Shown here: piece after piece, positions 1 through 64,000 of the stretch
Layout of the letters: each line of letters begins with the position of its first letter
Numbering within the stretch: the first letter of the stretch is position 1
Translations under genes and position numbers: made by a program
NCBI RefSeq assembly: GCF_000143415.4
Contig: NW_003314262.1
Coordinates: forward strand, 2,902,603-2,966,602
Source: Selaginella moellendorffii
Lineage: Eukaryota > Plantae > Lycopodiophyta
Length of the DNA: 64,000 bases
Reading direction: 5' to 3'
Notes under the pieces: model-generated
Database searches by the model: none
What the model saw: only the letters and a program-made list of their open reading frames with translations
What the model was told of the DNA's origin: nothing

Positions 1-1539
1 GATTGTACCACCCTTCTCCATCAGGTCGACCGAGTTTTGATCCGGTGGAAGGCTCCAATCAAAGGCATGAATCAGGCTTGCAACTGCAAAGGGGATGAAA
101 CGAACAGCAACTGGATGCCCCGGGCACATCCTGCGTCCAGCAGAAAATGGGATCATCTCCAGCTGCGCTTCTTGTCCGACCACCTTGATCTCCGTTCCTT
201 GAAAGCGTTCAGGACGGAAGTCTTCTGGGTCAAGCCAGTGTTTTGGATCTCGTCCAATTGCCCAGATGTTGATGAGCACAGTGGACTCTTTCGGGATCTT
301 GTAGCCAGCTAGAACAGCTTCCTTGGGATTAAAATGAGGGACTCCAAGTGGGCCTGTTGGATGAAGTCGCAACACCTCTTTCAGGATTGCGTGCATGTAA
401 GGCAAGCCGGGGACATCTGAAGGCCTTAGGAGGCGCTCGGTCCCGATTGCCTCTTGGATTTCTTCCTGCGCTTTTTGCATGACAGGGGGATTCTGAATCA
501 CTTCTGCCATCGCCCACTCTACAGCTCCCTTCATGTCGTCAATTCCCGCTACAACCAGGTCCTGAAACAAACATCCGACATAGCCCTGATTAGAAAACTG
601 TCCATGGAGAACTTTGCGGATACTTACAGTGACGAGGGCCATAATTGATATATCTGAGAGATTATTATCAGCATCGTCTTGCAGAGACAGAAGCACATCC
701 GTCCAGTCCTTGGGAATGAATTTCTTGCCCGAGGATTCAATGTCGAGTTTGCACTGTTTGTGTTCTTGGATAATACCAGCAAGAAGAGACTCCAACTTTG
801 GCATCAGATCATCCCTCATTCTCCGGTTCACTCCATGGAGATCAAGACAATCAAGTGGCGGTATGAACTTCCCGACATTGATGCTCAGGGTTTGCTTCTC
901 AATCAGGCTGATCAAATCCACAACCGGCACATCTCTCTTTCCAAAGAGAACCTGGCAGAACGCACCAGAGACAAACTTACCAATGAAATGTTTGAGATTG
1001 ATGACTTTGGAGGCGGTGGCAAGACGTCCAATATCTTTGACCACGAGCGCCATTTCAGATTCTTGGTAAGCAGCAGCAGCATCCAGCCTGCTGGGATTCA
1101 GCAAGTGTCGAGCCGTGATCATCTTCAGGTTCTTCCAGGACTCTCCATAAGGAGCAAGCACAACATCTTTCCATCCGAAGCTGAAGTATTCTCCGAATTT
1201 TGAAAGTGGCCTGTAAGCAAACTCCACATCATGAGCTCTCAGGACCTCCCTGGCCATCTCAGAGCTGTTCACAACTATGTAAGACACAAGCCCGAGCTTG
1301 ATATGGATTATGGGTCCATAGATCTTTGTGAGGCTTGCAAAGTGACGGTGCAGCGGATTCCTGAGAGAAAGAAGTGATCCTAAAACTGGGAGAGGCATAG
1401 GACCTGGTGGAAGCTGACCATGTTGAGCTTGCACTTTTCTGAGGAATGAGGAGGCGATCATGATTAGAAGCAGAACAACAACAAAAGCCAGGCACATTTT
1501 CGGAATCAAGCTTTGAAGTGAAAAACCTAAATCCATCAT
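1..1539 (-). CDS. Cytochrome P450, CYP71 clan (A-type); 2 exons (1539-628, 561-1), 3' end runs off the window
   Basis: Manual minus-strand translation, missed by the ORF track because no stop lies in the window. MMDLGFSLQSLIPKMCLAFVVVLLLIMIASS (membrane anchor; alternative ATG at 1497), LPPGPMPLPVLG hinge, APYGESWK, I-helix DLVVAGIDDM, KEVLRLHP (ExxR), FRPERF, heme motif PFSAGRRMCPG. GT-AG intron 627-562 sits just before the I-helix, the conserved A-type position. Confidence 0.95.
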   Translation of the reverse strand, partial: MMDLGFSLQSLIPKMCLAFVVVLLLIMIASSFLRKVQAQHGQLPPGPMPLPVLGSLLSLRNPLHRHFASLTKIYGPIIHIKLGLVSYIVVNSSEMAREVLRAHDVEFAYRPLSKFGEYFSFGWKDVVLAPYGESWKNLKMITARHLLNPSRLDAAAAYQESEMALVVKDIGRLATASKVINLKHFIGKFVSGAFCQVLFGKRDVPVVDLISLIEKQTLSINVGKFIPPLDCLDLHGVNRRMRDDLMPKLESLLAGIIQEHKQCKLDIESSGKKFIPKDWTDVLLSLQDDADNNLSDISIMALVTVSIRKVLHGQFSNQGYVGCLFQDLVVAGIDDMKGAVEWAMAEVIQNPPVMQKAQEEIQEAIGTERLLRPSDVPGLPYMHAILKEVLRLHPTGPLGVPHFNPKEAVLAGYKIPKESTVLINIWAIGRDPKHWLDPEDFRPERFQGTEIKVVGQEAQLEMIPFSAGRRMCPGHPVAVRFIPFAVASLIHAFDWSLPPDQNSVDLMEKGGTI

Positions 1540-1994
1540 CTGATTTTAACTTGACAATTAATGAGCCAAGTCAAGTCCAACTATATGTATGGTTGGTACT
1601 GATTGATTCCAATGACTCTTTCATGGGCTGACTTTTGGTTGTTGAGTTAAATAATTGAACTATCTGTGATGGTTGAATTGAAAAATGTTATAACCAAGAA
1701 TAGATCTTTACCTATTCTTTGAGAACATCTGCACTTATTGCCACATGTTTTAACTGCTCGGGCACAACCCCGTGAAGGCCACATACACACCTGTTAACTG
1801 CCAAAATGGGCTTGCACCCAAGTTGCCTATTCTATGTGGTAATGGGCTGGTAGAGGCTTTCTGTATAGGTTGTGGAGGCATTAACAAGGATTGAATTGTT
1901 GGTCATTATTGTATCTAAATTAGTTCTTCTGCATATGCTCTTTAGGTAACTTAACATGGCTGCTACCAAATAAAATATAAGTTACAATACTATC

Positions 1995-4900
1995 TTTGTG
2001 ATTATGGGTATTGAAGTTACTTGTCAACTAATCCTTTTTCCTTATTGCTTTTTCCTTATTCCTTATTGCCATGGTTTATTATGGTTATTATTGACCTGAA
2101 CCATAATAAAGGGTTCAGGTCAATATTGCTGAACCCGTTATTAGTCTTTGCCTAGAGAAATTGGTAATCACATGTACATTTAGACTAGAAGGGCACTAAG
2201 GAAGGAAATCTTAAATTATTATTTAGTCAAACATACTTGACATGGTGATAAGAAGTTTATGTTGTTGATTTGCATTTGCTAGTGTTAAAAACCCTTATGA
2301 TATTGAGCTTGGTCCCTCCATATTACTAAATGATAATTTACTGTGTTTATCAAACACCCTCGCTATTATGCCATTTATGTTAGTCCTGTTCAATCCCAAT
2401 TGTTATATATAGAAAGTGTCTAGATCTATTAGTTTTACATATCTATGGAATGTAGAGATTGTCTATAACACAATGGTGTTGGTCCCATGTCCAAATTCAC
2501 AATTTAAAACCATTCGATATTTAATAAATTTCAAATTTGTTCTAGAGACTAACTTTTGGTATTAAAGGTGGCTAAGGGTGAAAGCCCAAAATATGCATTC
2601 CTCAAGGGGGAAGGGGGGGTGGGGTGATTTAATGTACAGTAAGGATAATGAGTATGTTAGACATGGCTAACCAATTTAAGCTATAGTCTAACTCTGTTTG
2701 CATGCTTATTTTTGTTCTATGTGTAGTTTGGGTCTAAGCCCAAGTTTCACACCATGCTAGTTGGTGGAGTATCTATGTCCTTGCGTTAGGTCACCAGTAT
2801 ATTGAAATAACACTAAACTATATTTAGCTCTATTTTGCATATTGGTCCTAGAATTGGGATATTAAATGCTCTAGGACTGTTTTAAGTTGCTCCATGTTTT
2901 TGTTTCTTTACTTCTTGGGCTGTATACTCATGAGTCACTCTATACTCCAATCTCTAGTTCCATACTTAGGAGTTTTGCTTCGTTCCTTCATTCAATTGCC
3001 CAAGGCGCTAAAACTTAGGTTTTGCTCCACTATCCTTGGACATATGGTATGTGGCACATGGCATATAACATATGGCATACAGAGGATTTAAGTTCTGCTT
3101 CATAGTTATCCTATGGTAAATCACCATAGGATAAAGGGTGAAAACTGCTACATTTGGTATTAAAGAATATGTTTCAATGAGTACTATCCAATAAAATTGG
3201 GCAACTAATTTTGTTGCATATGTAGAGATGAAGATGATGATTTGAGTGGGTACACATTTAGGTGCTAAGGTTTTGCATCCATTCCTTGGGTATGGATTTT
3301 GGTTACTTTTTATACTATATTATGTGAGTTCACTCTTAGGCTCATAAGATGGATTGAAATGTTCTATTTGCATGAGTTTGCATTTGGATTTATGAGCCAC
3401 ATTAGCAACTCAAGGTTACACTTTGAGTTGGTAGGATTAATGTTAGCTTATCGGGGGTTATAAACCATGTACTATAGGTAAAAAGCAAACCTCTCTTAGG
3501 TTAGTTATGAGTGGCAAATATGTTGGTCCATAGTTGTTTAGCATGGCACTAATGGATCCTTCCTATATATGATTAAAAGTGGATCAATCAAGATTGTAGA
3601 TTAATCTATTGGTTCAAGTAATCATTGTTGTGCCTTTTCTTAGATTGAACTAAAAGTAGTGTGCACATAGTCTTGAGGTTTGGTCAAAGTTAAGACCAAA
3701 AAGAAAGTTATCGGGATGAAGGATTAAACACGTAAATCATCTTCACTTCTTTGAAAGATAATTTGGCAACAAGGTGTGAAATCATTACTCATGTTCAAAT
3801 TATGCAATTAAGAGTCCTTACCTTGATGTATATTAGTTATGATGGTCTTATAAATGGTGAGTTATGGGATGGATAATAGTGAAGCACTATACCATTTTGT
3901 CTATGCTTGCTATTGAAGACTTAGGTTACAATGCTAAATTCTTTTTTAAGGAACCTTGCTATTGCTCCTTGAGTAGCTTGGTGTTGGATTAGTTTTTGAG
4001 TTTGGTAAAAAAGAGTGTGGCATGAGCTTATTTATGTTATAAACAAAATTGATGGTGTTTGATGTTGTAAATCTTGATTGGTGGGGTGTAACATTTATGT
4101 TGTAATTTGTCAAATAGAGTTGGCATTTGATATTCATGTAGACTTTTAAAGTAATAATGTACATTTGATTGTGGTATTGCTTGATTGATGATCAAGTTAT
4201 TATGATATTTATATCATATCTATGTGATAATGAGTAATGTGTTTATGAAGTTGCTTGATTAAACAATGATCAACCCCAAAATATTTGATAGTGAAGCTAG
4301 TTTATTTGTACGTAGTAACATTATAGTAGCTTTGACTGGATTCTCAATAGTGATCCATTATGCTAAGCTTATGTCAATACTTTAGTTTTTAAAAGGTTGC
4401 CTATTGACGTGTTGGAAGGGTTATAGCATTCACTTGCTATGACTTGTTAGTTTATCTGTTAGCACTTGGAGTAAATTATTGAATGGAGAATGTGTGTAGT
4501 TGAGACATTGACATCACTAAAACTTGTGCTAGTGGAAATGGCATTATTGAGTGATGAAGAAATTTCCTTAGAGCTTGTTTTCCATTTTTTTTTTTTGTTA
4601 GTGTTTTGGCTTTACATTGGATTTCAAACGTGATTAAAGAAGAGTATTATGTAAGCTCCTGAGTTTAGACTTCCCGGGAGGTCACTCAGCCCAGTACTAT
4701 TCAAACCCAAAGACACTTAACCCTAAATATCCCAAAATTCTTAACCGATTGAAAAAGGGGGTGCACTTTTGTCCATGGGCCCTTTCCCTCTATATTTGAA
4801 CGGAAGCTGAGAGCTGCAGCTCTCTCGAGAGCCCCGCTCTCTTAACACCCTACCCCTCGGGTTGAGCCCAGCAGGAGCAAACTGGACCAGCCAGATGTCA

Positions 4901-7565
4901 ATCAACATATGGTGTGATTCCCTTAGCCAACTAATAGAGTCGGACCTGAGACCACTCTAATACTAAATGTAAGTTCCTGAGTTTGGACTTCCCGGGAGGT
5001 CACCCAGCCCAGTACTATTCAAACCCAAGGACGCTTAACCCCAAATATCCCAAGACCCTTAACCGATTGGAAAAGGGGGTGCACTTTTGTTCATAGACCC
5101 TTTCCCTCTATATTTGAACCCCATGGATCATCTCTCGAGTTATTTCCTTTGGTTGCTTATATATTAGTGCAATATGAATATCTATGGTCTTTGTGATTAG
5201 GTCTTGGGTATGCATTTGCATTTTGTGGATATTAAATGTCAGATATATAGGCAAGATATTCAATACTTAGACATATTGTTGGGTCATGAGAATTTGTGTT
5301 GAGATGAACTTTTGTAAAGTTGTAAGTAAGGAAGAGTTTTAGATTGAGAGTCATTCTTTCTTTAGAATGGAAATTTTTTTACAAATTTTTCTTAGGCTTT
5401 AACAATGTCTGATTTGTTAATCATTTTGCTTGAAAACCATTTCATTTTCATAAGCTAATACAAACTAGTGAAGGGGTTAGAATTGAGTTTAGTTAGTTTA
5501 AATCATAATGAGTAGTTTGTATGATGTGACCCGAAAGGGAGGCTGACTTTTAGGGCTAAGGTAATTAAGTTGGATAGAGTTTGAAGTTAATGTAAAAAAG
5601 TGGCTATTACACTTTTTTAGAAATATGACCCTTGTGCCTTTCTTTTATAATGTTATGTTTAGTGGTAGGTTACACTTTATATTTCTTTAACACTTTATAA
5701 GAGTAATGAGCTCTCACAAATTTTAACTTGGTCTTGATGGCCCTGCACCTTGGCTGAGGATAGGAATGTTTTACTTAGTTGTTTGAGGTTGAGATGTTAA
5801 TATCCATACTATAGCTTTGTCTATTAAGAGGTTATATACCATATGAGTCTATCTTATGGTCTTCACTTTAGTTTAGACTAAGTGTTGATTATGTATAGCT
5901 AGCCTCTTCAAAGTTTATTTAGAGCTGTAGCTAAATGTGTTGGTGAGTTTATTATAGTTCGATTGGATTCAAATGGTTATTTAATCTATGCTTGTCCGTG
6001 TTCTTATATCTAGTACCTTGAGTGTACCTTTCTATTGGACAAGTGTATGACTTGATAGCATGAATTTAGTGTTTGGGTCTTGTGAAAGGCAAGTTAAAGA
6101 GTGATTATTGGTTTCTTTGCAACTGTTTGTATATTTCATCAAGAATTATTGACACTTGTTTAACTCGATGATGATTTAACAGTGATAAACTTACTTTACC
6201 AAATGGTGTTGTGGAGGATCATGTCATTAAACTTATATAACTTTTCCATGTTGGCATGTTGATTCTACCTCTATCGATATTATTTGGTTGTATTTGTTGG
6301 ATTATATTGAGTCTTGGATGTGGTGAATCACTCTTTAATGATATGTTATTTGTAATTGAGTTTTACTAAAGGTTTAATCTCAGATACTGAGTAAAGTATC
6401 TTTGACTTTGGTTAACTAAGTTACTAAAAAGCTTTGAGTGGTAAATTCACTTTTGTTTTTTATTAGCTTTGTTATGGTGTTCGAAATAAAATGATGCCTT
6501 GTCATTGATATTGTTGATATTGAGATTAGAGTGAAATGAGATATCTCTCAATAGAATTGATATTGAGCTTCATTAGTCTCAATGTGGATAGTGTTAATAA
6601 TTTGGTTGTAGCTTTGTACATTTGTGTATTTGCTAGTTAGCAACTATATTGATATTCAAATAAATTGAGTGGCAAGTTTGAGTTAGTTATGCTGTAGACA
6701 AGATTATTTAGTAGGGGTTGGGCTATACTGCTGAATTTTTCCTTAAAAAGTGATTTAATCATGAACTATACTAGCTTTACGAGAAGAAAAGTTAGTGATT
6801 GATATTAAAGATATTGGTTCTTTGTTAGATTTAACTCACTTTATAACAAGTGCAAAAAAATCGTTGAGTATAAGATTTGTTGTGTTTGGCTTTTAGATTG
6901 ATGTAAAAATGCTTTTTATTAGCTTTAGTATTATAAAGTTTAGTTTATGGATGTGTTGAGGAGAATATTGTGGGTTGTACCATGATTTATTTTTCAGTAT
7001 TGAAATTAATTTATGCAAAATTTATGATCATTATTAAGCAAAACTTGGGTATAAATGTTTTTGAGTTTTTGGTTTTTTGAGTTTTATACTCATTGGTCTA
7101 TTTGTTAGGAGTTGTTGGGGAGCTATTTAGTTTCGATATTGAAGTTAGTATTTGCATATGGCAATCATTGGTGATGATTAATTATCATCTAGAATAGTTA
7201 ATTATCCTTTTAAAAGGTTTTATTTGATTATTGTTAATCTAAAATGATTTGCCATTCTTAAGGATAATGAAGTCTTTTTTCGATGACGATTATACATATC
7301 TTTATTGATGGAATGATTGATAACCTTTCATAATAGTTAGCTATTCTTTTTGATGGCTTATGACTTTTCACATTACCATATGTTTTTTGTGGTTTGTTTT
7401 AGATTGGTCTCTTGGGTTTGAGACATTGATAGGATGTTTGTCACGAATGTGACTTCGGATATTGAAAGCTATTTGTTGGCTAGTCCTTTTGGACATTTTT
7501 TCCTTATTGTCATGACAATAAGAGGTTGGTATTGCTAGATTTATTATCAGTTCCCACTTGAGCTA
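1995..7565 (+). mobile_element. Old, decayed copy of LTR family A (5' LTR ~1995-3152, PBS remnant, internal region, LTR fragment ~7439-7565)
   Basis: ~2290-3152 is the diverged reverse complement of the LTR at 20153-21299, ending ...CTACA followed by TTTGGTATT (decayed tRNA-Met PBS). Internal sequence matches 16700-18530 and, inverted, 55530-58630. Strongly CpG-depleted, no ORFs. Boundaries approximate. Confidence 0.7.
4650..5161 (-). mobile_element. Cassandra-type TRIM with 5S rRNA-derived sequence in both LTRs
   Basis: LTRs ~4650-4847 and 4968-5161, TSD TATTA (4645-4649 / 5162-5166), minus-strand PPT (ccctacccctc at 4848) and decayed PBS (~4955-4965). Minus strand of the LTR reads GTTAAGCGTCCTTGGGTTTGAATAGTACTGGGCTGGGTGACCTCCCGGGAAGTCC, matching the plant 5S rRNA internal-promoter region. 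Confidence 0.85.
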
Positions 7566-7569
7566 AATG

Positions 7570-8610
7570 AGAAACTGGTCAATGGGGGGGGGAGGTGAGG
7601 TGAAGCTCGTGTCCCTATCTGTCGTGGTTGATATGGTCGAAGTCCTTAGTGGGGAGTTTGTGGGACTCAAGGATGTACATGTTTTATCACTCGTAAACAA
7701 GTGGTGCAAGAGCCATAGTGGTGGTTTCCATATCCATTCGTCTTTGCTAGCCTCACTTCTGTATCTAAAGAATGACTAGAGAGTGTATTCCTGAGTGATT
7801 TTTCCTTTATTCCCTCTTTTTGTCAGCATGTCCACTCTAGTGTGATGATCAGTCATGACTAGACCTTTGAGATTGTTGCCCAAGCCAAGGGGTTCTTGTC
7901 ATTGAACGTCCTAGTATAATGGGCCTTCTAGATCTTTGTTAAAGTACATCCTTTGAGAACATCAAAGAGTTCTTGATAGAGATGTGTGAAGTGAGTGTAT
8001 GTTTGATTGAGTTTGTCAAAGTGGGGGTGTTCGTTGTGCTTCCATTTCCAGATATCCAAGCGTTTGGTCTTCCCTTGAAGGAAGCTACCCCAGAGTGTGG
8101 ATTCGTAAATGATAACTGTGCTTCCTTATGAAGGATTCCCATGGCTCCCTCCCAAACTTCCTATACTGCCGAGCATTCCCATAATATATGTCGTTATGTC
8201 TCTTTTGCTCCACAAACATTGCACCCTGTGTTCAGGAGGTTTATTGCCACGAGTGAGGGGAGTCATTCTTGTTGGGCTAGCCATATGAAGTAGCAATTTT
8301 TGGTAGATCAGTGGCCTTTTCAGATCTTGTTCACACATTGCGAGTGCTTCAGGGGGAGGATTTGTTAAGCTCTTGCTTTTTGGATAAAAGTGGAATGAGT
8401 TGAGGGGCGAATCATTCGTTGGCCGAGCTTAGTCTTATATTGAAAGAACCCCTTGCATGTGTCCTTCCATTCCCACTCCACCAGGTCCCACTGTAATTCA
8501 TCTAGCGTTTAGTGGCAGAACCAATAGAGTCTAGCATACTGTCACTCCGAAATTGCTGGGTTTATGCATGCAATCTTCTTCTCCATCTGGATGATGCAGA
8601 CAAGCTGGGT
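7570..8610 (-). pseudogene. LINE (L1-like) ORF2 C-terminal fragment with zf-RVT motif, decayed
   Basis: Minus strand ~8235-8150 reads NTGCNVCGAKET*RHILWECSAV*EVWE, the CxxC...HxxxxC...W zinc-binding motif of non-LTR retrotransposons, with stops. Boundaries approximate. Confidence 0.7.
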
Positions 8611-8629
8611 AACAATCATATTTGGGAGA

Positions 8630-9824
8630 TCTCTGAGATGGACCCGAGATGGACAAGATGGAGTCCGAGATGGACCCGAGATGGAGTTTGAGATGGAGTC
8701 CGAGATGAACCCAAGATGAAGTTCGAGATGGAGTCCGAGACTGAGACTGAGACCAAGTCTGAGCCCGAAATTGGGACTGGGACCGAGTCCGAGTCCGAGT
8801 CCAAGTTCGAGTCTGAATACTAATACAGGTTGTTGGGTGAAAGCCCAAAGCGATCGTCCCCTGGGGGGGGGGGGGGGGTTGCAGGGGGTTCCAAAAGTAT
8901 AGTAGGGAGAGTGTGGGGGTTAGAGCCCAATGGAGCCAGTTTGGCCCAGGAAGGCCATACCCAGCTGTTGGGTGATGGGATGACCACTGGAAAGTCCAAA
9001 ATTAGAATGAATACGGACAGACAAGCGGGGTAGCTTGGTGAAGTGTTCAAGAGCCAGCTCTAGTTCCCCCGGGAAATCGAATGGTCGATGCTCCTAGTCC
9101 AAGTGTGGGTGGCACTACCTACTTGGATACCTAGTGTGGCTCAACGGAACCTTGCTCTAAGCCCATGGCTAGAGCACCTAAGGGCAGAAGGCAGGGAGAG
9201 TACCCACAAGGCTTGCGTAGGGCCACAGTGTTCCGAAATGTTGTCCCAAAGTCCCAGACTGCGGAAAGGAAAAGGAGCAGTCCTTTGGTGTGGTGACCAA
9301 GGATACAGTCACGTGGTGAGGAAGTCCCAGTGGATAGTGGGACTTAGTGGTTGGGCCTGTGGGCCTTGATCCAGTGGTAGTGTTGGCGAACACGACCAGA
9401 AATGGAAAGGACTTAGTGGGGACCGAAGGAAGGATATTGAGGAAGGTTGTTCCCCTTGTCGGTGGTCATCCTAAGGGTGCTAAGGAGTGGATCTGGGATG
9501 ACCACTCATGGATGGATGGCCCAATATTTGAGAGATGAGATGGCAATGTAAGTGGTGTTGGATCACCATGTGACCAAAGTGAATGGGCATGGCCTTAGCG
9601 TAACAGGCCGATATGTCAGAGATACCTTTGGGGTGTCAGTCATGAGATTGGACACGTGGTGCACTGGGACCAAGTGCAACAGTTGAGTGGCATGGATGCC
9701 ATTCACGGGGCTAGTAAGCCCCAAGTCCATATTAGGATTTATGGAGGTTGTGAGTGAGACTCCTCCAAGTGGTCGGAGGTGTGGTTAAGTGACTAAAGTA
9801 AAATGGAAAATTTAGTCGCTTACA
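8630..9824 (+). mobile_element. 5'-truncated, diverged LTR of family B
   Basis: Remnant GAGATGGAGTCC repeats followed by sequence collinear with 11700-12717, ending GTCGCTTACA at 9824. Confidence 0.85.
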
Positions 9825-10806
9825 CAACTAAAGTGAATGTGAAGCAAGAATCAATTGTTATCCTCTCATCCTCTTATAGTTCAAGTGGAGAAGTCATGCT
9901 AGTATCAACATTGAATTCACTAGCTCCAGCTTTAGTAATATTCAAAGTTGTTAGCAATGCTTTCCAGTTTTCAAACCTCTCAATCGACGTGCACTTGTTT
10001 TTGTATAGTCTCGTAAGCAAGCTTCCATCCTCTTACAACAGCAACATTTTCTTCGAGCTACCACCTCTTATTAATAGCATAGGTTCCAAATGGAAGGGGA
10101 TGGAAAACAAGCAGGATGTCCATAATTGGTGCAAGATCAAGACTATACACTTCCAACATTTTGAAAGCACAGTGTTTATAGTTCATTGTGGTGGGTATTT
10201 AGATTGTGTGGATGAAGCATGCAATCGAGACCACTGTAGAAATTCTATTTTTCTTGAAGGGTTTGCAATCAATCCTCCAGTTTGTGACACTATTGTTATT
10301 GGATTCAAGTGTCGATTCTACAAAAATGCTCCTCTATGTCATACTATCTACAAAGCCAAAATGTACTACTTTCTTCCACATGATAGAAGAGCTATAGTGC
10401 ATGTTAGCACACACATACATCTAATGTAAGAAGGGATGCAAAAGAGTTCTCTTAATTGTTTCAAAAATGTTGTGCAAGAAGAGATTATGAGAAACTCATT
10501 TGCAACTCCAAAACATATTCAAAAGATTATCCTCAAGGATTTTATCGCAAACACCTTACTCAATGCAGGTTGCCAAAAGATAACTAAACAAGGCTAGCTT
10601 GTGGGACTTATTACAAGGAGTACAACTTGCTACTAGCCTAAGGAGGTACATTTGTTATATATCATACATTATAATAATATCTTTTTTTTACATTATATTA
10701 TTTAGGATAAAATCTTGAATATGTGAATCTCAAGAGGGGAAGTTGCTATAAAAAATTGACTCCATCCTTGAATTGAAACAAACCTATCCATATGAGTTCA
10801 TCCATG

Positions 10807-12717
10807 TGTGAGACACAAAATCCCTAGGCCCCAAAGTGGAGCTGGAAGGGCGCCACGTGGTAGTGGCCGAAGCGAGAGCCAAACGAGCGTAAGACGTTTG
10901 GACCAAAAGCTCCGACTTGAAAAGTCAAGAGCGGGAGTGGAACTCCCAACAAAGTGCTCGAGGAACAAGTATGAAGCGAGCAATAAGCGAGGCTCCAAAA
11001 AGGGACCCAAAAAGGACCAACACATGACATGTGGAAGTGTCCGAGATGGAGTCCGAGGTGGACCCTAGTTGGAGTCCGATATGGAGTCCGAAGTGGAGTC
11101 CGAGATGGAGTCCGATATGGAGTCCGAGATGGACCCGAAGTGGAGTCCGAGATGGAGTCCGATATGGAGTCCGAGATGGACCCGAGATGGAGTCCGAGAT
11201 GGACCCGAAGTGGAGTCCGAGGTGGACCGAGACAGAGTCCGAGATGGACCCGAGATGGAGTCCGAGATGGACCCGAGATGGAGTCCGAGATGGAGTCCGA
11301 GGTGGACCGAGACGGAGTCCGAGATGGACCCGAGATGGAGTCCCAGATGGACCGAGACGGAGTCCGAGATGGAGTCCGAGGTGGACCGAGACGGAGTCCG
11401 AGATGGACCCGAGATGGAGTCCGAGATGGACCGAGACGGAGTCCAAGATGGAGTCCGAGATGGACCGAGACGGAGTCCGAGATGGAGTCCGAGATGGAGT
11501 CCGAGAAGGACCCGAGATGGAGTCCGAGGTCGAGACTGAGACCGGGACCGAGACCGAGACTGAGACCGAGACCGGGATCGAGACCAAGACCGGGACCGGG
11601 ACCGAGACCGAGACCGAGGCCAAGGCTGAGACCGAGTCCGAGTCCGAGTCCGAGTCCGAGTCCGAGTCCGAGTCCGAGTCCGAGTCCGAGTCCGAGTCCA
11701 AGTCCGAGTTCGAGTCTGAGAGGGTGAAAGCTCAAAGCATTCGTCTCCCAGACCCTGGGGGGTTTGGTGAGCTCCAAAAGTATAGTGAGGGGGAGGACTG
11801 CAGTGGAGCCAGTTTGGCTAGGAAAGGCCAGTTTGTCCCAGGAAGGGCCAGACCCAGTGTTGGGTGATGAACTGACCACTGGGAAGTCCAAGACTAGAGT
11901 GAATACGGACCGACAAGCGGGGTAGCTTGGTGAAGTGTTCAAGAGCCGGCTCTAGTTCCCCCGGGAGATCGACTGGCCGATGCTCCCAGTCCAAGTGTGG
12001 GTGGCACTACCTACTTGGATACCAGGTGTGGCTCAACGGAACCTCGCTCTAAGCCCATGGCTAGAGCACATAAAGGCGAAAGGCGGGGAGAGTACCCAGG
12101 TGGCTCGCGTAAGGCCACGGTGTTCCGAAATGTTGCCCCAAAGGCCCAGACTATGGAAAGGAAGAGGAGCAGTCCTCTGGGGTAGTGACCAAGGACACAG
12201 TCGTGTGGTGAGGAAGTCCCAGAGGACCGTGGGACTTGGTGGTCGGGCCTGTGGGTCTCGATCCAGTGGCAGTGTTGGCAAACACGGCCAGGGGCAGAAA
12301 GGGACTTAGTGGGGACTGACAGAGGGATATTGGGGAAGGCTATTCCCCTTGTCGGTGGGCATCCTAAGGGTGCTAAGGAGTGGATCTCAGATGACCACTC
12401 ACAGATGGTTTGCCTAGTCTTGGAGAGCCAAGACTGTGATGCAAGTGGTAATGGACTACCAGTGTGGCAAAGGTGATTGGGCATGGCCTTAGCGTAACGG
12501 GCTGGCATGTCGGTGGTACCTTTGAGTGTCGGTCATGGGATCGGACACGTGGAGCACTTGGACCAAGTGCAAATGTTGAGTGGCATGGATGCCATTCTCG
12601 GGGCTAGCAAGTCCCAAGTCCTGGATTGGACTTATGGAGGTGGTGAATGAGACTCCTCGAAGTGGTCGGAGGTGTGGTTAAGTGACTAAAGTAGAATGGA
12701 AAATTTAGTCGCTTACA
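10807..12717 (+). mobile_element. Solo LTR of family B (1911 bp)
   Basis: TG...CA ends (TGTGAGACAC...GTCGCTTACA), perfect 5-bp TSD CCATG (10802-10806 / 12718-12722), collinear with the LTRs at 47794 and 53739. Confidence 0.95.
11040..11717 (+). repeat. VNTR inside LTR B: 12-bp units (GAGATGGAGTCC / GAGATGGACCC variants), then 6-bp GAGACC and GAGTCC arrays
   Basis: Directly visible. Equivalent arrays of different length at ~48025-48510 and ~53970-54540. Confidence 0.95.
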
Positions 12718-15512
12718 CCATGGAAGTTTGTTTCCAAACCAAGTTGTGAATGAGCAAGAGTGCCCCTTCATCTTCAAAATATTTACCATAGCCCCTACCT
12801 CTGATGTAGATCTAGTGTAAATCCCAAATAGACATGTTTGGGTCTAGTGACCTTACAAATACATGGGTACATTTTGACCATATGGAGCATGTATCAGGTT
12901 AGACCATCATGGGAGCTCATGTGTATGATCCAAGGTAATTTTTATTCTTATTCTATTGAAATTGTTGTAATATTTGTGTTTTCATAGGTTACGTTATAAC
13001 TAGATAATTGCGACAGTAGAGTTTAAAGTACAAGACCAAATAGCCCAAAAAATATTTTAGAAGTCCCTCTCCGATATTGTCCTAAAGCAGACTGGTGAGC
13101 TTGCAAACTTTTACAGTTTCATGGCAATTAGGGCTAGTGCAAATTAGAATGGTGTTTGAGCAGTTTTTGGGAATGGTTAGCCATTAGAAGGTCATAAGAG
13201 GACTTGTGAGTTCCATTGAGCTCAAAGCTTAAACCAACACTACCACCTTATCAAGCTAAAGTTTCAATAAATGTTTAAGGATTTGTGCAAACAATGGCAA
13301 GTTGCACCTTCTGAAGAGGAGCATTAGGCAAAAGTAAATGAGATTTGTGTGGTGGGGTGAAGATGGTTATACGGATGTAAGTTGTTTACCACAACTTGAG
13401 TCATGGTTAAGGTGGTGGGAAGTTAGGATATTCCAGTGGGGTCATCACTTTTTTTAGGTTGGTTTCTATTTTTTCTTCTCATTTTATTACCTTTTAATAT
13501 TGCCTTTTCCATTATAATCAACCATTTAAAGACCTTATATATACCCCAATTGTGAATCTATCCAAAAGTAAGCACCAAAGTTCGTGTTCCTCTAGGGTAG
13601 GGAAAGGGAAAATGAGTCTATACGAAGCTTATCTATTAGATTTGATACCACTATAGAGCAATCTTCAAAAGCGTTGGCATTCAAGGAAGGAAGATATGTG
13701 GGAACAAGGCCTTCTGTTGAGATGTTACATGATAGGATGAAGAGAAAATTAACCCCACCCACCCAAACAATAGCAACTGCAATTGTGTAAATGGTTCGTG
13801 GCACATCTATAAAGTACACTCCCTGGGCTTTTATTGGTGATATGAAGACTGTCCGCTCAAAGCGTCATTTCTCCTTTACTAATGAAGGTGTTCGCATGGA
13901 TCTTAGAGTAAAAAAACTCTCACAGGCTTGATGTTGAATACCATTCTACTCCAAGACACCACTCTCGATGAACCGGTAAACCGAGCCACCTCAAGTGGCT
14001 GATAAAGAGAGCGTATCACAATAGGTTGAAATTGCTTACCGTAACGTGGAGCTGAAGCAATGGGCAATCTGATACATGCTAGCAAAATTGAATGTAAGGT
14101 GTGTGGGGATGCTTTCGAGAGGCAAGTGTTGGGCCTGGATTCGTGGTGATAAATCTACTTTTGTTTCAGCCCCATGTTTCTATGGGGAACGAAAGAAAGT
14201 AAGATTTTCAAGATGGTGTTGGCTATATTGTTGCAACATTGATGCCAACCATACAAAGTGGCTTGAAGACACTGTAATGACTAAACCTGATGCAATACTT
14301 AAAGAATGGCTAGTTGCTAATAGAGTTGCACTCAACTTAGATGAGATTAAAAACCTTGAGAAATCTGGTTTCAATCTTAAGAGGAGAGTTGAAGATATGA
14401 GTGATAGAACTAAGATTATTCCTACAAAGATGCATATGAGGCTAGCAAGAAAAGGTAAAGTAGTTAAATTATTGGTACCGTCTCCAAGTAGAAGTAGGGT
14501 AAAATAAATTTGGCTCAAACACTTGAGTGTGGGATTCTCTTCACGAAGTACATCATTGTGCTTGCAAAGGAGTATATAGTCAAAATAAAAAGTAAAGAGT
14601 ACACAATTGCTATTCAAGGCTTCCCTTCTTGCACATGTCTAGACTTTACGAAATGTGAAGAACATGGGAAGGCATATATTCCTTACAAACATATGTACTA
14701 CATCGTCATCAACATCTTGCACTAGGATCCTAAAGTGGATATTCATATATACTAAGTAAGCTTTACTATTGCTAAGTTGCAAAAAACTTTTGGAGATAAC
14801 TAGATTTTTCTAACACTATCAATGTTTATTCTCTATCAATAATATAAACTTATTATACTTTATATAATTGATAAAAAACATTTTTTTCATTTCACTTTTC
14901 ATTTTATAAACTTGCAAGTGTTCTTTTTACAATACTACCCATAATACTCGTGTGTCTTCATTTCTATCTTTACCATCTCAAAAAAGATTTTATGATAGTC
15001 TTTCAGGTGTGTGATGTTGCAATGTGTCACGAGAGCATATATACTATCATACTGATCATCACTATTGTTTCCACCAGACACTAAAAAACAAAGAGGGCAT
15101 TTCTTGAAAGTCATAAAATTGCAGTTTTCTAAAACAAGTAAGAGAACATTCTTTTTCACCCAATTTATTGTGCCCTCTGTTATTGCATTTATCTCCAATT
15201 CATGATCACTATCCTCACTATCTTCTCTTCATTTTCTTGTATCTTCATTTTCTTGTATGGTTTGGTTATGCTATGTAATGGGATAGTTATTGCATCTCCT
15301 AGCCCTTGAACCCTAGGAAGAAAGATTATAAGAGTTAAAATTACTAACACTAAAATTTACAGACATTTGTGTGTATTTCCCTCTTTTTAAATGAGAGTAT
15401 GAATGAAAATCTATAAATTCTAGATAATATGCTATGACAAACCCCTCAAAAATGTATTCTAGAAAAGAACCAAGTCTTTCTTTTATATGTAATAAGCTTA
15501 CATCAACGGTTT

Positions 15513-16295
15513 TGTAGCACTATCTCTCTCCCCTTAAGCTAACTAAAAAAGGGGTAATTGCTTGATGAGAGAACCCTTAGTGGCTATTTTATCCCCATTT
15601 ATCCCCCAAGGTTCCAAGGATCCACGGTGACAGTATATCCAAATCTTATTCTATAATCATATGCATTACACTCAACCCCCCCTTCAGAGATGTCAATGCC
15701 CTCATTGACTATTGACTAACAACCCCTACTGAGCCAAGAGGAACCAGCACCTCCATTTCTGCACTGAATCTACTAATCCTTCCATTATGTAGACTAGCTA
15801 TTCCATGTGAGGCAACTAGTCATCCCCCCATACCACAATCTCTACCAATCCTTCCATTGTGTAGACTAGCTATTCTATGTGAGGCAATCTCTACCAATCC
15901 TTCCATTGTGTAGACTAGCTATTCTATGTGAGGCAAGTAGTCATCCACCCATACCACAGTCTCACGGTGGATACCCTCGTCCGTGGATACTCCACACAAG
16001 AGGAAGGACATACGCATGGATGCCCAATACGTATGATTTCAAATTTAGAGGTAGGAATATACCTTACTCAAGGGTATATTATATTTTTAAGTAGCCACTA
16101 ATCAATGGGAATCGAACTCATGCCATTTGCTCTGATACCAACTATAGCACACCCTATCTCTCTCCCCTTAAGCCAACTAGTAAAGGGGCAATTGCTTGAT
16201 GAAAGAGCCCTTAGTGGCTATTTTATCCCCATTTATCCCTTAAGGTTCCAAGGATCCACGGTGACAGTATTCATCCTATGATCACATGCGCTACA
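15513..16295 (-). mobile_element. TRIM (783 bp), non-autonomous
   Basis: LTRs 15513-15670 and 16143-16295, TSD GGTTT on both sides, PBS GCTCTGATACCA (rc TGGTATCAGAGC, tRNA-iMet) at ~16129-16140, PPT rc at ~15671-15683, internal triplicated ~45-bp unit. Confidence 0.92.
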
Positions 16296-16699
16296 GGTTT
16301 TTTTTCTTTCCTTTCAAACGGTTATATGGCTTTACATAGAATTTTATTTCAAATTTAATACTTTTTTAATTCTGAAAAACCTGACATTTACTAGTAAATA
16401 AGCATAGAGTACAAATTTAAGGAAGTGACAAGAATACTTTTTCTACAAACATTTTATTTTATGTTCTAACAAACATCCCTATTATGGCATGTAGTAAATA
16501 TTTGAATTGTTAGAACAAAAAGTGTCCTTTAGAACATTTTTATCTATATAATATGTAGAGAGTTATGAAATTATTAAGTTTGCCATAACCCTAATATTTT
16601 AAAGTTTTTAATATTTGTATTAAACTACAATTGAAACTTGAGCTCAACTCACAAGCTCAACTCTTCAACTCGTGAGCTCAAGTATGGTCCACGCTCCTT

Positions 16700-19600
16700 T
16701 ATGAGAGTAGTGAGCTCTCACTAATCTTGATTTAATCTTAATAGCCTTGCACCTTGGCTGAGGATAATGATGTTCAATTTAGTTGTTTAATGTTGAGATA
16801 TTAGTACCCATATTATACCTTGTCTATGAGAAGGTCCAATATGAGTCTATCTTATGATCTTCACTTTAGTTTCAGCTAAGTGTTGATTATGCAAAGCTAG
16901 CCTTTTCAATGCATGCTTAGGGCTATTGGCTAAACATGTTAGTGGGCTTATTGCGATTTAATTGGATTCGAGTGATCATTTAGTTCATACTTGTCCATAA
17001 ACCTTTATTTCAGATTTAAGGTATTATATTCATGTTGGAAAAGTATATGACTTGATGATGTGAGTTTAGTGTTTGGGTTTTGTGAAGGCAAGTTAAAGAG
17101 TGATTGTTGGTTGCTTTGCAACTAGTGATTATTTATAAATTTTGTCAATGCCTATTGACACTTGCTTTGCTTGATGAAGATTTATCAATGATAGGCTTAC
17201 TTTATCGGATAGTGTTGTAAAGGATTATGTCATTGAACTTATATAAGTTTTCCATGTTAGTATATCAACTCTACCTCTGTTGATATCATTTGGTTGCATT
17301 TAGTCCGTAGTGTTGGATTACATTGAGTCTTGGACATGGTGATTCACTCCTTAGTAATGTGGTATCTGTAACTGAGTAATGTTGAAAGATTGGTCTTAAA
17401 TATTGACTAAGGTATCTTCAACTTTGGTTAGTTTGGTTGTTAAAGAGCTTTGAGTGGTAATTCACTCTTGCTTTTTTCTAATTTTGTTCTAGTGTTGATA
17501 GCATTGAAGTGATGCCTTGTCGTTGATATTGTTCATGTTGAGATTTGAGTGAAATAAAATGTCTCTCCGTAGAATTAATATTGAGTTTCATTAGTTTCGA
17601 TGCAGATAGTTTTAAGGATTTGGCTATAACTTTGTGTAATTAGCATTTGTGTAGTTGCTAGTTAGCAACTATTTTGGCATTCAAATGAGCTGAGTAGCAA
17701 ATTGAGTTAGTTGTGTTTTAGATAAGATTATTTAGTAAAGGTTGAACTTTGGTTTTTCCTTGAAAAATGATTCAATTGTGGACTATGCTAACTTTATGAG
17801 AGGAAGAGTTAATGATCGATATTGAAAATGTTGGTTCTTTGTTGGATTTGAATTAAGATATATCAATTATTGATGATTTTTCTTGTGCTTGTTATAAAGT
17901 GAGTTACATCTTGCTATAAAGATGGATTCATAGAGGATTGTTTGGTAATTACTTGTTAAGCATAGCTTCAATATGCTTAGATTTTGGATTGATGCAAATA
18001 TGCTTTTCATTAGCTTTTGCATGTTTTACTTCTAGCTATACTGAGGAGAATATTGTGGGTTGTACCATGATTTCTTCTTTGGCCTTGACATTAATTTATA
18101 CGAAATTTATGATCATTGTTAGACAAGATTTGGTTATAGATTTCTTTACGCTTTTGGGTCCTTGAGTTTTATAGTCATTATTCTGTTTGCTAAAAGTTGT
18201 TAGGGAAGGCATTTTTGGCTCATTAACTTCAATATTGAAGTTCGTTTCTACTAGCAATCATTGGTGATGATTGACTATCATCTAGGATAGTTAATTATCC
18301 TTGTCAAAGGTTTTGCTAAATTATTATTGGTATTGAATGATTTATTATTCATCTAGATAGTGGATTTTTTCTTCGATAATGATTATGCATCTCTTTATTG
18401 ATAGGATGATTGATGATCTTTTATGATAGTTAGTTGTTCTCTTTGATAACTTTTGGCTTTTCGCAATACTACATATTCTTTGTGGTTTGCTCTGGATTGA
18501 TCTCTTGGGTTTAAGACATCAATAGAATGTTGCCGACACTTACTTGAGCAACTTAAGTTTTTTTGTATTGTTGACTACAATTTATTTAGATTGTTTAACG
18601 TGATAGTTGACATGAATGAGTGTTTATTTGTCTTGTTGCATTCATTCTGTTTTGTTGATTGTTGCTTGAGTTAGTTCTGATAAATTATGATGTTATTTCA
18701 TACATTTGCGAATATTTTTTTTATTTGTTATGATACTTTATGTTCTTTTAATCATCTTTTATAAGTTATTTGGCATATTATCTGCAATTTTTGATAGTTA
18801 AGTTTTATCATTGAGTTTTTTTGATAATACACTTGCTATTGAATTTTATTGGATGGTGAATTTTATGTTTTCCAATTATAATAATCTTGGTGGTTCCTAT
18901 ACTATAATATTGGTTTATTGAATGATAACTTCCTTAGAATACTTTTGTATTCTAACTTAAGATTTATTCATTCATAATTAAGTCTCTTAGATATTATTGT
19001 CTATGACTTTGATATTGTATATCTATTGATCTTTGAGTTTGGGCCAGTATAGGAAGATTGGCTTCGGCACTTAGTGTACTTGGTGAAATTTCTAATTATA
19101 GGGTAGCTATTATCAACTTGTCACATCACCCACCTCTTTGTCAATGTTCCTTATTTTTCAAGGATATGACCATGTAAACAACTTTAACTGACTATTTATA
19201 GTAGTCTATTTAAACCTTACTGATGAGTTTAGTTTTTTTGCTCATAAGGGTTGGGGCCTCTATGTCCTTGTAGTCAAAAGTGTATCATATTTTTGTAAGC
19301 TAGATGACACCCAGAGCAACACAGGTGGCTAACTCTGTTAGTTATTTTCTTGTCGACAAGAGGTTATTTTAACTCATTTAAGTTGGTACATTTCTCACAA
19401 AAGTGTAAACACCATAAACTTTTTCTGAAATAGTTTCCTTAGTAATGTTCTAGATAAGAGTATGGAGTAACGAGGATATCAATCTTCCCTAAGGGGGCGA
19501 GAGTGTCGCAAATATGATTTCAAATATCAATGTTACCTGTCGGTTAGTCCTTTTAGATATTTTTTCTTTACTACCACAACAGTAGAAGGTTAGTATTGTT

Positions 19601-20120
19601 GGACCCTTTATTAGTCCCTCTTGTGCTAGTAGAGTTAGTCCCTCTTATGCTGGTCCCTCAGGCATTAACAAGGATTGAATTGTTGGTTACTATTATATCC
19701 AAATTAATTCTCTTACATATGCCTTTTGGGTAACCTAACATAACTGCTACCATATGAAATACAAGCTACTATACTATCTTAAGGGGTTCCAAATATATAG
19801 TAGGGATAGTGGGTAGGTCGGGCATGGTCGACTAACTTAAGATATAGTTTAGCTCCTGCTTGCGTGCTTGTCCTTATTCTATGTCTGGCTTAAGCCTAAT
19901 CTAAGTTCCACACCATGTTAGCTGGTGGAGTACCCATGTTTTCGTATTAGATCACCAGTATGCTAAAATAGTGCCAAACTCCATTTAACTCTGTTTTGCG
20001 TGTTAGTTTTAGCATTGGGATGCCAGATGCTCTAGAATTGTTCCAAGTCACTCTATACTCTTGAAACTTCACTTTTTGGGCTATATACTCAAGAGTTGCT
20101 CTGTGCTGTAGTTCTATTAC
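16700..20120 (+). mobile_element. Second old, decayed family-A fragment (internal 3' half, PPT, partial 3' LTR)
   Basis: Collinear with 5700-7440. PPT AAGGGGGCGAGAG at ~19491-19503 followed by the LTR start TGTCGC at 19504. Confidence 0.7.
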
Positions 20121-23030
20121 TCCTTAGTGTTCTTAACACTAGTAAGTGCAACTGTAGCGCATGTGGTTTTGACCCTTTATCCTATGGTGATTTACCACAG
20201 GATAACACCACGAAGCGGAACCTAAACCCTCTTTGTGCCACATGACAGATGCCACGTGTCACATGCCACGTGTCCAAAGGACCGTGGTGTGGAACCCGAG
20301 GTTCAAGGCCTTGGGCCACTGAACGAAGGAACGGTGCCACCTCCCAAGCATGGAGCCAAGGAGTGACGGAACTGAACCACGGAGCAACTCCCGAGCATAC
20401 AGCCCAAGGAGCGAAGGGACAAGGGCTCGAGGCGACTTGGAACAGTCCTGGAGCAACCAGCATCCCTATGCCAGGACCAGTATGCAAAACGGAGCCAAAC
20501 GGAGTCTGGTGCTATTTTGGCATACCGGTGGCCTAACTTGAGAGTATGGGTACTCCATCAGCTAGCATGGAATGGAACTTGGGCTTAGACCCAAGCCGGA
20601 CGCAGAACAAGGACAGGCACGCAAGCGGGAGCTAGACTATGCCTCAAGTTGGTCGGCCATGCCCGACCTACCCACTATCCCTACTATACATTTGGAACCC
20701 CCCATAGCCCCCCCCCCCCCACTTGAGGAACACACGCTTTGGGCTTTCACCCCAAGCCTCCCTTAGTATCAGGAGTTAGTCTCTGGGACAAGCTCAAAAC
20801 TTACTAAATACGGAATGTCTTTAGATTGCAAATTTGGATACGGGACGAACACCATTGTGTTCAGGACGATCTCTACATTCCGTAGATATGCCAAATGAGC
20901 AAATCTAGACACTTTCCATAAATAGCATCTAGGACGAATTGAGACTAACACAAAGGGCATGATAGCGAGGGTGTTTGGCAGACACGGTAAGCTATCATCT
21001 AGCGATGTTGAGGGACCAATCTCAATATCGCAGGGGTTCTTGATACTAGCAAGTGCAAGCCAATGACAGGAGTTTCTCAAACCAGGCTGAGTATGCTCAG
21101 CAAGAAACACATAGGGTTCCTACCTTATGTTTATCCGATCTAAGTACATGGTCATTGACCAGTTTCTCAACTAACTCAAGTGGGAAACTGATAACGGGTC
21201 CAGCAATACCGACCTCCTGCCATCGTGGTAGTAAGGAAAGAATATCCAAAAGGACTAGCCGACAGGTAACTTTCGATACCCGAAGTCACATTCGCGACAC
21301 TCTCCCCCCCTAGGGAAGATCGACGTCTTCGTCGATGCATATTCCAGTCTAGAATACCGCCAAGGAAACAACTCCATAAAAAGTTCACGGTACTCACACT
21401 ATGTGAGAAATGCACCAACTTAAATGAGTTAGGGGGTAACCTCTTTGTCTAACGCAGATGCGCTACGAGTTCAGACACCTTCCGGCCGTCGCCGACAAGG
21501 AAATGACCAACGGAGTTAGCCACCCTTGCTGCTCTGGGTGTCACCCAGCTACAAAAGTGTGATACGCCCTGCCCGCAGAGACATAGAGAGAGAAGCTAGA
21601 GGCCCCAACCCTCTTGAGCAAAGAAACCAAACCCGTCGGTAAGGTTTAGATAGACTACTGTCAACAGGCAGTTAGAGTTGTTTACACAGTCATGCCCTTT
21701 CAACGGACTAAGGAACATCAACAGAGAGGCGGGTTATGTGACCAGTCGACAGTAGCTACCCCATGACTAGAGATTTCAACATGCACACGAAGTGCCGAAG
21801 CCAGTCTGCCTATACTGGCCCAACCTTAGAGAGCAATAGATGGACTATATCAAAGTCATAGACATTGATATCTTAGAGATTTAATTATCAGTGAATATAT
21901 CTTAGTTTAGAACACAAAGTATTCCAAGTAAGTTATCATCCGATAAACCAGTATTAGAGTATAAGAGCCACCAAGATCATCATAATTGGTAAACATAGGA
22001 ATGACCATCCAACAAAATTCAATAGCAAAGATATCATCAAGGAAACTCAATGATGAAACTTAACTATCGAAGATGGTAGACAGTATGCCAAACAATTTAC
22101 GAAAGATAACTCAAAAAACACAAAACATCATTGACTGACAAGCACAATGCTTTCGAATGTATAACCCGAAGGAAATAACATCCCAATCTATCAAAACTAA
22201 CTCGAGCAACAATCAACAGAATAGAATGAATGCAGTAAGACCAACAAACACTCAGTCATGCCAATTATTGCACTAGCCAATTTGAATAGATCCCGGTCAA
22301 CAATACCAAGGAACTAGAGTTGCTTAAGCAAGTGTTAGCAACATTCTATTGATGTCTCAAACCCAAGAGACCAATCCAAGGCAAACCACAAAGAACATGT
22401 GGTAATGCAAAAAGCCATAAGCCATCAAAGAGAACAACTAACTATCATGAAAGATCATCAATCATCCCACCAATAAAGAGATGCAAAATCATCGTTTAAG
22501 AAGGAATCCACCATCCCGAAGAATAGCAAATCAATCTAGATCAATGATAATCAAGCAAAACCTCTGACAAGGATAATCAATTATCCCAGATGATAGTCAA
22601 TCATCACCAATGATTGTTAGATGCAAATACTAACTTCAACATCGAAGCTAGGAGCCAAAATAAGCTCTATTTCGTTAAAGTGGGAATTGTCATTATCCCA
22701 CTTGTAAAATAAGGTTTCCAAACCTTTATATAGTATATAAATATAACAAAATTCAACTGCATTGAGGCACATGCCATTTTATTTTAAACAAGGAAATGTC
22801 TACTCAATCACTTCTCCTCCCCCTGCCACTGCTTCACCTCTCTCTTCTCCTTGTCATCGTCGTCCAATTTCTTTCCATCCTTTTAATATTGGCTCAGTTG
22901 CTCCGAGTCTAGGTGGAGCCCAAGTCCCCATTCAATCTTTACTTTCCCCTTATTAATAAAACAACTTCGTAGACTTCCAATAACATGCTGTAACACTTCT
23001 AGTAACATTTTTAAATAAATACATGCCATC

Positions 23031-26000
23031 TCAGACTGTTATTTTTTGCCTCCAACGCCTATACAATAATCTTGGAATTTCATCACTCTCCACACTATCA
23101 GGATTTAAACCCAATAGTAATGCCATCTCTTCTCTAATACGTCCATGCTCATGTTCAGTGGTCGAAGAACCCATCCGGTTGAGCAGATTATGGAGATGCG
23201 GATAGTGCTTGGCTAGACAATATACATGCCATAAATGATGATTGGTGTCTGTCCGATCAAATGGCTTCTGATATACCGTTCCATCTGCCATTTGGTTGAT
23301 TTCTACAGCCACCTCCTGGACTGGCCGGTTCTCTATCACCATCGCTCCAAGCCGTTTTGCAAGGTCCCCCAGAACATACGGTTTCTTCTCCTTAGTTTCC
23401 ATACTGCAAGAGATGGGGTGCATTGCATATGTGTGCGTGTTCGCTGCAATTTTAATCGGCGAGTCATCGATGATGAGGATTTCACTTGACCTAGCAGTCC
23501 GGTTCATCACTACAGCCTCTGGCTTGACGAAGATGGGCTTGCTACCCCTCACATGGACCATAGTCAAGCAATCCTCCTGCATTAGGAGAAATTCAAATGG
23601 TAATATTACTTGCGTCTGATCGTGCATCATCTGTAGCAACGTTAATGCATTGTGGCGCATCATGGATGTCCAAACTCCCAATTGCAAATTGAACCCGGCC
23701 CTCTGTTTTAAGTGTCGCATGGTCATTATTAGATCCCGTAGTTTCTCCCGTGTGATTAATGTGAATCTGTCTCTTTTGACCAACTTGCGACCGCAGGCTT
23801 TGGAGGGTGCAGTGACATTCGAGGACGAGCCATGCTCATGGGAGAAAAGGACACCATTCAGATCAAAAACAATACAATACCTTCGCCGTGACTCTGAAAT
23901 GAAATGCGTCAGCATAAAAAATGGTACAAGTCAATTTTACCATCTACAATATTAGCGAATGGTGCTCCCGATGGTCGTTGAGAGGGTTTTGGTCAAGGAA
24001 ACGTGAAGGGCAGAAATACTCTCCTCTGCAATGTGGGGTCAATCGCATCCGATGGCGTGTGGGCACATGCCATTTCAGCTGTAGACTCTAGTACAACTGG
24101 CTCAACAGTGGCATGGGGTGGTTCCGATGGCGTGTGATCACACGCCATTTCAGCTGGTGCCTCCGTTGGCAAAGTGGACATGACCGAACAGGTAGCAGGG
24201 GCGGTGTAGGGAGGTTCCAACGGCGCGTAGTCAGACGATTGGGCACACGTTGAGTCTGTTGGAAATGGGGATACGACCGGCTCGACGGCTGGGGCGGCCT
24301 CATGCGGGTCCAATGGCGCCTGGTCACCGTCAGTTGGATACGTGGACAAGATTGACTCAGTGGTATGGGCAGCATCAAGTGGAGCGTGGTCAGCTTGCTT
24401 GGCGTTGATATGGATAGTAGCCTCCACCAGCTCTAATGACTCTTGTAGGCAAGTAGAGTCCACTGGCGGATCCATATGCATGTCCAAATATCTCCCTTCG
24501 ATTGAGATGGTATCCTCCCGTGCTACTAAAAACAAACTCATTAGCACATTGAATCGACTATACTATATTTACCATCAACTGCTATTGAGGAACTAGGACC
24601 GATATCACTTGGGCACACTGCTGATTCTGAAGGATTGGACATATGTTTCGACCCTTGCTTGGCACTATCCTTCCTCGACACTAAAGGCTAGAGTTTGTAA
24701 ATTCAACTGAATAATCTCTACTTACCATTTCCTCTGCGACCTACATGGACAATGTTAGAAATGGTAAAAGGTTAGGAATGGATGTACTATTATTTACCTG
24801 ATGGTTTGTCTTGTATGACCTTCCTCCGCTGCTCTTTGGCCACCTCAGGCTGGCCATCGTCGTCATCATCGTCGTCGTCGTTATTGTGATCGTCACCATT
24901 GTGAGGACCATCCAAGTCCTCTTCGTCCTCCTCTTCTTTGTCCTCCTCTTCGTCCTTCTGCTCTTCCTGCTCATTATCTTTCTCTGGCTCCTCATCCCCC
25001 TCCTGCATTTCTTCCATAGGCTGCTCAGGCTGGATGGCTTGTTCTTCCAGGACCATCTTGGGAAAATCATCTGGCCGAGTCTCCATCTCAAAATACAAGA
25101 CATCCATAGCCTGTTTTAGTGCGTGACCTAGGACCGTATCCTCACCCGACTGTCTTAACATGGTTTCTGCACGTTCTTGCACCCTTCGAAGACGACGAGA
25201 TGAGAAAAACGTGGCCCTGACTTGAAAAGCATCCCTCATCCATTGTACCTCTCTATTGAGATTGGGGAAGGGGAGTCCGCCATAGGAATCTGAGTCAGGA
25301 GGTGGTGACTGCCTGCTTTCACTTAGCCCTTGATCTGCAATGAATGGCATGAGCACACATGCCATAACCGCGAGGTATTACCTATCATCTTTTCGTTGCC
25401 CTTCTTCCTTTTCGAATCAAACGCCTCTGATCCCGACAACTGTCCAACGTGCTTTCGCTTTTTATGACCATTGTCATTTTGAGCTTGGCTGGTGCTTGCC
25501 TGTTTTGCCTTTGAAGTAGTGTCTCCTACAAGGAATGGCATGAGACCACACGCCATTGCAAATATAATTTGTACCTCCTTTTTTCCTATTGCTTGTCTGT
25601 TTGTCCTTCTTCGACGCGCCACCAGTGCGCTTTTCAGTCCTCGTGTCTGAATATTCACAACGATCTATAATCAAAATGGCGTGAGGCCTCACGTGACCTT
25701 ACCTTGTGCAGGTTGTGAGCTCGGCCCAACATGGGTATCTTCAACAGTAGCTGTTAATGCCGTTTCAGCATCTGGGGGTGGCCACGCTCCTGCATACAGA
25801 GCTTGTGAGATAACATTTAAACTTAAAATGCGTACTCACCAGGTTCACAGAGAAGATACTGTTTTTCTTTGGCAACTGTAATTATATGCTCCATTGAAGT
25901 CACCTCTTCAATGGAGTTTGTCACCACAACACACGGGACACCCTTGAGTAGTGCAGCTCGAAAGAATAGTCCGTCGCAGTTGTACTCGACAACGCATTTG

Positions 26001-28635
26001 CCCTTGGAGTCGGAAGCAGGTGACCCACCCGCTATTGCGTTGAAGACCCAGCGGAGCATTTCCCATGCTGCACCTGGAGCTTTCTTTGGATTTGAAAGCT
26101 CCATAGCCGTCTTCAGTTCCTCAGGCACGGGTAAATTGACCTCCCTCAGATCAATTCGATTGGCCTTGTCGAACGAAGCTGGGAAGTCAGTCCAGTCCCA
26201 CTCTGCTGCAGGACCAATAATAAGAGCGAGTGTGAAGATGTGGACATTCGTCGGTATCTTCTTCTTAGCCATTATCCCATGGATCTCCCGCATCTCCTTG
26301 CCTTTCAACCGAGCCTTCACCTCGTTCAAGGCCTTCCAGAACTTGTGATAGGATTCGGAGTCGTAGATCATATAGTGGACTGAAGATTCCACCTCCGCAA
26401 GTCCCACCATTAAGTCAATGATGGAGCTGACTTCGTCTGCATGAGTGATCTCCACGTTTGTGAAGTCCATCACACAAAAGATGTTCTTGACCTGCTCATC
26501 TCCGTGGGAAACGATGCTCCTCCACCTTTGATCCTCATCCGAATTCAAGTATACCCGGTAAGGTTCTCGATAGGCCTCTGCTGCGGGGTCGAGCTGTTTC
26601 TGGAGCCGGCGGTTGACATCACTCTTAATGAAATTTGGATACTGATCCAACTTCTCAGCTTTACTTTTCGTGGCATCCCGCAGCAAATCGATGAACTTGG
26701 GGGCCCCCTTCACGTACTTGTCGATGTCTTCATTTGACAAATCCAGCGCTTCCATCATCTCTTACGTGGTGTCGATGCTCACCCTCTCCACGGCCACTTG
26801 CTCGAAGATCCAATTCTTCAATAGCGCACGAGCTCTCAGAGTCGTGCACAAGTCCTCGTATGTCACAATATGGCTGGGAGTCATTTTGGTCTTGTTGAAG
26901 ACTACCTCACCACGTAGAAGAGCATTAGCCACTGTCAGAAGGTCGTCGTCGTCTAGAGACCGCGAGAAACGCAAGGCGTTGAGCTTCAAATCATTGGGCT
27001 TCCGGCCGTCCTCCACACCCATTGAGTTTAGTAACTCCCCGTCATGGTACCTCCTCAGCACATCTACCCATTTGTCAAAAACAACTTTTGTCGTGAGTAG
27101 AATGTTATGGATGCTGAGTGTGTCATTGACCCCCAGTGTTTTCGAGAGAAGACTTGAGAATTCCTGCAATGGAAATGGCGTGAGGCCACATGCTATGCCA
27201 CATGCAACGAGGCTTACCTGCCAGGCGCTAGTTGCTAGTGCACGTCCTTGTCCTGGTTTTTGTGGCTTCTTCAGTTGAACCCAGAGCTTCCGTGTTCGTG
27301 CCAATGTCTCGTGCAGACCCGATTTGTAGCACGTTTCTTGCTTGACATTCTGCGCGTGGGAGATGTATATGATAGATCGGAGGGGCGAGTTGCCTTTTAT
27401 CAGGCGGACAACTCTTGTCTTGAAGACTTTCTTCACCTCCTCGCCCACCATAATATCCACAACTATCTCTTGCATCGCCAAGCTAGAATGCTGCCCGGAG
27501 ACGGCATAGAACCGGATGTTCTGATCGTCCAACACCTTCCTATTGATCAAGTCTGGAAACCTCGTCTCGCCCTTCATTGTTCGGTAGTAGGGGATCACGT
27601 CTGCGATGTCGGGTGTTACTGGACTTGCCAGCATCTTCTGCTTCAGTTTCTCCACCCACTCATTAGATACTAGCCTGTGGTTGTATTTGCTTTGGATGTC
27701 GATACGGCTTATGTCGATTGTATATACTTTGTTGGAATAGTAACAAGTACTATTATCTACGACGATTTTTGTTGCCTCTTCTTGCTCTTTCTGCTCTTTG
27801 CGGCTCTTCTTTTTGGTGGGTGTAGTGTTCGAACCCGAGGCAATGGCATCACCGAGTAGCTTCGTTTTTGGAGGAGAGTCGGACGTCGGCTTAAGCTTGA
27901 CCACCCTTTTCTGCTTCTGGGTAGTTTCCAAATCGACCCCCTTCCCTTTCGCTTCGCGAACTGGAGTCACTCTCAACGGCTCAATGTTGGAATATAGTTT
28001 TTGAATATCACCGTAGGGGAGGTCCGTGGATTCCATGTGATCTTCATAGACCCGCAGCGTCTTTGAAATTGTGGGCCTCCTGGACAACCTTTCCCTAGCT
28101 CCCTCTAGGAATTCCTCATAGCCGCTGCCCCCCTCCGGGAAGCCGCTAGGATGTGCAAGGTGGATCTTGAATGCAGACGCTGTCTCTACCACAAGTGCCA
28201 GTCCATATTCTTGCATGGAACTGCATGGAGTGTCTGTCACTTGGATGAGGATCCCCATGCATTCTTTTCTCCCACCATCTGTGTTGTACAGCCTCAGATC
28301 CTCGCCTTCCATCCCAAAAGTCCAACTGGTGAGCTCCTCCCCCTTCTCTGCATCCACATTGACAGTGGCTGGAAGAAGAACGCAATTCCTCGCCTGTTTA
28401 GAAATGCACAACAATTAGAGCTGACAGATGAAAAGATAGCAGCTGGAAATAACGTGAGGCCACACGCCATTCACCACTGCATCAGATGTCTTGAAGCCGC
28501 ATCCTAAGATGGCGTGAGGCTACACGCCATCTGTAACCGGACTGCACTCGAGAGCCCAATCGGTGCATGCCAATGTTGCTACTGAATGGCATGTGGCCTC
28601 ATGCCATTTTCTACTTGGCCTAAAAGACTTACCAT
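23031..28635 (-). pseudogene. Cargo gene of copy 1: spliced ParB-like + MTase-like + acidic + FCP1/NIF HAD-phosphatase protein; premature stops at 26762 (TAA vs CAA) and 23993 (TGA vs CGA)
   Basis: Same exon/intron structure as in copy 2 (ATG 28635-28633, intron 28632-28394, etc.). ORF-track pieces 26762-28414, 25823-26758, 25474-25692, 25323-25658, 24790-25365, 23993-24547 and 23031-23915 contain its exons. Confidence 0.8.
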
Positions 28636-31600
28636 TTGAAGCCGAATGGAGGCGTGAGAACCGGACTCGCTGGTGAATATGCACTGTGTGTGCAGCGGAT
28701 CGTAGCAGCAAGGCTACTCTACCACTTACAGTTGGAGAGTGGCACTGAAATCTCCCGGGACGCCAAGTGGGCTGCGTGTGGGTGGCGGAGTGGGCGGCGG
28801 AGTTGGCGGCGAAGTTACAAACTGGGTGTGTCTTGAAGTGGACGCCGATGCACACGAGCGCGATGTGAGCGCGAGTGTGATGCAAGCGCGAATGGACGCT
28901 GATGCACACGAGAAACCTGTAGAGAAGGTAGATGAGCGCGAATGTGAGCATGATCGCGAGTGGGAGCGCGATGCGAGCGCGAGTGTGCGAGCACGAGTAC
29001 GAAGCAAAATGCAAAACCTAACCTCACACGCACGAAATGTCACGACGGTTGGTAATCCCGCCATGTTATCATTCCTCGGACTTGGGCGCCACCATTAATT
29101 TCTGGATTGCCGCGCGCATGCATGCACGTGAAATCCAAAAGAAATCCGCAACGTCATCATTCCTCAGACTGCATGCACGCAAAATCCAAAAGAAAGATCA
29201 TGATTGGGATATCATTTAATACCCTCGCTATATTTATACAATGCATGATTGGATATTCCAAAGCATCTTGTATTTCCAAAAATGCCAGATGTTCAGCTAA
29301 ATAAATTGTCAGAGGATTTGATGTGACGTTCAAGTGTGTGGGCTCATGCAATTTTGATCCCAAAAAATGCACCAAAAAATGCTCGGCGTCATCTGGCGTT
29401 ATCTCTTGAATGGTGTGGGGGCCATTTTCAGGGGCACATAGGAGTATATTCCTAGAATATTCTGACACGCGCGAGATTGTTTTGAGTTTTCTGGAGATCC
29501 AACCGTTAGATCGCAACTAGATTTTACAGAATGGTATACAATGTCCTTCTTGATGACTCTGCAAAGAAGCATCTCGATCGGACACCACATGAGACCACAC
29601 GAGCCTTACAATGTTTCAGGGGCATTTGCCATAGATCCGACTGTTATTTTGCTCCAAGATTCTACAGTTTGGTGTGCATTGACCTTTCCATCGACACTGC
29701 AAAGGGACATCACAATTAGATGCGGGATCACAAGAAACCAACTTCACTAACTCTGGTTTCACCAAGATGTAGGTAAGGAGTTATGAAATGAAAGGACCCT
29801 CTTTATTGAAATGTGTTTATGGTTCTAGGGGCATTGTGACATATCAAAGGATTTTTCATCAAGTTCTGTATTTGCATGTTTATCAAGCTACTGAATTGCT
29901 AAACCCTAAACCCTAAACATGTGGCAAATGCTGCGTGAAGAAAGATGCTCTTTCTGGGCAAATGCTGTAAGAGGCAGATGCCGAGCAGATGTATCTCAGG
30001 CTAGCAAAGGGGACAAACGAAAGCTAGCTATAAACATGACGGGAAGATTACTAGGCTGGTCCTGCAAAAATCAAAAACCATAATTGAAAACATTGAAAAT
30101 GCAAAAAGAAAGGTTTATAATATTTTTGAATTTTAAGCAACCAAAGGAATGTAAGTAGGGCATGTGTTTGTAAGTTTAAAAATGCCTCAACCACTTAAAT
30201 TCCCAAGTAAATAAAGCTGTTTCTATTTTTGGTACAGGTAAACTTTATAGCGTGTGGGCTCATGCAATTTTGAACTCAAAAATGCACCAAAAAATGCTCG
30301 ACTAGCATTATTCTTTGAATGGCGTGTGGCCTTATATTGCCATAAATGGACGTACACACACAGCATAATTATTCCTTTACACGGCGAATAATCTTGGCGC
30401 GGATCGCTGACACGGCATGGCAAAGTTCGAATCACTGACATGGCACAGCTGGATCGAGGCAAGGACATGATGTGACAAAGTTCAACCTCCGACAGCAAAG
30501 TCTAGAAGCTACTCAATTTGAAATTTGTTAGAGGAATCATAAGATCTGGTTTGTTAGAGGATTTGATGTGACGTTCAAGCGTGTGTTATTTTTGAATTCT
30601 CGAACTCATTCCTAGGTCTATCATTTTTGTGCGCCGTGTTCTTGGTTCCGCTGAGCGCAGTGAGCGCTGCTTGTGTAAGCAGCGTTGTGAGCTATGGTTT
30701 ATGCGTCTACAAGCGGTTGCGGCATTGCGAGCGCCATTGCGAGCGGCAGTTTATGCGAATGGCAGTTTGTGCAAGCGGCGCTACGAGCAGTTGCGGTGTT
30801 GCGAGCGGCGCTACAAGTAGTTGCGGTGTTGTGAGCGGCGCTGTCTTTGGTGTGGCTACCGCTTCCTCTTGATATTCGGCACTTGTGCTTCCTGGTATGT
30901 TCACCATGGAATGGCTTAGGACCACATTTAGAAATGGCATGAGGCCATATGCCATCTTGGGCCCTTGCAATTTCATGGCTAGCGTATTGTCATGTATGTT
31001 TTTACTTGCCTGCAGCTGTGTGTATATCAAGATGGCATGAGGCCTCATGCCAATTTTGTGAATGCAAAATTTCACGTGGGTGTCAATAGCATGTTTGAAT
31101 AATGGCATGTGGCCTCATGCTATTTGGTATGTTATGATTTAGGCCATTCTCCAATCATTTTTTGTATGGTCTTAACTTCTTTTCTGCACTTTCAGAATGG
31201 CCTTCAGGGTTGGGGAAAAGGTTTACATTTTGAATGGTGGGAAGAGAGTTGCAAAAGGGACCCTTGTGTCTATGGATCGGAACTTTGTTATACACTGTCA
31301 AAGGCTTGGGGAAGGCAATGCTACTATATCAGTAGAGACTGTCTTCAATGGGAATGTGGTTGCTATTGAACGAAGAGAGATGGTCGTCGGGGTAAATGTT
31401 GTTGTTGCCTTGAAAAATCTACAGAAGAAAGCAGATGTTGGGGACAGCACAAGTGCGACACATGTTCCCTCCGTAGATCTTAAGAACCGTGCTACATGGA
31501 TTCAGGCAAAGGTGTTTCTAAACAACCCCAAGGGGGAGGTGGTAGCTGAGGGTTTAGCCACAGTTGTCGATCCAAGAGATGCGGTTGCTAATCAAGAATT

Positions 31601-33017
31601 GGGCTGGGATGATATTGGAGTTGCGATTTTAGAGGTTGTTGACACAAAAGAAAACAGTCTGACTATTGGAAGCATTGTGCGGTGGAAATTGAGGCATTTA
31701 GTGTTTGAGAATGTGAAGGATTCACAATCAAACACCACTACAACTGATGACAAAACATCTCTTCATGGGAAAAGAAAGTACACCTTCCTAAAGCGCAGCC
31801 AAAGGGATCTGAGCAACGAACCGAAAAGGCCGAAAATGGCGATGGAGGTTCGAATGGTCTCGACAGTTGCTTGTTGCAAGAGGAGGTGCTGTCAACATGC
31901 TGATTGGGATGCTATTGAAGAGGAGAGAGCAAGATACAAGACATTGTCCTAGAAGGCAGCTCGCAATTTTGTGTATGAGGCATTACGGTCATCTGTTGAT
32001 GCTTCAGAACATCAGGTGGGGGGCATGGTCTTCCAGAGGGGTTTGGTCTGCATGAAGGCATGGAGAATCATTTATGGAGTCCCTCGAAGCACATTCTACA
32101 GAATCAAAACTGAGTTCGAGGAACAAAGGGTTCAACAGGCAGTCCATGGGAACGATGGTACGCAAAAAACCAGGGGTCATGTTGTATATGGAGAGGCAAT
32201 CTTCAAGAGGTTTGTCGAGACATGTAGCGAGCAGCAACCACATAAAACCCGCCTCTTGGAAGATGGAACACGAGACACCCAACGAGTTCTCCCTTCCATG
32301 TATACCAAGGGGGCCATATTGGAAGATGTGAATCGGGAACTCCAGAGTAATGGCTACAGGAAGCTGAGCCAATCTAGATTTAGTAGATTGTGGAGCAACA
32401 GGTTCAGGGATGTGAGTATAGGAAAGTACTCCAGCTTTTCAAAGTGTGACAAGTGCACTGCTATCAAAATGGCTTTGTCGAAGAATTCTTGCAGCGCTCA
32501 AGAGCGAGAGACGTTGGTTAGAAGGCGGCTCGACCACAACATCGAGCAGAGAAGCTGCAGGACTGCATATTATCATAACAGGATTCTCTCCATGGAGAGA
32601 CCTGACTCTTACCTCTGCATCATCCACGACAAAATGGACCAGAAAAAGACGTGCTTACCTCGACTCAATCCTGCCCCCAAGGCAATCTCTTCATCCATGC
32701 AGCTGCCTGTGTCTCTGTTTGGCATAATCGCTCATGGGCATGGTGCCCAGAACTATGGGAACTTCTTTGTACCTCTATGGGGTGGCGGGGGTGCAAACAT
32801 GATGATTGCGTCCCTAGCAAAACACTTAAGGTCTCTGCAAAGTGCGCAGACTGAGCTGAACGGCCAACCCTTGCATAAGGCCCTTGTCGATCGAACCCCA
32901 TACAGGGTTCAGCTGGAGGAGGAGCAAAGGCTTGCAGTATCGCGTGGGGCCCCATGCCATCCCAGTGAATATGTTGGCCGTCAGATTGTAGGGTTATCAC
33001 GTGAGGCTTCATGCCAT
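24052..33017. promoter_or_regulatory. Dispersed 22-bp palindromes ATGGCRTG-N6(often WGGCCW)-CAYGCCAT in copy 1 (mirrored in copy 2 and in the MITE)
   Basis: Full or near-full copies start at 24052, 24127, 25344, 25535, 25676, 27175, 28449, 28509, 28586, 30934, 31032, 31102, 32939 and 32996. Degenerate or half sites near 22758, 29410, 30319, 34338 and 34391. The regulatory role is inferred. Confidence 0.85.
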
Positions 33018-34338
33018 TCCGACGAGGCTGGTCGCCCGGTGAATGCACAGCCTCATCCAAACGAAGCAGAATCTCAAGGAAGTTCTTGCGGCCGATGTGG
33101 CCTTCCACCCCATCTTCTGCTCCAAACAGATAATGCTGGCAGTGAGAACAAAAACATGTACGTCTTCACGTACTTGGCGATGCTTGTTGCCAAAGGCATA
33201 TTTGAAACGGTTACACTTGGCTTTCTCATGGTTGGGCACACTCATGAAGACGTCGATGCCATGTTCAGTCACCTGGCAGAGTCCCTCCGGCGATCCAATG
33301 TCCTCACCCTCCCACAACTCTACGATGAATTCCAAAATTGCATCAAAGGCACTGTTGAAGCTGCACTTGTGACAGAGGTTCCAGACTTTAAGGGGTTTGT
33401 AAGAGGCTACATCAGGGACGGATCCGAAACGCTGATTGGCCACTCCAAGCCTCTTCAGTTTCATTTCAGCATGCGTGACGGTGCTCCAGTGATGAGGTAC
33501 AAGATGAGAGAATGGGACACACTGTGGCTGCCAGTGGATGGCATTGAACTCTTCAAGAGAGATCTCATAACTAGGGAACCTATGATTCCTCAGGGTTCCC
33601 CACGGCCGATGCACCTGGATGGACTCAAAGACCAGGAAAGTATAGTGGCCGGGATTAGACAGCATATTGCCTTCTGGAAGAGGGGGTTGGTGTTTGGTGG
33701 AGAATCCTATTTTAAGAGGTGCAAGCCTTTGCTCGAATACTGGGAGAAGATTATATCTGCTATCCAAAATGGGCCGGTTGTATATGAAGAATTGGAAGAG
33801 TCCTTTTGGCCAGAACCCAGAGCACCAGATAGTAGCGGAACAATGTCCTCTGGAAATGCAGTGACAGATAACGATGTTGAGGATCACTATTGTGGGCCGA
33901 GGAACAAGAAGCCGGATTCAGCATTCAATCCAGTACAGGTCTGCAAAGGAATGGTCGTGCTTGTCAAACCCAGTAATAAAAAACAAATGATATGGGTGGG
34001 GCGCTGCATCACTGATGCAGAGGAGGACGCGGAAACTAACTCCTTCAATGTAACTGTGGAGTGGTTCAAGCCAAGTTCCGGATATACGAAGGATTGCCTA
34101 GAAAAGAGATGGGTGCTAAATCCAAGGGATCCCAGCATGAGCATATCGGTGGATAATGTTGTGCATGGTTGGATGCGGAAGTAGAGTGCCACCATCACCT
34201 TGCCAGACCATGCAAGAGATGCAGCAAGAGCATTCATAACCCGGGTTCAAGGTGAGATTCATTAATATTCCTTTACTAAGTTTCTAATGTATTTTATTTC
34301 AAGGTGAACAATCCGAATCTGAATCAGAGGAGGCGTGA
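31197..34338 (+). pseudogene. Sola-type DDD transposase, ~1029 aa consensus; stops at 31950-31952 (TAG vs TGG) and 34182-34184 (TAG vs CAG); last intron 34252-34303
   Basis: FSKCDKC...H zinc motif and acidic triad IIHDKMDQKK / LQTDNAGSENKN / FLMVGHTHEDVDAMFS. The 4-bp TSD also fits Sola. Two N-terminal TNP1-like VAxG...LG repeats. Superfamily call from recalled motifs. Confidence 0.8.
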
Positions 34339-35453
34339 TGGCATGTGGCCGTTTGCACTAGTATATCTTAATACCGGTCTGAGAAATAGAATGGCATGTG
34401 CCCTTAGGCCTTTTACTAAATCACCTTTGAAAGAAATGCAAGCCTCTATGTCGTAAAAAAAAGGTACTAGAGAAATTCCTTAATAATATGAATGTTATTT
34501 AGTTTCATGAAAATACACTAAGGGTCAAATGAGTTAAATGACTTCTCCAGACTAGCAATGCCTCTTGCTAATTAGATTCATCCTAGATATGTCTAGCCCC
34601 TGGACAAAAAACATATAATTTCACGTCATTTTCAAATACTTGAAAATTTGTACCTAGTCCCATTTTACTGAATAAATCCCACTTTAACGAAATAGAGCTT
34701 AAATGCCTTCCCCAACAACTTCTAACAAATGAAACAATGAGTATAAAACTCAAAGAACCAAAAGCTTGAAGAAGCCTATACCCAAGTCTTACCTAATAAT
34801 GATCACAAGTCTCATAGAAACTAACTTCAATGCTAAAAAGCTCTATTTCGTTAAAGTGGGATTTATTCAGTAAAATGGGACTAGGTACAAATTTTCAAGT
34901 ATTTGAAAATGACGTGAAATTATATGTTTTTTGTCCAGGGGCTAGACATATCTGGGGCATGGTGACTAGCGCGGTGACTTTGTATCCAGACTGAGTCCAT
35001 CTGGTTGTATAATAAATCTCATTGTCAAGGTGAACAAGCCGAATCTGAAGCTAAAGAAGAGCGATGGCATGCGCGCACACACTATTTGTTTGTTCATTGA
35101 GCGTGTGGTGAGCTTTCCAAGATGAATGTCATTCCTATTAGCCAGACATATAACTTAATGGTGAGAACATTTAGATATTATTCAATGTTATCTTTTTCTA
35201 ACGAATCTAATTGTGAAGGTGTAGCAAGAGGCATTGCTAGTCTGGAGAAGTCATTTAACTCATTTGACCCTTAGTGTATTTTCATGAAACTAAATAACAT
35301 TCATATTATTAAGGAATTTCTCTAGTACCTTTTTTTTACGACATAGAGGCTTGCATTTCTTTCAAAGGTGATTTAGTAAAAGGCCTGAGAGCACATGCCA
35401 TTCTATTTCTCAGACTGGTATTAAGATATACTAGTGCAAAGGGCCACATGTCA

Positions 35454-38400
35454 TCACGCCTCCTCTGATTCAGATTCGGATTGTTCACCTTGAAATAAAA
35501 TACATTAGAAACTTAGTAAAGGAATATTAATGAATCTCACCTTGAACCCGGGTTATGAATGCTCTTGCTGCATCTCTTGCATGGTCTGGCAAGGTGATGG
35601 TGGCACTCTGCTTCCGCATCCAACCATGCACAACATTATCCACCGATATGCTCATGCTGGGATCCCTTGGATTCAGCACCCATCTCTTTTCTAGGCAATC
35701 CTTCATATATCCGGAACTTGGCTTGAACCACTCCACAGTTACATTGAAGGAGTTAGTTTCCGCGTCCTCCTCTGCATTAGTGATGCAGCGCCCCACCCAT
35801 ATCATTTGATTTTTATTACTGGGTCTGACAAGCACGACCATTCCTTTGCAGACCTGTACTGGATTGAATGCTGAATCCGGCTTCTTGTTCCTCGGCCCAC
35901 AATAGTGATCCTCAACATCGTTATCTGTCACTGCATTTCCAGAGGACATTGTTTCGCTACTATCTAGTGCTCTGGGTTCTGGCCAAAAGGACTCTTCCAA
36001 TTCTTCATATACAACCGGCCCATTTTGGATAGCAGATATAATCTTCTCCCAGTATTCGAGCAAAGGCTTGCACCTCTTAAAATAGGATTCTCCACCAAAC
36101 ACCAACCCCCTCTTCCAGAAGGCAATATGCTGTCTAATCCCGGCCACTATACTTTCCTGGTCTTTGAGTCCATCCAGGTGCATCGGCCGTGGGGAACCCT
36201 GAGGAATCATAGGTTCCCCAATTATGGGATCTCTCTTGAAGAGTTCAATGCCATCCACTGGCAGCCACAGTGTGTCCCATTCTCTCATCTTGTACCTCAT
36301 CACTGGAGCACCGTCACGCATGCTGAAATGAAACTGAAGAGGCTTGGAGTGGCCAATCAACGTTTCGGATCCGTCCCTGATGTAGCCTCTTACAAACCCC
36401 TTAAAGTCTGGAACCTCTGTCACAAGTGCAGCTTCAACAGTGCCTTTGATGCAATTTTGGAATTCATCATAGAGTTGTGGGAGGGTGAGGACATTGGATC
36501 GCCGGAGGGACTCTGCCAGGTGACTGAACATGGCATCGACGTCTTCATGAGTGTGCCCAACCATGAGAAAGCCAAGTGTAACCGTTTCAAATATGCCTTT
36601 GGCAACAAGCATCGCCAAGTACGCGAAGACGTACATGTTTTTGTTCTCACTGCCAGCATTGTCTGTTTGGAGCAGAAGATGGGGTGGAAGGCCACATCGG
36701 CCGCAAGAACTTCCTTGAGATTCTGCTTCGTTTGGATGAGGCTGTGCATTCACCCGGGCGACCAGCCTCGTCGGAATGGCATGAGGCCTCACGTGATAAC
36801 CCTACAATCTGACGGGCAACATATTCACTGGGATGGCATGGGGCCCCACGCGATACTGCAAGCCTTTGCNNNNNNNNNNNNNNNNNNNNNNNNNNNNNNN
36901 NNNNNNNNNNNNNNNNNNNNNNNNNNNNNNNNNNNNNNNNNNNNNNNNNNNNNNNNNNNNNNNNNNNNNNNNNNNNNNNNNNNNNNNNNNNNNNNNNNNN
37001 NNNNNNNNNNNNNNNNNNNNNNNNNNNNNNNNNNNNNNNNNNNNNNNNNNNNNNNNNNNNNNNNNNNNNNNNNNNNNNNNNNNNNNNNNNNNNNNNNNNN
37101 NNNNNNNNNNNNNNGGGGGCAGGATTGAGTCGAGGTAAGCACGTCTTTTTCTGGTCCATTTTGTCGTGGATGATGCAGAGGTAAGAGTCAGGTCTCTCCA
37201 TGGAGAGAATCCTGTTATGATAATATGCAGTCCTGCAGCTTCTCTGCTCGATGTTGTGGTCGAGCCGCCTTCTAACCAACGTCTTTCGCTCTTGAGCGCT
37301 GCAAGAATTCTTCGACAAAGCCATTTTGATAGCAGTGCACTTGTCACACTTTGAAAAGCTGGAGTACTTTCCTATACTCACATCCCTGAACCTGTTGCTC
37401 CACAATCTACTAAATCTAGATTGGCTCAGCTTCCTGTAGCCATTACTCTGGAGTTCCCGATTCACATCTTCCAATATGGCCCCCTTGGTATACATGGAAG
37501 GGAGAACTCGTTGGGTGTCTCGTGTTCCATCTTCCAAGAGGCGGGTTTTATGTGGTTGCTGCTCGCTACATGTCTCGACAAACCTCTTGAAGATTGCCTC
37601 TCCATATACAACATGACCCTTGGTTTTGTGCGTACCGTCGTTCCCATGGACTGCCTGTTGAACCCTTTGTTCCTCGAACTCAGTTTTGATTCTGTAGAAT
37701 GTGCTTCGAGGGACTCCATAAATGATTCTCCATGCCTTCATGCAGACCAAACCCCTCTGGAAGACCATGCCCCCCACCTGATGTTCTGAAGCATCAACAG
37801 ATGACCGTAATGCCTCATACACAAAATTGCGAGCTGCCTTCCAGGACAATGTCTTGTATCTTGCTCTCTCCTCTTCAATAGCATCCCAATCAGCATGTTG
37901 ACAGCACCTCCTCTTGCAACAAGCAACTGTCGAGACCATTCGAACCTCCATCGCCATTTTCTGCCTTTTCAGTTCGTTGTTCAGATCCCTTTGGCTGCGC
38001 CGTAGGAAGGTGTACTTTCTTTTCCCATGAAGAGATGTTCTGTCATCAGTTGTAGTGGTGTTTGATTGTGAATCCTTCACATTCTCAAACACTAAATGCC
38101 TCAATTTCCACCGCACAATGCTTCCAATAGTCAGACTGTTTTCTTCTGTGTCAACAACCTCTAAAATCGCAACTCCAATATCATCCCAGCCCAATTCTTG
38201 ATTAGCAACTGCATCTCTTGGATCGACAACTGTGGCTAAGCCCTCAGCTACCACCTCCCCCTCGGGGTTGTTTAGAAACACCTTTGCCTGAATCCATGTA
38301 GCATGGTTCTTAAGATCCACGGAGGGAACATGCGTCGCACTTGCGCTATCCCCAACATCTGCTTTCTTCTACAGATTTTTCAAGGCAACAACAACATTTA

Positions 38401-38596
38401 CCCCGACGACCATCTCTCCTCGTTCAATAGCGACCACATTCCCATCGAAGACAGTCTCTACTGATACAGCAGCATTGCCTTCCCCAAGCCTTTGACAGTG
38501 TATAACAAAGTTCCGATCCATAGACACAAAGGTCCCTTTTGCAACTCTCTTCCCACCATTCAAAATGTAAACCTTTTCCCCAACCCTGAAGGCCAT
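35454..38596 (-). pseudogene. Sola-type transposase of copy 2; stop at 38369-38371 (TAG vs CAG), +1 frameshift near 36755, assembly gap inside
   Basis: ORFs 38369-38596, 36647-38320 and 35527-36792 are near-identical to the copy 1 protein and open at the two positions where copy 1 has stops. Confidence 0.8.
36870..37114. other. Assembly gap (245 N)
   Basis: Length matches the corresponding transposase segment of copy 1 (~32679-32923). Confidence 0.99.
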
Positions 38597-40092
38597 TCTG
38601 AAAGTGCAGAAAAGAAGTTAAGACCATACAAAAAATGATTGGAGAATGGCCTAAATCATAACATACCAAATAGCATGAGGCCACATGCCATTATTCAAAC
38701 ATGCTATTGACACCCACGTGAAATTTTGCATTCACAAAATTGGCATGAGCCCTCATGCCATTAGTGGTACCACTAATGGCATGAGGCCTCACGCTATCTT
38801 TGGCCCCTACTAGCCTGTTGCTATATTCCTTTTGCCTTGCTGCAACTGTATATATAATGGCCTAAATCATAACATTCCTCATAGCATGAGGCCACAAGCC
38901 ATTATTCACACATGCTATGGACACCCACGTTAGATTAGTCATTCACAAAATTGGCATGAGGCCTCATGCCATCTTGATATACACACAGCTGCAGGCAAGT
39001 AAAAACATACATGACAATACGCTAGCCATGAAATTGCAAGGGCCCAAGATGGCATATGGCCTCATGCCATTTCTAAATGTGGTCCTAAACCATTCCATGG
39101 TGAACATACCAGGAAGCACAAGTGCCGAATATCAAGAGGAAGCGGTAGCCACACCAAAGACAGTGCCGCTTGCAACACCGCAACTACTCGTAGCGCCGCT
39201 CGCAACACCGCAACTGCTCGTAGCGCCGCTCGCACAAACTGCCACTCGCATAAACTGTCGCTCGCAATGGCGCTCGCAATGCCGCAACCGCTTGTAGACG
39301 CATAAACCACAGCTCACAACGCCGCTTACACAAGCAGCGCTCACTGTGCTCAGCGGAACCAAGAACACGGCGCACAAAAATGATAGACCTAGGAATGAGT
39401 TCGAGAATTCAAAAATAACACACGCTTGAACGTCACATCAAATCATCTGACAAACCAGATCTTATGATTCCTCTGACAAATTTCAAACTGAGTAGCTTCT
39501 AGACTTTGCTGTCGGAGGTTGAACTTTGTCACATCATGTCCTTGCCTCGATCCAGCTGTGCTATGTCAGTGATTCGAACTTTGCCATGCCATGTCAGCGA
39601 TCCGCGCCAAGATTATTCACCGTGTAAAGGAATAATTATGCTGTGTGTGTACGTCCATTTATGGCAATATAAGGCCACACGCCATTCAAAGAATAATGCT
39701 AGTCGAGCATTTTTTGGTGCATTTTTGGGTTCAAAATTGCATGAGCCCACACGCTATAAAGTTTACCTGTACCAAAAATAGAAACAGCTTTATTCACATG
39801 GGAATTTAAGTGGTTGAGGCATTTTTAAACTTACAAACACATGCCCTACTTACATTCATTTGGTTGCTTAAAATTCAAAAATATTATAAACCTTTCTTTT
39901 TGCATTTTCAATGTTTTCAATTATGGTTTTTGATTTTCTCAGGACCAGCCTAGTAATCTATTTGCATCCCGTCATGTTTATAGCTAGCTTTCGTTTGTCC
40001 CCTTCGCTGGCCTGAGATACATCTGCTCGGAATCTGCCTCTTACAGCATTTGCCCAGAAAGGGCATCTTTCTTCACGCAGCATTTGCCACAT

Positions 40093-40124
40093 GTTTAGGG
40101 TTAGGGTTTAGGGTTTAGGGTTTA
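40093..40124 (+). repeat. Short interstitial plant telomere repeat (TTTAGGG)n / telo-box in the spacer between the two divergent genes; shorter in copy 1 (~29900-29918)
   Basis: gtttagggttagggtttagggtttagggtttag. Confidence 0.85.
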
Positions 40125-41338
40125 GCAATTCAGTAGCTTGATAAACATGCAAATACAGAATTTGATGCAAAATCCTTTGATATGTCACAATGCCCCTAGG
40201 ACCAGAAACACATTTCAATAAAGAGGGTCCTTTCATTTCATAACTCCTTACGTAGATCTTGGTAAAACCAGAGTTAGTGAAGTTGGTTTCTTGTGATCCC
40301 GCATCTGATTGTGATGTCCCTTTGCAGTGTCGATGGAAAGGTCAATGCACACCAAACTGTAGAATCTTGGAGCAAAATAACGGTCGGATCTGAAACATTA
40401 TAAGGCTCGTGTGGTCTCATGTGGTGTTCGATCGAGATGCTTCTTTGCAGGGTCATCAAGAAGGACATTGTATACCATTCTGTAAAATCTAGTTGCGATC
40501 TAACGGTTGGATCTCCAGGAAACTCAAAACAATCTCGCGCGTGTTAGAATATTCTAGGAATATACTCCTATGTGCTCCTGAAAATGGCATGCGGCCCCAC
40601 GCCATTCAAGAGATAACGCCAGATGACGCCGAGGATTTTTTGGTGCATTTTTTGGGATCAAAATTGCATGAGCCCACATGCTTGAATGTCACATCAAATC
40701 CTCTGACAATTTATTTAGCTGAACATCTGGCATTTTTGGAAATACAAGATGCTTTGGAATATCCAATCATGCATGGTATAAATATAGCGAGGGTATTAAA
40801 TGATATCCCAATCATGATCTTTCTTTTGGATTTCGCGTGCATGCAGTCCGAGGAATGATGACGTTGCGGATTTCTTTTGGATTTCACGCATGCGCGCACC
40901 GATCCAGAAATTAATGGTGGCGCCCAAGTCCGAGAAATGATGACGTGGCGGGATTACCAACCGTCGTGACATTTCGCGCGTGTGAGGTTAGGTTTTGCAT
41001 TTTGCTTCGTACTCGCGCTCGCATCGCGCTCCCACTCGCGCTCCCACTTCTCTACAGGTTTCTCGTGTGCATCGGCGTCCACTCGCGCTTGCATCACACT
41101 CGCGCTCGCATCGCGCTCATGTGCATCGGCGTCCACTTCAAGACACACCCAGTTTGTAACTTCGCCGCCAACTCCGCCGCCCACTCCGCCACCCACACGC
41201 AGCCCACTTGGCGTCCCAGGAGATTTCAGCACCACTCTCCAACTGTAAGTGGCAGAGTAGCCTTGCTGCTACGATCCGCTGCACACACAGTGCACATTCG
41301 CCAGCGAGTCCGGTTGTCATGCCTCCATTCGGCTTCAA

Positions 41339-44300
41339 ATGGTAAGTCTTTTAGGCCAAGTAGAAAATGGCATGAGGCCACATGCCATTCAGTAGCAACA
41401 TTGGCATGCACCGATTGGGCTCTCGAGTGCAGTCCGGTTACAGATGGCGTGTAGCCTCACGCCATCTTAGGATGCAGCCTCAAGACATCTGATGCAGTGG
41501 TGAATGGCGTGTGGCCTCACGTTATTTCCAGCTACTAGTTTTTCATCTGCAGCTCTAATTGTTGTGCATTTCTGAACAGGCGAGGAATTGCGTTCTTCTT
41601 CCAACCACTGTCAATGTGGATGCAGAGAAGGGGGAGGAGCTCACCAGTTGGACTTTCGGGATGGAAGGCGAGGATCTGAGGCTGTACAACACAGATGGTG
41701 GGAGAAAAGAATGCATGGGGATCCTCATCCAAGTGACAGACACTCCATGCAGTTCCATGCAAGAATATGGACTGGCACTTGTGGTAGAGACAGCGTCTGC
41801 CTTCAAGATCCACCTTGCACATCCTAGCGGCTTCCCATAGGGGGGCAGCGGCTATGAGGAATTCCTAGAGGGAGCTAGGGAGAGGTTGTCCAGGAGGCCC
41901 ACAATTTCAAAGACGCTGCGGGTCTATGAAGATCACATGGAATCCACGGACCTCACCTACGGCGATGTTCAAAAACTATATTCCAACATTGAGCCATTGA
42001 GAGTGACTCCAGTTTGCGAAGCAAAGGGGAAGGGGGTCGATCTGGAAACTACCTCGAAGCAGAAAAGGGTGGTCAAGCTCAAGCCAACGTCCGACTCTCC
42101 TGCTCCAAAAAAGAAGCTACTCCGTGATGCCATTGCCTCGGGTTCAAACACTACACCCACCAAAAAGAAGAGCCGCAAAGAGCAGAAAGAGCAAGAAGAG
42201 GCAGCAAAAATCGTCGCAGATAATAGTACTTGTTACTATTCCAACAAAGTATATACAATCGACGTGAGCCGTATCGACATCCAAAGCAAATACAACCACA
42301 GGCTAGTATCTGATGAGTGGGTGGAGAAACTGAAGCAGAAGATGCTGGCAAGTCCAGTAACACCCGACATCGCAGACGTGATCCCCTACTACCGAACAAT
42401 GAAGGGCGAGACGAGGTTTCCAGACTTGATCAATAGGAAGGTGTTGGACGATCAGAACATCCGGTTCTATGCCGTCTCCGGGCAGCATTCTAGCTTGGCG
42501 ATGCAAGAGATAGTTGTGGATATTATGGTGGGCGAGGAGGTGAAGAAAGTCTTCAAGACAAGAGTTGTCCGCCTGATAAAAGGCAACTCGCCCCTCCGAT
42601 CTATCATATACATCTCCCACGCGCAGAATGTCAAGCAAGAAACGTGCTACAAATTGGGTCTGCACGAGACATTGGCACGAACATGGAAGCTCTGGGTTCA
42701 ACTGAAGAAGCCACAAAAACCAGGACAAGGACGTGCACTAGCAACTAGCGCCTGGCAGGTAAGCCTCGTTGCATGTGGCATAGCATGTGGCCTCACGCCA
42801 TTTCCATTGCAGGAATTCTCGAGTCTTCTCTCGAAAACACTGGGGGTCAATGACACACTCAGCATCCATAACATTCTACTCGCGACAAAAGTTGTTTTTG
42901 ACAAATGGGTAGATGTGCTGAGGAGGTACCATGACGGGGAGTTGCCAAACTCAATGGGTGTGGAGGACGGCCGGAAGCCCAATGATTTGAAGCTCAACGC
43001 CTTGCGTTTCTCGCGGTCTCTAGACGACGACGACCTTCTGACAGTGGCTAATGCTCTTCTACGTGGTGAGGTAGTCTTCAACAAGACCAAAATGACTCCC
43101 GGCCATATTGTGACATACAAGGACTTGTGCACGACTCTGAGAGCTCGTGCGCTATTGAAGGATTGGATCTTCGAGCAAGTGGCCGTGGAGAGGGTGAGCA
43201 TCGACACCACGCAAGAGATGATGGAAGCGCTGGAGTTGTCAAATGAAGACATCGACGAGTACGTGAAGGGGGCCCCCAAGTTCATCGATCTGCTGCGGGA
43301 TGCCACGAAAAGTAAAGCTGAGAAGTTGGATCAGTATCCAAATTTCATTAAGATTGATGTCGACCGTCGGCTTCAGAAACAGCTCGACCCCGCAGCAGAG
43401 GCCTATCGAGAACCTTACCGGGTATACTTGAATTCGGATGAGGATCAAAGGTGGAGGAGCATCGTTTCCCGCGGAGATGAGCAGGTCAAGAACATCTTTT
43501 GTGTGATGGACTTCACAAATGAGGAGATCACTCATGCAGACGAAGTCAGCTCCATCATTGACTTAATGGTGGGACTTGCGGAGGTGGAATCTTCAGTCCA
43601 CTATATGATCTACGACTCCGAATCCTATCACAAGTTCTGGAAGGCCTTGAACGAGGTGAAGGCTCGGTTGAAAGGCAAGGAGATGCGGGAGATCCATGGG
43701 ATAATGGCTAAGAAGAAGATACCGACGAATGTCCGCATCTTCACACTCACCCATGTTATTGGTCCTGCAGCAGAGTGGGACTGGAGTGACTTCCCAGCTT
43801 CGTTCGACAAGGCCAATCGAATTGATCTGAGGGAGGTCAATTTACCCGTGCCTGAGGAACTGAAGACGGCTATGGAGCTTTCGAATCCAAAGAAAGCTCC
43901 AGGTGCAGCATGGGAAATGCTCAGCTGGGTCTTCAACGCAATAGCGGGTGGGTCACCTGCTTCCGACTCCAAGGGCAAATGCGTTGTCGAGTACAACTGT
44001 GGCGGACTATTCTTTCGAGCCGCACTACTCAAGGGTGTCCCATGTGTTGCGGTGACAAACTCCATTGAAGAGGTGACTTCAATGGAGCATATAATTACAG
44101 TTGCCAAAGAAAAACAGTATCTTCTCTGCGAACCTGGTGAGTACACACTTTAAGTTTAAATGTTATCTCACAAGCTCTGTATGCAGGAGCGTGGCCACCC
44201 CCAGATGCTGAAACGGCGTTAACAGCTACTGTTGAAGATACCCATGTTGGGCCGAGCTCACAACCTGCACAAGGTAAGGTCACGTGAGGCCTCACGCCAT

Positions 44301-47008
44301 TTTGATTATAGATCGTTGTGAATATTCAGACACGAGGACTGAAAAGCGCACTGGTGGCTCCTCGAAGAAGGACAAACAGACAAGCAATAGGAAAAAAGGA
44401 GGTACAAATTATATTTGCAATGGCGTGTGGTCTCATGCCATTCCTTGCAGGAGAAACTTCTTCAAAGGCAAAACAGGCAAGCACCAGCCAAGCTCAAACT
44501 GACAGTGGTCATAAAAAGCGAAAGCACGTTGGACAGTCGTCGAGATCAGAGGCATTTGATTCGAAAAGGAAGAAGGGCAACGAAAAGATGATAGGTAATG
44601 CCTCGCGGTTATGGCATGTGTGCTCATGCCATTCATTGCAGATCAAGGGCTGAGTGAAAGCAGGCAGTCACCACCTCATGACTCAGATTCCTATGGCGGA
44701 CTCCCCTTCCCCAATCTCAATGGAGAGGTACAATGGATGAGGGATGCTTTTCAAGTCAGGGCCACGTTTTTCTCATCTCGTCGTCTTCGAAGGGTGCAAG
44801 AACGTGCAGAAACCATGTTAAGACAGTCGGGTGAGGATACAGTCCTAGGTCACGCACTAAAACAGGCTATGGATGTCTTGTATTTTGAGATGGAGATTCG
44901 GCCAGATGATTTTCCCAAGATGGTCCTGGAAGAACAAGCCATCCAGCCTGAGCAGCCTATGGAAGAAATGCAGGAGGGGGATGAGGAGCCAGAGAAAGAT
45001 AATGAGCAGGAAGAGCAGAAGGACGAAGAGGAGGACAAAGAAGAGGAGGACGAAGAAGAGGAGGACGAAGAAGAGGAGGACGAAGAGGACTTGGATGGTC
45101 CTCACAATGGTGACGATCACAATAACGACGACGACGATGATGACGACGATGGCCAGCCTGAGGTGGCCAAAGAGCAGCGGAGGAAGGTCATACAAGACAA
45201 ACCATCAGGTAAATAATAGTACATCCATTCCTAACCTTTTACCATTTCTAACATTGTCCATGTAGGTCGCAGAGCAAATGGTAAGTAGAGATTATTCAGT
45301 TGAATTTACAAACTCTAGCCTTTAGTGTCGAGGAAGGATAGTGCCAAGCAAGGGTCGAAACGTATGTCCAATCCTTCAGAATCAGCAGTGCGCCCAAGTG
45401 ATATCGGTCCTAGTTCCTCAATAGCAGTTGATGGTAAATACAATATAGTCGATTCAATGTGCTAATGAGTTTGTTTTTAGTAGCACGGGAGGATACCATC
45501 TCAATCGAAGGGAGATATTTGGACATGCATATGGATCCGCCAGTGGACTCTACTTGGCTGCAAGAGTCATCAGAGCTGGTGGAGGCTACTATCCATATCA
45601 ACGCCAAGCAAGCTGACCACGCTCCACTTGATGCTGCCCATACCACTGAGTCAATCTTGTCCACGTATCCAACTGACGGTGACCAGGCGCCATTGGACCC
45701 GCATGAGGCCGCCCCAGCCGCCGAGCCGGTCGTATCCTCATTTCCAACGGACTCAACGTGTGCCCAATCGTCTGACTATGCGCCGTTGGAACCTCCCTAC
45801 ACCGCCCCTGCTGCCTGTTTGGCCATGTCCACTTTGCCAACGGAAGCACCAGCTGAAATGGCGTGTGATCACACGCCATCGGAACCACCCCATGCCACTG
45901 TTGAGCCAGTTGTACCAGAGTCTACAGCTGAAATGGCATGTGCCCACACGCCATCGGATGCGATTGACCCCACATTGCAGAGGAGAGTATTTCCGCCCTT
46001 CACGTTTCCTCGACCAAAACCCTCTCAACGACCATCGGGAGCAACATTTGCTAATATTGTAGATGGTAAAATTGACTTGTACCATTTTTTATGCTGACGC
46101 ATTTCATTTCAGAGTCACGGCGAAGGTACTGTATCGTTTTTGATCTGAACGGTGTCCTTTTCTCCCATAAGCGTGGCTCGTCCTCGAATGTCATTGCACC
46201 TTCCAAAGCCTGCGGTCGCAAGTTGGTCAAAAGAGACAGATTCACATTAATCACACGGGAGAAACTGTGGGATCTAATAATGACCATGCGACACTTAAAA
46301 CAGAGGGCCGGGTTCAATTTGCAATTGGGAGTTTGGACATCCATGATGCGCCACAATGCATTAACGTTGCTACAGATGATGCACGATCAGACGCGAGTAA
46401 TATTACCATTTGACTTTCTCCTAACGCAGGAGGATTGCTTGACTATGGTCCATGTGAGGGGTAGCAAGCCCATCTTCGTCAAGCCAGAGGCTGTAGTGAT
46501 GAACCGGACTACTAGCTCAAGTGAAATCCTCATCATCGATGACTCGCCGATTAAAACTGCAGCGAACACGCACACATATGCAGTGCACCCCATCTCTTGC
46601 AGTATGGAAACTAGGGAGAAGAAACCGTATGTTCTGGGGGACCTTGCAAAACGGCTTGGAGCGATGGTGATAGAGAACCGGCCAGTCCAGGAGGTGGCTG
46701 CAGAAATCAACCAAATGGCAGATGGAACGGTATATCAGAAGCCATTTGATCGGACAGACACCAGTCATCATTTATGGCATGTATATTGTCTAGCCAAGCA
46801 CTATCCGCATCTCCATAATCTGCTCAACTGGATGGGTTCTTCGACCACTGAACATGAGTGTGGACGTATTAGAGAAGAGATGGCATTACTATTGGGTTTA
46901 AATCCTAATAGTGTGGAGAGTGATGAAATTCCAAGATTATTGTATAGGCGTTGGAGGCAAAAAATACAATGGCATGGAACCCCATGTCATAATAAGTTAT
47001 ATTTTTAA
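41339..47008 (+). pseudogene. Cargo gene of copy 2, predicted 11 exons, ~1665 aa; single premature stop at 41838-41840 (TAG vs GAG in copy 1)
   Basis: Exons: 41339-41341 (ATG), 41580-42758, 42813-44136, 44187-44273, 44312-44401 (alternative in-frame acceptor 44329), 44451-44594, 44642-45208, 45266-45280, 45326-45433, 45481-46065, 46113-47008. All introns GT-AG. Introns 3-10 are phase 1, 38-57 nt. Total 4998 nt in one frame. Motifs: NHRLVSDEWVEKLKQKM...FYAVSGQHS (ParB-like); NPKKAPG...CVVEYNCGGLFFRAALLKGVPCVAV (MTase-like); KKRK NLS-like; D/E tract; IVFDLNGVL...GVWTS...FVKP...ILIIDDSPIK (NIF/FCP1 HAD). Confidence 0.8.
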
Positions 47009-47793
47009 ATAAATACATGCCATCTCAGACTGTATTAATATTAAAAGACAATTCTTTGAGAGGATTTGCATTATACTAGAAGTGTTACAGCATGTAATTG
47101 GAAGTCTACGAAGTTGTTTTATTAATAAGGGGAAAGTAAAGATTGAATGGGGACTTGGGCTCCACCTAGACTCGGAGCAACTGAGCCAATATTAAAAGGA
47201 TGGAAAGAAATTGGACGACGATGACAAGGAGAAGAGAGAGGTGAAGCAGTGGTAGGGGGAGGAGAAGTGATTGAGTAGACATTTCCTTGTTTAAAATAAA
47301 ATGGCATGTGCCTCAATGCAATTGAATTTTGTTATATTTATATACTATATAAAGGTTTGGAAACCTTATTTTACAAGTGGGATAATGACAATTCCCACTT
47401 TAACGAAATAGAGCTTTAAAGAAGAAATCATGATGCAACTCACAATATCTTCCTCAACACATCTATAAGCCAAACTTCATAATGCCAAAGCTAATGAAGA
47501 GCATTTCTGCATCAATCCAAAAGCTAAGCACAATGGAGCTATGCCCAACAAGTGATCACTAAATGATCCTCCATAAATCCATCTTAAAGCAAGACATAAT
47601 TCACTTTATAACAAGCATAAGAAGAATCATCAATGATCGATATAGTCCAACTCAAATTCAATAGGGACTCAAATTGTTTAATATCGAACACTAATTCGTC
47701 CTCTCGGGAAGTTAGCATAGTTCACGACTAAATCATTTTTCAAGGAAAAGCTAAAGCTCAACCCCTACTAAACAATCTCATCTAAAACACAAC

Positions 47794-50700
47794 TGTGAGA
47801 CACAAAATCCCTAGGCCCCAAAGTGGAGCCAGAAGGGCACCACATGGTAGTGGCCGAAGCGACAGCCAAACGAGCGTAACACGTTTGGACCAAAGCTCCG
47901 ACATGAAAAGTCAAGAGCGGGAGTGAAACTCCCAACGAAGTGCTCGAGGAACGAGCACGAAGCGAGCAAAAGGCGAGGCTCCAAAAAGGGACCCAAAAGG
48001 ACCAACACATGACACGTGGGAGTGTCCGAGATGGAGTCCGAAGTGGAGTCCGAGGTGGACCCGAGATGGACCCGAGTTGGAGTCCGAAGTGGAGTCCGAG
48101 ATGGAGTCCGAGGTGGACCCGAGATGGACCCGAGCTGGAGTCCGAAGTGGAGTCCGAGGTGGACCCGAGATGGACCCGAGTTGGAGTCCGAAGTGGAGTC
48201 CGAGATGGAGTCCGAGGTGGACCCGAGATGGACCCGAGCTGGAGTCCGAGATGGAGTCCGAGATGGACCCGAGATGGACCCGAGATGGAGTCCGAGATGG
48301 AGTCCGAGATGGAGTCCGAGATGGAGTCCGAGATGGAGTCCGAAGTCGAGACCGAGACCGGGACCGAGGCCGAGGCCGAGACCGAGATCGGGACCGAGAC
48401 CGAGACCGAGGCCGAGGCCGAGACCGAGCCCGAGCCCGAGTCCGAGTCCGAATCCGAGTCCGAGTCCGAGTCCGAGTCCGAGTCCGAGTCCGAGTCCGAG
48501 TCCGAGTCCAGAGCCTGAGAGGGTGAAAGCCCAAAGCGTTCGTCTCCCAGACCCTGGGGGGTTTGGTGAGCTCCAAAAGTATAGTAGGGGGAGGACTGCA
48601 GTGGAGCCAGTTTGGCCAGGAAAGGCCAGTTTGGCCCAGGAAGGCCGGACCCAATGTTGGGTGATGAGATGCCCACTGGGAAGTCCAAGACTAGAGTGAA
48701 CACGGACCGACAAGCGGGGTAGCTTGGTGAAGTGTTCAAGAGCCGGCTCTAGTTCCCCCGGGAGATCGACTGGCCGATGCTCCCAGTCCAAGTGTGGGTG
48801 GCACTACCTACTTGGATACCAGGTGTGGCTCAACGGAACCTCGCTCTAAGCCCATGGCTAGAGCACCTAAAGGCGAAAGGCGGGGAGAGTACCTAGGTGG
48901 CTCGCGTAAGGCCACGGTGTTCCGAAATGTTGTCCCAAAGGCCTAGACTGTGGAAAGGAAGAGGAGCAGTCCTTTGGGGTAGTGACCAAGGACACAGTCG
49001 TGTGGTGAGGAAGTCCCAGAGGACCATGGGACTTAGTGGTCGGGCCTGTGGGCCTCGATCCAATGGCAGTGTTGGCAAACACGGCCAGGGGCAAAAAGGG
49101 ACTTGGTAGGAATTGACAAAGGGACTTTGGGGAAGGCGATTCCCCAGGTCTGTGGGCATCCTAAGGATGCTAAGGAGTGGATCTAGGATGACCACTCGTG
49201 GACCGATAGCCCAGTCTTGGAGAGACGGGATGGTGATGCAAGTGGTATTGGACCACTAGTGTAGCAAAGGTGAATGGGCATGGCCTTAGCGTAACGGGCC
49301 GAGATGTCAGTGGTACCTTTGGGTGTCGGTCTTGGGACCGGACACGTGGAGCACTTGGACCAGGTGCAAGTGTTGAGTGGCATGGATGCCATTCTTGGGG
49401 CTAGCAAGTCCCAAGTCCTGAATTGGACTTAAGGAGGTTGTGAGTGAGACTCCTCCAAGTAGTTGAAGGTGTGGTTAAGTGACTAAAGTAGAATGGAAAA
49501 ATTAGTCGCTTACAATTTGGTATCGGAGCTGTTCTTTAGTCCGACTTTTATTGGTGCTCAAGTATATCACCACTAGTGTTGGCATCGGAAGGTCCGAGGA
49601 GTGGGCCTATCCTTGAGGAGTAGCAAGTCGGGAAGACATGGCTCTCCATTACAGTTCATGTGTGAACTTGTAGACGAGGTGGTGGATAGAAAAGGGCCAA
49701 TAATGGAACGACTTTGGGATCTTGGGAACAATGCAAGGTTTTCCTCATATAGTTGAGGTTGGTGCTCATGAATGTGAGACCAAAGGTAATGACCGTGGAA
49801 TGTCAAATACGGAAGAGGACTCAAGTCCTTGAAATGGTAGCCGGGGCTACCTCTAATAAATGCTGGAACAACCCAAGGAGTTGGGGGTGTATTAAGTGGA
49901 TGAGTTGGTGTTCTCATCACATGGACAAGTAGGTCTAAGGGGCAAAGGTTGCCCCCAGAGAACAAAATCAAGTGTCGGAGTAACACTTGTGAAAATAGTC
50001 CTTTTGAGTAGGACAGGAATGCAAGAAGTGTATTCCAGTGAGCTAGTGCCTCACAAGTAGGACCTTACGGGTCTGTGGATTGACCAAGTCCAAAACTGCT
50101 GGATGACTCAAGTAGAGTCAACAGATGGTCCTAAAAGGACTGATGGAAGCATTTGGACTGAGGTGTGTTGTACCCCACAAAGGATGGGGGGGGATCATAG
50201 GATCCAAGGATGAGAACAGAGGGTATCTCATCAATGGCAAAATGTGCCATGCTAAAGTTATGGGAAAGGTGTTCCCAGAAGAAAACAACTTTGACATAAA
50301 GTTGTGTGTGACCTCTATGGTGCAGTGCTAACGGATGGTTGGCATGAGAAAGAGCGGTGTTGGTTTTGGCAAAGACTTAGACACGAAGGGGAAATGTCAT
50401 AGAGGTAGGCTCGTGGAGCCGATGGTGTGGAGACACCAAATGTGCCAAGGTGTGATACCTTGAGGCTATGTTGGTGGGTTCATGAGAACCCCTTGCCAAA
50501 GGAATCCCAATGGAAATGGGAATAGCATAGCCTAAGTTGCAGAGCATGCAGTTAGAGTGTGGTGACCCAGATAATGATGGAGGTGTGAAAGCACCAAGCA
50601 ATGAGTTGTAGGACTTGACAACTATGAGGCAACTAAGCAAGAGGTGCAAAATAACTGGTTAAATGGGTAGAAGGTAGCTACCCAAGACTTCTTAATAGCA

Positions 50701-53700
50701 TAAGGAAGTTGGATATACCCTTACGGGGGATAAGTTGCTTGTGTTGCGATATAGTAAGTCAATGTCATAAAAGGAAATACTCATTGTCAAGAAAGCCATC
50801 ATTGGGACACCTGAACACTCTAGAACACCAGAAGGTGGTGTTTGATGTCGCGAGGGCAATGGAGAAAGCCCAAGGGACTAAGTCCCTAGCGAATGATGGA
50901 TAGAAGGTGCTATCCAAATGTCCAAGGTTGCGGAGACAGGAGAGGACTGTCTACCCGAGTTGGACAAAGCCAAAAATGGAATTTTGGCAATGCTAGTGAT
51001 GGGCATGTAAAGGCCCATAAGCAACAATGTAATCCCAGTGTGTGGGATTATAAGGTGAGCATACCCGGATTAAGGAACCACTCCCTAGGCTATTGGGTAG
51101 GTTCATCCCTAAGAATACTTGCTAAAGCAAGATAGAAAGTGCAAAGCTATCCTCCTGGTCTAGAGGAGAATGACCAAAGGAAAGGTGTGAAGCCAAAAAG
51201 CAAGAAGTAAGGGGATAGAACCGAACCGTAGGAATCAAAGGGCATAACCAAGATGCTTTATTTCGTTAAAGTGGGATTTATTCAGTAAAGTGGGACATTA
51301 ATTAGCATGTGTCCACATGCCATTTCCTAGTACTTAATTAATATTTATTAATATTTCTATCAGTTTTTTAATTTATTTTTTTATATTTCACAATATTATA
51401 ACACAAAATCATATGAAAAGTTTTTAATTTATAAATTATAAAGTTAAAACTTCAATTTTTTATTGTTGTTATAAAAATGGCATGTGGCCACACACCATAA
51501 GTGGGATAATGAAAAATCCCACTTTAACGAAATAAAGCATCAAGGTTGGTTATGCCAGCTGGGAGTGGAAAATCAAGTGGGGGCTCAAGGGTGTTGCCGC
51601 TAGCAACCGTGATGCCATGGAGAGTCTAAAATATGGAATTGTCCATGTTAGACTATATGGCATTTGGAAGGCTTGCAAAAAGGGAGGCCTTAGCAAGCTG
51701 AGGGATAGAGTTCCTTCAAGGTTCCCAAAGACTATTCTAGGTAGCGTAGTACCTAGAAAGGCCAAGTGTAAATGGTTCATGGAACGCGCGAAATCAGAGT
51801 GGCACAGCAGAAGCGTGGTCTTGAAGCTTGCCATGAGGCAAGGTTATCAAGGTTAGGGAAGTAGTTCCCGAGTGTTCAAAGAGAGGGCTTTGAACGAAAG
51901 TCGATGGTCAAGGACTTTCACGCTTATGCAGGAACCATGTTACAATGGTCGGAGAACTTGCCAAGTGAGATTGGCACGTCGGGGGAACAAAGACCCTAGT
52001 TGAAGGTGATAACTTCAAAAAGGGTGGGCCATGGGGCCGAGCATGGAGGAGTCCATGCATGATCACAGACATGTCAAGTGAGAGGACTTGGCAGTGTGGA
52101 GGAACTAGGTTCCTAAGCTGTGATCTGTAGCGCGCTTTAAAAATAGGTTGGTGCACCGGCGTGGGGAGTCACGCCAGGCATCTAGTGTGATGCCGTCCGT
52201 AGATGCATATACGGAGGTTGGGTTCGAGTCCCGACCCTCTAGTGCTTGGGTTCGAGTCCCAAATCACTAGGGCGTGGTGATGGTTTGGAATATGAGGACA
52301 CTCATATTTCGGTGGTCATGGACTCTCAGTGGGGAGACTGGTTTGGGCACACCGCCAAGCGAGGGATGCCTCGGAGTCGTGATGCACGGTTAGATTGCTT
52401 AGTGTGAAAGCTCGGCATATCTAACTTGAACGCTTTGGTGCAAATGGCACCAAGGTCGTGGTGAGTGAGATGGGGACACCTAATCTCAGTTGCTATGAAC
52501 CCTTGGCCGTAAGGGCTAGCTTGGGTGCACCGCCAAGTGTGGGGGATGCCCCCGGGGTTATAGTCAACAACTTGGAGGTCTAGAAGACCAAGTACCTCTT
52601 GGCAACTCTGTTAAGGTGCCAAGGTGAGATCACTAGGTGATCTTATGGCCAGATAAGGACAAGGTCCTTGGTTGGCTAAGGAATGAAGTTCTTGGTTCAA
52701 AATGTTGAAATTAAACTGTTTAAGATGGTGTGGCTTGGTCGTGATGACCAAGTGGGAAGAGCACCTAAGGGAAATAAACTATGTCCGTCCGATGGCATAG
52801 TGAGTCCGAGGAAAGTAGTCTCTATAAAAGACCCATGGGAGGGTCACGAAGTTGGGCCATGGATAGAGCCCATAGCAGAATATGCTAAAGAGATATACTA
52901 GGGGTGAACATCCTCCGGACTTGGCAAAGAAGAGTCTTTGCTATGGAACCGAAAGGATACCTCAAAGATGGAGGTAGCGATCCGATGTTGCTGGGTGCAA
53001 CAATCAAGGATAGGAGCAAAGGACTAGTGGCCAAAGTTTGGGCCATGGAATTTAATGGAAGGGATCCAAATGGCAAAGTTAGCCAAGGAACACTAATGTG
53101 TTCGATGCTAACAGCTTGTGGGAAAGGAAGCGGACTTTCAAGGACGGATTCCTAAGTGCTCCAATTTGGCGAAGTAAAGGCTCCAAGTGAGGGAGCGGTA
53201 AGGTAGCCAAATGATAGGGCCATGGACAGCCCTAGCACAAAGTATGATAAATGGAACTTAGTGCCCAAGGTGGCACGAAATAGAAGAGAGGATGATGGTG
53301 CCCTCAAGTAATGAACTTCCTAGGATAGGGAAGTGGAGTTGCACAATCTGTGCAATGCAAGGTGTTGGAGACACCTAGAAAATTGACTTCCAAAAAGTCA
53401 AAAGAGTAAAAGTTCCAAGGTGCAAACATTCAATAGATGGAAATTAAGACTACTCGAGAAGGAGTAGTGGGATTGACTTAGAGAAGGGTCTCTAAGAAGT
53501 TTAGCGAGAACTAAACCAATAAAAGGGGAGAACCATTACATGTGGTCCAATCAGTCTCTAAGTTGGAGAGACTACGCTCCTTAAAGGATGGACAAGGCAT
53601 GGTGAGCCTTTGATGTCAAACCATAGACAAAGATTGGCTAGGTGCCAAGGATGGAAATGGTAACACGTGTGGGTGTTACTTTATGAAAGGGTTTACCGTT

Positions 53701-55526
53701 CGATGAGGACATCGAACTTCGTCTATGGGTGGTGGAGTTGTGAGACACAAAATCCCTAGGCCCCAAAGTGGAGCCAGAAGGGCGCCACATGGTAGTGGCC
53801 GAAGCGACAGCCAAACGAGCGTAACACGTTTGGACCAAAAGCTCCGACTTGAAAAGTCAAGAGCGGGAGTGAAACTCCCAACGAAGTGCTCGAGGAACGA
53901 GCACGAAGCGAGCAAAAGGCGAGGCTCCAAAAAGGGACCCAAAAGGACCAACACATGACACGTGGGAGTGTCCGAGATGGAGTCCGAAGTGGAGTCCGAG
54001 GTGGACCCGAGATGGACCCGAGTTGGAGTCCGAAGTGGAGTCCGAGATGGAGTCCGAGGTGGACCCAAGATGGACCCGAGCTGGAGTCCGAAGTGAAGTC
54101 CGAGGTGGACCCGAGATGGACCCGAGTTGGAGTCCGAAGTGGAGTCCGAGATGGAGTCCGAGGTGGACCCGAGATGGACCCGAGCTGGAGTCCGAAGTGG
54201 AGTCCGAGATGGACCCGAGAGGGAGTCTGAGATGGAGTCCGAGGTGGACCCGAGATGGACCCGAAATGGAGTCCGAGATGGAGTCCGAGATGGACCCGAG
54301 ATGGAGTCCGAGATGGAGTCCAAGATGGACCCGAGATGGACCCGAGATGGAGTCCGAGATGGAGTCCGAGATGGAGTCCGAGATGGAGTCCGAAGTCGAG
54401 ACCGAGACCGGGACCGAGGCCGAGGCCGAGACCGAGATCGGGACCGAGACCGAGACCGAGGCCGAGACCGAGCCCGAGCCCGAGCCCGAGTCCGAGTCCG
54501 AGTCCGAGTCCGAGTCTGAGTCCGAGTCCGAGTCCGAGTCCAGAGCCTGAGAGGGTGAAAGCCCAAAGCGTTCGTCTCCCAGACCCTAGGGGTTTGGTGA
54601 GCTCCAAAAGTATAGTAGGGGGAGGACTGCAGTGGAGCCAGTTTGGCCCAGGAAGGCCGGACCCAATGTTGGGTGATGAGATGCCCACTGGGAAGTCCAA
54701 GACTAGAGTGAACACGGACCGACAAGCGGGGTAGCTTGGTGAAGTGTTCAAGAGCCGGCTCTAGTTCCCCCGGGAGATCGACTGGCCGATGCTCCCAGTC
54801 CAAGTGTGGGTGGCACTACCTACTTGGATACCAGGTGTGGCTCAACGGAACCTCGCTCTAAGCCCATGGCTAGAGCACCTAAAGGCGAAAGGCGGGGAGA
54901 GTACCTAGGTGGCTCGCGTAAGGCCACGGTGTTCCGAAATGTTGTCCCAAAGGCCTAGACTGTGGAAAGGAAGAGGAGCAGTCCTTTGGGGTAGTGACCA
55001 AGGACACAGTCGTGTGGTGAGGAAGTCCCAGAGGACCATGGGACTTAGTGGTCGGGCCTGTGGGCCTCGATCCAGTGGCAGTGTTGGCAAACACGGCCAG
55101 GGGCAAAAAGGGACTTGGTAGGAATTGACAAAGGGACTTTGGGGAAGGCGATTCCCCAGGTCTGTGGGCATCCTAAGGATGCTAAGGAGTGGATCTAGGA
55201 TGACCACTCGTGGACCGATAGCCCAGTCTTGGAGAGACGGGATGGTGATGCAAGTGGTATTGGACCACTAGTGTAGCAAAGGTGAATGGGCATGGCCTTA
55301 GCGTAACGGGCCGAGATGTCAGTGGTACCTTTGGGTGTCGGTCTTGGGACCGGACACGTGGAGCACTTGGACCAGGTGCAAGTGTTGAGTGGCATGGATG
55401 CCATTCTTGGGGCTAGCAAGTCCCAAGTCCTGAATTGGACTTAAGGAGGTTGTGAGTGAGACTCCTCCAAGTGGTCGAAGGTGTGGTTAAGTGACTAAAG
55501 TAGAATGGAAAAATTAGTCGCTTACA
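47794..55526 (+). mobile_element. LTR retroelement family B, full-length, non-autonomous (no intact gag/pol), young
   Basis: LTRs 47794-49514 and 53739-55526 are near-identical outside the VNTR. Perfect TSD ACAAC, PBS TGGTATCGGAGC (49518-49529), PPT-like ATGGGTGGTGGAGT before the 3' LTR. Confidence 0.95.
51253..51540. mobile_element. 288-bp MITE of the Sola-like family
   Basis: 27-bp TIR ATGCTTTATTTCGTTAAAGTGGGATTT (2 differences from the master TIR, present at both ends). TSD CAAG (51249-51252 / 51541-51544). AT-rich interior with two 22-bp palindromes (51302-51323, 51477-51498). Confidence 0.95.
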
Positions 55527-58500
55527 ACAACTAACTCAAACTTGCCACCCAGTTCATTTGAACGTCAATACAGTTGCTAACTAGCAAATGCATGAATGCC
55601 AACAACATAGAGTTACAACCAAATCATCAACACTATCTTCATCAAGCCTAATGAAACTCAATATCAATCCTACGGAGAGACATCTTATTTCACCTGAATC
55701 CCAATACTAACGATGTCAATGATAGGGCATCACTTCAATGTTATCAACACCATAACAAAGCTAGAAGAAAGCAAGAGTGAATCACCACTCAAAGATTTCT
55801 AGCAACCAAGCTAACCAAAGTCGAAGACACCTTAGTCAGTATTCAAGACCAATCCTCCAACAATACTCAGTTACAGATAACACATCATCAAGGAGTGATT
55901 CACCATGTCCAAGACTCAATGAAATCCAACACTACGGACTAAATGTAACCAAATGATAGCAACAAAGGTAAAGTCGACATGCCAACATGAAAAACTCATG
56001 TAAGTCTAACGACACGATCCTCCGCAACACCACCAGGTAAAACAAACCCATCACTGCTAAATCATCACCGAGCAAAGCAAGTGTCAACAGTCCTTGACGA
56101 AGTCTACAAGTAATCACTAGTCGCAAAGCAACTAACAATCACTCCTCAACTTGCCTTCACAAGACCCAAACACCACCTTTTGTTATCAAGTTATATACTT
56201 TGTCCAACATGAACGTGATACCCCAGGCACGAGATAAAGGTTCATGGACAAGCACGAACTAAATGACTACTCGAATCCAACTCAACCGCAATAAGCTCAC
56301 TAATGCATTTAGCCAATAGCTCTGAGCATGCCTTGAAGAGGCTAGCTATGCGTAATCAACACTTAGTCGAAACTAAAGTGAAGACCACGAGATGGACTCA
56401 TATCGGTACACAACCTCCTTATAAACAAAGCTATAATATGGGTACTGACATTTCAACTTGCAAACAACTAAGTTGGACATCACCATCCTTAGCCAAGGCA
56501 CAAGGCCACCAAGACCAAGTCAAGATCAGTGAGAGTTTACTACTTTCATAGAGTCTTAACAAAATGCAAGGTGCAACCTACCACCGAGCATAATGCTACA
56601 AAAGAAAGGCACAAGGGTCACCTTTCTTAGAAAAGTGCAACAACCACTTTTCTACACCAACTCTGGACTCTATCTAACTCAATTGCTTTAGCCCCAAAAG
56701 TCAACATCCCTTTCGGGCCGCATCATACAAACTATTTACTAAGGTTTAAGCCAACCAAAGTCAACTCCAACCTCTTCACTAGTTTGTACTGGCTTACGAA
56801 AACGGAATGGTTTTCGAGCAAAGTGACCAACAGATCAGCCATTGGAAAAGTCTAAGAAAATTTGTGGAAAATTTTCCATCCTAGAGAAAGAATGACTCTC
56901 AGTCCAGGAATGCAAACTTTCAAGACTCAACCAACTTCCTCCTACTAACAACTTCACATAGGTTCACCTCAACACAAATTCTCATGACCCATAATATGCT
57001 TAAGCATCGAACATCTTTGCCCATCTAACCGATATCCAACACTGACATCCGCAATGTGCAAAATGAACATCCAAGGCTTGATCACGAAGACCACATCTTC
57101 GGATATTCACATTGCACTAACACTCTTCTTCAATCACCTTCAAGATCCAATGTGAAGCCAAAACACTAACAAGAAAAATGACATGAAAAATCAAGGTCCA
57201 AGGAAAATTCCTCATCACTTGAAATAACAATGCCATTTCCACTAACACAAGTGCTAGTGATGTTAATGCCCCAACTACACACCTTCTCCATCCAATAATC
57301 TACTCCAAATGCTAATGGATCAACCAATGAGCTATAACAAATGAATGCTATAACCCTTTTCCAACACCTTAGTGGGCAAACTTAAGAAAACAAGGTACCA
57401 ACTTAAGCTTAGCATAATGGACCACCATTGAGAATCTAGTCAAAGCTATTATAATGCTACTTCATGCAAGTAGACTAGCTTCACCATCAACGACTTTGGG
57501 GTTAATCATCATTTACCCAAGCAACTTCGTAAACACGTTCCTCATTATCACATGGATATGATATAAATCACAATGACTTGATCATCAATCAAGCAACACT
57601 ATGAGCAATGCCCATGTCACTATTGCAAAGGTTTATGTGAATATCAAGTGCCAACTCGATTCGACAAAATGCAACATAAATGCCACACCCCATCAAATAG
57701 AGATTTACAACACCTAACACCACTAACTTTTGTTCACAACACGGACAAGTTCATGCCACTCTCTTTCCGACCAAACTCAACACTAATCCAACACCAAGCT
57801 ACTCAAGGAGCAATAATAAAGTTCCCGGGAAAAGAATTGAGCATTGCAACCCAAGTCTTCCAATAGCAAGCCTAGACAAAATGGTATAACACTTCACCGC
57901 TATCCATCCCACAACTTACCATTGTAAGACCACCATCTCCAACATGCATCAGGATAGAGACTCTTGATTGCATGATGTGAACACAAGCAATGAGTTAACA
58001 CTTGCAAAACATCTCTCCAAGAAGAGAAAATGATTTACGTATTTGATCCTCCGTCCTCGATGACTCTCTTTTCGGTCTCATCTTTGACCAAACCTCAAGC
58101 TTGCTTTCGCACTGCCTTCAGTTCAATCCAAGAAAAGTTTATGAGAGAGCATGGCCATGACTACTTGAACTAATAGACTAATCCCTATAGACTTGATTGA
58201 TCCACTTATAATCATACCTAGAAAGGATCCACTAGTGCCGTGCTAAACAGCTACGGACCAGCCTATTTGCCACTCATAGCAAACCCAGGGAGGTTTGCTT
58301 TCACCCATGGTACAAGGAATAACTCATGGAACCACCGTTAGGCTATCATTAATCCTGCCAACTCAAAGTGCAATCTTGAGTTGCTAATGTGCCTCATTCA
58401 CGAGCCCAAGCGTAAACTTGTGCAACCGGAACAACTCAGATCCATCTTATGAGCCCAAGAGCATGCTCACATAATTACGGTACAAGAAGGTAACCAAATC

Positions 58501-60499
58501 CATACCCAAGGAACGATTGCGAAGTCTTTGCACCAAAACGTGTACCCACTTGGATCATCGTTTTCATCTCTGCGTATGCAACGAGACTAGTTGCCCAATC
58601 TCATTGAATAGTACTCGCTGAGACTCATTCTCTGATACCAAATGTAGCGCACGTGGTTTTGACCCTTTATCCTATGGTGATTTACCACAGGATAACACCA
58701 CGAAGCGGAACCTAAACCCTCTTTGTGCCATGTGACAGATGCCACGTGTCACATGCCACGTGTCCAAAGGACCGTGGTGTGGAACCCGAGGTTCAAGGCC
58801 TTGGGCCACTGAACGAAGGAATGGTGCCAAACTCCCAAGCATGGAGCCAAGGAGTGACGGAACCGAACCACGGAGCAACTCCCGAGCATACAGCCCAAGG
58901 AGCGAAGGGACAAGGGCCCGAGGTGACTTGGAACAGTCCTGGAGCAACCAGCATCCCTATGCCAGGACCAGCACGCAAAACGGAGCCAAACGGAGTCTGG
59001 CGCTATTTTGGCATACCGGTGGCCTAACTTGAGAGTATGGGTACTCCACCAGCTAGCATGGAATGGAACTTGGGCTTAGACCCAAGCCAGACACAGAACA
59101 AGGACAGGCACGCAAGCAGGAGCTAGACTATACCTCAGGTTGGTCAGCCATGCCCAACCTACCCACTATCCCTACTATACATTTGGAACCCCCCATATCC
59201 CCCCCCCCCCCCCTTGAGGAACACACGCTTTGGGCTTTCACCCCAAGCCTCCCTTAGTATCAAGAGTTAGTCTCTGGGACAAGCTCAAAACTTACTAAAT
59301 ATGGAATGTCCTTAGATTGCAAATTTCGACACGGGACGAACACCATTGTGTTCAAGACGATCTCTACATTCCGTAGATATGCCAAATGAGCAAATCTAGA
59401 CACTTTCCATAAATAGCATTTGGGACGAATTGAGACTAACACAAAGGGCATGATAGCGAGGGTGTTTGGCAGACACGGTAAGCTATCATCTAGCGATGTT
59501 GAGGGACCAATCTCAATATCGCGGGGGTTCTTGATACTAGCAAGTGCAAGCCAATGACAGGAGTTTCTCAAACCAGGCCGAGTATGCTCAGCAAGAAACA
59601 TATAGGGTTCCTACCTTATGTTTATCCGATCTAAGTACACGGTCATTGACCAGTTTCTCAACTAGCTCAAGTGGGAAACTAATAACAGGTCTAGCAATAC
59701 CGACCTCCTGCCATCGTGGCAGTAAGGAAAGAATATTCGAAAGGACTAGCCGACAGGTAACTTTCGATACCCGAAGTCACATTCGCGACAACAACTCAAT
59801 AATATAAGTTTCTTATCACCATGTTAAATATGCTTGATAAAATGCCAACTTAGAATTTCCTTCTTTAGTGCCCTTCCAATCTAAGTGCACATGTGATGAC
59901 CAATTTCTCAACTAACTTAGGCAAAGATTGATAAAGGATCCATAATACTAACTTCTTGCCATCGTGGCAGTAAAGAAAGAATATCCAAAAGGACTAGCCG
60001 ACAGATAACTTTTAATACCCATAATTACATTTGCAATACTCTCCCCCCCTTAGGGAAGATCAATATTTTCATCAATGCATACTCTAGTTTAGAACACTGC
60101 TAAGGAAACACCTCGCACTAACTTAAATTAATTAAACTAACCTCTCTGTTTAATGCAAATACACTACCCACTTAGACACCTTGCCATCACCGACAAGGAA
60201 ATGACCAATGGAGTTAACCACCTTTGTTGCTTTAGATGTCACTCAACTTACAAAAGATGATAACCCCTACCTGTAAGTGGCATAAAGAGAGGCCCCAACC
60301 CTCATAAGCAAAGAAATCAAACCTATCAGTAAGGTTTAGATAGACTATTATAAATAGGTAGCTAGAGTTGTTTACATAATCACACCTTTTTTTAATGAAA
60401 TAAAGAACATTGAAAAAGAGGTGTGTGATGTGACCAATCAACCATAGCTACCCCATGACTAAAGATTTCACCATGCACATGAAGACCAAGTAGACTGTA

Positions 60500-61930
60500 A
60501 AGTCCTTCAAGCCATAATGTGCAAAATAGGGATCCATAGAAATACATCAACTAGATAGCATCTGTGTACTACACAATGTTCAGCCGAGTCACCATCAATG
60601 CCACTCTAGGACAGTTGTTCAAACTTCAAAGATCCATGCACCAAGGCTACCCCCTCGCCCCTTACCTCTTCCTATTTATTACAGATGCCCTAGTGTATTA
60701 CCTCACACGACTTAGTGGTCTGATAGGGATGTCCCTCCCTGGCTGTTAGAACTCATTATAGGATATTCTCTTAGCAACCAACAAGGACTTTCTCTCCTTA
60801 GCCTTCACAGATGACATAGGGATAGTAGCAAAGGGATCACCAGTAAATCTATCATGTCTAAAGCAGGACTTTGACCTTTTCAATGAGGTAGTGGGCTTAA
60901 AAGTGAATTAGTCCAAATCGGTGGGGCTTTGGTTATCACAAGACCAACCATCCACATGGGGAACTAAACTAGGCTTCAAGTGGGTACACCTAGACAAGAC
61001 CACCTGATACCTCAGATTCTAAATAGGATATCACTATGTTTTTGAACCTCATAACTACAAGGCAATCACAAAATTATGGGACCAACTCAAGTTCTGGGCA
61101 AGCAGGAAACTGCCCTTCTCGACACACTGTATTGTAGCCAACAACATCCTCCTTGGTGCAATCTTGTTTCTCACGTCCTATTGGAACTTAAATCAAAGGA
61201 CAATCCAAGATATGAACCAACTGATCAAGATATATGTATGGAAAGGTTCCTCTTATGTCTCACGAGGAGGTGCCAAAGTGGATTAACAATTGGTCACACT
61301 GCCCAAGCACGAAGGAGGACTGAACATCATCAATATTGAGGAACAATGCAAGGCCTTTCTTTTCAAGATCTTCATGAGGATGCTCATGCTAGGAAACCAA
61401 CCTTGGAGGCTACTACTATGCCACCAATTCCTTAAGATCCTCCCAAATTGAAAAGAACACACACAACAAGATTGGGCACCAAACAAACAATGGATGTTCT
61501 TAGACACCAAACTCAAAATGCCAGATGCCAACACCTTCATGGGGAAGTTTTTCAAGATCAAATCCAAGCTACAATGCAAACAACTGCAGTCCAAAGAACA
61601 ATTGGACTGACAACCAATTTTCCTCAACAAGTGGTTCCAAGTCGTGGGAAATTGAAGATCGAGGCTTGGACCAAACCTACAGGGATCTACACAAAGCAAG
61701 CATGCGCACATTTGCAGAGGCTAATACCATGATCCAAAAGAATCAAACAGCCAAGAATTGCGACCGGATCAAAGCCTTCTATGGGCTAGACATCTCAAAA
61801 CATAGGATGTGAAAATTCCAAACTACCTTCCATAAAGCCCACTAGGCGTGCCTTGAGACACTATAGGTACCTGACACGTCAGATGATTGATGGTGGAAGC
61901 TAAATGACATTATCATTTATCATTTATCAT
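60500..61930 (+). pseudogene. LINE (L1-like) reverse transcriptase fragment, decayed
   Basis: QRSMHQGYPLAPYLF (RQGCPL motif), AFTDDI (FADD), GLKVN*SKS, with stops. Confidence 0.85.
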
Positions 61931-61934
61931 CCAA

Positions 61935-62173
61935 CTCGGACTCCGCCACATGTCATGTGTTGATCCCCTTGTGTCCCTTTTTTAGAGACTCACTTATTGT
62001 TTGCTTCGTGTTTGTTCCTTGAGCACTTCGTTAGGAGTTCCACTCCCACTCTCGACCTTTCAAGTTGGAGCTTTTAGTCCAAATGTGTTACGCTTGTTTG
62101 GTTTTTGCTTCAGCCACTACCACATGGCACCCTTCCGGCTCCACTTTGGGGCTTAGGGATTTTGTGTCTCACA
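61935..62173 (-). mobile_element. 5' fragment of LTR B, inverted
   Basis: Reverse complement of TGTGAGACACAAAATCCCTA... up to the start of the VNTR. Confidence 0.85.
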
Positions 62174-63234
62174 GGTTGAAGTGCATCTTGGCACTTTGGC
62201 TGGAGATCCAAAAACTTGAATCTCTTTCGACTTGGAATTTTGCAAATCCCATTGCTGTCCATCTTTGCCCACACCAGAAAGAAGAAAATCTGAGCATGCA
62301 ACTATACCGGTGTTGTTGCGAATCACAACCTCTAAAGAAATAGAGCCAAGACAAAGATCAAAATACTGACATAAAAAACTTTCAGAAACAATACTCTGAG
62401 AGAATGAAAGAGGTGGGTGATCTCAAAAATGAAGAAGAAACCTCTCCATCCTTCTCAATAGGTTTTGGAGTTCTCTCTCTTTATGCTACTTGTAAAAATC
62501 CATATTGAAACATAATTGAAATTTAAATATATCAATAATATGCAAAATGAATTTAAATTCTATAACACATTTAACATGTGCAAGTGTGACAATATTAATA
62601 TTACTATCATCTGTCTAATGCATGTATACACATAGATCCAAGGAAGGATTTTTAGCACGTGAAGTTTGATAGTCAATAATGATATCAATAATGACATTCT
62701 GCTATAGCGTGTTCGTAGTACAACTCAAGTTTTATCCATAATTGTGAACACTACTCAATGACATTTAAAGCATGTGTCTATTATTTAGGATCTAATACAA
62801 CACAAAATAAATTTCTGTATGAGGATTCATCCATTTATAGATGGATATAGTACAACATATTTTAACGTGCTTTATTTATACTCTTTAAAGTTCTTGTAAC
62901 TATTCCAAAATATGTACAAAATTTTGATGAGAATGCATCCTTTCTAGATACTTTGTAAAAAATAATATCATATCTCTAATAACAAAAATGTTAATAAATG
63001 CTAGTTATATCATCATTAAAATATACAAAATAAAGAACCATAATTCACATATAATAATAATGATAAGATAAAATAAGATCAAAGATATTGTGATGGGTTG
63101 AGATTTAGGTTATTCGAAATGAATGGCCATGGTTAGGGTTAGGGTAGCTGTGAGATTAGGGTTAGGGTAGCTGCCATACTATTTTCTCATGCTCTCTCTC
63201 TCTCTCACTCTTAATCTCAATTTGTGTTCTGTGC

Positions 63235-63395
63235 GCTCCACACTCAATCTCTCTATCTCTTACATGCTCAATTCCTCAATCTCTTGTGCACTCAATCACT
63301 CGATCTCTTGTGCGCTCAATCACTCGATCTCCTTTGTGCTCAATCCCTCAATCTCCTTCACACTCAATCCCTTGATCTCTTGCGTGCTCCACTCA
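63235..63395 (+). repeat. ~24-bp tandem repeat (CTCAATCACTCGATCTCTTGTGCG-like), about 6 degenerate units, downstream of TTAGGG-type motifs at ~63131-63167
   Basis: Directly visible periodicity. Confidence 0.75.
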
Positions 63396-64000
63396 CTGTG
63401 CAAATCCAGTAGAATCGAGAGATCCCACTAAGGGTGAGTTTCGATTTGATTGCTTCCACTTCCATGTTTTTTCTTCTTGCTTCTGTCACCTTCTGTCACT
63501 GGCCCAAACTTGACCTTGGGCACTTTGGCTGCCCGAGCCAAACTGTCTAAGGTGGCTAGCTCAAAAACGACCTTGGGCACTTTGGCCACTTGAGGGGCTG
63601 AGGTTATTTGAATAACCTCGACCTTTCAGGTGGCTAAAGTGCCTGAGATGGCCTGCCCAAGCTCGATCTTGGGCACTTTGGTGGCCTGAGGCACCAAGAT
63701 TGTTCAAATAACCTTAGCCCCTCGGGCAGCCAAAGTGCCCGAGGTGGCTAGCTTGAGTTCGACATCGGGCACTTTGGCTGCCCTGAGGTTATTCAAATAA
63801 CCTCGGCCCCTGCCAAGAGAGCTGAGGTTATTCAAATAACCTTAGCCCCTCTGGCCCCTAAAGTGCTCGAGGTTGAGTTTGGGCAAGCCACCTTGGGCAC
63901 TTTAGTGGCCCCCCAATATGTCTAGGGGCCTTGGCAGCCAAACTGTCCAAGGTGGAGTTTGGACCCATTTAATTTTTTTTTCTCTTTGATTGTTTGAATT

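What the first reader, a model, noticed from the sequence alone, without database searches (positions are those of the whole stretch)
41339..47008. Many separate ORF-track pieces are one 11-exon gene: ParB-like + MTase-like + NLS/acidic + FCP1-type phosphatase fusion
Seen: GT-AG introns of 38-57 nt (eight consecutive phase-1 introns, a 15-nt micro-exon and an ATG-only first exon) join all pieces in one frame of 4998 nt. The same structure is present in copy 1. Inference: a transposon cargo combining a prokaryote-style ParB-methylase module with a CTD-phosphatase-like domain and a histone-chaperone-like acidic tract is a very unusual architecture and could couple DNA recognition to chromatin or transcription control.
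Basis: partly seen in the sequence, partly recalled or inferred. Interest (0 to 1): 0.85.

Follow-up and report, generated by a model that had tools for sequence, protein, structure and literature searches.

The report
Plant transposon's broken ParB-pseudomethylase-phosphatase helper gene
This is a broken copy of a spliced helper gene carried by a 12-kb plant cut-and-paste transposon; its predicted protein joins a ParB-like part, a likely inactive DNA-methylase-like part and a phosphatase-like part, and likely binds a mirror-image DNA word repeated about two dozen times inside the element, which would help the element recognise itself and escape silencing, a variant of a design already reported in a brown alga.

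Summary
The 11-exon geometry is real: 4998 nt, eight consecutive phase-1 GT-AG introns, a 15-nt micro-exon; a simple splice signature recovers 8 of 10 introns against 0.45 by chance, and intron 2 sits at the same place in a Selaginella homologue. But the frame is not open: this copy has a stop at codon 88, copy 1 has two others, both decay neutrally, and no RNA supports the fusion. The gene is cargo of a 12-kb Sola-like DNA transposon (24-bp TIRs, 4-bp TSDs, head-to-head DUF7869 transposase; two copies plus a MITE). Methylase fold is supported through a homologue but the catalytic motif is gone; the NIF/FCP1-like domain passes Pfam yet has DLN for DxD; ParB support is weak. A 20-bp palindrome occurs 24 times in the element, mostly non-coding, four times over intron branch points. 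Best reading: a non-catalytic self-recognition/anti-silencing factor. ParB-methylase cargo on Sola1 is published (Ectocarpus, PMC12477816); this is a new variant.

The parts
34838..47416 (.). DNA transposon copy 2 (12.6 kb), 24-bp perfect TIRs starting AAGCTCTATTTCG, flanked by 4-bp TSD TAAA
   Evidence: removing both copies restores a continuous host repeat
22662..34700 (.). DNA transposon copy 1 (12.0 kb), inverted relative to copy 2, own TSD AAAT; 96% identical over the cargo arm, 98% over the transposase arm
35527..38596 (-). Sola-like DDD transposase gene of copy 2 (DUF7869), head-to-head with the cargo gene; broken by a stop, a +1 frameshift and a 245-N gap
   Evidence: Pfam PF25273 E 3e-40; full-length relatives at 31-34% in L001-L003
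31197..34265 (+). Transposase gene of copy 1 (about 1020 codons, stops at codons 252 and 996)
41339..41341 (+). Predicted ATG-only exon 1 (unsupported by RNA)
   Evidence: alternative donor seen
41580..42758 (+). Exon 2: N-terminal region with premature stop at 41838-41840, basic tract, then ParB-like domain (about 42237-42750; motif SGQHS at 42477-42491)
42813..44136 (+). Exon 3: conserved helical domain (about 42813-43400, pLDDT 70-90) and beta-class amino-methyltransferase-like domain (about 43410-44120) without the [DSN]PP[YF] motif
44187..46065 (+). Exons 4-10: basic, acidic (45010-45150) and Pro/Ala-rich low-complexity linker incl. 15-nt micro-exon 45266-45280
46113..47008 (+). Exon 11: NIF/FCP1-like HAD domain (about 46127-46575) with motif I DLNGV (46142-46156), then a His/Cys-containing tail; last ~14 codons lie in a 67-bp segment that is inverted relative to copy 1 and run X3
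   Evidence: Pfam PF03031 26.6 bits, cut-off 21.8
35065..47321 (.). 24 copies of a 20-bp palindrome, consensus TGGCRTGWGGCCWCAYGCCA, 19 non-coding; 7 in cargo introns 1, 2, 4, 5, 6
23015..28635 (-). Copy 1 of the cargo gene, same 10 introns, two stops
51253..51540 (.). 288-bp MITE with related TIRs, TSD CAAG and two palindromes

Best explanation
The locus is a broken copy of a spliced accessory gene of a 12-kb Sola-like DNA transposon, and its intact form likely encodes a non-catalytic self-recognition factor that would bind the element's own 20-bp palindromes and help keep the element active against host methylation. Shown: the element (TIRs, three independent 4-bp TSDs, empty site), the head-to-head transposase, the exon chain, the premature stops, the palindrome array confined to the element and its MITE, and loss of the methylase and phosphatase catalytic motifs. 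Inferred: the ParB-like plus helical half binds the palindrome as a dimer (as ParB binds parS); the methylase-like domain serves as a DNA or methyl-cytosine reader, not a writer; the acidic linker and FCP1-like domain recruit host chromatin or RNA polymerase II factors; the net effect is VANC/TnpA-like anti-silencing or transposition control.
For: Element anatomy. Palindrome: 24 in copy 2, 16 in copy 1, 2 in the MITE, 1 elsewhere in the window; null mean 0.11, max 1 of 100; 19 of 24 non-coding though 64% of the element is coding (p 2e-5), the pattern reported for VANC motifs in introns and intergenic parts of VANDAL21 (PMC5735166, passages). In 48 half-sites position 5 is A 29 / G 17 while its CpG partner stays C in 47, so the site looks selected and tolerates T or C on one strand. 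Homologues in Selaginella moellendorffii, the liverwort Calypogeia fissa and unnamed assemblies keep ParB-like, helical and MTase-like parts (7 of 9 hits). The Selaginella homologue's C-terminal half resembles PF01555 N6_N4_Mtase models, several ParB-fused (TM 0.36-0.41 by query, 0.35-0.62 by target); profile-profile match to phage beta-class methylases covers the C-terminal motif stretch (pairwise E 0.0097). None of 20 family sequences has a [DSN]PP[YFW]-type motif in the methylase part. Copies decay mostly by transitions at CG/CHG (121 of 185), so the host methylates them. Same layout published for Sola1-1_Ec32.
Against: No binding, activity or expression data. Raw RNA runs X9-X11 (about 12% of each read) give no reads on the ParB, MTase or HAD exons and no junction for introns 2-10. 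ParB identity rests on weak signals (PHROG E 0.26; profile E 0.08; Foldseek viral E 0.03-0.05) and the motif is SGQHS without the Arg of ParB CTPases (motif recalled). My own model is low-confidence in the ParB and MTase parts (mean pLDDT 55) and found no significant fold match. The palindrome could be bound by the transposase instead. Copy-to-copy differences show no purifying selection (40 of 117 synonymous vs 37.3 expected, p 0.33). The Selaginella homologue ends right after the methylase part, with no HAD domain.
Confidence: 0.5

Rival explanations
1. Two genes, not one: the ParB-methylase protein ends at the stop just inside intron 3 (44151-44153) and the phosphatase-like part is made from a separate or alternative transcript.
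Against: Introns 3-7, 9, 10 carry full splice signatures and keep one frame; no AATAAA-like signal between exon 3 and exon 11; exon 11 has no Met before HAD motif I.
Confidence: 0.2
2. The protein is a transposition cofactor like CACTA TnpA: it binds the palindromes to bend or pair the ends for the transposase, with no role in silencing.
For: The MITE keeps two palindromes 50-60 bp inside its TIRs; palindromes lie near both ends of copy 2 (35065, 35381, 47302).
Against: Most copies lie in the promoter region between the two genes and in introns, kilobases from the ends. Not exclusive: TnpA itself is reported to be an anti-silencing factor (10.64898/2026.08.24.746577, passages).
Confidence: 0.18
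3. The protein is an active N6A/N4C methyltransferase that marks its own element, as proposed for Sola1-1_Ec32.
For: Fold similarity to PF01555; most half-sites contain CATG; an Asp is kept at the end of the strand where the catalytic motif would start.
Against: No PPY in any family member examined and a degenerate SAM-binding motif; 63 of 115 phage control fragments carry the motif (fragments were cut at fixed length).
Confidence: 0.1
4. Passively captured host gene pieces (Pack-type cargo) with no function for the element.
For: Both copies are broken and drift neutrally; no expression seen.
Against: The family form is open at codon 88 (copy 1 and run X3); the module is conserved at 18-26% identity with the same intron across lineages; element-specific palindromes are built into its introns.
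Confidence: 0.07

Closest known systems
Sola1-1_Ec32 of Ectocarpus (PMC12477816; passages and supplement rows seen; figures not seen)
   Same: Large DDE element with 4-bp TSD and a second gene on the opposite strand encoding ParB-like plus amino-methyltransferase domains; authors propose self-binding and self-modification.
   Different: Here 12 kb not 21.5 kb, 24-bp not 282-bp TIR, land plant, 1665 not 1104 aa, methylase motif lost, added acidic linker and FCP1-like domain, internal palindrome array (the words phosphatase and palindrom do not occur in that paper's main text).
VANDAL/VANC anti-silencing system (PMC5735166, passages) and Spm TnpA (10.64898/2026.08.24.746577, passages)
   Same: Transposon accessory gene plus element-specific motifs gathered in introns and intergenic DNA.
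   Different: Unrelated protein; 20-bp dispersed palindromes rather than 8-10-bp motifs in tandem repeats; no functional test here.
Beta-class N6A/N4C methyltransferases, PF01555, including phage ParB-MTase fusions and Marchantia DN4MT1 (10.1101/2021.02.12.428880, passages)
   Same: Fold of the Selaginella homologue and C-terminal motif stretch.
   Different: Catalytic motif absent, SAM motif degenerate; no direct comparison with DN4MT1 sequence was possible.
FCP1/SCP-type HAD phosphatases, Pfam NIF PF03031
   Same: Passes the Pfam cut-off; Asp nucleophile, WTS and IIDD motifs present.
   Different: Motif I is DLNGV, lacking the second Asp and the Thr of DxDxT (motif recalled); no BRCT or UBL partner domain seen.
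ParB-parS
   Same: ParB-like domain followed by a helical domain, with a palindromic candidate site (parS palindrome: PMC8367383, passages).
   Different: SGQHS instead of the Arg-containing CTP motif (recalled); similarity below significance; no ParA.
DUF3723 (PF12520), conserved Starship cargo (10.1101/2021.12.13.472469, passages)
   Same: Liverwort homologue P0006 is nearest to DUF3723 clusters by language-model features (0.93, 151 of 256); also cargo of large transposons.
   Different: Lead only: no Pfam match; fungal tyrosine-recombinase elements.

Membership tests
Sola DNA transposons | 4-bp target site duplication | tested here: met
   AAAT, TAAA and CAAG on three insertions; feature from PMC10741241 (passage)
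Sola DNA transposons | Terminal inverted repeats | tested here: met
   24-bp perfect TIRs on both copies
Sola DNA transposons | DDD transposase | tested here: inconclusive
   Three Asp motifs (HDKMD, xDN, GHTHEDxD) kept in L001, L002; Pfam DUF7869; catalytic role inferred, no fold match
Sola DNA transposons | Sequence similarity to Repbase Sola1 transposases | not testable with these tools
   No Sola reference sequence held; the defining paper was not available
Beta-class amino-methyltransferase (PF01555) | Methyltransferase fold | tested here: inconclusive
   Homologue P0001 resembles PF01555 models, 1 of 10 rows meets the naming bar; own model inconclusive; profile E 0.0097; no Pfam hit
Beta-class amino-methyltransferase (PF01555) | Catalytic motif IV [DSN]PP[YF] (recalled) | tested here: not met
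   DFTN here; DLRR, DSAN, DANS, DATT in homologues
Beta-class amino-methyltransferase (PF01555) | SAM-binding motif I FxGxG (recalled) | tested here: inconclusive
   EYNCGG aligns to DxFxGSG but is degenerate
ParB/Srx N-terminal domain | Profile or fold similarity | tested here: inconclusive
   PHROG 1033 E 0.26; profile E 0.08; BFVD ParB rows E 0.03 and 0.05
ParB CTPase | Arg-containing GxxR nucleotide motif (recalled) | tested here: not met
   SGQHS in the window protein and 3 of 3 homologue families covering it
FCP1/SCP HAD phosphatase (PF03031) | Pfam NIF above gathering cut-off | tested here: met
   26.6 bits vs 21.8, E 5.5e-6
FCP1/SCP HAD phosphatase (PF03031) | Catalytic DxDx[TV] motif I (recalled) | tested here: not met
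   DLNGV in both copies
VANC-type anti-silencing system | Element-specific motif gathered in non-coding parts | tested here: met
VANC-type anti-silencing system | Protein binds the motif and causes loss of methylation | not testable with these tools
   needs experiment
Replitron | No TIRs, short direct terminal repeats | tested here: not met
   TIRs present; feature from PMC10741241
GingerRoot | 6-bp TSD, TA termini, 100-150 bp TIR | tested here: not met
   4-bp TSD, AA termini, 24-bp TIR; features from PMC6839031 (passages)

The most novel reading that the evidence does not exclude
The element encodes a single all-pseudoenzyme anti-silencing protein: a ParB-like clamp plus a dead methylase that reads a palindrome whose variable position accepts thymine or methyl-cytosine, so it homes in on silenced copies, and brings a dead CTD-phosphatase domain to RNA polymerase II; because four of its binding sites lie on its own intron branch points, it also tunes its own splicing. 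That would be a eukaryotic parS-like self-addressing system wired into transcription and splicing.
Probability: 0.1. Interest if true: 0.85.

Novelty: new variant of a known kind. Interest (0 to 1): 0.45.

Why it matters
How transposons survive DNA methylation in their hosts is known in molecular detail for few systems (VANC, TnpA). ParB-methylase accessory proteins were proposed to be a new class, but no target site was named in the passages read. This element supplies a sharply defined candidate site (20-bp palindrome, also in its MITE), and shows a land-plant branch in which the methylase motif is lost and an FCP1-like domain is added, so binding, not writing, may be the conserved job. A binding assay with one fragment and one oligonucleotide would test it. 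The specific locus is a decaying copy and has no likely function for the host.

Tried and rejected
No whole genome is held, so copy number and intact copies could not be counted. Word-based homologue searches found nothing for exon 2, exons 2-3 or exon 11. PDB sequence searches: nothing meaningful. PHROGs, NCBIfam, PADLOC and Pfam scans of the 16-member alignment gave no credible family. tblastn against phages: nothing. Single-sequence fold was useless (pLDDT 32); the alignment-based fold gave no significant Foldseek or VIA match, which does not exclude any fold. HMMs from phage methylases and 10 ParB-like N-termini scored family members no better than reversed controls. The Atlas does not hold the window protein or P0008. 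No RNA holder was listed. Metagenome loci L001-L003 are too short to show a cargo gene and lack the palindrome. Two of nine representative hits (P0003, P0007) were dropped as repeat-driven. A loose-end motif from run X13 is not in the window. Rfam found nothing at the rRNA-like stretch. Rejected: one giant foldback element (two separate TSDs and a clean empty site show two insertions 137 bp apart); Replitron; GingerRoot. Literature searches: ParB+methylase+Selaginella+transposon+phosphatase 0 papers; DUF7869 0 papers; some searches gave background only. The red-algal and 2011 review papers cited for similar proteins were not seen (not held; the other not tried) and may already describe phosphatase fusions.
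Full report
Observation. I rebuilt the model from the sequence. Eleven exons from 41339 to 47008 total 4998 nt. All ten introns are GT-AG with G at -1; intron 1 is 238 nt and intron 2 is 54 nt (both phase 0), introns 3-10 are 38-57 nt and phase 1. Nine of ten have a CT[AGC]A[CT] branch-point motif 18-25 nt before the acceptor. A simple short-intron signature returns 9 sites on the + strand, 8 of them the predicted introns at exact length, 1 on the - strand, and 0.45 on average (max 3) in 300 shuffles; the pattern was set after I had seen the introns. Independent support exists for intron 2: the RefSeq Selaginella moellendorffii homologue P0010 aligns with an 18-residue gap exactly over it, and homologues predicted from unspliced contigs begin or end near that point. 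The frame, however, is not open. This copy has TAG at codon 88; copy 1 (23015-28635, - strand) has a sense codon there but two other stops. The contigs of run X3, which keep the introns and cover all 30 bins, agree with copy 1 at that codon and at 26 of the 31 variant positions I compared (31 of the 40 rows shown; 44 further rows were not shown). The last 14 or so codons of this copy lie in a 67-bp segment that is inverted relative to copy 1 and X3. Differences between the copies are neutral (40 of 117 synonymous, 37.3 expected; only codons 1-200 show a slight excess, p 0.03) and are mostly transitions at CG or CHG (121 of 185 transitions).

Expression. No RNA holder was listed. Three raw RNA runs of the same species label (X9-X11, about 12% of each read) put no reads on the ParB, methylase or HAD exons; nearly all laid reads are partial matches to a 40-nt stretch at 41242-41281 or to the acidic repeat. 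Contigs of X2, X13 and X20 (RNA only guessed) cover mainly intron 1 and the start of exon 2 at low depth. One X2 contig (depth 4, 29 nt on the short side) skips 72 nt with GT-AG ends, using the predicted intron-1 acceptor and a donor equivalent to 41509. So the acceptor has slight support, the ATG-only exon has none, and the fusion transcript is not shown.

Context. Self-comparison shows two inverted 12-kb arms. They are two separate insertions: copy 1 at 22662-34700 with TSD AAAT, copy 2 at 34838-47416 with TSD TAAA, each with 24-bp perfect TIRs. Removing both restores a continuous host repeat that aligns to another copy at 17880-18400. A 288-bp MITE with related TIRs and TSD CAAG lies at 51253-51540. 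Each element carries, head-to-head with the cargo gene, a ~1020-codon DUF7869 gene (E 3e-42) with three conserved Asp motifs and full-length relatives at 31-34% identity in L001-L003. Both transposase copies are broken. TIRs, 4-bp TSDs and a DDD-type protein fit Sola (PMC10741241, passage); similarity to Repbase Sola1 could not be tested. Short introns and the named homologues point to a non-seed land plant (inference).

Domains. phmmer against 1.84 billion representatives gave 9 hits; 7 are real homologues, including S. moellendorffii SELMODRAFT_409495 and a Calypogeia fissa protein, and 2 are repeat-driven. The ParB-like part has a conserved ADxxPY and SGQHS pattern but only weak links to ParB and lacks the Arg of the CTPase motif (recalled). 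The liverwort homologue is nearest to DUF3723 by features, a conserved Starship cargo; this is a lead. A helical domain follows, the best-predicted part of my model. The methylase-like part is supported through the Selaginella homologue, whose Atlas model resembles N6_N4_Mtase proteins, several ParB-fused, and by a profile match over the C-terminal motifs (E 0.0097). The catalytic PPY motif is absent in all 20 family sequences checked. My own fold searches were inconclusive. Exon 11 passes the Pfam NIF cut-off but reads DLNGV at motif I. The acidic tract gave only low-complexity hits.

The palindrome. A 20-bp palindrome, TGGCRTGWGGCCWCAYGCCA, occurs 24 times in copy 2, 16 in copy 1, twice in the MITE and once elsewhere in the 64 kb (up to 3 mismatches; null mean 0.11; similar counts with a fixed seed). 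Nineteen of 24 are non-coding (p 2e-5). Seven lie in cargo introns, and in introns 2, 4, 5 and 6 the half-site overlaps the branch-point motif. In 48 half-sites position 5 is A 29 or G 17 while position 4 stays C in 47; plain CpG decay would hit both, so the site looks selected. The distant transposase relatives L001-L003 lack it.

Mechanism. Shown: element, gene geometry, stops, motif array, lost catalytic motifs. Inferred: the ParB-like and helical parts bind the palindrome; the dead methylase reads DNA; the acidic and FCP1-like parts recruit host factors; the result is self-recognition that counters silencing, as VANC does through motifs in introns and intergenic DNA (PMC5735166, passages) and as reported for TnpA. 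I give this 0.5. Rivals: a separate phosphatase gene (0.2), a pure transposition cofactor (0.18), an active self-marking methylase (0.1), passive cargo (0.07).

Known art. [quoted passage not shown] I could not read the cited red-algal paper. PMC4738411 (passages) mentions ParB-HTH-fused methylases in chlorophytes but no phosphatase. A search for ParB, methylase, Selaginella, transposon and phosphatase together found 0 papers. Unchecked notes of this scan report the same three-part cargo and palindromes in other genomes, so the design recurs. Verdict: real, broken at this locus, a new variant of a known kind; interest 0.45.

Noticed in passing
window 41242-41281 (and 28693-28732 in copy 1): A 40-nt stretch about 60 nt upstream of the predicted ATG matches a very abundant RNA almost exactly; its flanks look like the 3' end of the large-subunit rRNA (recalled; Rfam gave no hit). 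Possibly a captured rRNA piece in the 5' leader.
   Followed up: partly
window 34701-34837: The two elements inserted 137 bp apart in opposite orientation into the same host repeat, suggesting local hopping or a target preference.
   Followed up: yes
window 51253-51540: AT-rich 288-bp MITE of the same family with two palindromes.
   Followed up: yes
window 8632-9831, 10807-12720, 47794-49515, 53739-55534: Four copies of another repeat (80-91% alike) with nested 6/12/23/46-bp tandem arrays built on GAGTCC/GACCC units; no Pfam match in the ORFs tried.
   Followed up: no
window 20149-21299 and 58639-59790: A 1.15-kb direct repeat, 96% identical, 38 kb apart, bracketing both transposon copies; could be long terminal repeats of an element they sit in.
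   Followed up: no
window 40093-40125: Five copies of a plant telomere-like unit (GTTTAGG) between the two genes, shorter in copy 1.
   Followed up: no
window 41010-41210 and 39165-39266: Short CG-rich tandem repeats just upstream of each gene, variable in number between copies.
   Followed up: no
window 36870-37114: A run of 245 N inside the copy 2 transposase; the aligned part of copy 1 has the same length.
   Followed up: partly
window 46661-46963: His/Cys-rich tail after the HAD domain with a weak RING-H2 hit (E 0.03, below cut-off).
   Followed up: no
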